Virus record (IMG/VR): IMGVR_UViG_3300045988_080614
Length of the DNA stretch: 64,000 bases
DNA from: a virus
Strand: one strand, 5' to 3'
The position numbers and the translations under genes are program-made. This document shows positions 1 through 64,000 of the stretch, piece by piece (the first letter of the stretch is position 1; every line of letters begins with the position of its first letter). The notes beneath the pieces were generated by a model that made no database searches, was not told the origin of the DNA, and saw only the letters and a program-made list of their open reading frames with translations.

Positions 1-1026
1 CCTGTAGTAACTACTATTAATGGTAGTGAAATTAAAGCTTATGTAGAAGAAGTTAAATCTACTAATAATTCTACAAAGAAGATTACTACTTTCTATTCCC
101 CTTATATGGTATTTCCTAATGGTGAAGTTACTTATATGAATGGTAGAAGAGAATTACTTACTGATAAACAATTAGAAGAAAGTAAAAAGACTTGGACTAG
201 TACTATTCAAGCTAATAAAGCTGCATTTATTCAAGCAGGTTTAGTTAATGCTAAACCTCAAGAAGAAACTAAGCCAGAAGCTAAATCAGAAGTTAAAATT
301 AATTATGATACTAATAATGTATTTATAGGTGGTGAATTTGGTACTGGTACTATTAATATTACTAAGGATTGGATAGGTGTTAGTGAAGACCCTAGAGTTT
401 GGAGTAAAGATAAAACAGTTCCTGTATTTAGTGAAGTTAAGATGAAAGATGGTAGTATAGTAACTATTATATCTTATAGAAATGCAGAGAAGTTTGGTAA
501 TAATAGAGGTACTAATGGTATTATTATTAATATAAAAGGTACTCTTACAGATTCAAGTAAAGAATATATAAAGAATACTTTAATTAATACTGATTTTAGT
601 AACAGTAAAGATGAATTAACTAAACAAGTATTAGATATATTAAATGATTCTAATACTAAAACTGTAACTTCAGTCACTACTCCTATTAATATTGTAGATA
701 ATACTAAGTCTAATGTTACTCCTACAGGACCACAGAGTACTGAGGAAGATTTATTAAAAGCAATGAGTTTACTCAATACTTATAATAAGGAAGCTCCTGA
801 TGGTACATTGGGTAAAGAAGAAATAAAGCCTAGAACAGATGTAGAAGAACAAACTGGTAGAAATGCAGATGGTAATATTGTAGTAGACAATCCTGAAGCT
901 TTAAAGAAGTGGAATGAATTAAGTAATGATACTAGAGAATTACTTGCACTTATGAATATGAATGAAACAGATTGGAATAATATGTTACCAAAGCAAAGAG
1001 AATCAGAACTTAATTGTTTAAGCTAA
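1..1026 (+). CDS. hypothetical virion-module protein (5' end outside window)
   Basis: The frame of ORF 106..1026 stays open back to nt 1, so the gene begins upstream. It is the last + strand gene before a convergent terminator. No catalytic motif recognised. Confidence 0.6.
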   Translation, partial: PVVTTINGSEIKAYVEEVKSTNNSTKKITTFYSPYMVFPNGEVTYMNGRRELLTDKQLEESKKTWTSTIQANKAAFIQAGLVNAKPQEETKPEAKSEVKINYDTNNVFIGGEFGTGTINITKDWIGVSEDPRVWSKDKTVPVFSEVKMKDGSIVTIISYRNAEKFGNNRGTNGIIINIKGTLTDSSKEYIKNTLINTDFSNSKDELTKQVLDILNDSNTKTVTSVTTPINIVDNTKSNVTPTGPQSTEEDLLKAMSLLNTYNKEAPDGTLGKEEIKPRTDVEEQTGRNADGNIVVDNPEALKKWNELSNDTRELLALMNMNETDWNNMLPKQRESELNCLS

Positions 1027-1068
1027 AATAAAAAAGGGAGAAGGTATAAACCTCCTCCCTTATTTTTT
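1027..1068. terminator. bidirectional intrinsic terminator between convergent genes
   Basis: Stem-loop GGGAGAAGG(1036-1044)-tataaa-CCTCCTCCC(1051-1059) with one mismatch, A-run on the left and T-run on the right. Lies between the stops at 1026 (+) and 1067 (-). Confidence 0.7.
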
Positions 1069-4000
1069 ATTTATACCATCTTGCTGGTTCATCTGGATTT
1101 AATGAATTAACAATCTGTTTTCTAAATGGTAATAAATCTAAACCAATCTTTTCTGCTTCTGTATATCCTTTATAGATACCACTATTAACAGTAGTTGTAT
1201 ATACAGATGGGTCAATTAAATTTAATACTTTTCTTAATTTATTTATATATGATATTGATGCAAATGGAGAACTAAAGAACTTCAATCCTTCATCAATCAT
1301 TGAAGGACTAGGTAATAATACACCCATATCAGTTCTTAATCTAAGTAAAGCATAACTTGACATTCTTGCAAACCAAGGTTTATGTTTACCATCATCACCT
1401 CCTGCTACACCTAATGCAGCAATAATAGCATATAATGACCAATAGAAACCTAATTCAGTAAGACCTTTCTTTATATTACCTTTCTCAGTATCAGATAAGT
1501 GTTTCCATTGCCTGATAATATCAAACTCTGATTGTTTAAGGTCTTTCATAGATTGATATATAAATCTACCCATAGTCATATAATAACCTTCAGTATAATC
1601 TTGTAAATCATAATTATATTTACCTCTACCAAATCTATTAAGATATAAAGGTCTCATCCAGTTTCTATAGAACATTATAAGTCTTCCTGCTGCTCTTTGT
1701 TGTAAAGCATTTTTATCTTCATCATTATAGATACCATAATTCATATTCTGAACTGCTCTATTTTGATTACTGAATTTAATAATATCTGCTCTGGTAAAAT
1801 CACTACCATCCATCTTGGTAATACCGGGTTTTATCTGTAACTTAGCACCTAATTTAGGTTTATCTTTATTAATAGGAACTACTTCCAAAGCATCCCATAA
1901 ATCAATAGAATTACCATTTTTATCCTTTAATTTATATCTTAATGCTAAAGCAATAGCAGCTCTATGTTGTACAAAATGGTCTCCTGCACTGGTAGTAAAC
2001 CAAAGAGCATTACTATTAAATAATCTTGAAGCCCAAGTCTTTCTATTCCATTGTACATCTCTTACACTTGACTTATAATTCTGAGGAACATTAAATAATT
2101 CACTGAATAAAGCTAGTTTATTAGTCTTTATTCTATTACCAAATTCTCCTAAGAATGCAGGTAATTCTTTAGCATATATAGCCTCTGCTTTAACTAACTC
2201 TGAATGATTAAAGAATCTACCACTAGTAGCTTCAATTCTATCAATAGTTAAGTTCTGTAATAAGTTAGCAGTACCAGTAAGAACACTTAAAGCTGTAGTA
2301 CCTAATGATGTCATTCTATTCAAGAAATCTGCACCTTTAGCTACATCTACTTTACCTAAAGAACCTTCATCTTTATGAGTAATACCATAGACTTGCATTT
2401 CCATAAATGTATTTAATTTCTGCATAAAATATGTAGAATCTCCTTTCTTAGTAAGTACATTATGTATCTGTCTTCCTAACACATTAAAATGTTCAGTCTT
2501 AGTTTTATTACCTTCTGTCTGATTAATTCTTCTTTCTGCTAATACAAGTCTTCCTACTTCAAGAGTATCAATAACTTCATTCATTCTATTAAAGTCATTT
2601 ACCATAGCCATATAAGCTATCATAGATGATGTAGTATCAAGAGATAAGTCATTCATATCCTGTAAATCCTTAGTATAATATACTGGTAATCTCATTACCT
2701 GATTACCTTCAAAGTCCATTACTACAGATTTATCAAGATACTCAACATCATCTTCTCTTCTTACAAGAGAATCCTTCATATTCTCCCAGAAGTATTTACC
2801 TTGACTAGATAAAGAAGAACCAGTAAATCTCTGTAAGAAATCTCTTCTTATCTGAGGAGCTTTACCTACAGATACACTGGAAGAATTAGGTAATACACCA
2901 TCAAGTTTAGACTTTAATTCCATCATATAACTATGATATTCTTTCTGAGCTTCTGTAAGTTTATTCCAAGCAGGATTAGCATACTTTTCTATAAGAGGTC
3001 TTCTATTACCAAATTTATCTTTATAAGTGTTATTCTTATACCACTCATTTATTTCATTATCTCTTGCAATCTTTTCAAATCCTTCAGGATTATCCCCATA
3101 TTTCTCTTTTAATTTTTTAAAGAATATATTCTTAGCATTCTTATATTTACTCCACCAAATCTTTTGTACAAAATAACCTGTAAGATTACCATCTTCATCT
3201 CTTTCATACATAAATGAAGTATCAGTTACTCCTCTGTCTTCAAGTTCTTTAGCTTTAGCTTGAATTTCTTTAGCCATTTCAATAGTATCAAGTCTAGCTT
3301 CCCCTTTCTGTTTCTTTACAACTTGGTCATAAATCTGTAACATAGGGTCAGAAGAATCTGCCATTGAATCTAACCATCTATCAGCTAAAGTAATATCTCT
3401 ATCCATAGAAGTTACTAATTCTTCTGCTGTATAAGTTTTCTTATATCTATCTCTACCAATAGTTATAGCTAAACCATCCCCAACAAATGGTCTTATAAAT
3501 TCAGTAAACTTATCTTTGGCTATCTCATAGAAATCTGATGATAAATCCTTTATTATAATATCATTCTGATTAAGAATATCCTTAATATTTTCTTTAATAC
3601 TATCATCTCCTTCTCTAGAAGCTTCATTCATCTGTTTTCTGATGTCATTCATAATAACACCATAAGAATTAAGATAGTTTCTTACATTTCTAAGAGCCTT
3701 GAATTCCTCAGTTTTTGATAATTCACCACTACCAATTTTAGCCATTCTCTTTTCAAGATTACCAAGAACTTTAAGACTATTGTCCATATATTCAAGAATA
3801 CCTTGTATCTCCTGATGATTCTGTAAATCAGCTTGTAATTTATTAATAAATACTTGCTGAGCAGCACTAAAATCTTCTTTATCACCATATACTTTTAATC
3901 TCTTTAACTCCTGCTCAAGAATCTTTTCAAGTATCTTAGCTGACTTACTTACATTACTAGTAAGATTATATAACTTAGTGTTATGAGCTTTAGTGCTGAT

Positions 4001-5002
4001 ATTCATAGTATATCTGTTATTTACTATATCATTAGCTAAATTATATACTTGAACTTTAACTTCATTAATTATTTTATCAATATCATCAGTATTCTTATCT
4101 TTGAATTTATCTTTTACCTGATTAAGATACCTATCAAATAATCTCTTATTAGGATTAAATACCTCCTTATCATTAAGTACATCAGCCATAATCTTACCTA
4201 ATGCTTCTATAGCCATTAAGTCAAGATTATTATTGTACTTATTCATATAGTTCTGATATTCATCACCAAATATTCTTTCAAGTATATTCTCATCACTAAG
4301 TACATTAGTCATTCTTTCCTTTAATGGAGTATCTACTGCTTCTATAGCAAAGTGGGCAAACTCTTCTGGTAATACATCTTGACCTCTTTGTCCCTTAGCT
4401 ACTCTAATTAAAGTTTTTAAGCCATTAGCAGTAGTTATTGCACAATCAAAATCTGTTATACCATTAATTCCTTGCCTTTCTTCAAGTTCACTTAATGCAC
4501 CGACTCCTATACCCCAGTCAGATAATAGCTGCTCTAATCTTCTATTCAACTTACTATTGAATTCAATCTTATGAGCTATATCTTCTTTATTTTCTCTTAT
4601 AGGTTTTATAGAAAGTTTTACTTTATCATCTACATTAGTTATTGTTGCAAAGAACTTACTTCTATAAGGACTATTTCTATTAAATGATACAGCTTGTTCC
4701 TCTAGATTCATTACATTAGTATAATTTCTAGCTACAGGACTATTATGCTGATTCAAATTTTTTAGCTGGCTAAGTTCATCTTTAAGACCATCCAAGCCAA
4801 CTTTATACATCAGGTCTTCCATTAAAGGATTACCTTCATTATCATATCTAACATTTGGAAATGCTTTACTAAACTCTGGAGATTTAACTCTCTGCCAGTA
4901 ATATAATGCTTGTTTAGTATTTCCAAAATAACTTTTTAATTGTGTAAATAAAGAGGGGATATTCCCCTCTTTATTTGTTGGTATAAATGTACATTTACTC
5001 AT
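1067..5002 (-). CDS. large (1311 aa) virion-associated protein of unknown function, downstream of the virion RNAP gene
   Basis: Uninterrupted 3.9-kb ORF in an AT-rich genome; its ATG lies 1 nt after the RNAP stop. Giant ORFs next to the RNAP gene are typical of crAss-like phages. Function cannot be read from the sequence. Confidence 0.6.
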   Translation of the reverse strand: MSKCTFIPTNKEGNIPSLFTQLKSYFGNTKQALYYWQRVKSPEFSKAFPNVRYDNEGNPLMEDLMYKVGLDGLKDELSQLKNLNQHNSPVARNYTNVMNLEEQAVSFNRNSPYRSKFFATITNVDDKVKLSIKPIRENKEDIAHKIEFNSKLNRRLEQLLSDWGIGVGALSELEERQGINGITDFDCAITTANGLKTLIRVAKGQRGQDVLPEEFAHFAIEAVDTPLKERMTNVLSDENILERIFGDEYQNYMNKYNNNLDLMAIEALGKIMADVLNDKEVFNPNKRLFDRYLNQVKDKFKDKNTDDIDKIINEVKVQVYNLANDIVNNRYTMNISTKAHNTKLYNLTSNVSKSAKILEKILEQELKRLKVYGDKEDFSAAQQVFINKLQADLQNHQEIQGILEYMDNSLKVLGNLEKRMAKIGSGELSKTEEFKALRNVRNYLNSYGVIMNDIRKQMNEASREGDDSIKENIKDILNQNDIIIKDLSSDFYEIAKDKFTEFIRPFVGDGLAITIGRDRYKKTYTAEELVTSMDRDITLADRWLDSMADSSDPMLQIYDQVVKKQKGEARLDTIEMAKEIQAKAKELEDRGVTDTSFMYERDEDGNLTGYFVQKIWWSKYKNAKNIFFKKLKEKYGDNPEGFEKIARDNEINEWYKNNTYKDKFGNRRPLIEKYANPAWNKLTEAQKEYHSYMMELKSKLDGVLPNSSSVSVGKAPQIRRDFLQRFTGSSLSSQGKYFWENMKDSLVRREDDVEYLDKSVVMDFEGNQVMRLPVYYTKDLQDMNDLSLDTTSSMIAYMAMVNDFNRMNEVIDTLEVGRLVLAERRINQTEGNKTKTEHFNVLGRQIHNVLTKKGDSTYFMQKLNTFMEMQVYGITHKDEGSLGKVDVAKGADFLNRMTSLGTTALSVLTGTANLLQNLTIDRIEATSGRFFNHSELVKAEAIYAKELPAFLGEFGNRIKTNKLALFSELFNVPQNYKSSVRDVQWNRKTWASRLFNSNALWFTTSAGDHFVQHRAAIALALRYKLKDKNGNSIDLWDALEVVPINKDKPKLGAKLQIKPGITKMDGSDFTRADIIKFSNQNRAVQNMNYGIYNDEDKNALQQRAAGRLIMFYRNWMRPLYLNRFGRGKYNYDLQDYTEGYYMTMGRFIYQSMKDLKQSEFDIIRQWKHLSDTEKGNIKKGLTELGFYWSLYAIIAALGVAGGDDGKHKPWFARMSSYALLRLRTDMGVLLPSPSMIDEGLKFFSSPFASISYINKLRKVLNLIDPSVYTTTVNSGIYKGYTEAEKIGLDLLPFRKQIVNSLNPDEPARWYK

Positions 5003-5003
5003 A

Positions 5004-8000
5004 TTAAAATCTTGCTATTACATTATCACAGAATTTATTTCCTTGTTCATCCTCTGTTATAGGAGGAAGACTTTCTAGTTTATCAATAGGTTGTGATGCA
5101 GTATAACCATTTTCAGCAGCTTTCTGTTTAATTGCAGCAAGTAAACTTGCTTGTGCAGATTGCTGTTGTTCCATAACAAAATTAGCCATATCTTGATTAT
5201 CTGTAATATCTGTATTATCAACATAATCATTAAGATTAGCTTTATATGCTTGTGGTTTAGGTACTACTGATTCCATATCTTCACTAGCATTACTATCATA
5301 CTCTACATATTGATTCTTTACTCCTAAAGGTTGTACTCTTTGATATGAAGCTATTAAACTATTAGGAGCATTTACTCTTTCAAAGTATAAGTCAGCCCCC
5401 TTATAATTAATATGAACATAAGGTAAATATTCAGGAGTACTTTTATCATCAAATGGTTTAGCAATTTTTTTATCATCCATAGATGAATTGAAATCAACTT
5501 TAACATCAAAATTTTCTGTTTCAAGATTAACTTCACTTACATAAGATGCCCCAGTAATATCTGGTACTAATGTTCTATCATCTAAATGATTTCTAAAATA
5601 TTGACCTATAAAAGTAGTTATATCAGCTTTCTCAAAGTACATATCTTCAAGAGTTTCTATATAATTACCAGTATTCATCTTCACTGCTACAGGAGCCAAA
5701 TGACTAAATCCATTAGGACTGAAACCTAATCCTTTATAATTACAGTAAAGAAATAGCTTAATAGCCATATCCTTACATTCATCATTAATGTTCATAAGTG
5801 TTTCCCAACTTCTAACATAGTCTTGTTTCTGTATATCAGTGATTCTACCTACATTGCTGAAAGTAAGAGATGGTGCTGGATTATACTTAGTAAACTTATT
5901 ATACTTTACTCTATTTATAATAGGTAACTGAGATAACTCTGGGTGAGCCTTCTTGAAAGCATCAAACTCAGCAGGGAATTTAGTAATATAATATTCTCTT
6001 TCAGATATAGGATTACCATCCTCATCCTTATAGTTATATTCACTAGTTTCTGCTAACATATAACTAATAAAATCATTATATATACTATTTCTCTGCTTTT
6101 CATTTAAATTACCATATCTAGTCATATCTTTTATAGTACTTATAATACTGGTATAAGTATTATTATAGTATGGAAAATACTTATTGAATAACTTCTTAGT
6201 AGATTCTACACCATAAGTAAAGAATGCCTGCAATATAGGTAATGGACTATTAATAACACCTTCTTCTGATAAATTAAATGAGAGTAATGATGTTCCTGTA
6301 AGAGAGTAATTAGCATCTTTCATAGGAGCTTCCAATACTTTTTCAACTTTTTCAATATTAATTATATCTGAAGAGATATAAGGTCCTGCTCCACCATTTT
6401 GAGTATCAGCTCTAGTAGCATTAGTAAATTCATTCAAATCACCTGCTAATTTATTGAGTCTTGCAAACATAAAGCCTACTTTTAATTGATTAGCATAGAA
6501 TTCATGACCTTCACTAGTATTAGCAGTATCTGCATCTTTTCTTGCTATAATATTACTTGCTAAGTCTTCATCTTTAAAATTATAATTTTCTATTTTAGTA
6601 TAGTAACTATTAACATTTGTGCCATTATTATAATTTTTATACTTATTAATAACATTAATAATGGCTTCTGCTAATGATACTCTATTATTCTGTACTTCTT
6701 TTACTATATCTCTTACAATAGGTTGATTAATTATAAGTGACATAGTATTAATTCCTACACCCATTCTTAATAATGCAAATGCACTAGAAGCAGTAATTTC
6801 ATTGAAGTTCATATCACCTGCAATAGGGTCTTTTGCATTATCTACAAAGGCTGCCAAGAAACTAGCAATATTTCTGGTAATAAATTCACCATCTACATTC
6901 TTAATATCATGTAAAGAATTATATTTATGACCATTAAATGTCAACTGATATTCTTCTTTAATACCAAGTTTAGTCTGCTGCATTAATGCATGAGAAGCAT
7001 TATTAGTAGCAGCCATAGGAATAAGTGATGCACCAGACATATTTCTTTGATGAAGAGTAACCCAAGTAGTAGGTACTAATGGATTAAGTTTTTCCTTATA
7101 TTTATCTGCTAAATCATCAAGTTCATCAAGACTAAGTTTCTCAAGTCCTTTTAAACCCCCTAATTTAGTAAGAGTTTCTTTATCAACATTATATAAGATA
7201 GTATTAATTCTAGCAGCTTTCTTTGGTTTATCAAAACCACCAGGTTCTAGAATACTCTTAGCAGTATCTTTATGTGATAATACACTCCACATAAGGTCAA
7301 TCATCAAAGAATCTCTTTGTTTCTTACTATTAGCCTTTGCATTATTATAAATACTTAACTTGTCATTTCCTTCTATTTTATCAAAGTCATAGTCATATGT
7401 ACTAAAAGAACTATTTATTAAGTACTTGGATTTGTTTTTATTAAACCATTCAGAGAATCTTGCTTGAGCAGTTTCAGATAGATTATATCTTTTGACATTA
7501 CTAGATTTTAACCATCCTTTAAACTCTTCGGTAATGCTTTCCATTTCCCAAAGTTCAAGATTTTCATCTTTATAATATCTATTAATATAATCCTGTAAAC
7601 CTTCTCCAAAATTTCTATCAATTTCTTCAAGAATATCCTTACTTGATTCTAATTGATAAAAATCATCCCAAGCTTTCTTAATGTTATAGTTATTTTTAGT
7701 AAACAAACTATGAAACATTACATAAACTTTATCAACATCATAATCAGAACCTGCTAAAGAAGTAATTTCTTTAGGTAGTATAATTACACTACCTACTTGT
7801 CTAGGTAAGAATCCCTTTATTCTAATATGTTGCATAGAATATTTATCCTCAGTAGGAACTCTATAACCTATTACTTCTCTATACTTTTCTGGTACTATAT
7901 AATTACCTTTACTATCTTTCTTGTTAATATCAAGTTCATGAGTATTAGGGTCTAGCAAAGCATTATACAATTCTTCTGTTGGACAAGGAAGATAAGCTTC

Positions 8001-11000
8001 AAAATATTTAATAGAACCATCTTCATTATAAACAATTTGAGGCTGTTTACTTTCATCAAGACCAAAAGGAGAAGCTTGAATTAATGCTCCACCATTAATC
8101 TTCTGCTTAGTAACCCTATTTTTCAATATACTATTAAGTAATGCCTGTATTCTTAAAGTCTGTGAAGGGTCTATAAGAGGAATATTAAAGTTACCATTCT
8201 CATCAAGAGTCAATGCTCTAATTAAGTCTGTTCCATATCTAGGATTACTTCTTACTTCTCTTATAAGTTCTTTCTCAACCTCATGAATATCATTAAACTT
8301 ATCAGATACTTCCTTAAAAGCTTCTTGAATATTAGCAGTATTGATAGCATTAAAATAATTCATCCATTCTTCCTGTGTAAATTCCCTATCTTTATACTTT
8401 AATTTAAAGTTAGGGTCTCTATTAGGATTCATGTCAGAACTAATCAATCTTCTAATCTGAGTACCTACAAGTTGAACCTTGTCAATACCATGTTCAGGAG
8501 TAGATGTCTGAATACCATAATCATTGTAATCAAATTCATGTACTACATTTGGATTTTCTTTACCATTAAGCCTGGTTACATTTTCCAGGACAGTCATAGT
8601 AGAAGCATAATTTGTAGCATCATTAAGATTAATTGTACCTTGTAAGCCATCCTTTACAGCACTTTCAAACATAGCAGAATCTATATTATTCTTTACCATA
8701 AAGTCATTGAGAGCTTGCAATTTACTTGAATGAAGTATTTGTCCAAACATTGCTCCTGTAAGGAGAAGGAACTCTGAATTCTTATGTTGAGTTGGAACTT
8801 TCATAATTCCACCCATTCCATCAGGTTGATTCTTCTGAGTATAAAGATATGGTTTTCTTGTATTCCAAAGTACTAAGAAATCACTTGCAGTCCACTTATT
8901 ATTCATAATATTATTGTAGGCTGTTTCTTCTGCATCAGACCACATACCTGCCATAATTTGAGTAGACCTAAATGATGGTAATGTATTATAAGCTTGTGCA
9001 TCTGCTACATTGACTTTATTAAATATAGACATAATAGCAGCTTTATCATAAGCAGTAAAGGCATCATCTTTATCTTTAACTCTAGCTTCAAGTATTTCAT
9101 TAATACTATCCATACTATTAGCAGGAAGAATGTTATCCTTTAGATAAATAACTCTTCTAGCAGTTCTTCTACTTCCATCATTATTTACTAATACTGGTTT
9201 ACCATTCCAAGTAGCAAGAGTATTAAGTCTTTCTGCTGGTGCATGGTCTTGCTTATTTCTCTTTTGGAAGTCCTCAAGATTTTTATAATAAGCTAAATCA
9301 GTAGTTGTAAGTTCAATGAACTGAGAAGTAAAATAAGTACTATTCCAGAACCACTCTCTCATTCTATCATTCATTCCTTCCTCAGAATAAACATTTACAT
9401 GTTTAAATCTAGCATTCTTCTCTGTACCAATTCTATCATAAAGACCAATATCCTTATAGTGTTGAATAGCCTCTTTAAATCTACTATCCATTATAGATTT
9501 AATAGTATTTTTAATTAAGTTATCAACTTCATCCATAGATATCTGTTTAGCTTCATCTATAGCTTGAAGGAATGTCTTACCACTTTCATCTTTCTGATTT
9601 AATTCAGGGAAGAACTTAAATTCTGCACCTCCCATCTTTTTACCATTCATATCAAAGTTAGCAATAGGGTCTATATGATTATCTGTAGTAGCTCTTTCTT
9701 TAACAAGATTGATTCTATCAATCTCCTGATATACTAAATCTTTAAACTTATCAAGTAATTTCTCTTCATATCCTTTTTTATATCTCTTGAATTTAATAAA
9801 CTCAGCAGATTGTGCATCAGATAACATAGGTACTTGATAATAACCATAAGTTTCACTTCCACTTCTATCTGCTGCACCAGTCATATACATATTATATAAG
9901 GCTAATGTAGCATCTAAATCTGTCCAAGCATTATATTCTTTTCTATTATATTGAAGGAGTACTACATGCTTTAAATTACTTCTTACTTCTGCATTATTTT
10001 CAATTTCTTCTAATATACTATTTCTCCATTTACCATTCTTATTAAACCAATTACATACTCTATAATCATCAAGTACCTGTTTATAAGTATCTTCTCTCTG
10101 TAACTTCTTAATAAGAGTTGTTACATAAGAAGGATTAATATGAGCATACATAGTTTTATCACCTTGTCTTACACTAGATTCAATAGTATCTTCATCTACT
10201 TTATTGATTACCTCTGCAATATTATTAAAGGCAGTACCATGAATATTAAGTAAGTCTATATATTCACCATCTTTAACTTTCTCATTACCTTTATTTAAGT
10301 CATAATAAATAGTTCTTAAATTACTTAATAAGACATTAACTGCTGGCTTGAAAGCTTTATTATCTAAGTTAAACTTTAATGCATTTTCAAGTGTTTCTGA
10401 ATCTACACTAGCACCTAACATATTCATAGCTTTCTTAATTCTTGCTATATTCTCATTAGTAAGATTTTCAGCAATAGTTTCTCTGTCTTCAAATATATCA
10501 AGTAATTCATTAACTAAATCAAGACCTACTTTAGCATTCTTTAATTGAATGTCTCCATTCTTATCATAAATACTATCAGTAGTAAGAACATTACCATATT
10601 CATAGTTATCTCTCCATTCATCAAAATAATGTGAAGTACCCTCTGCACCATTAATAGACATTACTTTAGTACTTGTAGAGGTATCACTATTAGTACTTAC
10701 CTTCTGAATAAAGTAATTAACATAATCCTTTCTATATGCTCTATAAAACTCAGTAAACAGTTGATTATCATTATTTAATTCATTAATAATCTGTTTTACC
10801 CAAACCTTCTTTTTACTAAGTTGTTCAAGCATAGGAATCATATCTTCAGCACTAACCATATTTCTAAGAGCCTGTATTAATTCTGAATGTACATAACCTG
10901 CATTAAGATAGATATTATCTCCTAAATCATCTCTATCAACATTGCCTGTAGAATCATATCTTACCATATTACCTATGGCTTGTCTAACTCTAGCAGTAAG

Positions 11001-12377
11001 ACTATCAAAAGTAGCTACCTGTCTAACATCAGTCATCCATCCATCTTTCAAAGATTCTTCTTTCTCAAATACATCTCCTTGATTAGTTTGTTTACCATCC
11101 TCATTGAAAGTATCACTATTCTCTTGAGTATTAAGTACAAAGCTGCTATTTAAGTTAACAGAAATACCCTCAGTTAATGCTAAATTTCCTAATGATTCTT
11201 CTGCTAATACTTGAAAGTTATTAAGTACATTTTGAAAAGCTTTAGTCTTTCTTTCTGCAACATTTTTAGCTATATTAGTAGCTATCCTATCATCAAGATT
11301 AGGTTTAACACTTAATATTTGTTGCTTTTCTATAGCTATCTTTGCCTCTAAAGGAGCATCAGCATATACTTGGAAAGCTTTTCTTACTTCCATCATAATA
11401 CTCTGTACACCTTCAGACTTAATAACACTGAATCTAGTAATTTTCTTTCTACCAAATAATAAATCATTCTTTACTTTAGGATTAGTTTCTGCTTGAATTT
11501 TATCATTATAAGTAGCTAACTTATCTTTTAATTTACTATTTACTATAGATGAAAACATTCTAGTGATTCTTTCTACTCTATGCTTTCTCTCTATAGGAGA
11601 CATTTGTCTAGCACATCTAGCTAAATCCTTAGCATATGATTTATCATCTTCCTGTATAGGAGTCTCTTCTTGTGTAGAAGTAGTATCTTGTTTTTGATAT
11701 ATAGGAATATTAACTTTAGAACCATCAATTTTCTTTGTAATAGTTCTTTCTCCTACTTTAATCATATTTCTACCTACATTATCAAGAGCTTTAATACCTT
11801 CATCTGATATAGAACCCCAAGTAGAAACTTTAGCTCCTTCTGGTATTAATTTAATTAATTCTTTAAATAGAATCTTTCTTTCTTCTTTAGTAGTAGGAGT
11901 AGTATTTTCTGCATTATATTTAGCTCCTTCTTTTGCAGTTTTAAAATGTACAGAATAAAAATTATCCTCTACATCTTTAACTAATTCAAAGTACCCTTTT
12001 GAATGGTCTTTAAGATAAACTCTTAAAGTCTTATTTGATTTTGTAGAGTCACTTTTCCAAGGTTTATCATGTTGCTCTACATCTACTAATGATTTATCTA
12101 CGTTATTAATATTCTTTAATAGATTATTACTGTCCTGTACAGGAGTCTCAGAACTCTGTCTACTTCCAATTTGTGATTGTATGAATTTCTCTATTTCATC
12201 TTTTGTAGGCATTGTAGGCTCTTCACCATCTTTAAAATTAGCACTTTGCCAAGCACTAATCATAGACCTTACCATATCAAAAGTCTGCATACAATCATAC
12301 TTGTCTTTAAACTCACTTAAGAAATTCTGTACTATTCTAATATTATCTCCAGTGAGTAACATACAATGTATTGCCAT
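5004..12377 (-). CDS. virion-packaged DNA-dependent RNA polymerase (crAss-like giant two-barrel RNAP)
   Basis: 2457-aa ORF. Contains SLAGSDYDVDKVYVMF, a D-x-D-x-D motif at nt 7731..7745 (residues about 1545-1549). This matches the metal-binding signature of the catalytic double-psi beta-barrel in phi14:2 gp66-class RNAPs. Size and context fit Crassvirales. Confidence 0.7.
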   Translation of the reverse strand: MAIHCMLLTGDNIRIVQNFLSEFKDKYDCMQTFDMVRSMISAWQSANFKDGEEPTMPTKDEIEKFIQSQIGSRQSSETPVQDSNNLLKNINNVDKSLVDVEQHDKPWKSDSTKSNKTLRVYLKDHSKGYFELVKDVEDNFYSVHFKTAKEGAKYNAENTTPTTKEERKILFKELIKLIPEGAKVSTWGSISDEGIKALDNVGRNMIKVGERTITKKIDGSKVNIPIYQKQDTTSTQEETPIQEDDKSYAKDLARCARQMSPIERKHRVERITRMFSSIVNSKLKDKLATYNDKIQAETNPKVKNDLLFGRKKITRFSVIKSEGVQSIMMEVRKAFQVYADAPLEAKIAIEKQQILSVKPNLDDRIATNIAKNVAERKTKAFQNVLNNFQVLAEESLGNLALTEGISVNLNSSFVLNTQENSDTFNEDGKQTNQGDVFEKEESLKDGWMTDVRQVATFDSLTARVRQAIGNMVRYDSTGNVDRDDLGDNIYLNAGYVHSELIQALRNMVSAEDMIPMLEQLSKKKVWVKQIINELNNDNQLFTEFYRAYRKDYVNYFIQKVSTNSDTSTSTKVMSINGAEGTSHYFDEWRDNYEYGNVLTTDSIYDKNGDIQLKNAKVGLDLVNELLDIFEDRETIAENLTNENIARIKKAMNMLGASVDSETLENALKFNLDNKAFKPAVNVLLSNLRTIYYDLNKGNEKVKDGEYIDLLNIHGTAFNNIAEVINKVDEDTIESSVRQGDKTMYAHINPSYVTTLIKKLQREDTYKQVLDDYRVCNWFNKNGKWRNSILEEIENNAEVRSNLKHVVLLQYNRKEYNAWTDLDATLALYNMYMTGAADRSGSETYGYYQVPMLSDAQSAEFIKFKRYKKGYEEKLLDKFKDLVYQEIDRINLVKERATTDNHIDPIANFDMNGKKMGGAEFKFFPELNQKDESGKTFLQAIDEAKQISMDEVDNLIKNTIKSIMDSRFKEAIQHYKDIGLYDRIGTEKNARFKHVNVYSEEGMNDRMREWFWNSTYFTSQFIELTTTDLAYYKNLEDFQKRNKQDHAPAERLNTLATWNGKPVLVNNDGSRRTARRVIYLKDNILPANSMDSINEILEARVKDKDDAFTAYDKAAIMSIFNKVNVADAQAYNTLPSFRSTQIMAGMWSDAEETAYNNIMNNKWTASDFLVLWNTRKPYLYTQKNQPDGMGGIMKVPTQHKNSEFLLLTGAMFGQILHSSKLQALNDFMVKNNIDSAMFESAVKDGLQGTINLNDATNYASTMTVLENVTRLNGKENPNVVHEFDYNDYGIQTSTPEHGIDKVQLVGTQIRRLISSDMNPNRDPNFKLKYKDREFTQEEWMNYFNAINTANIQEAFKEVSDKFNDIHEVEKELIREVRSNPRYGTDLIRALTLDENGNFNIPLIDPSQTLRIQALLNSILKNRVTKQKINGGALIQASPFGLDESKQPQIVYNEDGSIKYFEAYLPCPTEELYNALLDPNTHELDINKKDSKGNYIVPEKYREVIGYRVPTEDKYSMQHIRIKGFLPRQVGSVIILPKEITSLAGSDYDVDKVYVMFHSLFTKNNYNIKKAWDDFYQLESSKDILEEIDRNFGEGLQDYINRYYKDENLELWEMESITEEFKGWLKSSNVKRYNLSETAQARFSEWFNKNKSKYLINSSFSTYDYDFDKIEGNDKLSIYNNAKANSKKQRDSLMIDLMWSVLSHKDTAKSILEPGGFDKPKKAARINTILYNVDKETLTKLGGLKGLEKLSLDELDDLADKYKEKLNPLVPTTWVTLHQRNMSGASLIPMAATNNASHALMQQTKLGIKEEYQLTFNGHKYNSLHDIKNVDGEFITRNIASFLAAFVDNAKDPIAGDMNFNEITASSAFALLRMGVGINTMSLIINQPIVRDIVKEVQNNRVSLAEAIINVINKYKNYNNGTNVNSYYTKIENYNFKDEDLASNIIARKDADTANTSEGHEFYANQLKVGFMFARLNKLAGDLNEFTNATRADTQNGGAGPYISSDIINIEKVEKVLEAPMKDANYSLTGTSLLSFNLSEEGVINSPLPILQAFFTYGVESTKKLFNKYFPYYNNTYTSIISTIKDMTRYGNLNEKQRNSIYNDFISYMLAETSEYNYKDEDGNPISEREYYITKFPAEFDAFKKAHPELSQLPIINRVKYNKFTKYNPAPSLTFSNVGRITDIQKQDYVRSWETLMNINDECKDMAIKLFLYCNYKGLGFSPNGFSHLAPVAVKMNTGNYIETLEDMYFEKADITTFIGQYFRNHLDDRTLVPDITGASYVSEVNLETENFDVKVDFNSSMDDKKIAKPFDDKSTPEYLPYVHINYKGADLYFERVNAPNSLIASYQRVQPLGVKNQYVEYDSNASEDMESVVPKPQAYKANLNDYVDNTDITDNQDMANFVMEQQQSAQASLLAAIKQKAAENGYTASQPIDKLESLPPITEDEQGNKFCDNVIARF

Positions 12378-12408
12378 ATTCTTTATATTTAATTAAATTA
12401 TTTGTTTG

Positions 12409-12439
12409 CAAAGATACAACTTTTATAGTTAGTTGCAAA
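12409..12439 (-). promoter_or_regulatory. Bacteroidota sigma-A type promoter (-33 TTTG / -7 TAnnTTTG) for the RNAP gene block
   Basis: Minus strand reads TTTG(12439-12436)-N19-TATCTTTG(12416-12409), 31 nt upstream of the RNAP ATG. Confidence 0.6.
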
Positions 12440-12450
12440 ACTTTTTAGTA

Positions 12451-12488
12451 AAAATTAAAGGTACTATAAACAAATCGCTTATAGTACC
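12451..12488 (-). terminator. intrinsic terminator after the 204-aa gene
   Basis: 10-bp stem GGTACTATAA/TTATAGTACC (12460-12469 / 12479-12488), followed on the minus strand by TTTAATTTT. Confidence 0.6.
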
Positions 12489-12513
12489 TTCTTAACATTA
12501 TTAACAATTAAAA

Positions 12514-13128
12514 CTATTGAACAATGTATTTAGTATTATCAATAATAAGCCATTTAATGGTATTAATATTGACTAATCTTACATTGTTTTCTGAATCTTC
12601 AATATCCATATCAATACACTGATACTTACCATCTCTAGATTCAAATTGAATTTTATATCCTCTAAGAACTCTATCTTCTCCTTCAACAATCTTAGGAATA
12701 GGATTATTCATAAGAGTATAAAGAGTTTTCTTAGCCCAATCTGCTACACCTTTCTTTGAATTTTTAACCTTATCAATTTCTTGGCATATTTGTTCAGCCA
12801 GAGTATCTACTTCTGTTTTAAATTGTTTAGCACTTTTAGCTTTATCTTGTTTCTTAAAACATACAGTAAATACCTTACTACTATGAATATTCTCCCATAT
12901 ACTTCTAATTCCAGGAGTACCATCTTTCTTGTCTTCTTTAGTAACTTTTACTTCTGTAGTATACCCATCAGCAGTATTACAGAAATTATGAAGATAATCC
13001 TTATCAATAGCTACTTCATTCTTACTTTCAAAGTGTTCAAGAATAACACTACTACCAAGAATATTCTTTACTCTATAATGAGAACTTTCACTAAGAATAT
13101 CACCTTTTTTAATTTCTTTTTCAATCAT
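12514..13128 (-). CDS. hypothetical protein (204 aa)
   Basis: Long ORF with an ATG start, tightly packed after thyX. No motif recognised. Confidence 0.7.
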   Translation of the reverse strand: MIEKEIKKGDILSESSHYRVKNILGSSVILEHFESKNEVAIDKDYLHNFCNTADGYTTEVKVTKEDKKDGTPGIRSIWENIHSSKVFTVCFKKQDKAKSAKQFKTEVDTLAEQICQEIDKVKNSKKGVADWAKKTLYTLMNNPIPKIVEGEDRVLRGYKIQFESRDGKYQCIDMDIEDSENNVRLVNINTIKWLIIDNTKYIVQ

Positions 13129-13130
13129 AA

Positions 13131-14000
13131 TTATAAATATTTATTATTAATAAAATCTTGATGCATTGGATGTGCTAAATCATACATCTGTGGGTCAACT
13201 ATCTTGTTATCTCTGAGTTCAAAGAAATGTTCCCAAGCTTCTTTAAATCCACACATATATAATTCTGTTTTAGTACTATTAGGCAATACTACTCTAGCCT
13301 GTTGTGGTTTCCAACCTTTTTCAAGAAGCTTAAAATAAGTAGCCTCTGCTGTAAGAAGATGTATCATAAAATCATACTCAACATTTTTACTAGTATAAAA
13401 ATCATCATGATAATTCTTTTCAGTATAAGTACCTTCTTTTATAGCTAACCAACAAGGTTTAATAAATGTGACTTCATTATTGAATTTGCATTTACCATAA
13501 TTACAATATCTTTGAGATTCCTGAATAAAAGACATTGTTCTATGTCTTACTACTTCATGACTTACAGCTCTATTAGTGATAAGTTTTACTGTATATCTTT
13601 TAGGATAATATTCATTATCTTCTGAATTAAAGTACTCTCTAATATAGGATACTTTCTTTTCTAACTCTAGCCAATGTCTATAATTAGTAGTAAAGTAAGC
13701 ATAATTATCTACTGCTTTACACTTAATCCATTCCATATTATATAAATTATAATGCGTTAAATCTTCAGCAAATGTCTTAAGTAAAGTAATAGGCATCTTA
13801 AAGTGAATAGTACCAAATTCAAGTGGAGCATCATGCTTATGTTCTTCTAACATATTTACAAATGGAGTAGCACTAATATCTGTAATTTTATCTTCACTTT
13901 TATAAGATACTCTAGCACATTTTTCTATATGTTTATAGATACCTAATAAACTAAAATCTGTCTGATTACAGATTTCATAACTTTGATTAATTAACTTCAT
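13131..14000 (-). CDS. thyX: flavin-dependent thymidylate synthase ThyX
   Basis: RHRTMSFIQESQRY matches the ThyX signature RHR-x7-S...R. Confidence 0.85.
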   Translation of the reverse strand: MKLINQSYEICNQTDFSLLGIYKHIEKCARVSYKSEDKITDISATPFVNMLEEHKHDAPLEFGTIHFKMPITLLKTFAEDLTHYNLYNMEWIKCKAVDNYAYFTTNYRHWLELEKKVSYIREYFNSEDNEYYPKRYTVKLITNRAVSHEVVRHRTMSFIQESQRYCNYGKCKFNNEVTFIKPCWLAIKEGTYTEKNYHDDFYTSKNVEYDFMIHLLTAEATYFKLLEKGWKPQQARVVLPNSTKTELYMCGFKEAWEHFFELRDNKIVDPQMYDLAHPMHQDFINNKYL

Positions 14001-14001
14001 A

Positions 14002-14316
14002 TTATTCTAAATTAATACATTTATCATCAACTACCCAGCCACTTAAATCATTAAGTTTAGTTTGGAAATTATTAATACTCTTTCTATGCTTATATTCTTC
14101 AAGAATAGCTCTAATCTGTTCAGGAGAATACTTCTGAGAATCAAATGCTGTAAGCAATTTATTATCATCATTTTCATCCCCTTCGCTAATTTCAATAGTA
14201 GTAGTCTTACTCATAGTAATACTTACAGTAATATCTACTTTAATTTTCTTTGGTTCAGAATTCAACTCATTGAGTCTTCTTTCTTCACTCTGCATTAATG
14301 TTGGTGTATTACTCAT
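14002..14316 (-). CDS. hypothetical acidic protein
   Basis: The track start at 14319 is GTG; the first ATG is at 14316. Overlaps the stop of the upstream kinase gene. Confidence 0.6.
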   Translation of the reverse strand: MSNTPTLMQSEERRLNELNSEPKKIKVDITVSITMSKTTTIEISEGDENDDNKLLTAFDSQKYSPEQIRAILEEYKHRKSINNFQTKLNDLSGWVVDDKCINLE

Positions 14317-14779
14317 CACTAGTTTCTTTTAAATTATATAATTCTCGATATTTATTAAAGATACCTTTAATTATATCTTCTCCTATAGGATTCTCTCTTT
14401 TACTATCTCTTTCAAGACATACATCTAAAGGTACATTTGTAAAATCTTTAATTTCAATTATATACTTATCATTATTATCTTTGAATGTATCATTCATCAT
14501 TGAAACCATACCTTTTAAATTTCCATTCTCTTTAGGATTAAGATTCATTTCATCTATGATGATAGTATTGAATTTAAAATTCATAGCATTTATTAATATA
14601 ATACCTTTACAAGCTGTAATATAATGCTCTCTTGTAGGAACCCAATATTTACCACTCATATTTCTTAAATCATCTCTATTAATTCTAATAGAATGTTCTG
14701 GGTCTTTAAGAACCTCTTGTTTAGCCCAAGTACTCTTACCACTGGCAGGAATACCTCTTGTAAGAATTATTCTTTTCAT
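14309..14779 (-). CDS. P-loop kinase (polynucleotide-kinase / AAA_33-like)
   Basis: N-terminal Walker A sequence ILTRGIPASGKSTWAK; the small size is typical of phage nucleotide or polynucleotide kinases. Confidence 0.55.
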   Translation of the reverse strand: MKRIILTRGIPASGKSTWAKQEVLKDPEHSIRINRDDLRNMSGKYWVPTREHYITACKGIILINAMNFKFNTIIIDEMNLNPKENGNLKGMVSMMNDTFKDNNDKYIIEIKDFTNVPLDVCLERDSKRENPIGEDIIKGIFNKYRELYNLKETSDE

Positions 14780-14952
14780 TTTATACTATTTGATTGTTCT
14801 ACAATAGCCTCTTTAAGTTCTTTAAACTTCTGAGATACTTTCTTATCTACTAAATTATTTTCAATAAAAGCACAACTACAAGTATATGTCATATAAGCAT
14901 CACATATCTTCTTAGCCATATTGTAAATAAGTCTTTTTCTGTTATTCCCCAT
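14776..14952 (-). CDS. small hypothetical protein (58 aa, below the track cutoff)
   Basis: Hand translation: MGNNRKRLIYNMAKKICDAYMTYTCSC... The stop overlaps the kinase ATG as ATGA. Confidence 0.35.
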   Translation of the reverse strand: MGNNRKRLIYNMAKKICDAYMTYTCSCAFIENNLVDKKVSQKFKELKEAIVEQSNSIK

Positions 14953-15094
14953 AATCAGTATGAAACATATTAATATAATTAGTAGTAGTAAAAGAGGCTA
15001 AAACTATTACTTTATTATTTTTAATTTCAATATTTTCTTTTTTAATTTTAGTCTTTATTACTAATCTAGACATAATATAATCTAAAGTATTCAT
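14942..15094 (-). CDS. small hypothetical protein (50 aa)
   Basis: Hand translation: MNTLDYIMSRLVIKTKIKKEN... TAATG overlap with the upstream ORF; its own stop overlaps the next ORF. Confidence 0.3.
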   Translation of the reverse strand: MNTLDYIMSRLVIKTKIKKENIEIKNNKVIVLASFTTTNYINMFHTDYGE

Positions 15095-15258
15095 TATTTT
15101 AATAGTTTAAGTACCTCTTCACATTTATGTTTAATTTCTTGAGCATAATTAGCAGCTTCACTACTATATTCACTACAATAATCTATAATATTATTAGCAG
15201 TACTTCTAATAGATACTAAAGCTAAAAAAGACTCTTTTAGTTTATCTTTTTGTGTCAT
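15094..15258 (-). CDS. small hypothetical protein (54 aa)
   Basis: Hand translation: MTQKDKLKESFLALVSIRSTANNIIDY... The ATG lies 2 nt after the upstream stop. Confidence 0.3.
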   Translation of the reverse strand: MTQKDKLKESFLALVSIRSTANNIIDYCSEYSSEAANYAQEIKHKCEEVLKLLK

Positions 15259-15259
15259 A

Positions 15260-15673
15260 TTAAGTTATATTGCATAATACTTTACTAAAATCAGAATTAC
15301 CTTTATTAATGTCATTAGTAAACCATCTTATAAATGCAAGATTATGATTATTCTCTTCCATTTCTTTATAAATCTCCTTATATTCAATTAACTGGTCAAT
15401 AATATCTTTTTTAGGATTTTTCAGTACAGCTTTTTCATATTCTACTATTTTATTTACAATATGATTAGTTTCCTCATCTAAAGAATTGATACATTCAGTT
15501 AAATTATCATAAGTTAATTTTGTATAGACATCTCCATCACTTGCCCATACAGGAGCAATAGCTTCTACTACTGCTCTATAAATAGGATGATTTCTACTAA
15601 AAGACATAAATAGCAAAGGAGAACCCTCTGGATTCTCCTTTCTTTTTAAATAAATATTTAAATAACTACTCAT
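15260..15673 (-). CDS. hypothetical protein (137 aa)
   Basis: ORF with ATG start, overlapping the upstream stop. Confidence 0.65.
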   Translation of the reverse strand: MSSYLNIYLKRKENPEGSPLLFMSFSRNHPIYRAVVEAIAPVWASDGDVYTKLTYDNLTECINSLDEETNHIVNKIVEYEKAVLKNPKKDIIDQLIEYKEIYKEMEENNHNLAFIRWFTNDINKGNSDFSKVLCNIT

Positions 15674-16100
15674 CCTTATTTTCTTTTAATTCAATATATT
15701 TATTAAGGTACCATTCAGCTTTTTTCTTATCTTGAATATCTGTACCTTTAAAATTTGCTCTCCATTGATATTTAAAAGCATTTAACTCACAAAAAGCAAG
15801 TACTTTTTCTTTACCAAAAATATCAAGCATCACATCAATACATTCATATTTATTATTTTTATAATGAGAAGGATGATTAACCATTTCTTTTTGTTTATTT
15901 GGTAATGTATTAATCTTTTTAAAGTATATTGTTAATTCTGCTTTATCCCTCCAATAATGGCTTTTATTACCTTGATTATCAGTAATACAATTATCAAAGT
16001 CACTAGTATATAATTCTCCTTCGGTGTAAGCAACATCTTCTGGATTACCATCCATTATAACTGGTTTAATACATTCAAATTTATCTCCTTTTTTAATCAT
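15666..16100 (-). CDS. DUF3310-like phage protein
   Basis: HPSHYKNNKYECIDV...NAFKYQWRANFKG...KAEWYLNKY matches the HP-x-HY / KY-x-x-R signature of DUF3310. Confidence 0.6.
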   Translation of the reverse strand: MIKKGDKFECIKPVIMDGNPEDVAYTEGELYTSDFDNCITDNQGNKSHYWRDKAELTIYFKKINTLPNKQKEMVNHPSHYKNNKYECIDVMLDIFGKEKVLAFCELNAFKYQWRANFKGTDIQDKKKAEWYLNKYIELKENKDE

Positions 16101-16153
16101 ATTAATATTTATTTAATTGTTAAAGTATTCTTTGGTCCTATAAGAGAGAAGAA

Positions 16154-18295
16154 TTAGTGAACCCAATAGTCTGAGACTTCTGCAACTGCTGGTATAGGAA
16201 CAGATTTACAATATTTAGCTGCTGATTTTTCCATAAAATCTTCTAGTACTTTAGGAAATTCATTTAAATTCTCAGGATATTCCCAATTACATTCATCATG
16301 AGTTAAATTAGCTAATCTACATTTACCAAAGTAACCATTATTAACTATCCAATGAAATATAGAAATCTGAGAATCTTTTAATATTATAGCTCCAGTTCCT
16401 TGAGTTACAGAATTTAAAGCTTTTCTATCCCATTTAGATACTTCCTTAAAGTGTTTTTTAACTTCAACATATATACTATCTTTATTAGGTTTATGTATAT
16501 TTCTATACTCTTCCCAAAATTCAGTTGTATAATGTTTCTGTTCTTCTTTCCATTTATTAAAGGTTGCCCAATAAGTCTTATGTCCTGTTATAGGATTAAG
16601 AAGAATATATCCTTTATTTCTAACTTCCTTTGAACCTTTCTCCTTAAATTTAGCAATACCAGGAAAACCTTTTGAATAAGCTTCAGCAAATTTCTCAGCC
16701 TCTTCCAAGGTACATCCTTTAGCATTTTGTATAGCAAAAGCAGAACCACCAAATTGTTGAGAAAACTCAATAGGTTTTACATCTTTTCTAAGATGAGGAT
16801 ATAATTTTTTAATATCTTTAATAGGAGTATCTCTAGGTATTTCTTTAGTGTAAATCATATAAGCACATAGAGAATGCATATCACCACTTCCATGTATAAA
16901 TTCATCAATCATTGATTGCTCTTTATATATATCAGCACCTAATCTACTTTCAATAGCACTATAATCACAACTACACCATTTATAACCTTTAGGTGCAGTA
17001 AAACAACTTCTAGTAATATTATCAGCAGGTAATTGCTGCATATTAGGATATGGACAAGCTTTTCCTTCTTTCTTTTGTTTTGCTGAAGGTTTAATAGGAA
17101 GTTTCTTTAATTTAGCTAAATCATCATTATTATCCTTTGAACCACAAGACATTCTACCTGTATCACAGCCTAATTGTCTATATACAGTATGTATTCTATT
17201 AGTGTTAGGATTAATAGCATTTAAATGATTCTGTCCAAAAGATGTTACTACTTTAGCCGAACCATTATAACCTGCATAATAATCCTTATCTTCTGGCTCT
17301 CCTTCTCCTAAATAAAGCTTTAAGAATTCATCGTTAATTCCTTTTTGCTTCTTTAGTACTTTTTCCATTGCACTCTCTTTATCTTCTCCAGTCTCTTTAT
17401 CTTGAATTTTAGTATCAAACCCTAATATCTTTAATAAAGGAATAACTTGATTAGAAGAAGCCCAATTTATAGTACATTTAGGAGTTAAATCAAATCCAGA
17501 AAATAAATCTCCTTCTCTATTTATATATGTAAACTCTTTTAGCTTAGAATTAGATATAACAAATTTATTTAAGTCTTCAATAGCCTCATTTAAATGTTGT
17601 TTATCTATATCCATTTTAGCTTTCCATTTATTTTCATCTAAATGAATACCACACCACTCTAAGTAGGCTATTACAGGAACAAAATCACACTCTAATTTAG
17701 CTCCTACTTTACAATTTTGTTTAGTACAATCTTTAAGTTGAGATACCATTATATCATATAGAGGAGTAACATCTCCTGCTGCATATTTAATAGTAGAATC
17801 ATCAATACCCCTCCATTGTATTTCTCCTCTTATAGTTTTATCTATATATATTCCTAATCTTCTTTTTGCAATAGATTGTAAACCATAAGAAATACCATTA
17901 ATAGGGTCTTTATATTCAGGAGGATAACCTAAATATAAAAGTTGTTCTACAATCATAGTATCATAAACTTTAAAAGGTATAATCTCATCATTGTAAAGCC
18001 ATTGCAAATCAAATTTTAAATTTTGTCCTATTAAAAAATTTTCTTCTAATATATTCTTATATAATTTAATACTTACAGTTGTACAATCAATAACTATTTG
18101 AATAGTACCCTCTATATTACCAAATTGAGCCAAGAGTAATTTACCTACATGTGGGTCCTTACCTAAAGTCTCAGTATCAAATTGAATCATTCTCCAATCT
18201 TTCATTATTGTAAGAGATTCTTCTACTGAGATTATCTTATAGACATTACTTTCAAATAATTGCTGATTAGCTGTTACTAAATAAATTGTATTCAT
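16154..18295 (-). CDS. polA: family A DNA polymerase with 3'-5' exonuclease domain
   Basis: Exonuclease motifs FDTET, NLKFDLQWL and YAAGDV. Polymerase motif A DYSAIESRL, motif B RKDVKPIEFSQQFGGS, motif C LTHDEC. The track start at 18322 is GTG; the first ATG (MNTIY) is at 18295. Confidence 0.85.
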   Translation of the reverse strand: MNTIYLVTANQQLFESNVYKIISVEESLTIMKDWRMIQFDTETLGKDPHVGKLLLAQFGNIEGTIQIVIDCTTVSIKLYKNILEENFLIGQNLKFDLQWLYNDEIIPFKVYDTMIVEQLLYLGYPPEYKDPINGISYGLQSIAKRRLGIYIDKTIRGEIQWRGIDDSTIKYAAGDVTPLYDIMVSQLKDCTKQNCKVGAKLECDFVPVIAYLEWCGIHLDENKWKAKMDIDKQHLNEAIEDLNKFVISNSKLKEFTYINREGDLFSGFDLTPKCTINWASSNQVIPLLKILGFDTKIQDKETGEDKESAMEKVLKKQKGINDEFLKLYLGEGEPEDKDYYAGYNGSAKVVTSFGQNHLNAINPNTNRIHTVYRQLGCDTGRMSCGSKDNNDDLAKLKKLPIKPSAKQKKEGKACPYPNMQQLPADNITRSCFTAPKGYKWCSCDYSAIESRLGADIYKEQSMIDEFIHGSGDMHSLCAYMIYTKEIPRDTPIKDIKKLYPHLRKDVKPIEFSQQFGGSAFAIQNAKGCTLEEAEKFAEAYSKGFPGIAKFKEKGSKEVRNKGYILLNPITGHKTYWATFNKWKEEQKHYTTEFWEEYRNIHKPNKDSIYVEVKKHFKEVSKWDRKALNSVTQGTGAIILKDSQISIFHWIVNNGYFGKCRLANLTHDECNWEYPENLNEFPKVLEDFMEKSAAKYCKSVPIPAVAEVSDYWVH

Positions 18296-18893
18296 TTTTA
18301 TATTTCCATTTATATCCTGCACAAGTTTTATTTTTTCCTGTTAAACACATTCTTAGAGCTGAATTCTTAGCAAAAGGAACTTCATTAACATCATGCCATT
18401 CTCTGATAAAATTTCCTTGTAAATCAAATTGAAGTATAGGTTTTTTATTTCCTTCTGATATTAATTTACCAAGATTTTTCTTTTCTTGTTCAGATAATGA
18501 TTTATGATAATTTAAAGCCCATTGTCTTATTTGTTCTTTTCTTTCTTGAGATAAATGTTCTCCAGTATGGTCATATATAGCATCTCCTCCATCTGAAATA
18601 TTATATAAAGGTATCTTTAATCTTCTATATTCTTGTATAAGATATTGTTCTAGTTTATCCAAAAGTTTTTTTACTTTTTCTTTTGTATCTCGTTGAATTA
18701 AAAATAATTCTTTATATTTAAAAGCATCAAATCCGTATTTTGCTATAGCACGATGAAAGGGACAATTCTTATTCTTTCCTCTTAAACACTTATGCTCTAT
18801 CTTTCTTTTATGAGGACGCATAGTTTGACCAATATAAAATTTATGGGATGGGGACTCATAGATATAAATAACTCCAAAATATTTATTTTCCAT
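18267..18893 (-). CDS. free-standing GIY-YIG homing endonuclease
   Basis: The GIY-YIG core is present in GVIYIYESPSHKFYIGQT. C-terminal GYKWKYK DNA-binding-type motif. The 3' end overlaps the polA start by 29 nt. Confidence 0.75.
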   Translation of the reverse strand: MENKYFGVIYIYESPSHKFYIGQTMRPHKRKIEHKCLRGKNKNCPFHRAIAKYGFDAFKYKELFLIQRDTKEKVKKLLDKLEQYLIQEYRRLKIPLYNISDGGDAIYDHTGEHLSQERKEQIRQWALNYHKSLSEQEKKNLGKLISEGNKKPILQFDLQGNFIREWHDVNEVPFAKNSALRMCLTGKNKTCAGYKWKYKNEYNLFSNS

Positions 18894-18904
18894 ATTTTTT
18901 ATTG

Positions 18905-18912
18905 CAAAATTA
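18905..18912 (-). promoter_or_regulatory. possible -7 box (TAATTTTG) upstream of the GIY-YIG gene
   Basis: Minus strand reads TAATTTTGCAAT, 11 nt upstream of the ATG. No TTTG at the -33 position. Confidence 0.3.
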
Positions 18913-19001
18913 CAATATAAAAAATAAATATTTTTGAGTCTAAAATATATACTTATGATTTATAAAAGAATTACTAAGTATATCATTACTTACTAAACAT
19001 A

Positions 19002-19490
19002 TCATCTTTTAAATTCTAATTTATTAAAATCTAATATATATTTATATGTATTAAAGAAATTAGAACCTAATAAACCATGTACTGTTACACCTTTATTCTG
19101 CTTAAGCCAACTAAATGTATGTTTAATTGTACTACTACAAACAAATGTTTCTTCAAATTTCTTATTATTATAATAAAGACCTAAAATACCCATTTTATCT
19201 GTAGAACATTTACCATTAGCTCCCCATACTTCAAAGTTTTTTCCAATATAGGAAACATTTAATTTATATTTATCTATAATATCAGCATCAAGCATAGATT
19301 GTATACAGCCTGTATCTAATACAAAGTTTAATTTCCTATCTCCAATATAAAAGGTTACTATTGGCATATCACATAATTCCATTGATTGTTTAAAAGACAT
19401 TACATCTTTACTTTTAGTATAGAGAGTGTATACATAATACACTCCCATAACTACTAAAAGAACAATAATCCCAATACCAATATAAATCAT
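19002..19490 (-). CDS. membrane-anchored retropepsin-like aspartic protease
   Basis: N-terminal TM helix IYIGIGIIVLLVVMGVYYVYTL, then FVLDTGCIQSML (D-T-G active-site motif) and a later LLGSNFF flap-type motif. Confidence 0.55.
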   Translation of the reverse strand: MIYIGIGIIVLLVVMGVYYVYTLYTKSKDVMSFKQSMELCDMPIVTFYIGDRKLNFVLDTGCIQSMLDADIIDKYKLNVSYIGKNFEVWGANGKCSTDKMGILGLYYNNKKFEETFVCSSTIKHTFSWLKQNKGVTVHGLLGSNFFNTYKYILDFNKLEFKR

Positions 19491-19970
19491 TTAATTAGTA
19501 GTACCAATACCCCCTCTATTATCATTATTAAGATTATCTACCTTAATAAGCTCTACACCATTACTAAATAACCATTTAAGCTTAGTTAAAATACCCGCAT
19601 TCATCTTAGGCATAATCCTAAATTGACAAATTCTAGTACCCTTTGGAATCTCTGTAGCTTTAAATGCTTTAGCAATATAGTTCCATTCATCTTCATTTCC
19701 CTTATAGGACTCATCAATAACTCCCTGGGAATTAGCAAGTTCAATATTCCACTTATTAGGTGTAGAACTTCTAGGAAGTATATAAGCTTCAAATCCTTTA
19801 GGAAGTTCCATAGCAATACCTAGAGGAAGATATTTAATCTTTCTAGATTGTACTTCTGGACCTGTAAATCTTACATCTTCTGCAAGCTTTAAATCAATCC
19901 AATCACCCTGTTCAATAATTTCTGGCATACAGCCTTCAGTAATCTCCTTAACTTTAATCTTTAATTTCAT
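19491..19970 (-). CDS. dut: dUTPase
   Basis: ILPRSST (motif 2), GVIDESYKGNEDEW (motif 3), RICQFRI (motif 4). Confidence 0.85.
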   Translation of the reverse strand: MKLKIKVKEITEGCMPEIIEQGDWIDLKLAEDVRFTGPEVQSRKIKYLPLGIAMELPKGFEAYILPRSSTPNKWNIELANSQGVIDESYKGNEDEWNYIAKAFKATEIPKGTRICQFRIMPKMNAGILTKLKWLFSNGVELIKVDNLNNDNRGGIGTTN

Positions 19971-19981
19971 TCTTTTTTAAT

Positions 19982-20164
19982 TTAAAATATTAAACTATTA
20001 TACATAACTCTTTCATATTGAGCTTTAAATCCTTCTTTTTGTCCAAGAGTTAAATTCCTAAACCATAAAGCAACATAATCTCTATACTTAGGATGATTAT
20101 CCTTAATAAAAGATTGTATTAACCAATCTTCAAAATCTATATCATAATAAATATTAGTACTCAT
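19982..20164 (-). CDS. hypothetical protein (60 aa)
   Basis: ORF with ATG start, overlapping the nrdG stop. Confidence 0.5.
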   Translation of the reverse strand: MSTNIYYDIDFEDWLIQSFIKDNHPKYRDYVALWFRNLTLGQKEGFKAQYERVMYNSLIF

Positions 20165-20652
20165 TTCTGTAATTTATAAGTTATATCAGTAAAGACAGTT
20201 TCATAATCTGTAAACTTTCCTTCTGTTCTTACTTCTTTAAGACTATATAATCTCTGATTAGTAGTCTTTGAATCTAAACCTCCTAAATTAGATATATAGG
20301 AACCTACTTTAAGATAATCTAAAAAATTGAGAAAATATCCATAATCTTTTATTATATTAATAATATCTGTACCTACATACATAGCTGTTTTAAGATTATT
20401 CTTAGACATCTTAATATAAGACCATAACATAGGTATATTTTCAGCATTACCCATAAAACATATACAAGTAATACCTTTATTACTATTAATAAGTCTATTT
20501 AATTCTTCTATATCTAACTCTTTACCTTCATCTTTCCAAAGATTTTTCTGATTACAGTCTTTACAATGAACTTTACATCCAGATATAGCAATACATAAAG
20601 TGATTTCATCAGGAATTTCTTGAAATGTTACTTTTGCATATTGATACTTCAT
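20161..20652 (-). CDS. nrdG: anaerobic ribonucleotide reductase activating protein (radical SAM)
   Basis: GCKVHCKDC is a C-x3-C-x2-C radical-SAM cluster motif. Small size and linkage to nrdD. Confidence 0.7.
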   Translation of the reverse strand: MKYQYAKVTFQEIPDEITLCIAISGCKVHCKDCNQKNLWKDEGKELDIEELNRLINSNKGITCICFMGNAENIPMLWSYIKMSKNNLKTAMYVGTDIINIIKDYGYFLNFLDYLKVGSYISNLGGLDSKTTNQRLYSLKEVRTEGKFTDYETVFTDITYKLQK

Positions 20653-21023
20653 TATTCATACCATTTAGGATTTAATTGCTCAAATCCATATTTAACTAAC
20701 TCTTTAAAATTATCCCAAGTATCTAATTGTAGAGGTCTGTCTCCTATAAATTCAAAATTATAGCATTCTTCTTGATAATCATATCTAAAAGTAGCTAATA
20801 CTATACATAATTCTTTACTTTTAAATAAATCCTTATGTATTCTACAACCAGTATTCTTAGGATAACAATAAAATTCATGATTTAGTTTTATGTATTCATT
20901 TTCCTTACCATAATAAAGATTAGGATACCATTTAACTATATCATAAGATACAAAAGGAGGCTTGTTACCTACATAACTAGCCTCCCTAAATTCTAATACA
21001 CCTATTCTTTTAGATTGTATCAT
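20652..21023 (-). CDS. hypothetical protein (123 aa)
   Basis: ORF sharing 1 nt with the nrdG start. Confidence 0.65.
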   Translation of the reverse strand: MIQSKRIGVLEFREASYVGNKPPFVSYDIVKWYPNLYYGKENEYIKLNHEFYCYPKNTGCRIHKDLFKSKELCIVLATFRYDYQEECYNFEFIGDRPLQLDTWDNFKELVKYGFEQLNPKWYE

Positions 21024-21276
21024 GATTAATTATTTTATTTATAGTAGCATAAGATTGATTTCCTACAAGTCTATTATATTCTTGGTCTTCACTTAAAAAG
21101 ATTAAAGTAGGAATACTTCTTATATTATATTTTCTTACTAAATCCTGATTATTGTCTTCCTCAATATCAATACTCTTCATATCTGTTTTATATTCTTTAG
21201 TAATTCTTTCTAAAGTAGCAGATAAAGCTTTACATTGAGGACAACTATCAGATTCAAATTTTAATATCTTAATCAT
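21010..21276 (-). CDS. thioredoxin/glutaredoxin-like protein
   Basis: SCPQCK (C-x-x-C) near the N-terminus of an 88-aa protein adjacent to nrdD. Confidence 0.55.
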   Translation of the reverse strand: MIKILKFESDSCPQCKALSATLERITKEYKTDMKSIDIEEDNNQDLVRKYNIRSIPTLIFLSEDQEYNRLVGNQSYATINKIINHDTI

Positions 21277-21279
21277 TAT

Positions 21280-22547
21280 TTACACATTAATATTTTTATT
21301 ATATACTCTAGTTCCTGCTTCTATTTGTCTATCCACACTAAATAGTTTAATAGGTCTTAAATACCCAATTATCCTTGTATATTGAGATATATTTTTACTA
21401 TGACATTTAGGACATTCTACTATAGGATGCTTAGTAATATAACCACAATCTTCACATTTACTATTAGGTATATTAAAAGTAAAATATGAAGTACCTTCTT
21501 TAATAGCATAATCTATCAATTTTAGATATTGTTCTTTACTTAAATGCTCTTCTAAATTAATATGGCAAGCAGAACCTCCATCTGTATATTGATAAGTAGA
21601 ATTTCCATGTAAATACATCTTATCTAATACACTTATATTAGTATCATTCTGTAAGAAGAAATAAGAATTATATAGATTTCTATTAGAAGGAACAAAATAT
21701 CCATCTTTTTTATCCCAATTATAATTTTTACTAGCAAGAGACTCTGCTGGAACTACTTCGCTATTAAATAAGAATGGTCTTTTCTTATCATTAATTGAAT
21801 GTAAAGCATTTTGCTCCTTTATAGTAGAGAGAATAAGCTGAAGGAATTCAATATAATCTTTATTATTATTTACTTTAAGACCTAAGAACTCAGCAGCCTC
21901 ATTAAGACCATTAATTCCTATAGTAGAATAAAGCTTCTTAATATGAATATAACCAGCATTACAACAAGTAAACATTCCTGCATCTTCCCAATCATATAAT
22001 ATTGTTTTATATGCAATATGATACTTGTATACTCTTTCAAGAATATTAGTAATATATATATTTAAACTATTTCTATTAACCTCTACCTTAATATCTGGTA
22101 TTCCTTCATTTTTCCAATCTCCAACCCAGTCTTGAACAATTCTATTAATATTAAGAGTAATTACATTACAAGAGCCTGTCATAATACCTGTCAATCCTGA
22201 TGTAGGACTAAATGTATTTTTATCTACTTGATTTCTTAACCTGCAACATGAAGCTAAACTATCAGCACTATCACTAATATAAGTAAAGAAACTATGTTTT
22301 TCAGCATACATTTCTGCACATAAATCTTTATATTCTTTATCAATAATATTTTTACCATTATGTACCATTGCAAATGTTTCCACAGGAAAAGCTACTATTG
22401 CTTTTGTTCTAAGTTTATTAAACCATTTCATAAACAATCTTTGCAAAGTATCTATTGCTTTCCATTCTGGTTTAGTACCATCAGGATAATAGAATTCTCC
22501 AAACATTGCTTCAAAATAAGTTTTATCAAAATATGAAATATTTGTAA
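21280..22547 (-). CDS. nrdD: anaerobic ribonucleoside-triphosphate reductase NrdD, exon 2
   Basis: The frame is open upstream of the track ATG through ...VTNISYFDKTYFEAMFGEF. C-terminal Zn ribbon CEDCGY..CPKC and glycyl-radical motif TRIIGYL. Joining to exon 1 gives ...YQSPF-TNISYFD. Confidence 0.8.
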
Positions 22548-22768
22548 CATTTTGTTCACATAGAGTCGTTAATTCTATGCAGTTCTCTTATGAACTTCTT
22601 ATAATTTCTTATAAGCTCAGACTATATCATTACTTATATAAGTAATCCCCGCTTCCACTCACTTGAGTGTACTCCATAAAGGATAGTCGTTGAACCTTAC
22701 CAAAATAAATTGGTCTTGGCTGCTGATTACCATATCAAATGACTTAGGGTTCCAGCAATTCAAGGATT

Positions 22769-23473
22769 TTATAGTCCACCTACTTTGCCATGTATTTTAT
22801 GGTGACATATAGAACATACAGTTATTAAATTATTAGGATTGTTTAATTCTTTATCTTTAGTAGCAATTTCATACAATTTATCTATGTCTTCTATTGGAGA
22901 TAATGGATAATTTTGTACTATAATTCTATCTAATATTACTTTAAAAGGGATTAAATGATGTACTTGTAGATTATCTTTACTTCCACAAATTATACATTTA
23001 TTTTTATCTCTATTAAGTATTTCCTTTTTTAAAGAATTATTACTACAATATTCTCGAAGTCTTTGAGATAATGTAGTTATACCACCCTTCCAATTAGGAT
23101 GATTATTACCTACCATTAATCCTATTTTACTTTCAGAATTGTTTCTAATTTTTATTCCTAAATTCTTTAAAACTCTATCAATAACACAAGGGTCACAATT
23201 ATATCTAAGACCAAGTTCTTTCTTTGAAAGTCCTTCTTTTAAATATAATCTTTCCATAACTTCTTTATTAGTAAAATCTTTTGGAATTTCTTTAGACTTA
23301 AAATTCCATTGTGACTCTACTAAAGTTCTCCTTGTAATAGAATGTTTCTTTAATCTTAATAAGATTGTTCTATGTGTAGTCTTAAACTGTTCTGCAATCT
23401 CAGTTAAAGACTTTCCTTGTAAATACAAGTCAATAATAATACTATCATTTAAATCTTTTCTATGTGCTGCCAT
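22769..23473 (-). CDS. intron-encoded HNH homing endonuclease with N-terminal HTH repeats
   Basis: CIICGSKDNLQVHHLIPF ... CSICHHKIH is an HNH motif with Zn-binding Cys pairs. Two HTH-like repeats at the N-terminus. Confidence 0.8.
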   Translation of the reverse strand: MAAHRKDLNDSIIIDLYLQGKSLTEIAEQFKTTHRTILLRLKKHSITRRTLVESQWNFKSKEIPKDFTNKEVMERLYLKEGLSKKELGLRYNCDPCVIDRVLKNLGIKIRNNSESKIGLMVGNNHPNWKGGITTLSQRLREYCSNNSLKKEILNRDKNKCIICGSKDNLQVHHLIPFKVILDRIIVQNYPLSPIEDIDKLYEIATKDKELNNPNNLITVCSICHHKIHGKVGGL

Positions 23474-23493
23474 AAATATAATTATTTAGGCTG

Positions 23494-23525
23494 CAAAGAT
23501 ACAAAATTTATTTGAAAGTACCAAA
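23494..23525 (-). promoter_or_regulatory. Bacteroidota-type promoter inside the nrdD intron, driving the HNH ORF
   Basis: Minus strand reads TTTG(23525-23522)-N20-TATCTTTG(23501-23494), 20 nt upstream of the HNH ATG. Confidence 0.55.
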
Positions 23526-23532
23526 CTTCTTA

Positions 23533-24430
23533 ATGGACTTTGATATGACCTATTACCAGCAGGTTGATTAATACCCCATACAAATTGACTAAAGGCTTTA
23601 TAGATTCTATCTCTTACTGTTCTTTGAATTTTAATATAAGGACTAGTAGCATATAAATCTAGCTTATCATACCATTTATCTCCAAATTCCATAATAGTAT
23701 AATAATTTAAAGCTATAAAATAAGAACCTACTGCTACTGCACCCTTACATTGAGAGGACAATGTAAATATAAGATTAGTTAATTGACCACTAAATGACTC
23801 TAAATCATTAGGTGGAGTAGGAGTTACTCCATCAATATTACCTACACCTTCTAACATTAAAGGATAGAGACTTACTGCCATACAATAGAATTTAGGTACA
23901 GGAGTACTTGCTTCATCATTAGTATAAATAATATGATTATTTAAATCTTTTTCATATTGCTTTGCTAATTCAGGAAATAATTCATTAAGTTTATCCTTCA
24001 TTCTTTGTCTTTGAATAAGCCTATTTTCATCTTTATATACTTCTGCTTCAAGAGATGCTACATTTTTAATAGCAGTATTAGCATTAGGGTCTGTATTACT
24101 AGAAGTTGCTGCATTTTCTTGGTTATTCTTATATTCTTCCATATAATGTAACCTCTTAATTCTAGTTCTAGCTTCCTTATGTTTTTCTCTATAAAGAATA
24201 TAAGATTTAGCAATATTAGGATAATTACCCATAAGATAATATTCTACTGTATCTTGAATACTTTCAGTATTAATATTATCAGTAGTAAAGGCATTAGCAA
24301 ATTCTTTAAACTCATTCTCATTAAATTTGTCTTCTTCCTTACAGGACTCAAAAGCCTTCCTAATAGCATTTACTATTTTATTTGAATCCCATTTAACTTT
24401 ACTACCATCTCTTTTTATTACATATGTCAT
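23533..24430 (-). CDS. nrdD: NrdD, exon 1 (ATP-cone and N-terminal catalytic part)
   Basis: MTYVIKRDGSKVKWDSNKIVNAIRKAF is an ATP-cone start. It ends ...INQPAGNRSYQSP + T. The track ORF tail LRSLVLSNKFCIFAA is read-through into the intron. Confidence 0.8.
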
Positions 24431-24449
24431 ATATTATTTTAATTAAACA

Positions 24450-25514
24450 TTATTCCATTTTATCTATCCAAGTTCTCAAATCATTAGAACTTTCAATATT
24501 TATTCCCATAGGAACTGTGGCTCCTGTAGAGAGATAATACCAAAGTTCTTTACCTACTTCCCAAGGTGCTTCAAGTTTAATTTGATTATTTTTACCAAGA
24601 TATAATGTACCTTCTACAAAAGTAAAATCACAATCCCATACAAGTGGAATCATATTAGACTTAGAAATTACTATATCTTTATAAGGTAAAATTGTGAAGT
24701 CTTTAAAGTATTCATCCTTTTCAATATTAAGTTTAAGAATTCTTGCATATAATCTACATTGATATGCATAATTCCACTCTATAAATGACTTATAGAAATT
24801 ATATGTAGGTTTATATGATGTCTTTACATCTACAGGTTGAATAGTTTTATTCTTATAATCTACTCTAAGAATATCAAACATGCATCTATAAGGAACACCA
24901 TCTATTTCTGCTTTAAACTTTAATTGATAAAGATTTTCACAATCATCAAAAGGATTATTCTTCTTAAAATATAATGCAGTTTGAGAACTTTCAATAAGAG
25001 CATTAGCCATCTGATGTGCTATATTATTAAGCTCTGTACTTATTAAGATTTTATCTTTAGCTAGGTACAATAAATTATAGTAATCAGATGCTCTTTCCTT
25101 AATTACTTTTGCTCTAGTTTCTGGTTTCCAATTTAACTGAAATCCATTAATATTTGTAGAATCTATAATAAGATTATCTGGTATCTTATACAATGAATCA
25201 TAAGTACTTGAATAACTATTAAATAAAGATTTTACAATAGTTTCTACTTTATCAGTAATAGGAGGAAATTCTGCTACTAAATACCTTCTTTCATATTCTT
25301 CAGGAGGGTCAGTAGTTAAACAATCTACTAAAGAACCTAACAATAAAGAAGGACTTTCAACCTTATCAAACAATGTATCTAAATGTTCAAATCCTTCTCT
25401 CTTAAATTTAGATATAGTAGAATAACTAAGAGCTTTATCAGCTCTATAATTTTCCTCAGAAGTTATCCATGATATATCATAAAGACTCTTCTTTCCATTT
25501 CCATTTATATCCAT
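24450..25514 (-). CDS. PD-(D/E)XK family nuclease (Cas4/RecB-like exonuclease)
   Basis: MFDILRVD...QPVDVKTSYKP is a D...D-x-K nuclease core. The track start at 25550 is TTG; ATG candidates are at 25544 and 25514. The 5' end overlaps the HNH gene. Confidence 0.45.
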   Translation of the reverse strand: MDINGNGKKSLYDISWITSEENYRADKALSYSTISKFKREGFEHLDTLFDKVESPSLLLGSLVDCLTTDPPEEYERRYLVAEFPPITDKVETIVKSLFNSYSSTYDSLYKIPDNLIIDSTNINGFQLNWKPETRAKVIKERASDYYNLLYLAKDKILISTELNNIAHQMANALIESSQTALYFKKNNPFDDCENLYQLKFKAEIDGVPYRCMFDILRVDYKNKTIQPVDVKTSYKPTYNFYKSFIEWNYAYQCRLYARILKLNIEKDEYFKDFTILPYKDIVISKSNMIPLVWDCDFTFVEGTLYLGKNNQIKLEAPWEVGKELWYYLSTGATVPMGINIESSNDLRTWIDKME

Positions 25515-26064
25515 AACAAGTTTTTCTTTTATTATTACATACATCTCCAATATGTCCAGTCATAGCTGGTTTATAATTAAAGCCTAAAGAAATTAAAGCA
25601 TCTTTACATGATGGAAATTCTGCAATTATTTTATTTGTTACAATATCTATTTGTAATACTGGTTTAAATCTTTTATAAATTGTATTTAAATTTTGACAAT
25701 TTTTAGATTGTGTAACACATCTAAGATTGTTTATATTATTATTAGAAGTATTACCATCAATATGATCAATAACCATATTCTTAGGTATATTTCCTTTATA
25801 TGTAATATAAACTAATCTATGAACTCTATAATCTTTTTTAATTCCATTATGTGTTAAATTAACATACCAATATCTTTGCTTAAAGAACTGCTTCAAAATT
25901 CTTTCCTTATAACATCTTTGAGATTTATTATCTGTTCCATAATGACTATTTAAAACAGATAAGTTTCCTTCTCTTATTTTAGGAAGGGCTTTAACAACTC
26001 CATTTCTACTTATAGCATAGTCTTCTAAGCCTGGAATAATTTTAAAATTTATATTCATTTCCAT
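25477..26064 (-). CDS. free-standing HNH homing endonuclease (NUMOD4 + HNH_3 type)
   Basis: IPGLEDYAISRNGVV (NUMOD4-like), IDHIDGNTSNNNINNLRCVTQSKN (HNH), and C-terminal GYKWKWK. Confidence 0.75.
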   Translation of the reverse strand: MEMNINFKIIPGLEDYAISRNGVVKALPKIREGNLSVLNSHYGTDNKSQRCYKERILKQFFKQRYWYVNLTHNGIKKDYRVHRLVYITYKGNIPKNMVIDHIDGNTSNNNINNLRCVTQSKNCQNLNTIYKRFKPVLQIDIVTNKIIAEFPSCKDALISLGFNYKPAMTGHIGDVCNNKRKTCYGYKWKWKEESL

Positions 26065-26066
26065 TT

Positions 26067-26570
26067 TTAAGACTTTTCAGCATATTCTTTAAATATTTCT
26101 ATAGCTTGTAAAAGCTGTTTTTTACTATAAACTTCAAAATAAATACTCTTTTGTTCTGTAGCAGTAAGAATATTATCAAGGTATTTCCTAAATAGTTTTC
26201 TTTTATATGGGAAAACTTCATTTGAGAATCCCTTACATTCTATCCATACATCTATATCTTTATACTTAAGATATATGTCAGGTAAATATGTAATAGGCTG
26301 TATAAGTCCATCACATAATCTAAGTAATTTAGGTGAAGGTTTACCTGACTCTTTTACTCTCTTTTCATGTTGAGAATCTGTTTCTTTATCATAAAAAGGA
26401 GTAATAGGTTTAAATGAAGGAAATACTACATGTTTCTTAGGTTCATATAGAGGATTAAAACCTGCCTCAATTAATGTATTGAAACAGGTTTTTTCCAATA
26501 TACTTTTAAAGGTAATATTACCTTGTTTATTTACAGTAGCATTCCTAATCTTCTTATTGACATTTGCCAC
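26067..26570 (-). CDS. PD-(D/E)XK endonuclease (DUF1064 / resolvase-like)
   Basis: YLPDIYLKYKDIDVWIECKGF is a D...E-x-K motif. The start codon is GTG (cac at 26568-26570) and there is no in-frame ATG nearby. Confidence 0.45.
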   Translation of the reverse strand: MANVNKKIRNATVNKQGNITFKSILEKTCFNTLIEAGFNPLYEPKKHVVFPSFKPITPFYDKETDSQHEKRVKESGKPSPKLLRLCDGLIQPITYLPDIYLKYKDIDVWIECKGFSNEVFPYKRKLFRKYLDNILTATEQKSIYFEVYSKKQLLQAIEIFKEYAEKS

Positions 26571-26874
26571 TAATAATACCAGTTAAAATATTAAGAAACT
26601 CCTTAAATTCTTCCTTATTATTAAGATTAATTACCTTAACATTAGGTTCTTTTGGCATAGGACCTCTTTTACCATGTGTTCTATATATACTCTTCTGTAC
26701 AGGAACAACTACTTTAGCTTCAATAGAATCTCTTTTAATCAAATCGTCAATAGTAGCTTCATCTACAGAACTATTACATTCAAATTGTACACCATTACTA
26801 CAAGTAATAATCTGAGTAATCTTATCTCCTAACTTAATCTCCTGATTAGTACCTTTAAAATAATACTTTTTCAT
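26554..26874 (-). CDS. hypothetical protein (106 aa)
   Basis: ORF with ATG start, overlapping both neighbours. Confidence 0.6.
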   Translation of the reverse strand: MKKYYFKGTNQEIKLGDKITQIITCSNGVQFECNSSVDEATIDDLIKRDSIEAKVVVPVQKSIYRTHGKRGPMPKEPNVKVINLNNKEEFKEFLNILTGIISGKCQ

Positions 26875-27524
26875 CTTTTAAATTTTATTTTATTGTTTAA
26901 ATGATTATTTATTTCATCCCACAAATTATATCTAAGTTTCTTATGATTCCTAGCATAATATGAAGGATGTTTTTCTTTAATTACATAATTATATTGAGAG
27001 ATATAAGGTTCAAAAGTTTTAGCTTCTTCACCAAATAATACATATACACAAGCAGTCATATATCTAGACATATTATATATTAGTTTAGATATAAAAGGTC
27101 TCCATAGTCCTAAATGAGAACTAGGGAGACCTACCTTACATGTTAATGCACAATTCAACATTAATACTCCTTGCTTCTCCCAATCTTCAAAACTGGGGTC
27201 AAAGATACTACTATTTTGTGGAATTTCATAATTGATAACTGATTCTTTTATAACTTGTAAGGATGGTGATAAATCTTTATCAAGTGTTTTTATATTGTTA
27301 CCAAAAGCAATTCCAGTAGCCTTACCTAATTGTGGATAAGGACTTAAACCTAATATAACTACCTTTAATTCAGATAATTTACAAGCTTTAAAACAATTAA
27401 AGATGTCATTATAATTAGGACATAAATTAACAGTATTGCTAGAATTAAGTGTATTAATTGTCTCATATAATATTTTCTTATCTATTACTTTTAACCAATC
27501 TCCAAAATATTCCTCTAAAGACAT
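26871..27524 (-). CDS. uracil-DNA glycosylase
   Basis: VVILGLSPYPQLGKATGIAFG (compare GQDPYH...G-x-A-x-G), GVLMLNCALT (compare GVLLLNTVLT), and EKHPSYYA (compare HPSPLS). Confidence 0.7.
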   Translation of the reverse strand: MSLEEYFGDWLKVIDKKILYETINTLNSSNTVNLCPNYNDIFNCFKACKLSELKVVILGLSPYPQLGKATGIAFGNNIKTLDKDLSPSLQVIKESVINYEIPQNSSIFDPSFEDWEKQGVLMLNCALTCKVGLPSSHLGLWRPFISKLIYNMSRYMTACVYVLFGEEAKTFEPYISQYNYVIKEKHPSYYARNHKKLRYNLWDEINNHLNNKIKFKR

Positions 27525-28183
27525 AATTTATCTATATTATCTACAAGAAGCTGTTGTATTTCCTCATTAACATTAATATTGGTAGGAGCCTTAACATGTC
27601 TTATAAACTTATCAATATCATTATTAATGATAACTGTCATAGTAGTAAAACCACTTATTATAGAAAAATATCTAGAAACAGTACTACAATATTCAATAAG
27701 ATACTTTTGAATACCTTTACATACAACATTATCACTATTGAAAACTTTAGGACTTACTCTAAGTATAAGCTCTGTGGTAGCTGATGTTCTTCTAGGAGGT
27801 CTAATAGTAGATAATACTAATGGTTCTAAATTACTATTAAGTATTAAACCTCTCATTCCATAATAAAGATTACCATCTTTATCTCGAATTTTATTTAATT
27901 CTCCTGCTTCTCTAATTAAACTTAACTCTTTTAAAAGAGGACCAAAAGTTTTTCTTTCATTTATACTAGTAGAAGAAGAAGTAAATAGTGGAATTATTCC
28001 TCTCAAAGATAAAGAATTATAAATAGGAATCTCTGTAACCTCACCATTAAATATATGATTTGTCATATATATAGAGAATTGGTTATTCTCTGTTCCTAAT
28101 AAAGGTATATTTGTTGAACGGAGAGAGGCTGACGTAACACCAAGAAAGATATTTATATTATTTTTAATATTTTCACTTATCAT
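27515..28183 (-). CDS. hypothetical protein (222 aa), translationally coupled to the E1-like gene
   Basis: The ATG overlaps the E1-like stop (ATGA at 28183). No motif recognised. Confidence 0.65.
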   Translation of the reverse strand: MISENIKNNINIFLGVTSASLRSTNIPLLGTENNQFSIYMTNHIFNGEVTEIPIYNSLSLRGIIPLFTSSSTSINERKTFGPLLKELSLIREAGELNKIRDKDGNLYYGMRGLILNSNLEPLVLSTIRPPRRTSATTELILRVSPKVFNSDNVVCKGIQKYLIEYCSTVSRYFSIISGFTTMTVIINNDIDKFIRHVKAPTNINVNEEIQQLLVDNIDKLCL

Positions 28184-29133
28184 TAATCTTCTTCTTTTAA
28201 GTACATCATATTACAATCATATTCTATAAAGAAAGGTAATTGCTTTATCATAGGAACAATTTCATTAGCACAGAAATTAACTACATTATTTACAATAAAA
28301 GAAGCTATCATACAAGCCATAAAAGTAGTTTGTTTTAAACTACATACAGTTTCATCTGCTTCTTCATCAGAAAATAAGAATTCTTTTTCATATCTATCCT
28401 GATTATATGTATCTGTACCTACAATAGTGAGTATTTGTAAAGTATCAAATGACAATCTGGCATCAATATATAGACATTTAGATTTATCTTTCTGTAATTC
28501 TACATGTTTTCTCCAGTTATTAAAGAATACCTTTCTAGCTTCCATATTATCAAAACCACAAATCATAATATCAGAAGTAAAACTATTCCTAGTATATAAT
28601 TCTCGCATAGCAAATATATCAGTATATTTACTATAATAGCTAACAGTTTCTGCTATGGCATCCACTTTATATTTATCTATATCCTTGATACCAAACATTT
28701 GTCCAGCAAGATTAACTTCCTCAACTTTATCATTATCAAAGATATAGATACTCTTAGGATGTATTCTAGCTAATTGAAATATAGCATTTGAAGAAATACC
28801 TCCTGCACCTCCTACAATAATAACTTTCTCTTTAATTTTATTAAACCATTCTGCTCCTGAAAATCTAGCAGTTTCATCATGATAATCTTCACTTATAGGA
28901 GGAATTTCCTGATGTTGATTTTTAATAACTTCATTCAAAAAAGCTTCATCTTCTTCTGATAATATAGATTCTGATTCTTCTTCTACTACTTCTTCAGGTC
29001 CTAATATTGATGTTGTTTCTCTGTCGGTTATCTCTAAAGGAGCAATAGCAACTTCTGGAACATTAACTGTAGTATTTACTATTTGTTCCATATTAACCTC
29101 CAAAGGTGGAGTTATAGTTGATTCTTCATTCAT
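28183..29133 (-). CDS. ThiF/MoeB/E1-like adenylyltransferase with an acidic N-terminal extension
   Basis: KVIIVGGAGGISSNAIFQLARI is a Rossmann G-x-G-G-x-G motif. IFDNDKVEEVNLAGQ resembles the ThiF D-x-D-x-V-x-x-S-N-L-x-R-Q block. Confidence 0.7.
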   Translation of the reverse strand: MNEESTITPPLEVNMEQIVNTTVNVPEVAIAPLEITDRETTSILGPEEVVEEESESILSEEDEAFLNEVIKNQHQEIPPISEDYHDETARFSGAEWFNKIKEKVIIVGGAGGISSNAIFQLARIHPKSIYIFDNDKVEEVNLAGQMFGIKDIDKYKVDAIAETVSYYSKYTDIFAMRELYTRNSFTSDIMICGFDNMEARKVFFNNWRKHVELQKDKSKCLYIDARLSFDTLQILTIVGTDTYNQDRYEKEFLFSDEEADETVCSLKQTTFMACMIASFIVNNVVNFCANEIVPMIKQLPFFIEYDCNMMYLKEED

Positions 29134-29137
29134 AATT

Positions 29138-29980
29138 TTAAATAATAAAACGTTCTACTTCATCCTCTATAACTTCAATAAAGGAATTAGTTTTAAATGT
29201 ATGTAATTTCTGTAATACACCATAAGCACATATAGCCATTTGTGAATCTTCAAGATAACCTTCTTCTGCTAAATTATCATCAAAGGCTTCTGTTACAAGA
29301 AATTCTACAAAATAACCAATAAAAGCTCTATAATTTGCTAAACCTTTTTGTCCCTCTCCAAATCTTTTAGAAAATACTGTAGGCATTTTTTGAACCCATT
29401 CATTGAGGTCTTTTGGAGTAAAAATAGGACTACCTATAAGTAATTGTTTAACAATATTATTTAAGTCTGTTTCATTAAATTTATACTTATTATAATCAAT
29501 AGATTCATCTGTATCTACTCCTGTTTGAACAGCAGTATTAGTCTTAGAGAAAGGTATATTTGCTTCCTTATATAAAGGTGTTGCCTTTAAAGTAGGTTCA
29601 ACAATAAGATTAGTACGAGGCTCTCTACTAATATTTGTATTTTTAATCTTATCCTTACTAATTTCTTCAATTCTACTAAATAGGTCTGTATAACCAATAT
29701 TTACAGTAGGCTTTTCAATATTCAAGAAGAAATATTCTATTTCATAAGATTCTATAGCATCATATTCATCATTACCTATATTAATAGTTTCTTCACCAAA
29801 GAACTCATATTCAAGTACTTCTGTTACATGAGGAATATGTTTAACTTTTCTTGTAATTGCCGCAGTATATTGACCGGCATTATTAACAATCAAAGATAAG
29901 AAATTATTCATATCAGAACCTTCTTCTTGAAGAGTTCCAAGGTCAGTTCCACTGAAAAACGTTGACATCTGGTCATGTGA
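29138..29980 (-). CDS. JAMM/MPN (JAB) metallopeptidase-domain protein, exon 2
   Basis: The frame is open 4 codons upstream of the track ATG: SHDQMSTFFSGTD. Joined to exon 1 it gives GLMH-SHDQMSTFFSGTD, which is H-x-H-x7-S-x2-D. Confidence 0.75.
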   Translation of the reverse strand, partial: SHDQMSTFFSGTDLGTLQEEGSDMNNFLSLIVNNAGQYTAAITRKVKHIPHVTEVLEYEFFGEETINIGNDEYDAIESYEIEYFFLNIEKPTVNIGYTDLFSRIEEISKDKIKNTNISREPRTNLIVEPTLKATPLYKEANIPFSKTNTAVQTGVDTDESIDYNKYKFNETDLNNIVKQLLIGSPIFTPKDLNEWVQKMPTVFSKRFGEGQKGLANYRAFIGYFVEFLVTEAFDDNLAEEGYLEDSQMAICAYGVLQKLHTFKTNSFIEVIEDEVERFII

Positions 29981-30045
29981 CTTAATGTTATCCTTACAGC
30001 TCTTTATCTGTAAGTTCTTGTTTTTATAATAAAAATAGTTAATTA

Positions 30046-30077
30046 TTTGCTTATTTAAAATCTAATTTGTACCTTTG
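30046..30077 (+). promoter_or_regulatory. Bacteroidota-type promoter for the LAGLIDADG ORF
   Basis: TTTG(30046-30049)-N20-TACCTTTG(30070-30077), 11 nt before the first ATG. Confidence 0.55.
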
Positions 30078-30088
30078 CACATAATAAA

Positions 30089-30979
30089 ATGATTTATATT
30101 ATGGGAAAATTAAAATTAGAAAATAAAAAAGATTTAATTTTATCTCTTTATAAAGAAGGTAAAACTCCAATAGAAATATCTAAAATATTAGGTACTTATT
30201 TACAGCCTATAACTAATTTATTAAAAGCTTATATACCTAATATTAAATTTACTCCTAATAAGGGGAATGTTCATTATTTTCATACTATAGATAGTTATGC
30301 AAAAGCTTATATTGTAGGTTTTATAGCTGCTGATGGAGCTTTAGTAAAACCTAAACATGGTAATGATGCTTTAACTATAACAATTAAATATGAAGATAAG
30401 TCTGTTTTAGATTTTATAAAATCTGAAATAGGTAATGAACATAAAATTCAAGAAATAATTCGACCTTCTAGTTTTGATAAAACTAAAATAATTCATCATG
30501 CTAGATACTGTATAACAGATAAAAATATAGCAGATGATTTACATAAATTAGGTATAGATAATAATAAAAGTTTAACTATGGGAAATATTATAGAAAATAT
30601 TCCATATAAATATAGAGATGCTTTTATTATAGGATATTTTGATGGAGATGGTTCTGTAACTATTAGAAACAGATTATATTCTAATGATAGAAATTTTTTA
30701 TGTAAGGATTTCTCTCTATATGTACAAATTAGAGGGACTATTAAATTTCTATCTGGAATATGTAATCATTTAAAAATAACTACTTCTCATATACATCAAA
30801 TTGATTCTATACCACAATTAAGTTTTGCAAATAAAAAAGATACTTATAGATTCTTTCAATGCTATAAAAATCTTCCATTTTATTATAAAAGAAAGTATGA
30901 TAAATTCTTACAAAGAATAAATCATCCTTCTTATGACAAATATAAACAAGTTCAGACTATATCATCATCTATAGAATAA
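30089..30979 (+). CDS. LAGLIDADG homing endonuclease (double-motif), antisense to its host intron
   Basis: YIVGFIAADGAL and FIIGYFDGDGSV are two LAGLIDADG motifs. An alternative ATG is at 30101. The last 10 codons are antisense to the intron core block GATATAGTCTGA. Confidence 0.8.
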   Translation: MIYIMGKLKLENKKDLILSLYKEGKTPIEISKILGTYLQPITNLLKAYIPNIKFTPNKGNVHYFHTIDSYAKAYIVGFIAADGALVKPKHGNDALTITIKYEDKSVLDFIKSEIGNEHKIQEIIRPSSFDKTKIIHHARYCITDKNIADDLHKLGIDNNKSLTMGNIIENIPYKYRDAFIIGYFDGDGSVTIRNRLYSNDRNFLCKDFSLYVQIRGTIKFLSGICNHLKITTSHIHQIDSIPQLSFANKKDTYRFFQCYKNLPFYYKRKYDKFLQRINHPSYDKYKQVQTISSSIE

Positions 30980-31146
30980 TCTATAGAGTTGGGCACTCGT
31001 GTCACTATTATATTCTGCGTGATTAGCAGTTTCAAGTGTTAGTCGTTGAACCTTCAAAGAGGTTTTAACCTCTAAGCTTGGCTGCTGATTGTGGCTTGTC
31101 AACCAGTTTCCAGCAATTCACCCAATTTTATATGCACTCACAGTTA

Positions 31147-31440
31147 ATGCATTAAGCCTTGCTGACATTCTAATAAGTCATGTTCTATCATATAATTACA
31201 GATTTCTGCACTCTTATCAAACTCAGTATAAGTAGCAGAACCATAATCCATAAGACAGAAATCTTTAGCAGTTAATACTAAAGAATTATCTTCAAATCTA
31301 CCAGTATAATCATAGAATAATACTCCACTATATTCATTATTAGGAAATCTAGCACACAAGAATCTAATCTTTTCTTCTAGTTCTGGAGTAATAATTAACT
31401 TATATGTATTATCTTGTTTCTTTAATATATTTTTGTCCAT
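31147..31440 (-). CDS. JAMM/MPN metallopeptidase-domain protein, exon 1
   Basis: PNNEYSGVLFY carries the conserved Glu of the MPN fold. It ends QQGLMH, immediately before the intron TAA. Confidence 0.75.
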
Positions 31441-32524
31441 AATTATAATTTATAAATTCTAATATATTCCGTATTGCCACATTAATATATTTTACATTAA
31501 GAATATATACAGGTTCAATAGTAGTATCAGTATCTATAATCCTCATTTTAACAGGTATATTCTTAAATGTAAATAAGACATCAGTACTAGGACTACAAGA
31601 ACTGTGTCTATTACTATCTTCTTCAGTAAAACATCCTTTATAAAAGACTGCTTTTATAAGAATTTTAGCTCTTACTAACTCATTTAAATCTGTAGAAAGT
31701 TCTTTATTATTAAATCTTTTATTATAAATTGCTATAAACTCATTGCTTATTAATCTAATTAAAGAAGCATCATTATCAGCAAAACTATAAGTATTATTTA
31801 CATATTTAAAAGTAAATACTTTTCTATTTATAAGATTACGTATGGCTTCTTTTATAATAAATGAAATTTCTGAAGAGGTTCTACAACTAGTATCTGAAAA
31901 AATTATTTCTTTATTACTATTATTTCTACCAATATATTCCATTCTGTAATAAGGAACTCCTGCTATAGATTCTACTGTAACATATCTAGCTAATTCCACA
32001 CAGAATAATCTCCATATATTTTCATTATTTTCATCTCTAAGAATAGTACAAGTTGTTCCAATAGGACCTCCTCCTAAACAAGGTCTCTGAAAATAAGCTT
32101 TACCATGACTTAAAGAACCTGAAGGTAAATGGGAATGTGTATAATTACTTTCATATAAAACTTTAGTGAAAGTAGTAACAATCATTTCAAATCTTTTAGC
32201 TTGTTTTCCTGCATAATCAAGTGGTACTTTAACATATAAGTCATGAATATCTACACTATTATCTTTTTCATTAGTAATAGTTACATTAGGAAAATGAACT
32301 AATATAATATATGAAAATTCACATAATGGAAGTAAAGGAGAATTTAAAGTATCTTCCAAGTTTTCACCTTCTGCTATTAAAGTTTCTACAGCATCTTTAA
32401 AATCTTTATCTACTTGAAAGTCTACTTTAGTTTCACCAAAGAAACTTTTAAATATTTCATATACTTTAAGAGCTTCTTCTGTAGGAGTATAATATTTATT
32501 TCTTATCTGTTCTTTTATATCCAT
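31409..32524 (-). CDS. hypothetical protein (371 aa); possible E2/UBC-like core (very tentative)
   Basis: The track start at 32548 is TTG inside a hairpin; the first ATG (MDIKEQ) is at 32524. YTHSHLPSGSLSHGKAYFQRPCLGGGPIG loosely resembles the UBC HPN...C-L segment. The 3' end overlaps the JAMM exon 1 start. Confidence 0.55.
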   Translation of the reverse strand: MDIKEQIRNKYYTPTEEALKVYEIFKSFFGETKVDFQVDKDFKDAVETLIAEGENLEDTLNSPLLPLCEFSYIILVHFPNVTITNEKDNSVDIHDLYVKVPLDYAGKQAKRFEMIVTTFTKVLYESNYTHSHLPSGSLSHGKAYFQRPCLGGGPIGTTCTILRDENNENIWRLFCVELARYVTVESIAGVPYYRMEYIGRNNSNKEIIFSDTSCRTSSEISFIIKEAIRNLINRKVFTFKYVNNTYSFADNDASLIRLISNEFIAIYNKRFNNKELSTDLNELVRAKILIKAVFYKGCFTEEDSNRHSSCSPSTDVLFTFKNIPVKMRIIDTDTTIEPVYILNVKYINVAIRNILEFINYNYGQKYIKETR

Positions 32525-32528
32525 AAGT

Positions 32529-32570
32529 AATAAAAAAGAAGGGAGCAAATATATTACTATACTTACTCCC
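32529..32570 (-). terminator. hairpin plus T-run between the 237-aa gene and the 371-aa gene
   Basis: Minus strand reads GGGAG(32570-32566)-20 nt-CTCCC(32545-32541) followed by TTCTTTTTTATT, ending 4 nt before the ATG at 32524. Confidence 0.45.
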
Positions 32571-32588
32571 TATTAGATTTTTTATAAA

Positions 32589-33302
32589 TTACATGTTTTT
32601 AAACATATCATTAAGTTCATTTGATGAATATGGAGAATCTGATTCCTCTTCCTTTGAAGCATTTGAAGTATCTGAAGTGACATTACCAATAATAGCAATA
32701 TTATCAATATCAATATCATCAGAATAATCCATACCTGCATTCTCCATTTCTTTCAAAAGACTTTCAATAACTTTCCTAAGTTCTGCTTTAGTAACATAGC
32801 TACTAAGGTCAGTAGTCTTCATAGCAGGCTTATTAGGAACTTCCTTCTTTGCAGGAGCTGCTTTAGCTGTAGAAGCTGAAGCATCTGCTATTGCAGGAGC
32901 TGCTTCTTTGTTAAGAATCTTCTGCAAATCTTCTGTCTTACAGTTAGTATAATTCTTACCATAAGTCTTCTTAACTACTTCTGTAAGGTTCTTAACCTTA
33001 ATCTCCTCAATGATAGCCTTTCTATCAAGCTTTGCTCCACTTCTAATCTTCTTTGAAGCATTAGTAATCATAAATACCAAGTTATTAGTAGTAGTTCCCT
33101 TATAAGGAACATCATGTGGAAGGATAGCAGCATCATTCTTCAATTCAATCTTAGTAAGACCCTCAAAGAATGTACAATCAGTATAATCAATACCTGCCTT
33201 AGTAAGGTCTGCTTTGAGTTCTGCCAATGTTGTTGCTGCACTTTCAATAACTTGTGTCTTGTGAGTCTTTGTAGGAATCACTGTAATCTTTCTTTTTTCC
33301 AT
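32589..33302 (-). CDS. hypothetical protein (237 aa) with a possible N-terminal beta-grasp (ubiquitin-like) domain
   Basis: Residues 1-85 have a strand-strand-helix-strand pattern (ITVIP, QVIES, TLAELKADLTKAGI, TFFEG, IELK, LVFMIT) ending KKIRSG. An A/P/K-rich linker follows, then a second copy of the AEL+..L.K...AG(I/M)DY(T/S)D helix. Confidence 0.5.
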   Translation of the reverse strand: MEKRKITVIPTKTHKTQVIESAATTLAELKADLTKAGIDYTDCTFFEGLTKIELKNDAAILPHDVPYKGTTTNNLVFMITNASKKIRSGAKLDRKAIIEEIKVKNLTEVVKKTYGKNYTNCKTEDLQKILNKEAAPAIADASASTAKAAPAKKEVPNKPAMKTTDLSSYVTKAELRKVIESLLKEMENAGMDYSDDIDIDNIAIIGNVTSDTSNASKEEESDSPYSSNELNDMFKNM

Positions 33303-33348
33303 TTTTCTTTAAATTTTAATATATTAAACTTTAATTATTTGTGTTATT

Positions 33349-34371
33349 TCAAAAAGGTAAATCATCATCCATATTTGGTGCTTTAGTCTTATTAAAAGCA
33401 TTATTAAATTCTTCAATAAGTCTTTTTTTACCAAAATAATGATATATATCTGAATAATCTTTTGCTTTATCAATTAAAGGACAATGAATTATCTCAAAAC
33501 CTGTTTTTAATCTAAGATTATAGGCATCTATTTCACCTGCTGAATCTCCATCAAATGCTATATAAATATGGTTATATCTTTTTTGTAAACAATTAATTGC
33601 AGAATCACTTAACTCTGTATTTTCTGATTGAACATATATACAGGGTATATTAACATTAGACCATAGACAGATACTATCTTTCAATGATGAACATATAAGC
33701 AATGTATCTCCTGTCTCTGGAATTTTAGACCACAAACCAATAACACTCTTGTCATTGGAAGATGTCCATTTGTAACCATTTTTATTATAGGGTTGATAAA
33801 TTTTCTTGGTGATATTCCCTTCTTTTCTTTCAATATAACAATATGCTAGTTTATCACAAGCAAATGTATATCTTTTATTATCTTTATATATAATTTTATG
33901 ACTAATAGGATATACTTCAACATACTTTAATAGATTTATATTACATCCATAAGATTCCCAATACTCAACATCATAATTTCTCCATTCTCTAGTTTTAACC
34001 TCTAGTCTGATTTGACTACTACTTATTGTAGCTGAGTTATGTTTAATTTGAGATTTAGAGATATTAATCTGCTTAGTATTAATATTCATATCTTTACTTA
34101 TCTTATCTACTAGTTCTATAAAACTAATATTGTAGATTTGCATAAGTAAATCAAATAAAGACCCTTGTTCTCCTGTTGCAAAGTCTTTATAATGTATATG
34201 TATACCATCACTTGAATATAATCCAAATGAAGGTTTAGAATCATTCCTTAAAGGGCTATTCATTCTAAAAGGAACTTGTGTAATACCAAAGTAGAAATTA
34301 AGTATTTGACCCTCATCTACTTTGTTTAATATATCTTTTAAAGTTATTGAAGTATATCCATTGCTAATCAT
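33349..34371 (-). CDS. DnaG/TOPRIM-type DNA primase with a degenerate zinc-binding region
   Basis: SPLRNDSKPSFGLY...YKDFATGEQGSLFDLLM aligns with the primase CPFH-x-PSF...CFGCG-x-GD pattern but lacks all the Cys residues. TOPRIM motif IAFDGDSAGE. C-terminus is MDDDLPF. Confidence 0.65.
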   Translation of the reverse strand: MISNGYTSITLKDILNKVDEGQILNFYFGITQVPFRMNSPLRNDSKPSFGLYSSDGIHIHYKDFATGEQGSLFDLLMQIYNISFIELVDKISKDMNINTKQINISKSQIKHNSATISSSQIRLEVKTREWRNYDVEYWESYGCNINLLKYVEVYPISHKIIYKDNKRYTFACDKLAYCYIERKEGNITKKIYQPYNKNGYKWTSSNDKSVIGLWSKIPETGDTLLICSSLKDSICLWSNVNIPCIYVQSENTELSDSAINCLQKRYNHIYIAFDGDSAGEIDAYNLRLKTGFEIIHCPLIDKAKDYSDIYHYFGKKRLIEEFNNAFNKTKAPNMDDDLPF

Positions 34372-34383
34372 ATTATTAATATA

Positions 34384-35316
34384 TTAAGCGTTTGCCCAAG
34401 GGTTATTTGTTGGTGCTACAAAAGGATTTTCCTTATTTTCAGCACTAAAATTAGTCTCTGATACAGAATATTCATGAAGTGTTTTATAGTCAAATTCTGT
34501 AGTAGCTAAACCACCATTATTCTTTCTATTCTGAATATCTGCCTCAAGCTTAGATGTAGAATTACTACTATTCTTCATAGTGAAGTGAGTATAAACACTA
34601 GAATATTGCCTACCATCATCAGTAGTTCTTACACCAATAGCAACCTTAACTTTATTATTAGGCTGCAAGGTAATACAATCTTTAAGTTCAGACATATTAC
34701 CCTTGAAATAATCTGTAATGTGGTCAAGTCTACATTCTGCATCCTGTGGATTATCAATCATAACCCAAGAGCCATTAACATACTTCTGACAAGAAGGAAT
34801 ATTCAAATAGTTCTGCAAGAACATAGTAAGAGCTTCTTCACCTCTAAAAGCTGGTCTATAATTATTACTAATACTAAAAGGTTTAACTTCACCTGTCTCT
34901 TTATCAATATATGTAGGAATAGTTTTATTCTTAACATCATCCTGTGTAGCCCAAGCAGTTCTACCATAAGAATCAATTACCTGACACTTAGTATTTTCCT
35001 TATTAGTAAAGATATTATTCTGAATAGAGAATCTAGCTTGGAAGAACTCCTCAATACCATTATTAGTTTCAGGGTCAGATTTCAAGATAAATGTAGGATA
35101 AGCCATCTGAATCTCCTTCCCATCATTATCCTTCATAACCCCATAATACTCAGGGTCCTTAGTAATATCTCTACCATAGAGATTACTAAGTTCTTCCTTA
35201 GAAGGATTAAAGGCTACTACTTTACAGCCTGCAATACCAATATACTTCTTAAATTCAGTAGCTTCTTGAGACTCCTGAACTTTGCCAAATGCCATCAAAC
35301 TAATTGTTGTATTCAT
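34384..35316 (-). CDS. hypothetical protein (310 aa); possible ssDNA-binding protein by position only
   Basis: Lies between the primase and the ATPase, where phage SSB or annealing proteins usually sit. No motif recognised. Confidence 0.6.
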   Translation of the reverse strand: MNTTISLMAFGKVQESQEATEFKKYIGIAGCKVVAFNPSKEELSNLYGRDITKDPEYYGVMKDNDGKEIQMAYPTFILKSDPETNNGIEEFFQARFSIQNNIFTNKENTKCQVIDSYGRTAWATQDDVKNKTIPTYIDKETGEVKPFSISNNYRPAFRGEEALTMFLQNYLNIPSCQKYVNGSWVMIDNPQDAECRLDHITDYFKGNMSELKDCITLQPNNKVKVAIGVRTTDDGRQYSSVYTHFTMKNSSNSTSKLEADIQNRKNNGGLATTEFDYKTLHEYSVSETNFSAENKENPFVAPTNNPWANA

Positions 35317-35344
35317 TTCTTTTATTTTATTTAATTGTTAATAA

Positions 35345-35749
35345 TTAATCAATATTATCATTATTACCTGCATTTCCAAGATTATCAAAAGGAAGTGCTT
35401 CACCAGCATCAGGAATTTCTTCTGTTGGCTCCTGTACAGGAGCAACAAAAGTAAGTACTCTCTTCTTCTGCTGATACTTACCTTCCTTGTCCATCTTAGG
35501 TGTACCGTCCTCATTAAACTGAGGAATCTGCTCATCCTTAATAAGCTGCTTTGAAATAAAACCACCAGTAAGCATCTTAACACCTGCTTCATTAGCCTCA
35601 ATAATAGCTAACTGTTCATCAAGCTCTGCCTGAATTTTATTAAGGTGCTTTTCCAAAGTCTCAATTCTACTATAAATACTAGAATTTGCCTTATAAATGT
35701 TCTTAATCTGAGAAATCTGACGTGATGTCAACTTTGTTAAATCTTTCAT
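35345..35749 (-). CDS. hypothetical coiled-coil protein with acidic C-terminus (134 aa)
   Basis: ORF with ATG start and heptad-like N-terminal half. Confidence 0.6.
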   Translation of the reverse strand: MKDLTKLTSRQISQIKNIYKANSSIYSRIETLEKHLNKIQAELDEQLAIIEANEAGVKMLTGGFISKQLIKDEQIPQFNEDGTPKMDKEGKYQQKKRVLTFVAPVQEPTEEIPDAGEALPFDNLGNAGNNDNID

Positions 35750-35763
35750 TTTTACTTTTATTT

Positions 35764-36063
35764 TTAATATATTAATAATATGTTTTCTTTTGTGTTTCTA
35801 TTAAATATAGAATTAAGGCTTTCTTGTTTAGTTAATGTATGTATTGCATACTTACACATATAATATTTAAGAGCTATCTTTACATATTCACTGTACATTT
35901 CATAAGGTAAAGAAGTTATAGTTTTAACAAATATATCTACATATTTTCTTTCTTTACCTTTTTCAATACAATAATTATCTAATAATAAGATAATATCTTG
36001 TAAAGCAATATGTCCAGATATTAATATAGAAGTAGCAATACTAACTATTTTATTTCTATCCAT
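35764..36063 (-). CDS. hypothetical protein (99 aa)
   Basis: ORF overlapping the ATPase stop. Confidence 0.55.
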   Translation of the reverse strand: MDRNKIVSIATSILISGHIALQDIILLLDNYCIEKGKERKYVDIFVKTITSLPYEMYSEYVKIALKYYMCKYAIHTLTKQESLNSIFNRNTKENILLIY

Positions 36064-36790
36064 ATACCTCTTTAATTTTATCCATTACAATAGATAAATC
36101 ATTAGGAATTTCATCAGGTAAGTCATCAAGTACTCCTAAGCTATCCTTAGCAGGATATTCTCCATCAAACTCTTTAATAAAATGTTTAATAGGTTTCTTA
36201 TTTTCTGCATCATAACCTACTTTACCAAAGAGAATAATGTCAAACTTCCCTTCAGGTGTGATATAATCATCCACCATCTTACCTGTAGTCTTAAACTTAT
36301 AGGAAATAGAATCACCATTTTTATCTTTATACTCTTCATAATGAGCACAACAGATAATATTCTTATTCTCAGGGCATCCTTTAAATGAATCAAAGATAAG
36401 ACCCATTCCATAGCCTATTTGCTTTGGTGTATCCCATCCTCCCTTCATTGCATTTGCCATATAAAAATCTTGTGCAAGATAATTAAAATCATCAATTACA
36501 ATATTCTTATAAGGGCAATTAGGATTCTTAAAAGCATCAATAACTTCTGCTACTTTCTTAAATCTTTCAAGTCCATTAAGACTATCAATCTGCATTCTAT
36601 TTCCTTTAACCATGTCCATCACATTAGTAGATGGACATAACTTAAATTCTGGATTAGGAACAGCCCTACCAATACATTGTATTACAAAAGTTTCTTTAGG
36701 ATTTAAACCTTTAATACCTAATTTCTTTCTACCACAATAACTAGTAGTTTTTCCAAATCCAGACTTTGCTAAAACTAAAATTTTTGCCAT
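36056..36790 (-). CDS. RecA-fold P-loop ATPase (AAA_24 / Sak4-like)
   Basis: N-terminal Walker A KILVLAKSGFGKTTS and Walker B-like NIVIDDFNYL. Confidence 0.5.
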   Translation of the reverse strand: MAKILVLAKSGFGKTTSYCGRKKLGIKGLNPKETFVIQCIGRAVPNPEFKLCPSTNVMDMVKGNRMQIDSLNGLERFKKVAEVIDAFKNPNCPYKNIVIDDFNYLAQDFYMANAMKGGWDTPKQIGYGMGLIFDSFKGCPENKNIICCAHYEEYKDKNGDSISYKFKTTGKMVDDYITPEGKFDIILFGKVGYDAENKKPIKHFIKEFDGEYPAKDSLGVLDDLPDEIPNDLSIVMDKIKEVYG

Positions 36791-36818
36791 TTAACTTCTA
36801 TTCTTTATAAATGAATTG

Positions 36819-36850
36819 CAAAAGTACTATATTTATTTTACTCTAGCAAA
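36819..36850 (-). promoter_or_regulatory. Bacteroidota-type promoter for the ATPase gene, overlapping the helicase 3' end
   Basis: Minus strand reads TTTG(36850-36847)-N20-TACTTTTG(36826-36819), 28 nt upstream of the ATG at 36790. Confidence 0.55.
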
Positions 36851-38019
36851 TCTTTAACTCTTTTTATTATACCACAAACAAACATACTTATAGTAGTATT
36901 AACTGTTTGTTTATTTCTTATCTTATCTAAATACTTATATACCTTTTCTAATTCTACTTTATTATTAGGTAATGGTAATTCATCAAAAGCACATACTGCA
37001 CCATCAAAGAATAAAGGAGCAATGCCTCCCATTTCACCATCTCGATTTATACATACTTCAAGAAATCTAATATTATCCTTAAATTTCTTTATATTATAAT
37101 CTAAATATGAATCTAAACTAAATCTAAATGGAGAAAATAATCCTAATAGTACATTGCAGTCTCTTGATATATACTTACTATCACCTAAACCCTGAGCACT
37201 AGGTCTTAATCTATTTAATTTAAAAGCATCATTACCTTCAGATTCAAAAGCTTGTTGCTGAATTACTACAGGAGAAAACTTATATCTGTTTCTTAAATAT
37301 TTAGCTAAATATTCTGACAATTTATCCATAGATTGTTTAAGAGTCATACCTCTTTCAGTATCTATAAGATTCATAGTATCAATAACAATTAACCTATATT
37401 CATTAGGGTCATCCTGTTCATAATGGTCAAATACTTCTGTTTCTTTTATTTGTCCCCATTCATCTTTATATTTACCCTTTTTAGTATATTCAGTACCATG
37501 TTGTCTAGCATAACTTTTACAATAATTAAGAATACCAGTAGGATTAGGCTTTTCTTCAGGAAATATAACATGTTCTTCAAAATACTTAATAATATCTTGA
37601 ACTTCATCAGATTGTAGTAAATCTAATACTTCCTGTGAAATAGCAGTAGTAGTACTTCTTAAATCTCTAGGAGATACTCTTATTGTATGATTACTATACT
37701 CGTATAGGAGCCAACATTCAAATCTTTGAAGAATTCTTTCAGGTGTTTCTTCTAAAGGAAAATATAAGACTTTAAGATTTGCTCCTACTTCTTTATGGTA
37801 ATAGCAATAAAGTAGTGGTTTATAGATAAAAGTATATGAAGTAAATTGAGACTTTCCACCTTTAGTAAAGGACGATATACAATAATATGTACTTTGTTCT
37901 ATACCAATAAAGTCATCTTTAAATCTAGTAAAAGAAGAAGGAATACAATTAATTTTACCTTCAAGTATTCTGTTTCTTCTTTTAACTAGATTATCATATA
38001 CTCTCTCTCTTAAACTCAT
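36838..38019 (-). CDS. DnaB/gp4-type replicative helicase (RecA-fold)
   Basis: Walker A-like SSFTKGGKSQFT and Walker B RLIVIDTMNLI. Size and its position next to the primase/ATPase fit. Confidence 0.5.
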   Translation of the reverse strand: MSLRERVYDNLVKRRNRILEGKINCIPSSFTRFKDDFIGIEQSTYYCISSFTKGGKSQFTSYTFIYKPLLYCYYHKEVGANLKVLYFPLEETPERILQRFECWLLYEYSNHTIRVSPRDLRSTTTAISQEVLDLLQSDEVQDIIKYFEEHVIFPEEKPNPTGILNYCKSYARQHGTEYTKKGKYKDEWGQIKETEVFDHYEQDDPNEYRLIVIDTMNLIDTERGMTLKQSMDKLSEYLAKYLRNRYKFSPVVIQQQAFESEGNDAFKLNRLRPSAQGLGDSKYISRDCNVLLGLFSPFRFSLDSYLDYNIKKFKDNIRFLEVCINRDGEMGGIAPLFFDGAVCAFDELPLPNNKVELEKVYKYLDKIRNKQTVNTTISMFVCGIIKRVKDLLE

Positions 38020-38372
38020 TAGAATGTCTTAATATACTCCTTCTGATGGTCAATATAATTGTTCATCTTCTCAATGGTAGCATTAAGTTTATCATCAAGA
38101 GCCATATTCCATTTAAGGAACTTCTTCAACTCTGCTTTGAATCTAGAGAAAGCTTCCTTTTCAGCTTTAGCTCTAGCAAGTTTCTTACCAGTTTCTACAT
38201 CAAAGGTATCACCCTTCTCTGTATTAAGCTTAGATACACCTACTGTTGTAAATCTAAGCTTAAACTTAGGTACAATAAACTTCTCAATAGCAGTTACAGT
38301 CTGCTTTACTTCATTTACCTTAAACTCAAGAGCTACATGCTGTAGCTTAAATGTTTCAATGTTGTTATTCAT
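38019..38372 (-). CDS. hypothetical protein (117 aa)
   Basis: ORF sharing 1 nt with the helicase start. Confidence 0.6.
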   Translation of the reverse strand: MNNNIETFKLQHVALEFKVNEVKQTVTAIEKFIVPKFKLRFTTVGVSKLNTEKGDTFDVETGKKLARAKAEKEAFSRFKAELKKFLKWNMALDDKLNATIEKMNNYIDHQKEYIKTF

Positions 38373-38466
38373 TTTACTTTATATTTAATTAATTAAACAA
38401 TAATTTATTTCTTAATATTAATAGGAGTATCTTCCTTAAAATACTCATATGTTGTAAATTCTTCTT

Positions 38467-39072
38467 TCATTTTAACTCTGATGTCCAATCATTATTAATA
38501 TTATCTTCCTGACCTTCATTCTCTATATAATCAGAAAGAATTGAAGTTACTACCTGTTCTCCATCTTTTACTTCAGATTTCCAAATAAAATACTTTAATA
38601 ATTTAAGATAAGTATAATCACCATTCATAGAATTAATATACTTCTGAGTAGCTGTAATTATTTGCTCATCTGTATAATTTGGATATCTTAAGAAGAAACT
38701 CTGTAACTTTTTTCTAATATCTTCTATATTACCTTTATAATAATAACTAGTTCCAGGCATTTTACCTTTAGGGTATATATCCCTTAGTTTTATTGCTAAA
38801 TTCTGACATCTAAGATTAACAATATTAATTGTTTTCTTAGTATCTTTACTACTATCAAGTAATATAGAATTACAGAGGTTAATACCTTTATTAATAACAC
38901 TATATTTCTTATTTAATTCAAAAAGAGAACAATTACATTTAGTAATTAATCCCTTTTCAATTAAATCTTCATACAGTTTATCATTTTGGCATTGTAAAGC
39001 AAGTAATATAAATACTTGCTGAGCAGTAAGATTATATTTCTCACATACTGTATCATCTATAACAAATTTCAT
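38467..39072 (-). CDS. hypothetical protein (201 aa)
   Basis: ORF overlapping the SF2 helicase stop. Confidence 0.65.
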   Translation of the reverse strand: MKFVIDDTVCEKYNLTAQQVFILLALQCQNDKLYEDLIEKGLITKCNCSLFELNKKYSVINKGINLCNSILLDSSKDTKKTINIVNLRCQNLAIKLRDIYPKGKMPGTSYYYKGNIEDIRKKLQSFFLRYPNYTDEQIITATQKYINSMNGDYTYLKLLKYFIWKSEVKDGEQVVTSILSDYIENEGQEDNINNDWTSELK

Positions 39073-40286
39073 AGCTTAATATCTTTAATATCAGTAATTT
39101 CTTTTATCATAGAACTATCATAATCCTTAAGCATTTTATCTTTTAATTCCTCATCTCTAGTATCTTTAAAATAAGGTATAATAACTATTGGTTTAGGATG
39201 TCTTAATAATCTTCCAAATTTCTGTTGTGAAAGAATTTCTGAAGCATTTAAATTACAGAATAATCCTACTCTGCAATTAGTTAAATTCATACCTTCTGAA
39301 AGCATATTAACACTAGATATATGATTAATCTTACTATTATTGAAATCATCAAGATTCTGTAAAGAATTCTTATTCTTACTATTAATAGGAGCATAATCTT
39401 TAAACTTTAAAGACTGCTCAATATTATTACAGAATAAGAGTACTCTCTGGTCCTGTAAGATACAGATAATAGATTGGCATATATCTACCTTCTGTTCTGA
39501 AAGCCATTTTAATCTTTCTGAAGCTGCTCTAAGCCATTTATTCTTAAAGACTATAGTTTTATTAAACATAAACTTTCTTTTATACCAGTCTATTTTATCA
39601 CTTAACTCATTATAATATTGCTTTTGGGTACATTTGATAATTATCTTTCTTGTAGTAAATCTTTTAATGAAATTCCATCTTTCATCATAATTACAAGTAA
39701 CAGGATTGCTACATCTAGGATTCTTTATTATCTCTGCTACACTTTTAATATTATCTAAATATAAAGGAATAGTATAAATTATAGGTGTAGGTAATACTTC
39801 ATCTTTAATACCATCAGCAATGTTACCTTTAACTATATTATAAGTACCCAAAGATTTCATATAATCCATAATATCACGAGGAATTGTAGCACTTAAAAAT
39901 AGTAATTTAACATTAGGATTAACCTTAAAAATATCATCAAGGATTTCCCTTTTAAGTTCACTTAAATGATGAGCTTCATCAAATACTATACAATCACAAT
40001 ATTTATTAAGTTTATGAATACTATTATAACAAAGAATTTCTACTTTATCTGTATTACATCCCCATTTCTTTATTTCTTCTTTCCAATTATTTATTAATGG
40101 TTGTCTGGGAACAATAATACTAACAGTAGTTTCTTCTTCATTTTGTTTAAAATTAAAATCTACTATCTTATTAATACAGTCAATAGCAAGTTTTGACTTA
40201 CCATATCCAGTTCCAAGATATAAGATAGTAGATTTTACTAATAATACTTTACTTAAAGCATTATCAGCAGCTTCTTCTCTAGTCAT
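39069..40286 (-). CDS. SF2 (DEAD/DEAH-box type) helicase
   Basis: Motif I LGTGYGKSKLAI, motif II VFDEAHHL, motif VI QKFGRLLRH. Confidence 0.65.
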   Translation of the reverse strand: MTREEAADNALSKVLLVKSTILYLGTGYGKSKLAIDCINKIVDFNFKQNEEETTVSIIVPRQPLINNWKEEIKKWGCNTDKVEILCYNSIHKLNKYCDCIVFDEAHHLSELKREILDDIFKVNPNVKLLFLSATIPRDIMDYMKSLGTYNIVKGNIADGIKDEVLPTPIIYTIPLYLDNIKSVAEIIKNPRCSNPVTCNYDERWNFIKRFTTRKIIIKCTQKQYYNELSDKIDWYKRKFMFNKTIVFKNKWLRAASERLKWLSEQKVDICQSIICILQDQRVLLFCNNIEQSLKFKDYAPINSKNKNSLQNLDDFNNSKINHISSVNMLSEGMNLTNCRVGLFCNLNASEILSQQKFGRLLRHPKPIVIIPYFKDTRDEELKDKMLKDYDSSMIKEITDIKDIKL

Positions 40287-40707
40287 TATCTGGATTTACT
40301 TCTTTATAAAACATAATTTTATCTGATACTATTTGAGTATCATTAATAATTATAGTACTACCTTTAGGAATAATGAATTTGGCAACAACATACTCTGGAA
40401 ACCAAAGTACAGATTTCTTAAGGTCTTTTAGAGTCTTAAAACTATGAAAACCATTTGTAACTACAATATCAATATATTCATCTTCTTTTTTAAATCCTAT
40501 CCGTAAAGGACTAGTACATATCTTTTTCTTCTTATATTTACAAGTATAAAAAGGTGCAAAATAGGAATTCTTAGTAGGAAAAGGAAATAATCTAGCATAT
40601 TTAACCACAATTTTATATACTATTGTATCCTTCTCAAGAATTTCTGTTATTCCTTCATACTCACCTTTTAGATAATTAGTGAGAGGTATTCTTTTACAAA
40701 AACACAT
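40279..40707 (-). CDS. MC(F/W)-family protein, paralog 1 (unknown function)
   Basis: Shares these motifs with 49526..49981 and 50200..50622: N-terminal MC(F/W), VYK(I/V), G-x-HS, F-I-(I/V)-PKGS...(I/V)VS..I.Y. Confidence 0.65.
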   Translation of the reverse strand: MCFCKRIPLTNYLKGEYEGITEILEKDTIVYKIVVKYARLFPFPTKNSYFAPFYTCKYKKKKICTSPLRIGFKKEDEYIDIVVTNGFHSFKTLKDLKKSVLWFPEYVVAKFIIPKGSTIIINDTQIVSDKIMFYKEVNPDND

Positions 40708-41117
40708 TATAATATCTTTACTTTAACATTATTAATACTAATTCTCTTTGAGTCTTTAGGGTGTATAAGTATGTCTATTCTATGTTTATGTCTTTTATTC
40801 ATAACATCTTTAACTAAATACACTCCATAACCTTCAATATACACTTTCTTAGGTTTATTCTTAGGGAATAAATAAAGTAAGTCTCTAGAGATTGCACACC
40901 ATTTAATCTTATTATTTTTTAAATGATGTAGATTTATCTTACTACCATCAGCAGTAATCAATGGTTGATTATTACACTGACTTTTAACTGGCTGGTAACA
41001 AGTCAACTTTACATGAGTTACAGTTTGTGCACAGCATTTAATAGTAGTAAAACATAACATTGCTACTATAATAAGTATATATAATGCAAAACCACAACTA
41101 ATTCTTATATTCTTCAT
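40707..41117 (-). CDS. secreted 3D-domain (MltA/RlpA-like double-psi beta-barrel) protein, putative peptidoglycan lytic enzyme
   Basis: N-terminal signal/TM segment. LTCYQP...ITADGSKI...WCAISRD...VYIEGYGVYLVKDVMNKRHKHRIDIL fits the 3D-domain pattern TaY..TAsG..iAv..v.i.G.g.y.v.D....iDi. Confidence 0.5.
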   Translation of the reverse strand: MKNIRISCGFALYILIIVAMLCFTTIKCCAQTVTHVKLTCYQPVKSQCNNQPLITADGSKINLHHLKNNKIKWCAISRDLLYLFPKNKPKKVYIEGYGVYLVKDVMNKRHKHRIDILIHPKDSKRISINNVKVKIL

Positions 41118-41128
41118 AATTAATTCTT

Positions 41129-41308
41129 TTATAATGTAAGTAATCTTTTATAAGTCCTTACATAATTTCCATTATTATCTCTACCATTATACCACATAAT
41201 AAATACATAATTTCCATTAGACAATATCATATCTACTTTAGGACTATACTTATTATATAGGAATAATAAAAGAATAATAATACATACTATTATTATAATC
41301 TTTATCAT
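41129..41308 (-). CDS. small membrane protein (59 aa, below the track cutoff)
   Basis: Hand translation: MIKIIIIVCIIILLLFLYNKYSPK... Confidence 0.35.
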   Translation of the reverse strand: MIKIIIIVCIIILLLFLYNKYSPKVDMILSNGNYVFIMWYNGRDNNGNYVRTYKRLLTL

Positions 41309-41320
41309 ACTTTTAGTTAT

Positions 41321-41360
41321 TAAAAAGTGATAGTAGTGTGTTTCACAACAGACTACTATC
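41321..41360 (-). terminator. intrinsic terminator after the 98-aa gene
   Basis: 9-bp stem GATAGTAGT/ACTACTATC (41329-41337 / 41352-41360), followed on the minus strand by ACTTTTTAATAA. Confidence 0.55.
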
Positions 41361-41403
41361 TAAGTGTTAAAACCTTTATAAACAAACCGTCTATTTCACA
41401 TAT

Positions 41404-41700
41404 TTAATCATTAAAAACTTCATAATCCATAACTTTTCCCAAGCAGTCATGTGCTATTCTATTAAGATGAGATTCAAATCTCTTCTTTTTAGACATAGAG
41501 AGCCATTCTACCCTTTTACTCCATTCAGGGCACTCTTTGGAAGTCATATAATCATATGATTCATTAGAGATATTTAGCACTCTTACTCTTACAGGAGTAC
41601 GAGTTACCTTAAAATTAATATCAAAATTACCTTTAACAGAGAAATTTACTGATTCTTCAAATCCTCCTTCAATAATCTTTACACTAGCTTTAACTTCCAT
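41404..41700 (-). CDS. hypothetical protein (98 aa)
   Basis: ORF with ATG start; first gene after a 485-nt non-coding stretch. Confidence 0.6.
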   Translation of the reverse strand: MEVKASVKIIEGGFEESVNFSVKGNFDINFKVTRTPVRVRVLNISNESYDYMTSKECPEWSKRVEWLSMSKKKRFESHLNRIAHDCLGKVMDYEVFND

Positions 41701-42184
41701 AGTTTTTTATTTATTTATTATTCTTCATATAATTTTAAATTAAAGTTAACAGTTTTACTATTGAAAACTGTTATGTAAAAGTCACTTTTCTTTAATAACA
41801 AGAAATAGTAAAAACTCACTAGCTTTTTCTTTAAAATCTTAGTTTCAAAATCACATAAGTACGTTTATAGTCATTACTTTTTGCATTTGTGGACTATAGA
41901 AAATACTATTATTACTCTATTTTTATTGATTAGCGAGTATTCAAAAAATAGTAGACCAAAAAATTTTACTCGAATTTCTTTATTTGTTATGTTATAATTA
42001 TTAGTATTTTCTATTTCATTTTAAATATTTCATTTAATACATATATTATCATACATATATAAATAAAACAAAATATACTAGCTATTATTGCCATATAGTT
42101 TAGGGTAAATTAAGAATTATTAATATTATTATAAAAATACATAAAAGAGCTATAATATATTCCATATACTTTAATTTAAATAAG

Positions 42185-42571
42185 TTAATATCTTACACCA
42201 AAAGGTTTACCATCCATAAAGGTAAAACACTCAAATATTTTTTCATAAGTCCAACTTGTATCTTGATGACCTATTAGTGTTCTATCTTCATCTAAAAGAG
42301 TTATTAAACGATGAACATTATTATCTGTTTTTATCCAACCATAAGGATTATGATACTGCATTTCTTCTAGACATTCTTTTAAATTTTTAAAAGGTCTATA
42401 CTTTACTTCTGGTTTAATTCTATAATTATTAATATTTTTTATCAAGCTACTAATATCAGTTATAAAAGCAGGTTTCCATTCATTAAGGATAGAAGAATAA
42501 AATTCAATTTCTCTTCCAGCTAAATAAGCCTGCAATATTTCAACTAGCTTTTTTACCCTATCTTTATTCAT
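42185..42571 (-). CDS. hypothetical protein (128 aa)
   Basis: ORF with ATG start. Confidence 0.65.
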   Translation of the reverse strand: MNKDRVKKLVEILQAYLAGREIEFYSSILNEWKPAFITDISSLIKNINNYRIKPEVKYRPFKNLKECLEEMQYHNPYGWIKTDNNVHRLITLLDEDRTLIGHQDTSWTYEKIFECFTFMDGKPFGVRY

Positions 42572-42601
42572 ATTACTTTCTATTTAAATTAGTTTGATTT
42601 T

Positions 42602-42781
42602 TCAAGATATAATGTCAAATATAATATAATCAGCTAAAAGAATAAATACTCCTATTATAAATAAACCAAATAGGGAATCTAGTTCAAACGCAAATAGGAT
42701 TATACTAGAAACAATAAGAACATCTCCTACTAATCCTAATATAATAATAAGATATTTTATCATTTTATTTTTAATTTCCAT
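42602..42781 (-). CDS. small two-TM membrane protein (59 aa)
   Basis: Hand translation: MEIKNKMIKYLIIILGLVGDVLIVSSIILFAFELDSLFGLFIIGVFILL... Confidence 0.35.
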   Translation of the reverse strand: MEIKNKMIKYLIIILGLVGDVLIVSSIILFAFELDSLFGLFIIGVFILLADYIIFDIIS

Positions 42782-42806
42782 TATACTTTTATTTTTTATC
42801 CAAATC

Positions 42807-42947
42807 CTATTTCTCCTTCAACTCTTCAAGTGCTAAGAATAACTCATTTTGAATATGAATTATTGTACCTTGACTTAGCTTTATTCTTTTTAAACCAATA
42901 ATCTTAGAAATATTATTAATGTGAACTATAGCTTTTTCTTTGCTCAT
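42807..42947 (-). CDS. small hypothetical protein (46 aa)
   Basis: Hand translation: MSKEKAIVHINNISKIIGLKRIKLSQGT... AGGAGGA lies 6 nt upstream of the ATG. TAATG overlap with the upstream stop. Confidence 0.35.
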   Translation of the reverse strand: MSKEKAIVHINNISKIIGLKRIKLSQGTIIHIQNELFLALEELKEK

Positions 42948-43318
42948 TACTTATCCTCCTTAAAATCTATTTCTTTTAAGCAGTTTAAATCTGGATAATA
43001 ACAAGTTGTCTTAGGATAGCCAAATTCTATCACTTCTTCCTCTTGTTTATGCAAAAGAAGAGAAAGTATTTTTAATCGTTCTTGTGAATCACGCAACTGC
43101 TTTAAGTATTTTTCCTTTTGACCTTTGTCAGAAAGGTCATAGTCTAATTCGCAACAACGTTCTTTTCTTGGCATAAAGTTCAGAGGATGAACAATGTGTT
43201 TATCATCCTCATCTTCTTTGCCAAAGCATTGCACTATTATATTAGCACTATAATTTGTACTGTCTGGCTGTAAGTTTTGTATTTTAATGCCAAACTTCTT
43301 TATCTGCTCTTCTGTCAT
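42947..43318 (-). CDS. hypothetical protein (123 aa)
   Basis: ORF in a visibly GC-richer stretch. Confidence 0.65.
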   Translation of the reverse strand: MTEEQIKKFGIKIQNLQPDSTNYSANIIVQCFGKEDEDDKHIVHPLNFMPRKERCCELDYDLSDKGQKEKYLKQLRDSQERLKILSLLLHKQEEEVIEFGYPKTTCYYPDLNCLKEIDFKEDK

Positions 43319-43366
43319 ATCTCTTTCTTTTTATCCTCTCCCTTTCAACAGGGAGAGGGAGTTTTG

Positions 43367-43606
43367 TTACACTAGGTTAAGACTTACGGCAGTACATTTC
43401 TTGAAATCCAAGTTCATATCTGCCATACGATATTCCAGAGCTTCAAGGTAGGCAGTCATACCTACAGACTGCTTCACCATTAGCTTATACTGGTACTCGC
43501 CAACTTTCTGCAAGAAACCTTCCTTCTTCAAGGCTGCATTCAACTTACTTAAATGCTCTACTAACTCATCATGCTCATCAAGCATTCTTTTCTGATAATC
43601 TTCCAT
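43367..43606 (-). CDS. hypothetical helical protein (79 aa)
   Basis: The track start at 43660 is TTG; the first ATG (MEDYQKRML) is at 43606. Confidence 0.55.
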   Translation of the reverse strand: MEDYQKRMLDEHDELVEHLSKLNAALKKEGFLQKVGEYQYKLMVKQSVGMTAYLEALEYRMADMNLDFKKCTAVSLNLV

Positions 43607-43641
43607 ATTATTTATATTTATATTTCGTAAAAACTGATTAG

Positions 43642-44034
43642 TTACTTGTTTGGGATGCAACGATTCTCAAACTTCTTGTAAGCATCAAGATAAAACTCAT
43701 CTTTAGCTTTGTTGTATGTTACCTCATAGTACATACCATCAGGTAGTGTTGTTGAAAGAAGCCACTTTGCATTACCAAGAATGTAACACTGCCATACTAC
43801 ATATACTTCAAACTCTTGTTTTGAATCACTCTTATCCAAGTGTTCCTCAACATATTTATGTACAAATTCACTTACTTTTTTATTCATATTATTCTCATTT
43901 ATGTCTTCGTTTACTTCAATGTATTTAATTGGGTTGTCTTTATCTACAAGACAAGCCATGTTAAAACATTGAAGGTTATCTTTAAATATACACCCTACAC
44001 ATTCCAATGTAGGGTTTGGAACTTCCTTAATCAT
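43642..44034 (-). CDS. hypothetical protein (130 aa), Cys-rich N-terminus
   Basis: ECVGCIFKDNLQCFNMAC near the N-terminus. Confidence 0.65.
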   Translation of the reverse strand: MIKEVPNPTLECVGCIFKDNLQCFNMACLVDKDNPIKYIEVNEDINENNMNKKVSEFVHKYVEEHLDKSDSKQEFEVYVVWQCYILGNAKWLLSTTLPDGMYYEVTYNKAKDEFYLDAYKKFENRCIPNK

Positions 44035-44049
44035 AATTACTATCTATTA

Positions 44050-44265
44050 CTAAAGCTCATCAAACTCTTTTTGCAATCTCTGTTTTGTTTCATTCAGAAG
44101 TTGCTTGAATTTAGTCTCAAATTCCTTATCACACTGTGATAGCCCCCAAATAGCATCAGCAATTCTAAAATTACCTGATTTTGAAGACATATTTAAGAGT
44201 TCATCTACTTTAGGAATTAAACTCTTTGCTAAGATATTTCCTCTTTCTAATTTTTCTGTATTCAT
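44050..44265 (-). CDS. hypothetical protein (71 aa)
   Basis: ORF with ATG start. Confidence 0.55.
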   Translation of the reverse strand: MNTEKLERGNILAKSLIPKVDELLNMSSKSGNFRIADAIWGLSQCDKEFETKFKQLLNETKQRLQKEFDEL

Positions 44266-44327
44266 ATTACTATCTATTTATCCTTTATAGGATGTTAGAC
44301 TTTTTCTTAATTCTTCTTCTGTTATAG

Positions 44328-44453
44328 TTATTTTCTATTAACTTCTGTTGGGTCATAACATCCATCTATTTTACACCCTTGTCCTAATATTGAATGTTTA
44401 CATCTAATGTTTTCAAAATAAGGACAGGGTGGTTGCTTTCTTTGTTTACCCAT
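44328..44453 (-). CDS. small Cys-rich protein (41 aa)
   Basis: Hand translation: MGKQRKQPPCPYFENIRCKHSILGQGCKIDGCYD... AAGGAGG lies 5 nt upstream of the ATG. Confidence 0.4.
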   Translation of the reverse strand: MGKQRKQPPCPYFENIRCKHSILGQGCKIDGCYDPTEVNRK

Positions 44454-44474
44454 ATTACCTCCTTACAGGATAAA

Positions 44475-44720
44475 TTATTCTACTTTCTCATAAGTTGCTA
44501 AGAAAATATCAGGCTTACAAGGATAGAATTCTCCCTTTACACCTTTAATAATGTAATCACCAATAGATGCTTCCATATCTCCTTCTAAAGTATGAATTAT
44601 AAGGGTAGTACCTTTATTTGTAATACTTTCACCTATAAAATCATCAATTTCTGAGAGATTTGTTCCCAGCCACTGAATAGCCTCAATGATAACTGGCTTC
44701 TTTCTATATTTGTTATTCAT
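44475..44720 (-). CDS. PGDYG-domain phage protein
   Basis: [11 protein letters not shown]... [28 protein letters not shown] matches the PGDYG family pattern. Confidence 0.55.
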
Positions 44721-44856
44721 TATTTTTAATTGATTTAGTTATTATACTACAATACTTAATAGCTTTAATTGCTATCCAAATAGCATGTTTTTGCTTAGGG
44801 TCAATAAGATTACTTCTAATTTTAAATAATATTTTTATAACCTCTTTTATATTCAT
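44713..44856 (-). CDS. small hypothetical protein (47 aa)
   Basis: Hand translation: [27 protein letters not shown]... Abuts the upstream stop and overlaps the next ATG. Confidence 0.3.
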
Positions 44857-45231
44857 TTATACTTCTATTTTTAAAGAAATATCAAGACCAAATAAAAGAT
44901 GCTGTAAATCAGGAACATTTTCTACAGCTCTTAACCATACAATAGACTTATTTACTACTTTATAAGCAGCATAATTAGTATTACTTTTACAAAGTCTTAT
45001 ATGATAAGAATCATTAAAATAACCATCTTTATCCTTTTTCCATCCATTCTTTTCAAGAATTTCTGGGGTAAGAGGTATATCTTCAATAAAGTCATCACAG
45101 ATAACTCCATTAAAATTATCTTTAACCCCTTTAAAACAATATCCATACTTTGAAGTATTAGTTACTTCTATTAAGTATTTAGTATTACCTATTTTATAAT
45201 GTAATAAATCACTAGTAATATATTTTGGCAT
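44857..45231 (-). CDS. hypothetical protein (124 aa)
   Basis: ORF with ATG start. Confidence 0.65.
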   Translation of the reverse strand: MPKYITSDLLHYKIGNTKYLIEVTNTSKYGYCFKGVKDNFNGVICDDFIEDIPLTPEILEKNGWKKDKDGYFNDSYHIRLCKSNTNYAAYKVVNKSIVWLRAVENVPDLQHLLFGLDISLKIEV

Positions 45232-45257
45232 AATAATTAATTAATTTTTATTAATAC

Positions 45258-45422
45258 TTAATCTTCTGCTATTTCTATTCCAAATGTTACTATAAAGCCA
45301 AGAAGAGTAAAGAATGTAAAGATTCCTATAGCATCATTTTTAAATAGATAATAACTATATACTTCTAATATCACTATTAATAAGTAAGCAATAAGGATAA
45401 TACATAATTTAAATACTTTCAT
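45258..45422 (-). CDS. small two-TM membrane protein (54 aa)
   Basis: Hand translation: MKVFKLCIILIAYLLIVILEVYSYYLFKNDAIGIFTFFTLLGFIVTFG... Confidence 0.3.
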   Translation of the reverse strand: MKVFKLCIILIAYLLIVILEVYSYYLFKNDAIGIFTFFTLLGFIVTFGIEIAED

Positions 45423-45427
45423 AATTG

Positions 45428-45589
45428 TTAAAATTTAATTCTAAAATCTTTACCTTTAAGAGTAGGTCTCTTACTTAAGATAAATTTTTCTAATTCTTCT
45501 AAATCAATAGGGAAGATTGAATTATATTTATATTTTAAAGTACAAATAAATCTTCCATTAAGCATAATGTCAAATGTAAATATTTCCAT
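45428..45589 (-). CDS. small hypothetical protein (53 aa)
   Basis: Hand translation: MEIFTFDIMLNGRFICTLKYKYNSIFPIDLEELEKF... Confidence 0.3.
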   Translation of the reverse strand: MEIFTFDIMLNGRFICTLKYKYNSIFPIDLEELEKFILSKRPTLKGKDFRIKF

Positions 45590-45597
45590 TATTCATT

Positions 45598-45852
45598 TCA
45601 TTTATTATAAATTACAACCGAATCTACAGGAGTTTTACCTTCATAAGTAATTCTTAATTCTGTATTACCTTTATATACATCTAAAGCTGTAGGAGTTTTG
45701 TTTATGTATGCCATGATAAATGATGACTCAATAACCACAATAATTAAAAGCACAATAGAAATAATACTACTATATTTATCACTTATTATAATTGCACAAA
45801 TTATCGTTACAGTAGCAATTAACATAAGAATAATATATGCTAATATAATCAT
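45598..45852 (-). CDS. small two-TM membrane protein (84 aa)
   Basis: IILAYIILMLIATVTIICAIII and SIISIVLLIIVVIESSFIMAYI are the TM segments. AAGGAGGGAGG lies upstream of the ATG. Confidence 0.6.
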   Translation of the reverse strand: MIILAYIILMLIATVTIICAIIISDKYSSIISIVLLIIVVIESSFIMAYINKTPTALDVYKGNTELRITYEGKTPVDSVVIYNK

Positions 45853-46208
45853 TATTTACCTCCCTCCTTTGGTAATAAATCATCAATGTAGAGCCAACGA
45901 GTGATGCCTAACTCTTTAACCGTCTGCTTCCAATCATCAGCATCTACTTCATCCAAACTTGCCCATTTACACATTGAACCTGTATATCTAAACAAAATGG
46001 CAGACTTATCCTTTGGCTCTTCAATAGCATCATACCAGAGGTTGTTTAAAAACCAGTTTATGGCTGCTTTAAATGATTCCTTGACATCTTCTTCTCTATA
46101 CAGAACCATAGAGCCTATTTTGCCAATCTCATCCTCATTAAGCCCATAAGAGCCTAGATTATTAAGTTGCCTTTCAGTAGCCTCTTCTATTTTCCTATTA
46201 TCTATCAT
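45852..46208 (-). CDS. hypothetical protein (118 aa)
   Basis: AAGGAGGA lies 7 nt upstream of the ATG. GC-richer stretch. Confidence 0.65.
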   Translation of the reverse strand: MIDNRKIEEATERQLNNLGSYGLNEDEIGKIGSMVLYREEDVKESFKAAINWFLNNLWYDAIEEPKDKSAILFRYTGSMCKWASLDEVDADDWKQTVKELGITRWLYIDDLLPKEGGK

Positions 46209-46211
46209 AGC

Positions 46212-46535
46212 TTAATCCTCCTTTAATATTTCTATCAACTTATCAGCCCTCTTAATTGCAAGCCTTTCCTCAATGAAACAAGTTTCATTTGGCTTCGAAA
46301 TAAGTATCTTTAAAAGTTCTTTTGCTAGCTCATATCTTCTCTGCTCCCAATTAATTGTAGCATCTAAGTTGGGAATTTCTTCAAAGTCCCAATAGTAGTT
46401 AAGAGGTTCTTCTACATGTTCTGCACCTTTGCTATCTATATATGAAACACTATCATATTTACATCTTCTGGTAGTACAATTAAAACAGACAATATTCACA
46501 ATTTCGCCTGTCTTTCTGATTTTAGCTTTTTTCAT
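46212..46535 (-). CDS. hypothetical protein (107 aa)
   Basis: The track start at 46538 is GTG; the adjacent ATG is at 46535. AAAGGAAG lies upstream. Confidence 0.65.
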   Translation of the reverse strand: MKKAKIRKTGEIVNIVCFNCTTRRCKYDSVSYIDSKGAEHVEEPLNYYWDFEEIPNLDATINWEQRRYELAKELLKILISKPNETCFIEERLAIKRADKLIEILKED

Positions 46536-46632
46536 CACTCACTTCCTTTCGTAATTAAGTCAAACAACTCATCTACAAATATTCAATCAGTAAAAGTATT
46601 ACTTCCTTAACACCTTTCATAAATTACTTATT

Positions 46633-47109
46633 TTATAAAAAGTTTTTTATTTCTTTATCCCAGTTTGTAATATGTTCCAAATGATATTTAGAATCATTTA
46701 AATCTATTAATACAGCCTGATATAAAGAATTAAATTGATTACGTGTAATTGGTTTCCAATACTTAGTATCAGTAACTTTAAAACTATTTTTATAGATATT
46801 ATAACGTCCCACTACTAAGCAAGTTACTACTTCCTCTTCTTCCATATCAAGAACTTGAAAGATTTCAGTAGTTTCACTAGTATCTTCTTCTATAAAGCAA
46901 TCACCTGCTTTAATATTCTTAACACATTTCTGTGTTTCTAACTTTCTTATTGTAGTAAGTATTTTAACTTTTTCTTTAGATAAATCATCTAGCCTATCAT
47001 ATAGTTTATTAATAGCATCATCATAAGCTTTATTTTCATAAGTATCAGCTAAATTAGATAATCTATCTTTTAATTTATTAAATTCTCCTTTTATTATTTT
47101 CTTTTCCAT
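46633..47109 (-). CDS. hypothetical protein (158 aa), paralog of 48149..48544
   Basis: N-terminal coiled coil, GDCF... and W-x-ITx-QF segments shared with the 131-aa ORF. AAGGAG lies upstream of the ATG. Confidence 0.65.
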   Translation of the reverse strand: MEKKIIKGEFNKLKDRLSNLADTYENKAYDDAINKLYDRLDDLSKEKVKILTTIRKLETQKCVKNIKAGDCFIEEDTSETTEIFQVLDMEEEEVVTCLVVGRYNIYKNSFKVTDTKYWKPITRNQFNSLYQAVLIDLNDSKYHLEHITNWDKEIKNFL

Positions 47110-47111
47110 AT

Positions 47112-48143
47112 TTACTCCTTCACATTTTTAGTTGTACCTAACAAGTGCTCATTTCCCTCGTAAGGAATGCACTGCTTAAAAGCAAAATTGGTCATACTAC
47201 GGCAGTTCATTATATGATATGGATTATTCCAAGTACTATCAAACTTCTCAAAGAACCCTGGGAACCATTCTTCTGTATCTGTATTCCTCACGAGCACCTT
47301 GTCAAAAGGCTTGAACTTGCACTTCTTTAGCAAGTCCTCCAAAGTCTTTGTCTCTGCATTCCAAGCCTTGTTTTTCTTGGCTAGGGCATCAAAGAGTTGT
47401 TGCTTCTCGGAGTCTGTTGCTAAGCGGAGGCTATAATGAACTTTTGTATTACCATATTCAGCTTCAGTAAATTTATCGTCAGCATTATAGAAAGCATAGT
47501 AAAAAGCTCTTTCGTCTCCATCTTTATATTCACCTTTTAAGATGAAAATACAATTTGCAAAATATCCACCTTTAATTCCTTTCATAAACACAATATCCCC
47601 ATCCTTGAACTCGGGCTGCTTTTCAATTTCCAAAGTTTCAAGGTTTAACTTACCACCACACTCCCTTTCTAAGGAATCCATATATATCTTAGTTTCTGCA
47701 TCTGTCATTTTTCTCCAATTTCTAGTTATAAAATTAGGGATTGAACTATATCTGTTTTGTAATGGTTTATCAATATACTCACCCATGGAAGTAATAAGGT
47801 GTACCGCATTAAATCTTGTATAATCATCATTAAGCCATTTATCAAAGACAACTCTATATCCATCCATAATCAGCACATCGCCTTTCTTCCAAGCAAACTT
47901 AGACCAGTCTCGCATTTCTTTTGATGGAAAAACAACACATTCTCCACCATCAAACATATTGCCAAATTTAATTAATACACATTCTCCAGTTTGCGTTAAA
48001 CCAAATTTTGAAGTACAGAAGTTTATCTTAAAAATTTCATCTGTCACAGCTTCAAAACTACATTTTCCATGAATAGTAGAATACAATTTAGTACCTTTTG
48101 GTTTACATTTTAAAATAGCTGCTATGTTTATTTTTGTTTCCAT
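47112..48143 (-). CDS. hypothetical protein (343 aa) with internal repeats
   Basis: Repeated GD(V/I)(L/V)... modules (GDVLIMDGYRVVFDKW, GDIVFMKGIKGGYF, FDKVLVRNTDTEEWFPGFF). GC-richer stretch. Confidence 0.7.
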   Translation of the reverse strand: METKINIAAILKCKPKGTKLYSTIHGKCSFEAVTDEIFKINFCTSKFGLTQTGECVLIKFGNMFDGGECVVFPSKEMRDWSKFAWKKGDVLIMDGYRVVFDKWLNDDYTRFNAVHLITSMGEYIDKPLQNRYSSIPNFITRNWRKMTDAETKIYMDSLERECGGKLNLETLEIEKQPEFKDGDIVFMKGIKGGYFANCIFILKGEYKDGDERAFYYAFYNADDKFTEAEYGNTKVHYSLRLATDSEKQQLFDALAKKNKAWNAETKTLEDLLKKCKFKPFDKVLVRNTDTEEWFPGFFEKFDSTWNNPYHIMNCRSMTNFAFKQCIPYEGNEHLLGTTKNVKE

Positions 48144-48148
48144 GTTAT

Positions 48149-48544
48149 TTACTCTTTATTAATACTTTTATTAATTTCTATAATAAAGTCACTCCAGTTA
48201 TATTTTTTTATAATCTCCCAATTTGGGTCTTGTATATTTTTTAATGCAAGAAGATATCCCTTTTTAAATTGTTCTGATGTGATTTTTACCCAACCTGTAA
48301 TATCATATATATAAGAAGAATCTCTACCGATATAATCTTCATCTACACATATATAATATACATAGTTATTACTTATTGCAACAATTTTTACTAAAGTGCT
48401 CCATACAATATCAAAATAACAATCTCCAACAGTAAAATTAGAAAGTATTTCTTTCTTTTCTAATATCTTAATTTGATTATAGATATCATCACTTTCCTTC
48501 TTTAATTGTTTATATTTAGCTCTTAATTCTTTTAATGTTTCCAT
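48149..48544 (-). CDS. hypothetical protein (131 aa), paralog of 46633..47109
   Basis: See 46633..47109. Confidence 0.65.
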   Translation of the reverse strand: METLKELRAKYKQLKKESDDIYNQIKILEKKEILSNFTVGDCYFDIVWSTLVKIVAISNNYVYYICVDEDYIGRDSSYIYDITGWVKITSEQFKKGYLLALKNIQDPNWEIIKKYNWSDFIIEINKSINKE

Positions 48545-48555
48545 AAAGATATAAT

Positions 48556-48888
48556 TTACTCATTATACATATAAGAAATACTATCTAATAATACATTATT
48601 ATGAAAACCTTCATAAAATGTACTATCAATATTACATCTTATATTAATATATTCACTCATTGCTTCAGATTTATCTTTAGCCCATATATTATTGTTATCA
48701 AATATAATATCAGCTAAGTTAATAACTTCTTTATATTCTTCTAACTTATAATATTTAAACTGTAATTCATCAATAAATTCTCTTTGTTTATTAATTATTT
48801 GTGCTTGATTATATAAACAAATAGTACTAAATATAAGAAGAGAGGTTAATATAACCTCTCCTATTATATGATATAAAAAATGTTTCAT
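48556..48888 (-). CDS. membrane-anchored hypothetical protein (110 aa)
   Basis: N-terminal TM segment IIGEVILTSLLIFSTICLY. Confidence 0.6.
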   Translation of the reverse strand: MKHFLYHIIGEVILTSLLIFSTICLYNQAQIINKQREFIDELQFKYYKLEEYKEVINLADIIFDNNNIWAKDKSEAMSEYINIRCNIDSTFYEGFHNNVLLDSISYMYNE

Positions 48889-48890
48889 AA

Positions 48891-49541
48891 TTAATTCTTA
48901 TAAATATTATCGAGAATATTCTTAAAATGTGGATTATCTATTACAGATTGTGCATCAGCTTCATTTTTGAACATAATATTACCAAAATACATATCTGTAT
49001 TAGAATTAATATGAACAATTTGATAACCATAAGGTTCTGTTGTGGTTTTATCATAAGCTATCATATAACCGCATTTATCAACATTAGTACTATATTCCCA
49101 ATCACCATTAAAATATTTAGCAATATTCATTAACTGTGAAATAGCTAAAATCTTATCCATACAGTGAGTACGTACTCTAAGTCCACCAAAATTGGTAGGA
49201 CAGGCTTGAAGTATATCATTATAAGTAATATCGTGCTTCTTGAATTTAATTATGCCTTTAGCCAAATCACTATTTTCTAAATCTATCTCCATCCCTTCAG
49301 GAATTTCAACAGTTAATTGATTATTCTTTATTTCCATATTATTATTATTATTTGTTAATTTAAAAATTACACCTGTATTATCACGTCTAAATATATAAGA
49401 ACAATGCCCTAAAAAAGATTTATATGTACTACAACCACTGGTTTCAAATGCACATCCTTTACATCCTATACCTATGCCAACTTTTACTACTTGATAAGTT
49501 TTATTTCCATAGGTAAATATTTCACCTATTTTTCTTTCCAT
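48891..49541 (-). CDS. hypothetical protein (216 aa)
   Basis: ORF with ATG start. Confidence 0.7.
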   Translation of the reverse strand: MERKIGEIFTYGNKTYQVVKVGIGIGCKGCAFETSGCSTYKSFLGHCSYIFRRDNTGVIFKLTNNNNNMEIKNNQLTVEIPEGMEIDLENSDLAKGIIKFKKHDITYNDILQACPTNFGGLRVRTHCMDKILAISQLMNIAKYFNGDWEYSTNVDKCGYMIAYDKTTTEPYGYQIVHINSNTDMYFGNIMFKNEADAQSVIDNPHFKNILDNIYKN

Positions 49542-49981
49542 AATTCTTTAACATTAAAATCTTCATTTTTATTAATGTATTTAAATTTACCTGTATAGAT
49601 AAGTGTATTAGATACTACTTCATTATAATAATTAACTACATATATACTACCTTTTGGAATAATAAATTTTCCTACATAAACAGGATTATATAAAACATTT
49701 GTAGTAATAAAAGGATACAAATTTCCATTAGGAAAAAAGAGCATATCTTTTGTCTGTAAGTCACATACTCCCTGTAAAGATAATAAACTATGTAAACCTA
49801 TATTAATAGAATCTCTATTAAAATCTACATATTCACGCATAGGAGTATTTCTGCTATACATATAAGTAGTCATAAAATAAGAATAAAACCTAACTTCATC
49901 TGCAAAGCAGCCTACTTTATAAACTGTAATATCTCTTTTTGCTATTAAGAGTTTACTTTCTTTTGTTTTATTGAAGCACAT
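49526..49981 (-). CDS. MC(F/W)-family protein, paralog 2
   Basis: MCFNK..., ITVYKVG, GLHS, GKFIIPKGSIYVVN..VVSNTLIYTGKF. Confidence 0.65.
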   Translation of the reverse strand: MCFNKTKESKLLIAKRDITVYKVGCFADEVRFYSYFMTTYMYSRNTPMREYVDFNRDSINIGLHSLLSLQGVCDLQTKDMLFFPNGNLYPFITTNVLYNPVYVGKFIIPKGSIYVVNYYNEVVSNTLIYTGKFKYINKNEDFNVKELWKEK

Positions 49982-50007
49982 AAGCTTAATATTTAAAATA
50001 CTTAAAT

Positions 50008-50047
50008 ATAAAAAGGAGTATACTAACTAGATAGTTAATATACTCCT
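50008..50047 (-). terminator. near-perfect palindrome plus T-run between paralogs 3 and 2
   Basis: AGGAGTATACTAACTA-ga-TAGTTAATATACTCCT (50014-50047, one mismatch), followed on the minus strand by TTTTTATATTT. Confidence 0.5.
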
Positions 50048-50199
50048 ACAAAACATATGGCATAAAGCCTCTCAGAGATTTTGGAGAAGTAATACGAATT
50101 GAACGTACTTTGGCTACTTAAAACTGTGTTTCACCTTATCACCTGTCCTATATAGTTTCAACTATATAGGTAACTTCTCGTTTAATAATTATTATATCT

Positions 50200-50622
50200 T
50201 CATAACTTTACCCACTTACCTGTGTAAATAATGTTAGAAGAAACAATTTCCCCTCTAGTATTTATATAGTATTCAGAACCTTTAGGAACTATAAAAGTAC
50301 CTAAATATAGATGAGAGTATAGTCTTAAGTCATCTACAAAACCCTTGATAGCATCTCCTAAATATATATCTCTAAAATAGGGATTTTGAGGATAAAATTC
50401 TATAGCTACTTCTTTATAAGAATGGTAACCAGCTTCTATTTCAATTATTTCATAATCATTTTTTATAGGCTTTAAAGGAATTATTGGATTACTTCCTTTA
50501 ATTCTATAGATATGTTTCTGAAATAAACTAACAAAAGTATTACCAAGTACTACACCTATTTTATAGACATAAAAGTCTCTTTTAGCTATCTGTTTAGTAT
50601 TTTTTCTACCTATCCAACACAT
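50200..50622 (-). CDS. MC(F/W)-family protein, paralog 3
   Basis: MCWIGRK..., FYVYKIG, GYHS, GTFIVPKGSEYYIN..IVSSNIIYTGKW. Confidence 0.65.
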   Translation of the reverse strand: MCWIGRKNTKQIAKRDFYVYKIGVVLGNTFVSLFQKHIYRIKGSNPIIPLKPIKNDYEIIEIEAGYHSYKEVAIEFYPQNPYFRDIYLGDAIKGFVDDLRLYSHLYLGTFIVPKGSEYYINTRGEIVSSNIIYTGKWVKL

Positions 50623-50625
50623 ATT

Positions 50626-51081
50626 TTAAAGTTCTAAATATTGGTCATAAAATAGTCTTTTTATCTTATCTTCTCCTATCATTGAAACTGCTTTCTTTAT
50701 AGCTTCTTCACTATTAAAGTAAACAATTCCAGCATACTTAACATTTATATGTTTATAAATATAAATATTATCAAACAATTTAACAACTATAGAATGATTT
50801 ACTCCATCATTCTTACCTAGAAAATATTTAGTACCTTTTTCTATTTTTGTAATACTATTAAAGTAAGAAGCAAGTACAGATAATTGTGCTAAGGTTTTGA
50901 ATTTGTCTATTTGTCCTAGAGGTAAATCCAAACTTACAGTTTTAGATTGTTCTTTGACATAATAGAGTATTATTTCATCTCTACTAAAAGCATTTAATGC
51001 TAATGCTTTAAGTATATCATTATTGCTACTATACCAATTAGCAGCTTGTTGTATAGTTATTTTTACATTTCTTGTTTCCAT
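50626..51081 (-). CDS. hypothetical protein (151 aa)
   Basis: ORF with ATG start. Confidence 0.65.
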   Translation of the reverse strand: METRNVKITIQQAANWYSSNNDILKALALNAFSRDEIILYYVKEQSKTVSLDLPLGQIDKFKTLAQLSVLASYFNSITKIEKGTKYFLGKNDGVNHSIVVKLFDNIYIYKHINVKYAGIVYFNSEEAIKKAVSMIGEDKIKRLFYDQYLEL

Positions 51082-51207
51082 AATTATTTAATTTTAATAG
51101 ACCAATCAGGTCTGTTATACATATTCCTATAATGATTTGCAGATTTATAATCATTAAAAGGTTTAATGATATTACCTGTACTATCTAATAATAAAACTTG
51201 TTTCATA

Positions 51208-51600
51208 TTATTTCTTTACTATTTTGTTAATAAGTATAGGAGCAGTAGTATCAATACCATAAGTATCCTTTTTAGGGATACTATAGTATCTAATATGATT
51301 TGTTCCTCTGTTAGAATAAGAATATATATGATTACAGGAATCTACTTTATACTTACAGGTATTACCTGGGTAGTATACTGTATATTCTAAGTAATATACT
51401 TCCTTATAAGATTTTTTAATATTTGTATAGCAAGATGTAGTAATTCCTAAGCAAAATAATACTATTGTAGTTAGTATTGCATTTACTTTTATAGAATTAT
51501 ACTTATTACATCTTACATTATTTATAATAATCATAATAAATATAATAGCAATAACTACACTTATTACTAATACTAATTCATAAATATTACTATTATTCAT
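51208..51600 (-). CDS. two-TM membrane protein (130 aa)
   Basis: The TM segments are LVLVISVVIAIIFIMIII and AILTTIVLFCLGITTS. Confidence 0.6.
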   Translation of the reverse strand: MNNSNIYELVLVISVVIAIIFIMIIINNVRCNKYNSIKVNAILTTIVLFCLGITTSCYTNIKKSYKEVYYLEYTVYYPGNTCKYKVDSCNHIYSYSNRGTNHIRYYSIPKKDTYGIDTTAPILINKIVKK

Positions 51601-51643
51601 TTTATTTCTGTTTTAAATAATTAATAATCAAATGTATCACATC

Positions 51644-51937
51644 TTACCAAGCATCTGTATATAATGGTTCAATGGTTATATACTTGAAGTAATCACTGCC
51701 TGAGCCTTTTCTATTACATCTCATATATGCTTTAGCAAATTTATTATCTTCTTTGATTTCTTTATGAACTAATTGCATAAAGAGTACATCATTATTTATT
51801 TCTAGAGTATGTTGATTAAATCTATTTACACATCCTTTCCAAGTATCTACTATAATAATTGGTTGTATATCATTAGTACATACTATTGTAAGCATATAAA
51901 GCTTCTTTCCTCTGGGATTTTCTATTTGATTATACAT
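51644..51937 (-). CDS. hypothetical protein (97 aa)
   Basis: ORF with ATG start. Confidence 0.6.
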   Translation of the reverse strand: MYNQIENPRGKKLYMLTIVCTNDIQPIIIVDTWKGCVNRFNQHTLEINNDVLFMQLVHKEIKEDNKFAKAYMRCNRKGSGSDYFKYITIEPLYTDAW

Positions 51938-51975
51938 AATTATACTATTTAAATAATTTGACTTAAAATTGTTGG

Positions 51976-52047
51976 GTCCTGTAAGAGAGAATAAATAAAG
52001 GCTAATATTTACTAACCTAACTAGAGTTATTTATCTCCTTACAGGAC
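51976..52047 (-). repeat. long imperfect hairpin of the GTCCTGTAAGG family (H1)
   Basis: Arms are GTCCTGTAAGAGAGAATAAATAA (51976-51998) and TTATTTATCTCCTTACAGGAC (52028-52047). Intergenic, between the genes ending at 52077 and starting at 51937. Confidence 0.6.
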
Positions 52048-52076
52048 TAACAATCATTTTTACAAACAATATTTAA

Positions 52077-52262
52077 TTAAATTTTACTTTTAATTTCTTT
52101 AAAAAGACAATAGCTATTAATTCCACCTGCAAGAAGCAAGAAGAATAATACTATGAATATTTGTGTTCCTTTATATAAGAATAAATAGAAACACATTGCA
52201 ATAGCAATTATATAAATAAATTGCATAAATGCAAAAAAGACTAATGTACTACACTTTTTCAT
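52077..52262 (-). CDS. small two-TM membrane protein (61 aa)
   Basis: The TM segments are LVFFAFMQFIYIIAIAMCFYLFLY and IFIVLFFLLLAGGINSYCLF. Confidence 0.5.
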   Translation of the reverse strand: MKKCSTLVFFAFMQFIYIIAIAMCFYLFLYKGTQIFIVLFFLLLAGGINSYCLFKEIKSKI

Positions 52263-52279
52263 AACTAAGGAATTAAAAA

Positions 52280-52322
52280 CCTACATAGTAATAAATACTA
52301 TAGTATCTATTAACTATGTAGG
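52280..52322 (-). terminator. 10-bp hairpin flanked by T/A runs
   Basis: CCTACATAGT(52280-52289)...ACTATGTAGG(52313-52322). The minus strand continues TTTTTAATT. Confidence 0.5.
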
Positions 52323-52352
52323 AAAAAACTTATAACATAACAACTTAGCACT

Positions 52353-52532
52353 TTAATATCTAAATAATTTCTTTTTAGCTTTATTCTTATGTGAATAGTA
52401 AGTGCTCTTTGCCTTACTTTCACAAAAGACTAATTCAATTTCTTTTGTAATTTTAGTTACATGATTTTTACGAACAATAGTTCTTTCACTCTTGTAGTAG
52501 CAAGTAGCTACTTTTTCATTAATTGTTCTCAT
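52353..52532 (-). CDS. small basic protein (59 aa)
   Basis: Hand translation: MRTINEKVATCYYKSERTIVRKNHVTKITKEIELVF... Confidence 0.35.
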   Translation of the reverse strand: MRTINEKVATCYYKSERTIVRKNHVTKITKEIELVFCESKAKSTYYSHKNKAKKKLFRY

Positions 52533-52539
52533 AATTCTA

Positions 52540-52719
52540 TTACTTTTTTAATGTTACTTTAAACCAAATGCACTTACCTTTCAGTAAATGTTTATGCAAA
52601 GCAAAAGCTCTACAATCTTTTAAACCTTCCTCTATAGTTTTAGAGGCATTGATAGTCCTAGCTAAATAATAGTTAGGTCTAAACATTCGATAGAATGTTA
52701 TTAAATACGTCTTTTTCAT
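52540..52719 (-). CDS. small basic protein (59 aa)
   Basis: Hand translation: MKKTYLITFYRMFRPNYYLARTINASKTIEEGLKDCRAF... Confidence 0.35.
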   Translation of the reverse strand: MKKTYLITFYRMFRPNYYLARTINASKTIEEGLKDCRAFALHKHLLKGKCIWFKVTLKK

Positions 52720-52850
52720 TTTTCTGTTAATATTTTAATAATCCAAATACCTATAAATATCCAACCTACTATAATATATTGTTCATCAGTTAGCATATTT
52801 AATACTGCTAAAATACCAATAGGTATTATAATATAAAGTAATTTTTTCAT
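52716..52850 (-). CDS. small membrane protein (44 aa)
   Basis: Hand translation: MKKLLYIIIPIGILAVLNMLTDEQYIIVGWIFIGIWIIKILTEK. ATGA overlap with the next ORF. Confidence 0.3.
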   Translation of the reverse strand: MKKLLYIIIPIGILAVLNMLTDEQYIIVGWIFIGIWIIKILTEK

Positions 52851-53197
52851 CTCTTAAATATTAAAATATCATATAACCTAAAATTATAGATACTATAATA
52901 GTACCTATTAATTCTGTATAGAAATAAAATGTATAAAAATCTTTTTTATTCATAATTGTTATGTTTAAATGTTTTTAACTATGTATTTTATTGATATTTC
53001 ATACTAAATAAAACAACTAGAGTTGTAATGAGAAAGTATAAAATGTTATCATCTTATTTGTTGTTAACAAAAAGACTAGAGAGTAGATTATAGTGATTTT
53101 ATAGGGGATTTGTTTTAACCCCCACACACCTTAATCCTTTAAACCTAAAACCTTAATAATCAATAGATTACAAAGTTCTATTAAAGTATTTATTTAA

Positions 53198-53264
53198 GTC
53201 CTATAAGAAAGAAAAAGACTATAAAACTGTAAAACAAAAGAATATTATTTCTTCCTTACAGGAC
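53198..53264 (-). repeat. long hairpin of the GTCCTGTAAGG family (H2)
   Basis: Arms are GTCCTATAAGAAAGAAA (53198-53214) and TTTCTTCCTTACAGGAC (53248-53264). On the minus-strand RNA this gives 17 bp, with both differences becoming G-U pairs. Confidence 0.6.
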
Positions 53265-53328
53265 CTAAAAACTTTAAAACACACATGATATTCTCTCTAA
53301 TGATATTTGATATTAACACTAGAGATAA

Positions 53329-53350
53329 TAAAAAAGGGAGCAAGGCTCCC
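53329..53350 (-). terminator. intrinsic terminator after the 110-aa gene
   Basis: Minus strand reads GGGAGCcttGCTCCC followed by TTTTTTATTATC, 6 nt after the stop at 53357. Confidence 0.65.
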
Positions 53351-53356
53351 TTCCCT

Positions 53357-53689
53357 TTAGAAGCTGACAATAGCATTACTATTGTTACCCTGCTCATGCA
53401 TGATAAGCATGTGATTGCCATCCTGCATTATAACTTCTGATACTACTGGAGTATCATAAGCCTCATTATTAAGCATCTTGTTGCTTAACTTCTCTGCTAC
53501 CATTCCACGGATTTCTCCGCAAGCAAAGAAGCACATTGTGGCTCCTGATGCATGAGTTTTCTCCTTTGATAGAACTACATTGATTGATGCACCATTGCAA
53601 GCTGACTTCATTTCTTCGAGGCTAACAGTCTCAATGAAATTGTTGTTTGAACTCTGTGAATTACTCTTGAAATTTGAAAAGTTAATCAT
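53357..53689 (-). CDS. hypothetical protein (110 aa), first gene of the minus-strand block
   Basis: ORF with ATG start in a GC-richer stretch. No TAnnTTTG box upstream. Confidence 0.65.
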   Translation of the reverse strand: MINFSNFKSNSQSSNNNFIETVSLEEMKSACNGASINVVLSKEKTHASGATMCFFACGEIRGMVAEKLSNKMLNNEAYDTPVVSEVIMQDGNHMLIMHEQGNNSNAIVSF

Positions 53690-53763
53690 AATTGTATAGT
53701 TTTAATTGTTATGGGGAGGGACTATCCCAACCCTATAGTCTAGGGGGTGAGGGTTGGTGGATT

Positions 53764-53777
53764 ATACCACGCTTATG
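53764..53777. repeat. 14-nt direct repeat ATACCACGCTTATG, copy 1
   Basis: Identical copy at 53824-53837, exactly 60 nt later. A-tracts lie between and after the copies. Confidence 0.8.
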
Positions 53778-53823
53778 TAACTATAATAAAAATTTAAAAA
53801 AATTAAAATTAAAAAAAAATAAA

Positions 53824-53837
53824 ATACCACGCTTATG
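53824..53837. repeat. 14-nt direct repeat ATACCACGCTTATG, copy 2
   Basis: See copy 1. Confidence 0.8.
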
Positions 53838-53884
53838 ACAATATAGTCAATTTCAAAAAAAAAAATAAAAAATTTAATTATAAA

Positions 53885-53916
53885 TTTGGTAGTTTAATTT
53901 TTTATTTGTATCTTTG
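53885..53916 (+). promoter_or_regulatory. Bacteroidota-type promoter opening the + strand block
   Basis: TTTG(53885-53888)-N20-TATCTTTG(53909-53916). The upstream half AATTTGGTAGTTTAA is identical to that of the promoter at 57721. Confidence 0.6.
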
Positions 53917-54206
53917 CATCTACAAGGAACATATAAATACTTGAAGAGATTTATCAACTCTATAAAACATAGATAGACCCAATGCTATAGGTGTATATTT
54001 GAATGCAGCAAACTGAGAGAATAAAGGGTATCAGTAAAGGCTACAGGTAAGCATTCCTAGAGATAAAAGAGTGAGAAATAATATTATATAAACGGGATAT
54101 AAAACTATAGCATGGAAGCAAGCCATAATGCTGGCAGGGTCTCTTTATATATTATAGATTAGTTGATTTATTATTCTCAAGGAATAAGGATTAATAGTTT
54201 TAAATT

Positions 54207-54470
54207 ATGGATAGAATAAAAAGGAGAAGAGCATTAGCAGGAATAAGTTGTAGAAGTTATACTGTTGATGATTGGGAACAATTTCAACAGATAAAAGAAA
54301 CAAAATCTTTTAAAGAAAAACAGAAAGCTTTAAAAGAACAATATAATAAAATGCTTGCAAATAGAAAAAGAAAGAAAGGAAAATTAACTAAGAAAGACTT
54401 TCAGGAAGTTTATGAGTTTGTTTATATAAAACAACAAAAGAAATATAAACCTAGACTTAAAATAAAATAA
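54207..54470 (+). CDS. small highly basic protein (87 aa)
   Basis: K/R-rich (RKRKKGKLTKK, KKYKPRLKIK). Preceded by a leader of about 285 nt. Confidence 0.6.
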   Translation: MDRIKRRRALAGISCRSYTVDDWEQFQQIKETKSFKEKQKALKEQYNKMLANRKRKKGKLTKKDFQEVYEFVYIKQQKKYKPRLKIK

Positions 54471-54501
54471 AGAGTAGTAATTAAGTTTACTACTCTTTTT
54501 T
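54471..54501 (+). terminator. intrinsic terminator
   Basis: AGAGTAGTAA-ttaagt-TTACTACTCT (perfect 10 bp) followed by TTTTT. Confidence 0.8.
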
Positions 54502-54510
54502 ATTTATATA

Positions 54511-54542
54511 CTTGTATATATAAAACTTTATTTATATCTTTG
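54511..54542 (+). promoter_or_regulatory. Bacteroidota-type promoter for the 1048-aa gene (weak -33)
   Basis: CTTG(54511-54514)-N20-TATCTTTG(54535-54542), 22 nt before the ATG. Confidence 0.5.
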
Positions 54543-54564
54543 CAGAAAATTTAAAGTATAAACT

Positions 54565-61254: not shown

Positions 61255-61522
61255 AGATTCAGTTATAAAAGTAGCAAAAGAACTTAATTTAAGTGAAGAA
61301 TTCGTAGATAAAGTATATAAAGCTTATTGGATAACTATAAGAGACTATATGTCTTCTCTTCCTCTTAAAGAAAATCTTACAGAGGAAGAGTTCAATAGGC
61401 TTAGACCTAATATTAATATACCTTCTATAGGTAAGTTCTATGTTACTTATGATAGGTATAAGAATAAAAAGAAACAATTTAATATAATCAAAGAATTGAA
61501 GAGTAGAAATGAAGATAATTAA
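61244..61522 (+). CDS. hypothetical protein, possibly HU/IHF-like DNA-binding (tentative)
   Basis: VIKVAKELNLSEEFVDKVYKAY...IPSIGKFYV resembles the HU helix-helix plus beta-arm start. Confidence 0.55.
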   Translation: MNYKDSVIKVAKELNLSEEFVDKVYKAYWITIRDYMSSLPLKENLTEEEFNRLRPNINIPSIGKFYVTYDRYKNKKKQFNIIKELKSRNEDN

Positions 61523-61934
61523 AGCAAAGAAAATTAAACCTACATTTGACCATGTAGTAACTTCTTTAAATCTTTATGAAGAGGATTTATATGAGAATGG
61601 TATTATTACTCATGGTAAAGGAGAACCAATGATGGAACAAACTGTAATAGCAGCAGGTCCTAATACTCCATTTGCTGAAGGTATGATAGTACATATTAAT
61701 CCTATTAAATATGCTAGAATGAAGCATAAGAAAGGTTCCGTTAAAGATGGTGTTATTGAAGATAATTCTGTTATAGATTATGTTCTTCCTATTATCTCTA
61801 TGGGAGATAAACTAGTACTATTATTACAGTCAAATGATATTGATTATATTATTGAAGAGTGGGATGATGTTGAAGTAGAAAAACCTAAGAAACAGACTCT
61901 TATTCTTCCTGGAAAAAAAAGTATTATTGTCTAA
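61509..61934 (+). CDS. hypothetical protein, possibly GroES/gp31-like co-chaperonin (tentative)
   Basis: IKPTFDHVV...EQTVIAAGPNTPFAEGMIVHINP resembles the Cpn10 pattern KPL.DRVLV...G.VIAVG. Confidence 0.55.
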   Translation: MKIIKAKKIKPTFDHVVTSLNLYEEDLYENGIITHGKGEPMMEQTVIAAGPNTPFAEGMIVHINPIKYARMKHKKGSVKDGVIEDNSVIDYVLPIISMGDKLVLLLQSNDIDYIIEEWDDVEVEKPKKQTLILPGKKSIIV

Positions 61935-61940
61935 TTAAAT

Positions 61941-61973
61941 AGTCCTAGTCAAAAGCTAGGACTTTAATTTTTT
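61941..61973 (+). terminator. intrinsic terminator
   Basis: AGTCCTAG-tcaaaag-CTAGGACT followed by TTAATTTTTT. Confidence 0.7.
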
Positions 61974-61981
61974 ATAGAGAT

Positions 61982-62524
61982 ATGAAGTTATTAAAATATG
62001 AAGGATATAATCTTACTTTTGAACCTGAAATATTAGCTCTTAAAGTATTTAAGAAGTTACATACTAGAGACCATTCAAAAGATAAATCAAGATTTATTCA
62101 AGAGTTAGCTTTTATATATTTTTATTCAGACCCTAGGTCTGATTATCAATATTTAACTGATGAGAATGAAAGACTTAAAGCTATAGTAGAAGGAGAAGGT
62201 TTACCTGATGATTGGAAGATAGATAAAATATTACAGGATGCTATAGATTATTATAGTTCTTTTAAGCCTACTTCTGCATTATTACTTGAAGATACTAGAG
62301 CAGCAGTAGATAAGTTAAGACAGTTATTAAGAAATATAGATTTAACAGAAGTTGATGATAAAGGTAAACCTATATATACTCTTAATACTATTACTGCTAC
62401 AATTAAACAAGTTCCTTCATTAGTTAAGGATTTAGATGAAGCAGAAAAGACTATAGCTAGAGAAATTATGCAAGATGAATCTATTAGAGGTTCACAAGAA
62501 AAATCAATGTTTGAAGATGAATAA
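61982..62524 (+). CDS. hypothetical protein (180 aa)
   Basis: ORF with ATG start. Confidence 0.65.
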   Translation: MKLLKYEGYNLTFEPEILALKVFKKLHTRDHSKDKSRFIQELAFIYFYSDPRSDYQYLTDENERLKAIVEGEGLPDDWKIDKILQDAIDYYSSFKPTSALLLEDTRAAVDKLRQLLRNIDLTEVDDKGKPIYTLNTITATIKQVPSLVKDLDEAEKTIAREIMQDESIRGSQEKSMFEDE

Positions 62525-62525
62525 T

Positions 62526-62849
62526 ATGAATATAGAAGATTTTAACAATAAGCAGTTTGATATATTTGGCACTACTTTTACTATTAAACTAGTAGATACA
62601 TTAGATGCAGATGATAATCTACTTCATTATGGACTTACTAAAGGTAATATAAGAGAGGTAAGAATAAGTAGAGAAGTAATAAAAGCTAAGCAACCTGATT
62701 CAGAGTTATATTTAACATTAGTTCATGAGATTGTACATGTTATATTGGATACAGGACAATATCTTGAAGAATCAGGGAACGAAGCATTAGTTGAATGGTT
62801 AACTAGATGTATTATATCATTATTAAAACAAGGTATATTATGCAAATAG
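62526..62849 (+). CDS. small HExxH protein (putative metallopeptidase-like)
   Basis: The internal ATG (MNIEDF) lies 1 nt after the previous stop. LVHEIVHVIL is an H-E-x-x-H motif. Confidence 0.5.
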   Translation: MNIEDFNNKQFDIFGTTFTIKLVDTLDADDNLLHYGLTKGNIREVRISREVIKAKQPDSELYLTLVHEIVHVILDTGQYLEESGNEALVEWLTRCIISLLKQGILCK

Positions 62850-63166
62850 AAGATATAACAAGTGCTTTAAATAAGTATTTAGAAGATAAAAGAAAACTTG
62901 AAAAGTTAGATATAAAAGGACATTTTGTAGTTAAAAGAAATATCAAAACTATGAAACCTCCTATTTATAAGAAGTTTATTATCAAGCTCTATTATGTTAC
63001 TCCTATACAGGATAAAGAGATATTTATAATAATGAACATAGATAAATGTCCTAGTGGTTCAGAAGATATTTATTGGGAAAACTTAAGTAAGGAATATCTT
63101 TTATATGTATTTAATTTAATGAGAACTGAAACTTTTACTAAATTAATATATGGCAATATTGATTGA
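62840..63166 (+). CDS. hypothetical protein (108 aa)
   Basis: The ATG at 62840 (MQIEDIT) minimises overlap with the previous gene. An alternative ATG is at 62807. Confidence 0.55.
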   Translation: MQIEDITSALNKYLEDKRKLEKLDIKGHFVVKRNIKTMKPPIYKKFIIKLYYVTPIQDKEIFIIMNIDKCPSGSEDIYWENLSKEYLLYVFNLMRTETFTKLIYGNID

Positions 63167-64000
63167 AACTAATGAATATCAAACTCCTATAACTGAAGAA
63201 TTACTTTCTCAATATCCAGAGGAAGTAGTTCAACAGTTTACAGAGATTGTTAATATAGTTCCTTTTATTAAGAATCTTATTAATCCTAATAGACCTAAGA
63301 TAGAAGATTTACCTAGAGATAAAGAAGGTAGAGCTATTGTAGATATAACTAATCCTCCTATATATAAAGATGCAGATTATTTTAGACAAGCAGCATTATT
63401 TTATTTAAAGAATGATTGTTATACCAAATTGAGACCTAATAGTAATCCTAATAGTGAATATAGAAAGTATTGGAGAGAAGAATTAAGAAGATGTAGAGAA
63501 GGACTTATAAGACAATCTGATGGTATGTATGTTACTGGTTTTCTTTACTGGTTTCTTAATTATTGTCCAATGATGGTAAACTTCTATAAAGAAGGACAAA
63601 AGAAAGCTATAAGAAAGGAATCTTTTGGTTTCTTCTTTGAAGGTATATGGTGGAGAAGTATATATCTTTATAATGCTAGAGAGCAAGGACATCATGCAAT
63701 AGAATTAGCAAAAAGAGGTTGTGCCAAGAGCTATTTTTTAGCTACAATAATGTCACATAATCTTATTGTAGGAGAATCAGAAGCTACACATAAAAGATGT
63801 ATTACAGTACTTACTGCTGCACAAAAAGAGTATCTTAAAGATGATAAGGATGGTACTTTAAATAAGTTTATACCAGAGCTTTCATTTGTTATAGATAATA
63901 CTCCTTTTCCTAATCTTTTATTAAAGAATTCACCTAATGAAATGTCTTGGCAAATGGGGTATAAGAAACCTAATGGTGCTATAGGTGGTTCTATGAATCA
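63150..64000 (+). CDS. terL: terminase large subunit, N-terminal part (3' end outside window)
   Basis: Open frame from the ATG at 63150 to the window edge; not in the track because it has no stop. ...GFLYWFLNYCPM...FFFEGIWWRS...HAIELAKRGCAKSYF is a Walker-A-like region typical of TerL ATPase domains. It sits at the start of the packaging/structural block. Confidence 0.55.
   Translation, partial: MAILIETNEYQTPITEELLSQYPEEVVQQFTEIVNIVPFIKNLINPNRPKIEDLPRDKEGRAIVDITNPPIYKDADYFRQAALFYLKNDCYTKLRPNSNPNSEYRKYWREELRRCREGLIRQSDGMYVTGFLYWFLNYCPMMVNFYKEGQKKAIRKESFGFFFEGIWWRSIYLYNAREQGHHAIELAKRGCAKSYFLATIMSHNLIVGESEATHKRCITVLTAAQKEYLKDDKDGTLNKFIPELSFVIDNTPFPNLLLKNSPNEMSWQMGYKKPNGAIGGSMN

What the first reader, a model, noticed from the sequence alone, without database searches (positions are those of the whole stretch)
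27515..33302. E1-like / JAMM / possible E2-like and ubiquitin-like cassette inside a lytic-phage replication module
Five consecutive minus-strand genes form the cassette. (1) A 237-aa protein whose first ~85 residues read like a beta-grasp fold ending KKIRSG, followed by an A/P/K-rich linker. (2) A 371-aa protein with THSHLP...RPCLGGG, loosely like the UBC HPN...Cys segment. (3) A JAMM/MPN protein whose H-x-H-x7-S-x2-D motif appears only after intron removal. (4) A ThiF/MoeB/E1-like adenylyltransferase (GGAGGISS Rossmann motif plus DNDKVEEVNLAGQ). (5) A 222-aa orphan coupled by an ATGA overlap. E1 + JAB (with or without E2 and Ubl) gene sets are known in bacteria as CBASS Cap2/Cap3, Bil (ISG15-like) defence systems, PRTRC cassettes of mobile elements, and CysO/Mec+ or MoaD/MoeB sulfur-carrier pathways. 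I do not recognise such a set as part of the standard crAss-like replication module. Inference: the phage may run its own Ubl conjugation/deconjugation or thiocarboxylate chemistry. Possible roles are countering host Ubl-based defence, modifying its own proteins, or making a modified nucleotide.
Basis: partly seen in the sequence, partly recalled or inferred. Interest (0 to 1): 0.85.

Follow-up and report, generated by a model that had tools for sequence, protein, structure and literature searches.

The report
Phage ubiquitin-like activation and cleavage cassette
This crAss-like gut phage carries a conserved gene block for a ubiquitin-like protein, the enzyme that would activate it and a protease that would trim it. 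The block lies among the DNA-replication genes, is shared by cultured phages such as crAss001, and seems never to have been studied as a system.

Summary
The five minus-strand genes are real and are conserved in the same order, between primase and uracil-DNA glycosylase (UDG). This holds in about 160 related phage contigs, in crAss001 (gp79–gp75) and in Flavobacterium phage FpV4.

Supported:
- **E1-like enzyme.** 28183..29133 matches Pfam ThiF above its cutoff. Its ATP-site residues and one Cys are invariant.
- **JAMM protease.** It is split by a 1166-nt group I intron. The splice junction is confirmed by intron-less relatives that are 100% identical to the spliced product.
- **Ubiquitin-like domain.** The first 89 aa of the 237-aa protein fold as a ubiquitin-like (Ubl) β-grasp (pLDDT above 90; Foldseek hits are SUMO and ubiquitin). 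A flexible tail ends in a near-invariant Ser-Gly. What follows the Gly varies widely, is cut off as a separate gene in some phages, and is only 5 aa in one.

Not supported: the 371-aa protein being E2-like. HMM, profile and fold searches found nothing. It belongs to a large phage-only family with invariant Ser-His, Cys and Glu-Ser, so it is probably an enzyme of unknown type. The 222-aa protein stays an orphan.

The cassette is not an oddity of this genome. It is a standard part of the replication module in Steigviridae.

Best reading: a phage-encoded Ubl processing and activation system whose target is unknown. I rate it a new variant of a known kind, testable in cultured phages.

The parts
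33036..33302 (-). Ubiquitin-like β-grasp domain (residues 1-89 of the 237-aa protein), ending in the flexible tail K-K-I-R-S88-G89
   Evidence: AF2 on a 99-sequence alignment gives pLDDT ~90-97 for residues 1-84, with strands 4-10, 17-21, 43-47, 65-67, 70-72, 75-81 and a helix at 26-35. The tail 85-90 has pLDDT below 50. Foldseek against PDB returns SUMO1 6uyo (E 2.8e-3, prob 1.00), the TINCR Ubl 7mrj (TMt 0.69), ubiquitin and kindlin F0. S88 and G89 are identical in 99% of 142 distinct homologues.
32589..33035 (-). C-terminal extension of the Ubl protein (residues 90-237): a three-helix module (94-132), a disordered A/P/K linker, a helix at 172-188 and an acidic C-terminal helix
   Evidence: AF2 secondary structure. 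The extension is hypervariable in length and sequence across relatives, from 5 aa to about 210 aa. A free-standing HNH endonuclease gene separates it from the Ubl in L033, L069, L074 and cr106_1. The HeH/SAP-like reading of residues 94-132 is my inference from the sequence pattern only.
31409..32524 (-). 371-aa protein of a large phage-restricted family. Invariant N85, Y128, S131-H132, C149-x-G151, E185-S186, G189, P191. Probably an enzyme; the E2-like claim is untested beyond negative searches.
   Evidence: 2336 cluster representatives at E<=1e-3. Invariant residues over 145 distinct sequences. No hit in Pfam, NCBIfam, PADLOC, PDB sequences or PDB folds. BFVD returns only uncharacterised crAss-like homologues. 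The gene overlaps the JAMM start by 32 nt.
31147..31440 (-). JAMM/MPN+ protease, exon 1 (residues 1-98; contains E36 and the first His of H-x-H)
   Evidence: The PADLOC JAB hit (E 3.3e-5) spans residues 5-118 and so crosses the junction. E36, H98, H100, S108 and D111 are each kept in at least 95% of 149 sequences.
29981..31146 (-). Group I intron (1166 nt) interrupting the JAMM H-x-H codons. The ribozyme core lies at 31156..30937.
   Evidence: Rfam RF00028, 69.8 bits (gathering 50), E 2.4e-17. The intron is absent from L003, L005, L006, L008 and L010-L012, and present in L009 and L013.
30089..30979 (+). LAGLIDADG homing-endonuclease ORF (296 aa) inside the intron, on the antisense strand
   Evidence: Pfam LAGLIDADG_3 E 3.8e-8. 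PHROG 4645 'endonuclease' E 1.7e-37.
29138..29980 (-). JAMM/MPN+ protease, exon 2 (residues 99-378: the rest of the JAMM motif plus a ~250-aa C-terminal region of unknown function)
   Evidence: The family profile hits CSN5 (E 0.013) and archaeal JAMM1 (E 0.05) at the motif.
28183..29133 (-). E1-like (ThiF/MoeB superfamily) adenylating enzyme. An acidic, variable N-terminal ~85 aa is followed by a single ~230-aa adenylation domain. There is no CxxC zinc site, no separate Cys domain and no UFD.
   Evidence: Pfam ThiF 55.4 bits against a cutoff of 28.1. NCBIfam ThiF PRK08644 E 2.4e-17. The family profile hits MccB (7e-11), UBA5 (3e-10), PaaA, TcdA, UBA3, ThiF, Cap2 and BubCD in PDB. Invariant residues: R90, G109/G111/G112, D133, D135, N141, G144, Q145, K156, D195, R200, C264.
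27515..28183 (-). 222-aa orphan and fifth gene of the block. Its start is coupled to the E1 stop (TAATG) and it overlaps the UDG start by 10 nt.
   Evidence: Homologues sit at the same position in most loci. There is no Pfam, NCBIfam, PADLOC or PDB hit and no invariant Cys or His.
33349..34371 (-). Upstream flank: DnaG-type primase (ends ...DDDLPF)
   Evidence: 47% identical to crAss001 gp80, annotated 'DNA primase'.
26871..27524 (-). Downstream flank: uracil-DNA glycosylase
   Evidence: 47% identical to crAss001 gp74, annotated 'uracil-DNA glycosylase'.

Best explanation
The block is a phage-encoded ubiquitin-like (Ubl) processing and activation module, built into the replication operon of Steigviridae crAss-like phages and FpV4-like Flavobacterium phages.

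Shown:
- a β-grasp Ubl whose flexible tail ends in a near-invariant Ser-Gly;
- a JAMM/MPN+ metalloprotease with a complete catalytic motif;
- a minimal E1-like adenylating enzyme with an intact nucleotide site and one invariant Cys;
- two further conserved partners, one of which (371 aa) has the residue conservation of an enzyme;
- strict co-inheritance and fixed order of these genes.

Inferred mechanism:
1. The Ubl is made as a precursor with a variable C-terminal extension.
2. The JAMM protease cuts after Gly89 and exposes the Gly carboxylate.
3. The E1-like enzyme adenylates that carboxylate with ATP. It may also hold the Ubl on Cys264, which I place by eye at the position of MoeB Cys187 (recalled as equivalent to ThiF Cys184).
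4. The activated Ubl is passed on, most plausibly through the 371-aa protein (invariant Cys149, Ser131-His132, Glu185-Ser186), to phage or host protein targets.
5. The JAMM protease could also reverse the conjugation.

The target and the biological role are unknown. Candidates are replisome regulation and interference with host Ubl-based defence.
For: - E1: Pfam ThiF above its cutoff. The family profile hits only E1-superfamily structures. ATP-site residues and C264 are invariant in 153 sequences.
- JAMM: the full E...HxH...S..D motif is kept in at least 95% of 149 sequences. PADLOC JAB scores 3.3e-5 across the splice junction. The profile hits CSN5 and archaeal JAMM1.
- Ubl: confident AF2 β-grasp with a disordered six-residue tail. 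Nearly all of the top 50 Foldseek hits are ubiquitin-fold domains.
- Tail and extension: S88 and G89 are kept in 99% of 142 sequences, and the residue after Gly and everything downstream vary freely.
- Natural 'experiments': in L033, L069, L074 and cr106_1 an HNH endonuclease gene splits the ORF two residues after SG, leaving a 92-aa stand-alone Ubl (...KSGKF*...RSGIC*). In L121 the Ubl ORF ends KSGNEKKH*, and no ORF matching the extension lies in the ~115 nt before the next gene.
- Linkage: Ubl and E1 each occur in 74 phage records with the same organism breakdown. The order Ubl, 371-aa protein, JAMM, E1 is kept in every locus with enough flank, across E1 identities down to ~35%. The genes overlap or abut.
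- Precedent: in type I Bub operons a JAB peptidase cleaves a Ubl-fusion protein to generate the active Ubl (PMC11601596). In λ/T1 tail-assembly genes, Iyer et al. predicted from sequence that a JAB peptidase releases the Ubl domain of protein I at its C-terminal Gly (PMC1779556).
Against: - No E2 or E3 is recognisable. The 371-aa protein gave nothing in any HMM, profile or fold search, and its model is mediocre exactly at the conserved loop (pLDDT below 50 for residues 127-152).
- The Ubl ends in Ser-Gly, not Gly-Gly, in most members.
- The E1 lacks the Arg of the NLxRQ motif (NLAGQ family-wide). It also lacks the zinc site, a Cys domain and a UFD.
- The Pfam Prok-JAB score is below its cutoff (16.5 against 25).
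- All Foldseek E-values for the Ubl are above 1e-3 (best 2.8e-3).
- No cleavage, adenylation or conjugation has been observed.
Confidence: 0.62

Rival explanations
1. Sulfur-carrier pathway. The Ubl is a ThiS/MoaD/CysO-type carrier. The JAMM protease trims it, as Mec+ does for CysO and QbsD does for QbsE. The E1 adenylates it and a thiocarboxylate forms. The 371-aa protein, with its invariant Cys, uses that sulfur to make a thiolated nucleotide, cofactor or DNA/RNA modification, which would fit the nucleotide-metabolism genes nearby.
For: - The best named HMM hits of the E1 are ThiS adenylyltransferases: NCBIfam PRK08644 at 2.4e-17 and TIGR02354 at 1.7e-14.
- It is a minimal single-domain E1 like ThiF and MoeB.
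- Invariant C264 lies where MoeB C187 sits (recalled as equivalent to ThiF C184). I read this by eye from the MoeB sequence and the alignment.
- FpV4 and L116 have an SGG tail.
- The split variants carry a 2-residue tail after Gly. From my own knowledge, QbsE carries GG-CF that a JAMM enzyme removes.
- Neighbouring genes are UDG, dUTPase and RNR.
Against: - The block contains no rhodanese, cysteine desulfurase, PP-loop ATPase or ThiG/MoaE-like partner (Pfam and NCBIfam scans of all five proteins).
- All NCBIfam ThiF/MoeB scores are far below the family cutoffs (63 against 159 bits).
- The tail is Ser-Gly in most members.
- Foldseek ranks SUMO and ubiquitin well above ThiS/MoaD-type structures, although PDB composition biases this.
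- The carrier is usually fused to a long extension that looks DNA-binding, which is atypical for sulfur carriers.
Confidence: 0.15
2. No Ubl chemistry at all. The β-grasp is only an adaptor domain of a replisome-associated DNA-binding protein. The E1-like enzyme adenylates a different substrate, such as a peptide (as MccB and PaaA do) or a nucleoside (as TcdA does). The JAMM protein is a general protease or a scaffold.
For: - The best PDB profile hits of the E1 are MccB, UBA5, PaaA and TcdA.
- No E2 was found.
- The E1 lacks the RQ arginine.
- The Ubl protein has an acidic C-terminal tail. Such tails look like replisome docking motifs, and the primase here ends in DDDLPF.
Against: - The near-invariant Ser-Gly at the end of a disordered tail, followed by freely varying sequence, is hard to explain for a mere adaptor.
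- The extension is dispensable (L121) or separable (cr106_1), while the Ubl is always kept.
- Ubl, JAMM and E1 are never found apart in the loci examined.
- The E1 has no MccB/PaaA-type N-terminal peptide-clamp domain. Its N-terminus is acidic, variable and absent in some members.
Confidence: 0.1
3. Counter-defence device. The phage JAMM protease strips host Ubl-type conjugates, such as CBASS cGAS conjugates made by Cap2 or Bil conjugates on virion proteins. The phage Ubl and E1 act as decoys or competitors for the host machinery. This is an alternative about biological role and is compatible with the core biochemistry of the best explanation.
For: - PADLOC E1-E2 (Cap2) models hit the E1 at up to 4e-9, and the PADLOC JAB model hits the protease at 3.3e-5.
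- Bacterial Ubl pathways are proposed or shown to act in antiphage immunity (PMC11601596).
Against: - The block sits in the replication operon between primase and UDG, and is translationally coupled to UDG. It is not in an early or accessory region.
- It is conserved in phages of hosts as different as Bacteroides and Flavobacterium.
- The similarity to Cap2 and BilD is generic E1 similarity confined to the Rossmann half.
Confidence: 0.1

Closest known systems
Type I Bub (bacterial ubiquitination-like, formerly 6E.1/DUF6527) operons
   Same: Both have a β-grasp Ubl made as a fusion with a downstream protein, a JAB/JAMM peptidase and a minimal E1. In Bub the peptidase cleaves the fusion to expose the Ubl C-terminal Gly, and conjugation uses unconventional (oxyester) intermediates (PMC11601596).
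   Different: In Bub the Ubl is fused to an E2 and the JAB to the E1. Here all are separate genes and the fusion partner is a variable extension that is not an E2. No DUF6527 (BubE) homologue was found. The cassette is carried by lytic phages in a replication operon, not in bacterial defence islands. The BubCD hit is weak (E 5e-4).
λ/T1-type tail assembly proteins I (Ubl) and K (JAB + NlpC/P60)
   Same: This is the other case of a Ubl with a conserved C-terminal Gly, followed by an extra C-terminal domain, encoded next to a JAB peptidase in tailed phages (PMC1779556).
   Different: That system has no E1 and lies in the tail-assembly cluster. The crAss cassette has an E1 and two extra conserved proteins and lies in the replication module. 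I found no sequence relationship between the two.
Bil (BilABCD) and CBASS type II Cap2/Cap3
   Same: Both combine an E1-superfamily adenylation domain with a JAB peptidase, and Bil also has a Ubl. The PADLOC E1-E2 and JAB models give weak hits.
   Different: [quoted passage not shown] Here the E1 is a single ~230-aa domain, there is no recognisable E2 and no CD-NTase. The BilD hit is E 0.007.
Sulfur-carrier systems ThiS-ThiF, MoaD-MoeB, CysO-Mec+-MoeZ
   Same: All pair a minimal E1 with a small β-grasp carrier that has a C-terminal Gly, and some add a JAMM trimming enzyme. The best named HMM hits of the E1 are ThiF models.
   Different: No sulfur-transfer or sulfur-acceptor enzymes are present. 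The tail is Ser-Gly rather than Gly-Gly. All equivalog cutoffs are missed by a wide margin.
PRTRC (ParB-related, ThiF-related cassette) of plasmids and conjugative elements
   Same: Both are mobile-element cassettes with a ThiF-family protein and small partner proteins. TIGR03736 hits the E1 at 5.1e-8.
   Different: The score is 32.6 bits against a cutoff of 144.75. No PRTRC protein A-F or ParB model hits any of the other four proteins.

Membership tests
E1 / ThiF-MoeB superfamily (PF00899) | Match to the family HMM above the curated cutoff | tested here: met
   Pfam ThiF E 6.2e-15, 55.4 bits against a cutoff of 28.1, covering residues 92-306.
E1 / ThiF-MoeB superfamily (PF00899) | Nucleotide-binding and catalytic residues: GxGxxG, Asp at the end of β2, Lys, the DN..R Mg2+/phosphate motif and the N-terminal Arg finger | tested here: met
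   G109/G111/G112, D133/D135, K156, D195-N196..R200 and R90 are kept in at least 98% of 153 sequences. One exception: the Arg of NLxRQ is Gly (NLAGQ) throughout the family.
E1 / ThiF-MoeB superfamily (PF00899) | Structural zinc site (two CxxC pairs), as in MoeB and ThiF | tested here: not met
   There is no CxxC motif. Only one invariant Cys (C264) exists in the domain.
E1 / ThiF-MoeB superfamily (PF00899) | Cys that takes the activated C-terminus (ThiF C184 / MoeB C187 position, or a Cys domain) | tested here: inconclusive
   C264 is 100% conserved. By eye it lines up with MoeB C187 just before the conserved helix (sequences). The HMM alignment to MoeB did not extend that far.
JAMM / MPN+ metalloproteases | E...H-x-H-x7-S-x2-D zinc and catalytic motif | tested here: met
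   E36, H98, H100, S108 and D111 are present in the spliced product and kept in at least 95% of 149 sequences.
JAMM / MPN+ metalloproteases | Match to a family HMM above the curated cutoff | tested here: not met
   Pfam Prok-JAB E 0.0082, 16.5 bits against a cutoff of 25. Supporting sub-threshold hits: PADLOC JAB 3.3e-5 over residues 5-118, and CSN5 at 0.013 with the family profile.
Ubiquitin-like β-grasp modifiers | β-grasp fold | tested here: met
   AF2 pLDDT 88-97 over residues 1-80 with β-β-α-β-β-β order. Foldseek hits are SUMO1, ubiquitin, the TINCR Ubl and kindlin F0, with prob 0.99-1.00 and TM (target) 0.55-0.69. E-values are only 3e-3 to 1e-2.
Ubiquitin-like β-grasp modifiers | Conserved Gly at the end of a flexible C-terminal tail, exposed or exposable by cleavage | tested here: met
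   S88-G89 is kept in 99% of 142 sequences. The tail has pLDDT below 50. Natural ORF ends lie 2-5 residues after Gly. Actual cleavage was not tested.
Ubiquitin-like β-grasp modifiers | Sequence membership in a known Ubl family (ubiquitin, ThiS, MoaD, Urm1...) | tested here: not met
   No Pfam or NCBIfam hit for the full protein or for the 89-aa domain. The PDB profile search gave no Ubl hit.
UBC / E2 and prokaryotic E2-like families | Match to UBC or Prok-E2 HMMs, or a UBC-like fold | tested here: not met
   No Pfam hit in the window protein or in 64 homologues. Foldseek against PDB gave no E2 among 176 matches and a best E of 0.98. hhalign against UBE2D2, UBC9 and UBC13 gave prob 0.1%.
UBC / E2 and prokaryotic E2-like families | Catalytic Cys downstream of an HPN-like motif | tested here: inconclusive
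   Y128-x-H-S131-H132 and C149 are invariant. The spacing is 17 residues, against about 8 as I recall it for canonical E2s, and the context differs. This is a resemblance only.
Bil (BilABCD) | [quoted passage not shown] | tested here: not met
   A single adenylation domain of about 230 aa. PADLOC BilD E 0.007. No E2 was found.
CBASS type II (Cap2/Cap3) | E2-E1 fusion acting on an adjacent CD-NTase | tested here: not met
   PADLOC E1-E2 hits cover only the Rossmann part (for example residues 98-180, E 4e-9). Annotated relatives show no CD-NTase within about 6-7 kb of the E1. In the window, one search lists ORFs only across 25-36 kb and none of them was scanned for a CD-NTase.
PRTRC cassette | NCBIfam PRTRC models for ThiF, proteins A-F and ParB | tested here: not met
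   TIGR03736 scores 32.6 bits against a cutoff of 144.75. No other PRTRC model hits any cassette protein.
Sulfur-carrier pathways (ThiS/MoaD/CysO) | Gly-Gly terminus plus sulfur donor and acceptor enzymes in the operon | tested here: not met
   The tail is Ser-Gly-Ala here, and SGG only in FpV4 and L116. None of the five proteins has a rhodanese, desulfurase or synthase domain.
Group I introns (RF00028) | Covariance-model score above gathering, a U before the 5' splice site, a terminal G, and precise absence from relatives | tested here: met
   69.8 bits against 50. Junction sequence. Intron-less alleles.

The most novel reading that the evidence does not exclude
The cassette is a complete virus-encoded protein-conjugation pathway of bacteriophages. 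The 371-aa family would be a new, non-UBC class of Ubl-transfer enzyme (an E2/E3 analogue using invariant Cys149 and/or Ser131-His132). It would attach the phage Ubl to replisome or host-defence proteins during crAss-like phage infection.
Probability: 0.3. Interest if true: 0.85.

Novelty: new variant of a known kind. Interest (0 to 1): 0.72.

Why it matters
- Ubiquitin-like conjugation in bacteria has recently emerged as an antiphage strategy (CBASS Cap2/Cap3, Bil, Bub). A Ubl-E1-JAMM set carried by the phages themselves, fixed in the replication operon of a whole family of abundant human-gut phages, would be the viral counterpart.
- It could reveal how crAss-like phages regulate replication or evade host immunity.
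- It also flags a large phage-only protein family (more than 2300 sequence clusters) with an enzyme-like invariant core and no known relatives.
- The system is experimentally reachable because crAss001, DAC15/DAC17 and FpV4 are cultured.
- Current GenBank labels mislead. The E1 is called 'thiamine biosynthesis protein', the JAMM protein is called 'metalloprotease domain containing protein', and the other three are 'hypothetical protein'.
- Seven full-text searches found no paper discussing these genes as a system.

Tried and rejected
- **E2 reading of the 371-aa protein.** I tested it six ways and every one was negative:
  - Pfam, NCBIfam and PADLOC on the protein;
  - Pfam on 64 homologues;
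  - PDB sequence profiles from 64 and 149 sequences;
  - AF2 followed by Foldseek against PDB;
  - Foldseek against BFVD, which returned only uncharacterised crAss-like homologues;
  - hhalign against three canonical E2s.
- **Cellular relatives of the 371-aa family.** The genome-contig scan found only two MAG contigs, probably phage.
- **222-aa orphan.** PDB profile and Pfam member scans were empty.
- **Intron in the split Ubl genes.** Rfam found no group I intron in L033. The insert is a free-standing HNH endonuclease gene instead.
- **PRTRC, Bil, Cap2/3 and sulfur-carrier membership.** All rejected on HMM cutoffs and missing partner genes.
- **Near-identical DNA in GenBank phages.** None found.
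- **PF27945.** This Pfam accession is precomputed on one close homologue (P0211). It is not in the local Pfam copy, so I could not identify it.
- **Weak histone H2B similarity** in the Ubl protein's C-terminal region (E ~0.07-0.1). I treated it as a compositional or chance match.

Full report
**1. What is in the sequence**

ORF listing confirms five consecutive minus-strand genes between a DnaG-type primase (34371..33349) and a uracil-DNA glycosylase, UDG (27524..26871):
- a 237-aa protein (33302..32589);
- a 371-aa protein (32524..31409 from the ATG that matches the homologues' N-termini);
- a split JAMM gene;
- a 316-aa ThiF-like protein (29133..28183);
- a 222-aa protein (28183..27515).

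The genes are tightly packed:
- The 371-aa gene overlaps the JAMM start by 32 nt.
- JAMM and E1 are 4 nt apart.
- The 222-aa gene overlaps UDG by 10 nt.

**2. The intron and the JAMM protease**

- Joining 31440..31147 to 29980..29138 gives a 378-aa product with ...GLMH|SHDQMSTFFSGTD.
- The 1166-nt insert follows a U and ends in G.
- A sensitive Rfam scan scores its 5' 220 nt as a group I intron: RF00028, 69.8 bits against a gathering score of 50, E 2.4e-17. The whole-window scan had missed it.
- The insert carries a LAGLIDADG endonuclease ORF on the opposite strand (Pfam 3.8e-8, PHROG 1.7e-37).
- Seven near-identical IMG/VR contigs have an uninterrupted gene. L003 is 100% identical to my spliced product over all 378 residues. 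DNA alignment places the insertion at 31146/29981.
- The spliced protein hits the PADLOC JAB model (3.3e-5, residues 5-118, across the junction) and Pfam Prok-JAB below cutoff. Its family profile hits CSN5 and archaeal JAMM1 at the motif.
- E36, H98, H100, S108 and D111 are each kept in at least 95% of 149 distinct homologues.

I accept it as a JAMM/MPN+ metalloprotease carrying a ~250-aa C-terminal region of unknown function.

**3. The E1-like enzyme**

- Pfam ThiF is above cutoff (55.4 against 28.1 bits).
- The NCBIfam best hits are ThiF models, but far below their equivalog cutoffs. PRTRC_ThiF scores 32.6 against 144.75.
- A 13-sequence family profile hits only E1-superfamily structures: MccB 7e-11, UBA5 3e-10, PaaA, TcdA, UBA3, ThiF, Cap2, BubCD. 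No subfamily is favoured.
- The nucleotide-site residues are invariant. The Arg of NLxRQ is Gly family-wide. There is no CxxC zinc site, Cys domain or UFD.
- One Cys (C264) is 100% conserved. By eye it sits where MoeB C187 does (recalled as equivalent to ThiF C184), immediately before the conserved helix. This is an inference, because the HMM alignment did not reach that region.
- The first ~85 residues are acidic, variable and absent in some relatives.

**4. The ubiquitin-like protein**

- The protein has no HMM hit.
- AlphaFold2 on a 99-sequence alignment gives pLDDT 88-97 for residues 1-80, with β(4-10)-β(17-21)-α(26-35)-β(43-47)-β-β-β(75-81). The alignment combines close homologues with diverse ones recovered using a divergent-clade profile.
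- A tail follows at 85-90 (KIRSGA) with pLDDT below 50. After it come three helices (94-132), a disordered linker, a helix at 172-188 and a C-terminal helix.
- Nearly all of the top 50 Foldseek PDB hits are ubiquitin-fold domains: SUMO1, ubiquitin, the TINCR Ubl, kindlin F0, DIX and the MoaD/ThiS-like Mth1743. Probabilities are 0.99-1.00 and target-normalised TM is 0.55-0.69, but E-values are only 3e-3 to 1e-2.

The comparative data are the strongest argument:
- Ser88-Gly89 is identical in 99% of 142 distinct sequences.
- In distant clades the motif reads ...P(K/E)x(T/V)KSG (SGG in FpV4 and L116).
- The next residue and everything after it vary freely. The downstream part ranges from acidic or coiled-coil segments to helical modules and from about 60 to 210 aa.
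- In L033, L069, L074 and RefSeq phage cr106_1, a free-standing HNH endonuclease gene sits exactly there. It leaves a 92-aa stand-alone Ubl ending ...KSGKF* or ...RSGIC*, and a separately initiated remainder.
- In L121 the ORF ends KSGNEKKH*. No ORF matching the extension lies in the ~115 nt before the next gene.

This is the signature of a Ubl precursor with a dispensable C-terminal extension.

**5. The two unknowns**

*The 371-aa protein*
- It belongs to a very large family: 2336 representatives of 50%-identity clusters at E<=1e-3 and 714 at E<=1e-30.
- The family appears phage-restricted, since only two MAG contigs turned up among 185,579 species genomes.
- N85, Y128, S131, H132, C149, G151, E185, S186, G189 and P191 are invariant or nearly so across 145 distinct sequences. 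That pattern argues for an enzyme.
- Every test for E2 or any known family was negative: Pfam, NCBIfam and PADLOC, PDB profiles, Foldseek against PDB (best E 0.98, no UBC), BFVD (only uncharacterised crAss-like proteins) and hhalign against canonical E2s.
- The model is mediocre (mean pLDDT 66) and is worst at the conserved loop 127-152. E2-likeness is therefore unsupported rather than excluded.

*The 222-aa protein*
- It has homologues at the same position in most loci. After HMM iteration these include the FpV4-like clade.
- It has no database hit and no invariant Cys or His.

**6. Distribution and linkage**

- tblastn finds the E1 in 74 of 50,697 GenBank phage records: crAss001, DAC15/17, the PhiCrAssBcn phages, six 'crNNN_1' genomes, bajarodcaudo virus 1 and 29 Flavobacterium psychrophilum phages. 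The Ubl domain occurs in 74 records with the identical organism breakdown.
- The closest named relative, cr85_1, is Crassvirales; Steigviridae; Asinivirinae.
- In crAss001 the block is gp79-gp75, between primase gp80 and UDG gp74. gp76 is annotated 'thiamine biosynthesis protein, ThiF', gp77 is 'metalloprotease domain containing protein', and the rest are hypothetical.
- FpV4 has the same set after primase and UDG.
- The order Ubl, 371-aa protein, JAMM, E1 is kept in every locus with enough flanking sequence across two sets of 80 IMG/VR loci. One set is centred on the window and the other on FpV4, reaching environmental phages. E1 identity falls to about 35%.
- So the cassette is not an oddity of this genome. 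It is a fixed component of the replication module of one crAss-like family and of FpV4-like phages, and the search did not detect it in any other GenBank phage record.

**7. Mechanism**

Shown:
- the folds and motifs above;
- gene linkage;
- separability of the extension.

Inferred:
1. The JAMM protease cleaves after Gly89.
2. The E1 adenylates the exposed carboxylate, possibly with a covalent step on C264.
3. The Ubl is transferred onward, most plausibly via the 371-aa protein, to unknown targets.
4. The JAMM protease may also deconjugate.

Precedents:
- In type I Bub operons a JAB-E1 fusion cleaves a Ubl-E2 fusion to make the active Ubl. That chemistry runs through oxyesters and the E1 lacks a catalytic Cys (PMC11601596).
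- For the λ/T1 tail-assembly Ubl (protein I) and the JAB protein K, Iyer et al. predicted from sequence analysis that the JAB domain releases the Ubl at its C-terminal Gly (PMC1779556).

Rivals:
- a sulfur-carrier pathway;
- an E1 acting on a substrate other than the Ubl;
- a counter-defence role.

Each is laid out in its own section with evidence for and against and a refuting result.

**8. Novelty**

- Seven full-text searches found no paper that treats these crAss-like genes as a Ubl system, or that mentions ThiF, JAB or E1 together with crAss-like phages.
- GenBank labels for the E1 are 'thiamine biosynthesis protein' and, in one record, 'E1 enzyme family protein'.
- The parts are known kinds. 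What is new is the combination, its phage carriage, its place in the replication operon and the two family-specific partners. I therefore rate it a new variant of a known kind.

Noticed in passing
window 29981..31146 (intron); 30089..30979 (+): The group I intron's LAGLIDADG homing-endonuclease ORF is encoded antisense to the intron RNA. The ribozyme core occupies only the 5' ~220 nt (31156..30937). The whole-window Rfam gathering scan missed the intron. Only two of eleven near-identical relatives (L009, L013) carry it.
   Followed up: yes
L120 2988-5527; L146 1353-3104; L147; L161 5257-7546: In at least three other, distant lineages the JAMM gene is interrupted at the same place as in the window, directly after the first His of H-S-H. 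The N-terminal fragments end ...GLVH, ...ALIH and ...GLIH. This looks like a recurrent insertion hot-spot in the catalytic codons. The nature of these inserts was not examined.
   Followed up: partly
L153 3718-6195; L120 5517-6487: The 371-aa gene of L153 is split inside its own invariant Y-x-H|S-H motif (the fragment ends ...DYMH and the next continues SHICSIP...). The E1 gene of L120 is split at the conserved N-L-G|Q motif. Mobile insertions in this cassette seem to target the most conserved motifs. The JAMM and 371-aa targets both encode H-S-H.
   Followed up: no
L033 ~6445-7020; L069; L074; L088 (cr106_1) 1881-2396: A free-standing HNH/NUMOD4-type endonuclease gene is inserted two codons after the Ser-Gly of the Ubl gene. 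It converts the gene into two separately translated ORFs ('genes in pieces'). Rfam finds no intron there.
   Followed up: yes
L018, L023, L031, L033, L064, L078 (UDG homologue): The uracil-DNA glycosylase downstream of the cassette is split into residues ~1-59 and ~62-207 by a 0.5-1.3 kb insertion in six loci. This is probably another intron or endonuclease insertion.
   Followed up: no
window 33349..33369 (primase C-terminus); L083 gp49 C-terminus: The primase ends ...NMDDDLPF, which resembles the acidic DDDIPF-type tail of bacterial SSB. FpV4 gp49, the fifth cassette gene there, ends ...VEDLPF. The Ubl protein also ends in a conserved acidic/aromatic helix (SPYS..E.D.MF). These may be docking peptides for a common replisome partner.
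   Followed up: no
window 32589..32900 (Ubl protein residues ~135-237): The family profile gives weak hits (E 0.07-0.3) to the α1-L1-α2 region of histone H2B. This is probably compositional, but the region is predicted helical and follows a three-helix module that may bind DNA.
   Followed up: partly
window 58301..59996: A cluster of ten tRNA genes on the plus strand (Glu, Gln, Arg, Ala, Met, Asn, Ile, Lys, Thr, Leu). GC skew flips sign at about 53-54 kb, marking the switch from minus-strand to plus-strand genes.
   Followed up: no
window 25477..26064 (-): A 195-aa ORF with an HNH-type motif (...RVHRLVYITYKGNIPKNMVIDHIDGNTSNNNINNL...) sits among the recombination and repair genes. It is probably another free-standing homing endonuclease. 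It was not scanned.
   Followed up: no
protein P0211 (85% identical to the 237-aa protein): This protein carries a precomputed Pfam accession, PF27945.1, that is absent from the local Pfam copy. A very recent Pfam family may therefore already cover part of the Ubl protein. I could not retrieve its name.
   Followed up: partly

Follow-up and report, generated by a model that had tools for sequence, protein, structure and literature searches.

A group I intron with an antisense LAGLIDADG endonuclease gene splits the zinc-ligand motif of a JAMM-like gene in crAss-like phages

The window analyzed here, a 64,000-nucleotide stretch of DNA from the IMG/VR virus record IMGVR_UViG_3300045988_080614, carries on its minus strand a JAMM/JAB-like gene that is interrupted by a group I intron and followed by a ThiF/E1-like gene. 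The intron contains an open reading frame (ORF) for a LAGLIDADG homing endonuclease on the opposite strand. The features of the locus, in window coordinates, are the following.

28183..29133, minus strand: ThiF/E1-like gene, downstream neighbor of the JAMM gene (Pfam ThiF, E 6.2e-15)
29138..29980, minus strand: exon 2 of the JAMM/JAB-like gene, 280 codons and stop, starting SHDQMSTFFSGTD
29981..31146, minus strand: complete group I intron, 1166 nt, beginning with UAA (an in-frame stop) and ending with omega-G at 29981
29981..30034, minus strand: ribozyme 3′ block, intron nt 1113-1166, 100% identical to nt 213-266 of the intron in contig L156
29993..30014, minus strand: P9.1 hairpin, CUUACAG-AUAAAGAG-CUGUAAG
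30017..30023, minus strand: P9 3′ strand, AAACAAG
30035..30934, plus strand: endonuclease cassette, 900 nt, in the terminal loop of P9; this segment is absent from the 266-nt L156 intron
30046..30077, plus strand: putative Bacteroidetes-type promoter, TTTG-N20-TACCTTTG (-33 and -7 boxes), by consensus match
30089..30979, plus strand: ORF of the LAGLIDADG homing endonuclease, opposite in strand to intron and host gene; 296 aa when read from the first ATG
30935..30979, both strands: dual-use stretch, 45 nt; on the minus strand the P8 3′ strand, J8/7, the P7 3′ strand, and the P9 5′ strand
30935..31146, minus strand: ribozyme 5′ block, intron nt 1-212, recognized by the RF00028 match, L156 identity, and covariation
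30944..30950, minus strand: P9 5′ strand
30955..30959, minus strand: P7 3′ strand
30968..30987, minus strand: P8
31040..31044, minus strand: P7 5′ strand
31132..31137, minus strand: P1 guide GUGCAU, intron positions 10-15
31138..31141, minus strand: P10 guide GUGA
31147..31440, minus strand: exon 1 of the JAMM/JAB-like gene, 98 codons, ending ..ECQQGLMH (CAT)

A minus-strand search with the Rfam group I intron model (RF00028) matched 30937..31156 across the full model (positions 1-253) with 69.8 bits against a gathering threshold of 50 (E 3e-17), and homologous introns score 69-79 bits with the same model. A chance match to the group I model is excluded. Whole-window Rfam scans, run with the gathering threshold and with an E-value threshold, reported tRNAs only and not the intron. 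This is due to the speed filters of the search, since the intron surfaces only when a short stretch is scanned, and the missing whole-window match is therefore no evidence against it.

The ribozyme is assembled from two blocks that flank the endonuclease cassette. Besides the elements listed above, the 5′ block holds P3, P4, P5, P6/6a, P7.1, P7.2, P3′, and J8/7 (GAUGAUAUAGUC), and it shares 99.5% identity with nt 1-212 of the ORF-less, 266-nt L156 intron. The intron closes with the tail GAUAACAUUAA and omega-G. The extra helices P7.1 and P7.2, located between P7 and the 3′ strand of P3, are both present and both covary, and P2 is absent; by these sequence features the intron is a member of subgroup IA.

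Exon 1 ends in AUGCAU, the exon strand of P1, and its last base (U at -1) is paired to intron G10. The first four nucleotides of exon 2 (UCAC) pair with the intron GUGA as P10. An in-frame TAA directly follows the CAT codon of exon 1, and the reading frame of exon 2 is open from 29980, four codons ahead of its ATG. Joining 31147 to 29980 (predicted junction, ..GGCTTAATGCAT joined to TCACATGACCAG..) is in frame and yields a 378-aa protein with H-S-H-x7-S-x2-D. The JAMM zinc motif is thus interrupted after its first His codon, ahead of the codons for Ser-His (H|SH; GLMH|SH), and the complete motif E-x(n)-H-x-H-x7-S-x2-D exists only after the exons are joined. We suggest that self-splicing would remove the intron from the JAMM mRNA and restore E..HSHx7SxxD, with exon AUGCAU, guide GUGCAU, and the U.G pair setting the 5′ splice site, the terminal G marking the 3′ site, and P10 forming between exon 2 UCAC and intron GUGA. 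Translation of unspliced RNA would end at the splice site, where the intron starts with UAA in frame.

JAMM/MPN+ metalloproteases (Prok-JAB, archaeal JAMM1, AMSH, and Rpn11) are often paired with E1-like ThiF proteins. The host gene resembles them in its full E..HxHx7SxxD motif and in the adjacent ThiF gene, which holds the same neighbor position in all related loci. It differs in the weak similarity of its protein, which stays below the Pfam cut-off, and in a long C-terminal extension of ∼230 aa with no recognized domain. Across 12 divergent homologues (42-52% identity), residues E36, H98, H100, S108, and D111 do not vary. The host protein scores 16.5-18.3 bits against Pfam Prok-JAB, below the curated cut-off of 25; 11 of the 12 homologues match this family (best E 2e-5). 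The best solved relative is JAMM1 (5ld9), a weak match (E 0.016) in which the profile aligns HSH..S..D. Given the sub-cut-off Prok-JAB scores and the JAMM1 E value, the JAMM assignment rests mainly on the complete motif.

Intron-less alleles, 97-99% identical, mark the boundaries of the insertion. The intron-less contig L001 differs by precisely the 1166-nt insertion, with a 1-nt T ambiguity at the boundary, and the empty sites of L001 and L002 read ..AATGCAT|TCACATGA.., identical to the flanks of the filled site. More than 100 proteins of 378 aa, each encoded contiguously, match the predicted spliced product from end to end at 97-99% identity, and the exact 98-aa product of exon 1 is present on 177 public contigs. 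Exons in the intron-carrying lineages keep full ORFs and the motif and evolve with dN/dS of 0.15-0.44, indicative of purifying selection, which supports, at the sequence level, a host gene that is still in use in intron carriers.

A total of 25 distinct introns, all at this codon, were collected from divergent crAss-like phages. Their boundaries are identical, all 25 end in G, and the position of the split is the same to the nucleotide even between phages that share only 28-53% identity in their exons. Covariation was evaluated over 21 distinct trimmed ribozymes with a hand-drawn P1-P10 structure of 70 pairs, in which P7 was entered as a pseudoknot. In this set, 98.2% of cells pair versus 32-45% in slid controls, although a structure drawn from the window sequence favors pairing there. 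Compensatory double changes were found in 31 of the 70 pairs, a count reached by none of 500 shuffles, and they fall in P1, P3, P5, P6a, P7.1, P7.2, P8, P9, and P9.1. The exon and guide strands of P1 change together (AUGCAU/GUGCAU, AUCCAU/GUGGAU, and GUGCAU/GUGCAC; 2 of 6 pairs compensatory), and the U.G pair at the 5′ splice site is kept in 21/21 sequences, as is an invariant P10 (GUGA/UCAC). The long-range P9, which encloses the cassette, covaries as well (CUUGUUU/AAACAAG, CUUGUCU/GGACAAG, and CUCACU/AGUGAG), with compensatory changes in 4 of 7 pairs; the corresponding counts are 6/7 in P9.1 and 2/4 in each of P7.1 and P7.2. P4, P6, P7, and P10 never vary and are therefore neutral on the fold, neither for nor against it.

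An alternative is that no splicing occurs: the JAMM gene would be permanently broken, into two independent genes or as a pseudogene, and the endonuclease gene between its halves would be free-standing. The halves are indeed handled as separate proteins by gene callers and by the PHROG library (phrog_21448 covers residues 14-87 and phrog_16107 residues 97-276), and exon 2 has an ATG four codons in. We regard this explanation as extremely unlikely. It is at odds with a complete, covarying ribozyme whose P1 and P10 pair with both exons, with a split at one and the same nucleotide in phages of such low exon identity, with halves neither of which has the full zinc motif, and with purifying selection on the exons of carriers. 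In addition, ORF-less versions of 266-300 nt at the same site are inexplicable by a free-standing endonuclease. The first-pass annotation had named a covariance-model search and related phages among the places where its proposal might fail. The search matched the group I model above threshold, the homologous introns support the P3-P9 core by covariation, and the relatives, rather than two independent genes, carry one contiguous gene with an intact motif. Its group I intron at 29981-31146, its splice-site rules (U at -1 with the G of guide GUGCAU, and a terminal G), the TAA after exon 1, the four open codons ahead of the exon 2 ATG, and the JAMM motif regained on joining all held.

The plus-strand ORF within the intron encodes a LAGLIDADG protein by several lines of evidence. 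It matches Pfam LAGLIDADG_3 (E 3.8e-8; 33.9 bits versus a cut-off of 22.5) and PHROG 4645, "endonuclease" (E 1.6e-37, residues 5-273), and it has two LAGLIDADG motifs, GFIAADGAL and GYFDGDGSV. An Asp is kept in both motifs in all aligned homologues, at the catalytic acidic position of LAGLIDADG enzymes. The endonuclease has 426 homologous clusters and evolves under purifying selection (dN/dS of 0.08-0.33). A sequence search for a solved relative of the endonuclease alone returned none that was informative. The true start is probably the second ATG, at 30101, giving 292 aa, since a TAA directly follows the first ATG in three relatives and since the protein collection contains an exact match to the 292-aa form but none to the 296-aa form. 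The antisense LAGLIDADG gene of the first-pass annotation and its reading frame were thus upheld, and its start at the first ATG is the less likely of the two.

The limits of the cassette were defined against the otherwise 99.5-100% identical 266-nt ORF-less intron of L156. By this comparison, the cassette comprises the promoter motif, a short leader, and the LAGLIDADG ORF minus its last 14 codons and stop. The cassette itself supplies no stop codon to the ORF, which reads on for 14 codons (DKYKQVQTISSSIE) into the antisense of the catalytic core, and its stop codon (30977..30979) falls within the P8 loop. An overlap with the core had been proposed before at ∼10 codons; the overlap is real and larger, at 14 codons plus the stop, or 45 nt. 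The PHROG profile match ends at residue 273 of 292 and leaves out the overlapping tail; the L017 sister endonuclease terminates ahead of J8/7.

Neither the unspliced mRNA nor the excised intron can encode the endonuclease, as both hold only its reverse complement. Most likely, the gene would be transcribed by the host RNA polymerase from the TTTG-N20-TAnnTTTG motif, which lies 11 nt ahead of the first endonuclease ATG and 23 nt ahead of the second. The consensus used was a -33 TTTG and a -7 TAnnTTTG box 19-21 nt apart, and the spacer here is 20 nt. The window has 7 matches to this consensus versus 1.77 expected, a number that none of 100 shuffles reached, and 30046..30077 is the only one of them that runs counter to the genes around it. 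Of the 18 distinct endonuclease-carrying introns, 17 have the -7 box; it is absent from all 8 introns without the gene, and the flanking spacer diverges. The exception is the L149 intron, in which the endonuclease is present with no exact -7 box; the L016 and L155 types have no well-spaced -33 TTG. The same motif occurs just upstream of the sense HNH gene of an intron in nrdD, in the same window. The consensus used does not cover promoters of the phage-encoded RNA polymerases on which crAss-like phages also rely. A sigma-70 consensus scan gave 17 promoter-like sites versus 15.9 in shuffles and, with no excess, is uninformative for a Bacteroidetes host. The self-promoted expression claimed earlier thus finds its motif, conserved together with the cassette, and this conservation points to a candidate promoter. 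A plus-strand hairpin at 29993..30014 was considered as a terminator of the endonuclease mRNA and rejected, since it is P9.1 read on the opposite strand and precedes the promoter motif.

The stages of a homing cycle are found together at this one site: an empty site, the full intron, introns of 300-556 nt with a decayed or truncated endonuclease gene, and ORF-less introns of 266-269 nt. In L016 and L166, the same ribozyme carries a sense LAGLIDADG ORF in P7.1, and there are twin-endonuclease introns with both a sense and an antisense gene. A sister intron occupies a second H|SH-coding site in the neighboring gene. The exon 2 flank of L005 is divergent in a manner resembling co-conversion. Between the same phage pairs, the endonucleases are 57-89% identical and the host genes 33-61%. 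Taken together, the element is very likely a mobile IA-type group I intron in the JAMM gene of a human-gut crAss-like phage that spreads by homing by means of its antisense endonuclease cassette. During co-infection, the enzyme would cut intron-less alleles at the conserved sequence ..AATGCAT|TCACATGA.., and repair of the cut allele would then copy the intron in.

The LAGLIDADG protein might instead have been domesticated as a WhiA-like DNA-binding regulator or as an RNA maturase, to the benefit of the phage or the intron. The exact protein carries the JGI name "DNA-binding transcriptional regulator WhiA," its N terminus is helix-turn-helix-like (Pfam HTH domains PF13518 and PF00196 are recorded for longer relatives), and purifying selection extends over 57-100% identity. 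Yet the Asp at the catalytic position is kept in both motifs, and the gene has repeatedly been lost or has decayed while the ribozyme persists in introns of 266-556 nt, a pattern of a selfish nuclease and not of a needed factor. The existence of ORF-less introns means that the ribozyme does not require the endonuclease. Empty and filled sites with identical flanks, the co-conversion-like tract, and endonucleases more alike between phages than the host genes also fit active homing. We therefore consider domestication improbable and retain the homing endonuclease interpretation.

The endonuclease is antisense in every intron that carries this gene, and an antisense endonuclease is unique to the JAMM-site family among 119 related phage introns, so that the earlier remark that such genes are uncommon in group I introns was fair. 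The orientation itself may have a function, if convergent transcription, or pairing of the endonuclease mRNA with the pre-mRNA or the excised intron over ∼0.9 kb (including P8-J8/7-P7), tunes JAMM splicing or limits endonuclease synthesis. This would agree with an orientation that stays the same in every carrier, across 57-100% protein identity, with an ORF that always enters the catalytic-core antisense, and with the sense ORF in P7.1 of L016 and L166, which the same ribozyme tolerates, so that orientation is not set by the ribozyme alone. However, a single ancestral insertion inherited with the cassette explains the invariance equally well, the core-overlapping tail is outside the PHROG match, the L017 sister endonuclease ends short of J8/7, and ORF-less introns persist without an antisense partner. 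A functional orientation is thus unlikely, and the sense/antisense RNA interplay across the ribozyme that was pointed out earlier follows from the geometry rather than from any observed function.

One version of this idea, which we hold to be unlikely, treats the reversed orientation as adaptive: a host-type promoter would free the endonuclease from the phage transcription program, ribosomes would be kept off the ribozyme, and the ∼0.9 kb of complementarity would act as a reciprocal RNA switch. The endonuclease mRNA could then block folding of the core and delay JAMM expression, or an abundant excised intron could silence the endonuclease. If so, bacteria would have their own equivalent of what I-DirII achieves, and antisense control of a ribozyme would have a natural example.

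Mobile group I introns that carry LAGLIDADG genes are well known from textbooks. The JAMM intron resembles the introns of phage T4, which interrupt protein-coding genes at conserved sites, have an IA-type core with P7.1/P7.2, and carry the endonuclease ORF in a peripheral loop (near P9 in sunY). The J8/7-P7 sequence of T4 td, GAUAUAGUCUG, is nearly the same as that of the JAMM intron. T4 introns spread by double-strand-break homing with exon co-conversion, and by analogy the JAMM intron may do likewise. The T4 ORFs are of the GIY-YIG and HNH types and lie on the sense strand, in contrast to the opposite-strand LAGLIDADG gene and Bacteroidetes-type promoter motif of the JAMM intron. The endonuclease genes of T4 introns have their own promoters within the intron (PMC2988022).

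Within the same phage order, a comparable intron interrupts the dUTPase gene of Carjivirus communis, the prototype crAssphage (KP06_gp34/gp35), annotated in BK010471.1 as "contains intron insertion" with an intron-encoded endonuclease. Its core is 74% identical over ∼175 nt. It differs in its host gene (dut) and in its HNH gene, which lies on the sense strand upstream of the core.

Group I introns of nuclear rDNA with antisense endonuclease genes are represented by I-DirII of Didymium iridis and the L2066 introns, and these genes are expressed from their own promoter and not from the intron RNA (PMC3073962, PMC9548176). The JAMM intron is alike in that its endonuclease ORF, contained in a group I intron, is read from the strand that does not encode the host gene, and the promoter motif suggests a similarly independent expression. 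The I-DirII type is eukaryotic, resides in rRNA genes, and has a His-Cys box enzyme, a Pol II promoter, a spliceosomal intron, and a poly(A) tail, whereas the JAMM intron combines a phage protein-coding gene, a LAGLIDADG enzyme, a bacterial promoter motif, and an ORF end that overlaps the catalytic core. The searchable literature describes no antisense endonuclease genes in bacterial or phage group I introns (PMC3984707 mentions none); within it, this layout is otherwise described only for protist and fungal nuclear rDNA introns.

Searchable reviews place the endonucleases of bacterial and phage introns on the sense strand only, and the JAMM family carries the gene backwards with a host-type promoter motif. 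This arrangement is stable across divergent crAss-like phages, in a ribozyme that accepts a second, sense-strand endonuclease gene. In principle, the alleles are no different from the Goddard-Burt homing cycle, as all stages of gain, decay, and loss coexist at the JAMM site; the whole series in one natural phage population and the twin-endonuclease forms are unusual. The series comes from viruses that rank among the most abundant in the human gut, and it offers material to study the gain and loss of endonuclease genes by introns and the ways in which their expression avoids disturbing splicing. The compact 266-nt ribozyme and the new LAGLIDADG specificity may interest ribozyme and genome-engineering work. 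Standard pipelines miss such introns and annotate the JAMM halves as two unrelated proteins, and crAss-like genomes called free of such insertions warrant re-examination.

Against the phage collection, a megablast of 28000..33000 gave no match, and the JAMM gene searched against Carjivirus communis gave none either. The species of the window is not represented in the collection; its nearest record there, cr128_1, is 75% identical in the terminase gene and 38% in the JAMM protein. The nrdD gene harbors the second intron of the window, with its HNH gene on the sense strand and upstream of the core, as in the dUTPase intron of Carjivirus communis. An Rfam scan of 19500..23800 did not report this intron, which was found by core-motif searches.

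The JAMM/JAB-like gene of this phage is interrupted by a group I intron with a LAGLIDADG endonuclease gene on the opposite strand. The finding is real and the first-pass interpretation of it is correct, with splicing, transcription and cleavage predicted from sequence. The features of the locus are as follows.

31440..31147, minus strand: exon 1 ORF, ending ..ECQQGLMH, then TAA
31146..29981, minus strand: main intron, 1166 nt
29980..29138, minus strand: exon 2 frame, open from 29980 and starting SHDQMSTFFSGTD..
30089..30979, plus strand: LAGLIDADG ORF, 296 aa with two motifs, between the host-gene halves
30046..30077, plus strand: TTTG-N20-TACCTTTG, Bacteroidetes promoter consensus match
28183..29133: ThiF/E1-like gene (Pfam), downstream neighbour of the JAMM gene

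The exon ends, the in-frame TAA, the open exon 2 and the in-frame H-S-H junction described in the first-pass annotation all hold on reading both strands, and the in-frame join of 31147 to 29980 encodes 378 aa containing H-S-H-x7-S-x2-D. A protein search found more than 100 contiguous 378-aa proteins matching this predicted product (97 to 99% identity, contigs of ∼94 to 101 kb), so relatives hold one contiguous gene instead of two independent genes lacking the JAMM motif. In cultured crAss-like phages, too, the homologue is in one piece; it is annotated "metalloprotease domain containing protein." The host gene is probably a JAMM gene, judging by its motif: 12 homologues (42 to 52% identity) all conserve residues E36, H98, H100, S108, and D111, and 11 of them match Pfam Prok-JAB (best E value, 2e-5), while the window protein itself falls under the cut-off; a profile search aligns its HSH..S..D with archaeal JAMM1 (E value, 0.016). 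The host exons are intact in intron carriers, with dN/dS of 0.15 to 0.44; therefore, the host gene is still in use, and for this the intron has to be taken out of the RNA. The exact exon 1 product occurs in 177 public contigs; an NCBI record among them bears only the name "hypothetical protein." The two exon products of 29138..31440 match two different PHROGs (phage protein families) of unassigned function, phrog_21448 (residues 14 to 87 of the spliced product) and phrog_16107 (residues 97 to 276); both families may have originated as fragments of genes that introns split in carrier phages.

Comparison with the intron-less phage contig L001 gives a clean 1166-nt gap, flanked by 97.8% and 98.9% identity on its two sides, and the flanks are the same in empty and filled alleles (..AATGCAT|TCACATGA..). 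Gap placement is ambiguous by one base (T); 31146..29981 alone combines U at −1 with a terminal G, in agreement with the splice-site rules claimed earlier. A short-range Rfam scan of the minus strand matched the full RF00028 model at 30937..31156 (69.8 bits; E value, 3e-17; gathering score, 50 bits), bearing out the group I call. The main intron is not reported in whole-window Rfam scans owing to speed filters, a probable reason for its lack of annotation.

With the endonuclease protein and a guide-specific DNA pattern as queries, 25 distinct introns at one codon (..GL[MIV]H | SH..) were recovered from the protein collection, IMG/VR, and metagenome contigs. All start with UAA and end with G, and they occur in crAss-like phages whose exons are 28 to 53% identical to those of the window. 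We aligned 21 distinct ribozymes after trimming the P9 and P7.1 inserts; pair counts use a structure based on the window sequence, with P7 and P10 entered as pseudoknots. Pairing holds in 98.2% of cells, with compensatory double changes in 31 of 70 pairs, a level reached by 0 of 500 shuffles; slid partners pair at 32 to 45%. The exon strand of P1 covaries with the guide strand (AUGCAU/GUGCAU, AUCCAU/GUGGAU, and GUGCAU/GUGCAC), fixing the 5′ splice site. The long-range P9 (30944..30950 with 30017..30023) also covaries (CUUGUUU/AAACAAG, CUUGUCU/GGACAAG, and CUCACU/AGUGAG), which puts the endonuclease gene inside the loop of P9. P4, P6, P7, and P10 show no variation and so say nothing on the fold. 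From the covarying P7.1 and P7.2, together with the absence of P2, we infer an IA pattern under the Michel-Westhof scheme.

The endonuclease ORF matches Pfam LAGLIDADG_3 above the cut-off (E value, 3.8e-8) and does lie opposite to the intron and host gene, an antisense orientation shared by every carrier. Both motifs retain Asp, and endonuclease dN/dS is 0.08 to 0.33. Translation likely starts at the second ATG (30101); the exact 292-aa protein occurs in 21 contigs. A phage contig with near-identical exons (L156) has a 266-nt ORF-less intron at the same site (Rfam, 69 bits), composed of window intron nt 1 to 212 and 1113 to 1166 at 99.5 to 100% identity. The cassette is therefore window 30035..30934 (900 nt), which holds the promoter motif and the ORF minus its end. 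That end does run antisense to the ribozyme core, over 14 codons plus the stop rather than the ∼10 codons first noted: 30935..30979 is antisense to the P9 5′ strand, P7 3′, J8/7, and P8 3′, and the stop codon sits within the P8 loop. The overlap looks more like read-through into constrained RNA than genuine dual coding, because the tail falls past the PHROG 4645 match (ending at residue 273 of 292), its last residues vary along with P8 covariation, and a sister endonuclease in the related contig L017 terminates before J8/7. That the sense/antisense geometry may regulate splicing is conceivable but unsupported.

The promoter proposed for this gene stands as a conserved motif found with it, its activity being putative. 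The consensus has 7 matches in the window (1.77 expected; 0 of 100 shuffles reach 7), and 30046..30077 alone among them opposes local gene direction. Of 18 distinct introns with the endonuclease gene, 17 keep the −7 box in its position despite a diverged spacer, and all 8 introns without the gene lack it. Another match precedes the HNH gene of a second intron, in the anaerobic ribonucleotide reductase gene nrdD.

22548..23532, minus strand: second group I intron, 985 nt
22769..23473, sense strand: HNH gene (PHROG 8446; E value, 1.5e-28)
22682..22699 and 22617..22631: core motifs of this intron
23494..23525, minus strand: TTTG-N20-TAnnTTTG box, directly upstream of the HNH start

The nrdD exon 1 ORF (23486..24430) continues into the intron after ..YQSP, and joining 23533 to 22547 gives ..YQSPFTNISYFDKTYFEAMFGEFYYPDG..; the HNH gene lies between the 5′ splice site and guide GGUGGAC, i.e., in the P1 loop. 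The Rfam scan did not report this intron. Since the consensus also precedes this sense gene, own-promoter expression seems to be the rule for these intron elements, with only orientation special in the main intron. Most motif matches elsewhere in the window parallel those nearby ORFs and tRNA genes that were inspected; an array of 10 tRNA genes occupies 58301..59995 (+). Immediately upstream of the endonuclease promoter motif lies a terminator-like hairpin and T-run (29993..30014, +), formed by P9.1 and P9 in reverse complement; this element could insulate the promoter from read-through or may be incidental.

The nearest annotated ribozyme, the dUTPase intron of prototype crAssphage, is 74% identical to that of the main intron, but with an HNH gene in sense orientation, upstream of the core. 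The closest functional parallels are T4 introns, having endonuclease genes with their own promoters, but on the sense strand (PMC2988022), and nuclear rDNA introns, such as the I-DirII and L2066 introns, which share antisense genes, but of the His-Cys box type (PMC3073962, PMC9548176). Antisense or opposite-strand genes go unmentioned in a review on group I introns of bacteria (PMC3984707), and a crAss-like genome survey describes the alpha-gamma groups as lacking such insertions (PMC7886860). Of 119 IMG/VR loci that share this P7 motif, 2 have a credible antisense ORF, both from this intron family, in line with the earlier remark that such genes are uncommon. As read from sequence, this is a phage IA-type group I intron with a reversed LAGLIDADG gene that has its own promoter motif.

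Between the same phage pairs, endonuclease identity (57 to 89%) is well above host-gene identity (33 to 61%). In contig L005, the exon 2 flank diverges sharply from the junction (first 45 nt after the intron) while the exon 1 flank is almost unchanged, resembling a co-conversion tract copied from some distant donor. Both patterns fit horizontal homing with co-conversion. Intermediate introns (300 to 556 nt) retain just C-terminal remnants of the endonuclease gene; twin-endonuclease introns (1959 nt; L016/L019/L164/L151) add to the antisense gene in P9 a sense LAGLIDADG ORF (203 aa), housed in a P7.1 loop that an 11-bp stem closes; and the 975-nt intron of L166 has the sense ORF only. The family displays every stage of the homing cycle. 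In L017 (IMGVR_UViG_3300014541_000001), the JAMM gene is intact, and a sister group I intron (2870..3835; Rfam, 75.9 bits) interrupts its upstream neighbour at ..DYMH|SHVSG..; this intron has an antisense LAGLIDADG gene too, a relative at 56% identity. Therefore, the family occupies two H|SH-coding sites in adjacent genes. The window copy of that upstream gene is uninterrupted (..YTHSHLPSG..). This 379-aa gene (31409..32548, −), with family matches in neither Pfam nor PHROGs, contains ..YTHSHLPSGSLSHG.., the motif where its L017 homologue is invaded.

Other polymorphisms separate the window from L001. A free-standing HNH endonuclease gene (25477..26064, −; 195 aa; PHROG 59; E value, 5.5e-26) is missing from L001, which is otherwise 96.5 to 99% identical, a presence/absence polymorphism. 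L001 carries at 230..1122 a ∼890-nt insert with a weak GIY-YIG ORF (454..1062), absent from the corresponding window site (∼36272/36273), which is another mobile-endonuclease polymorphism.
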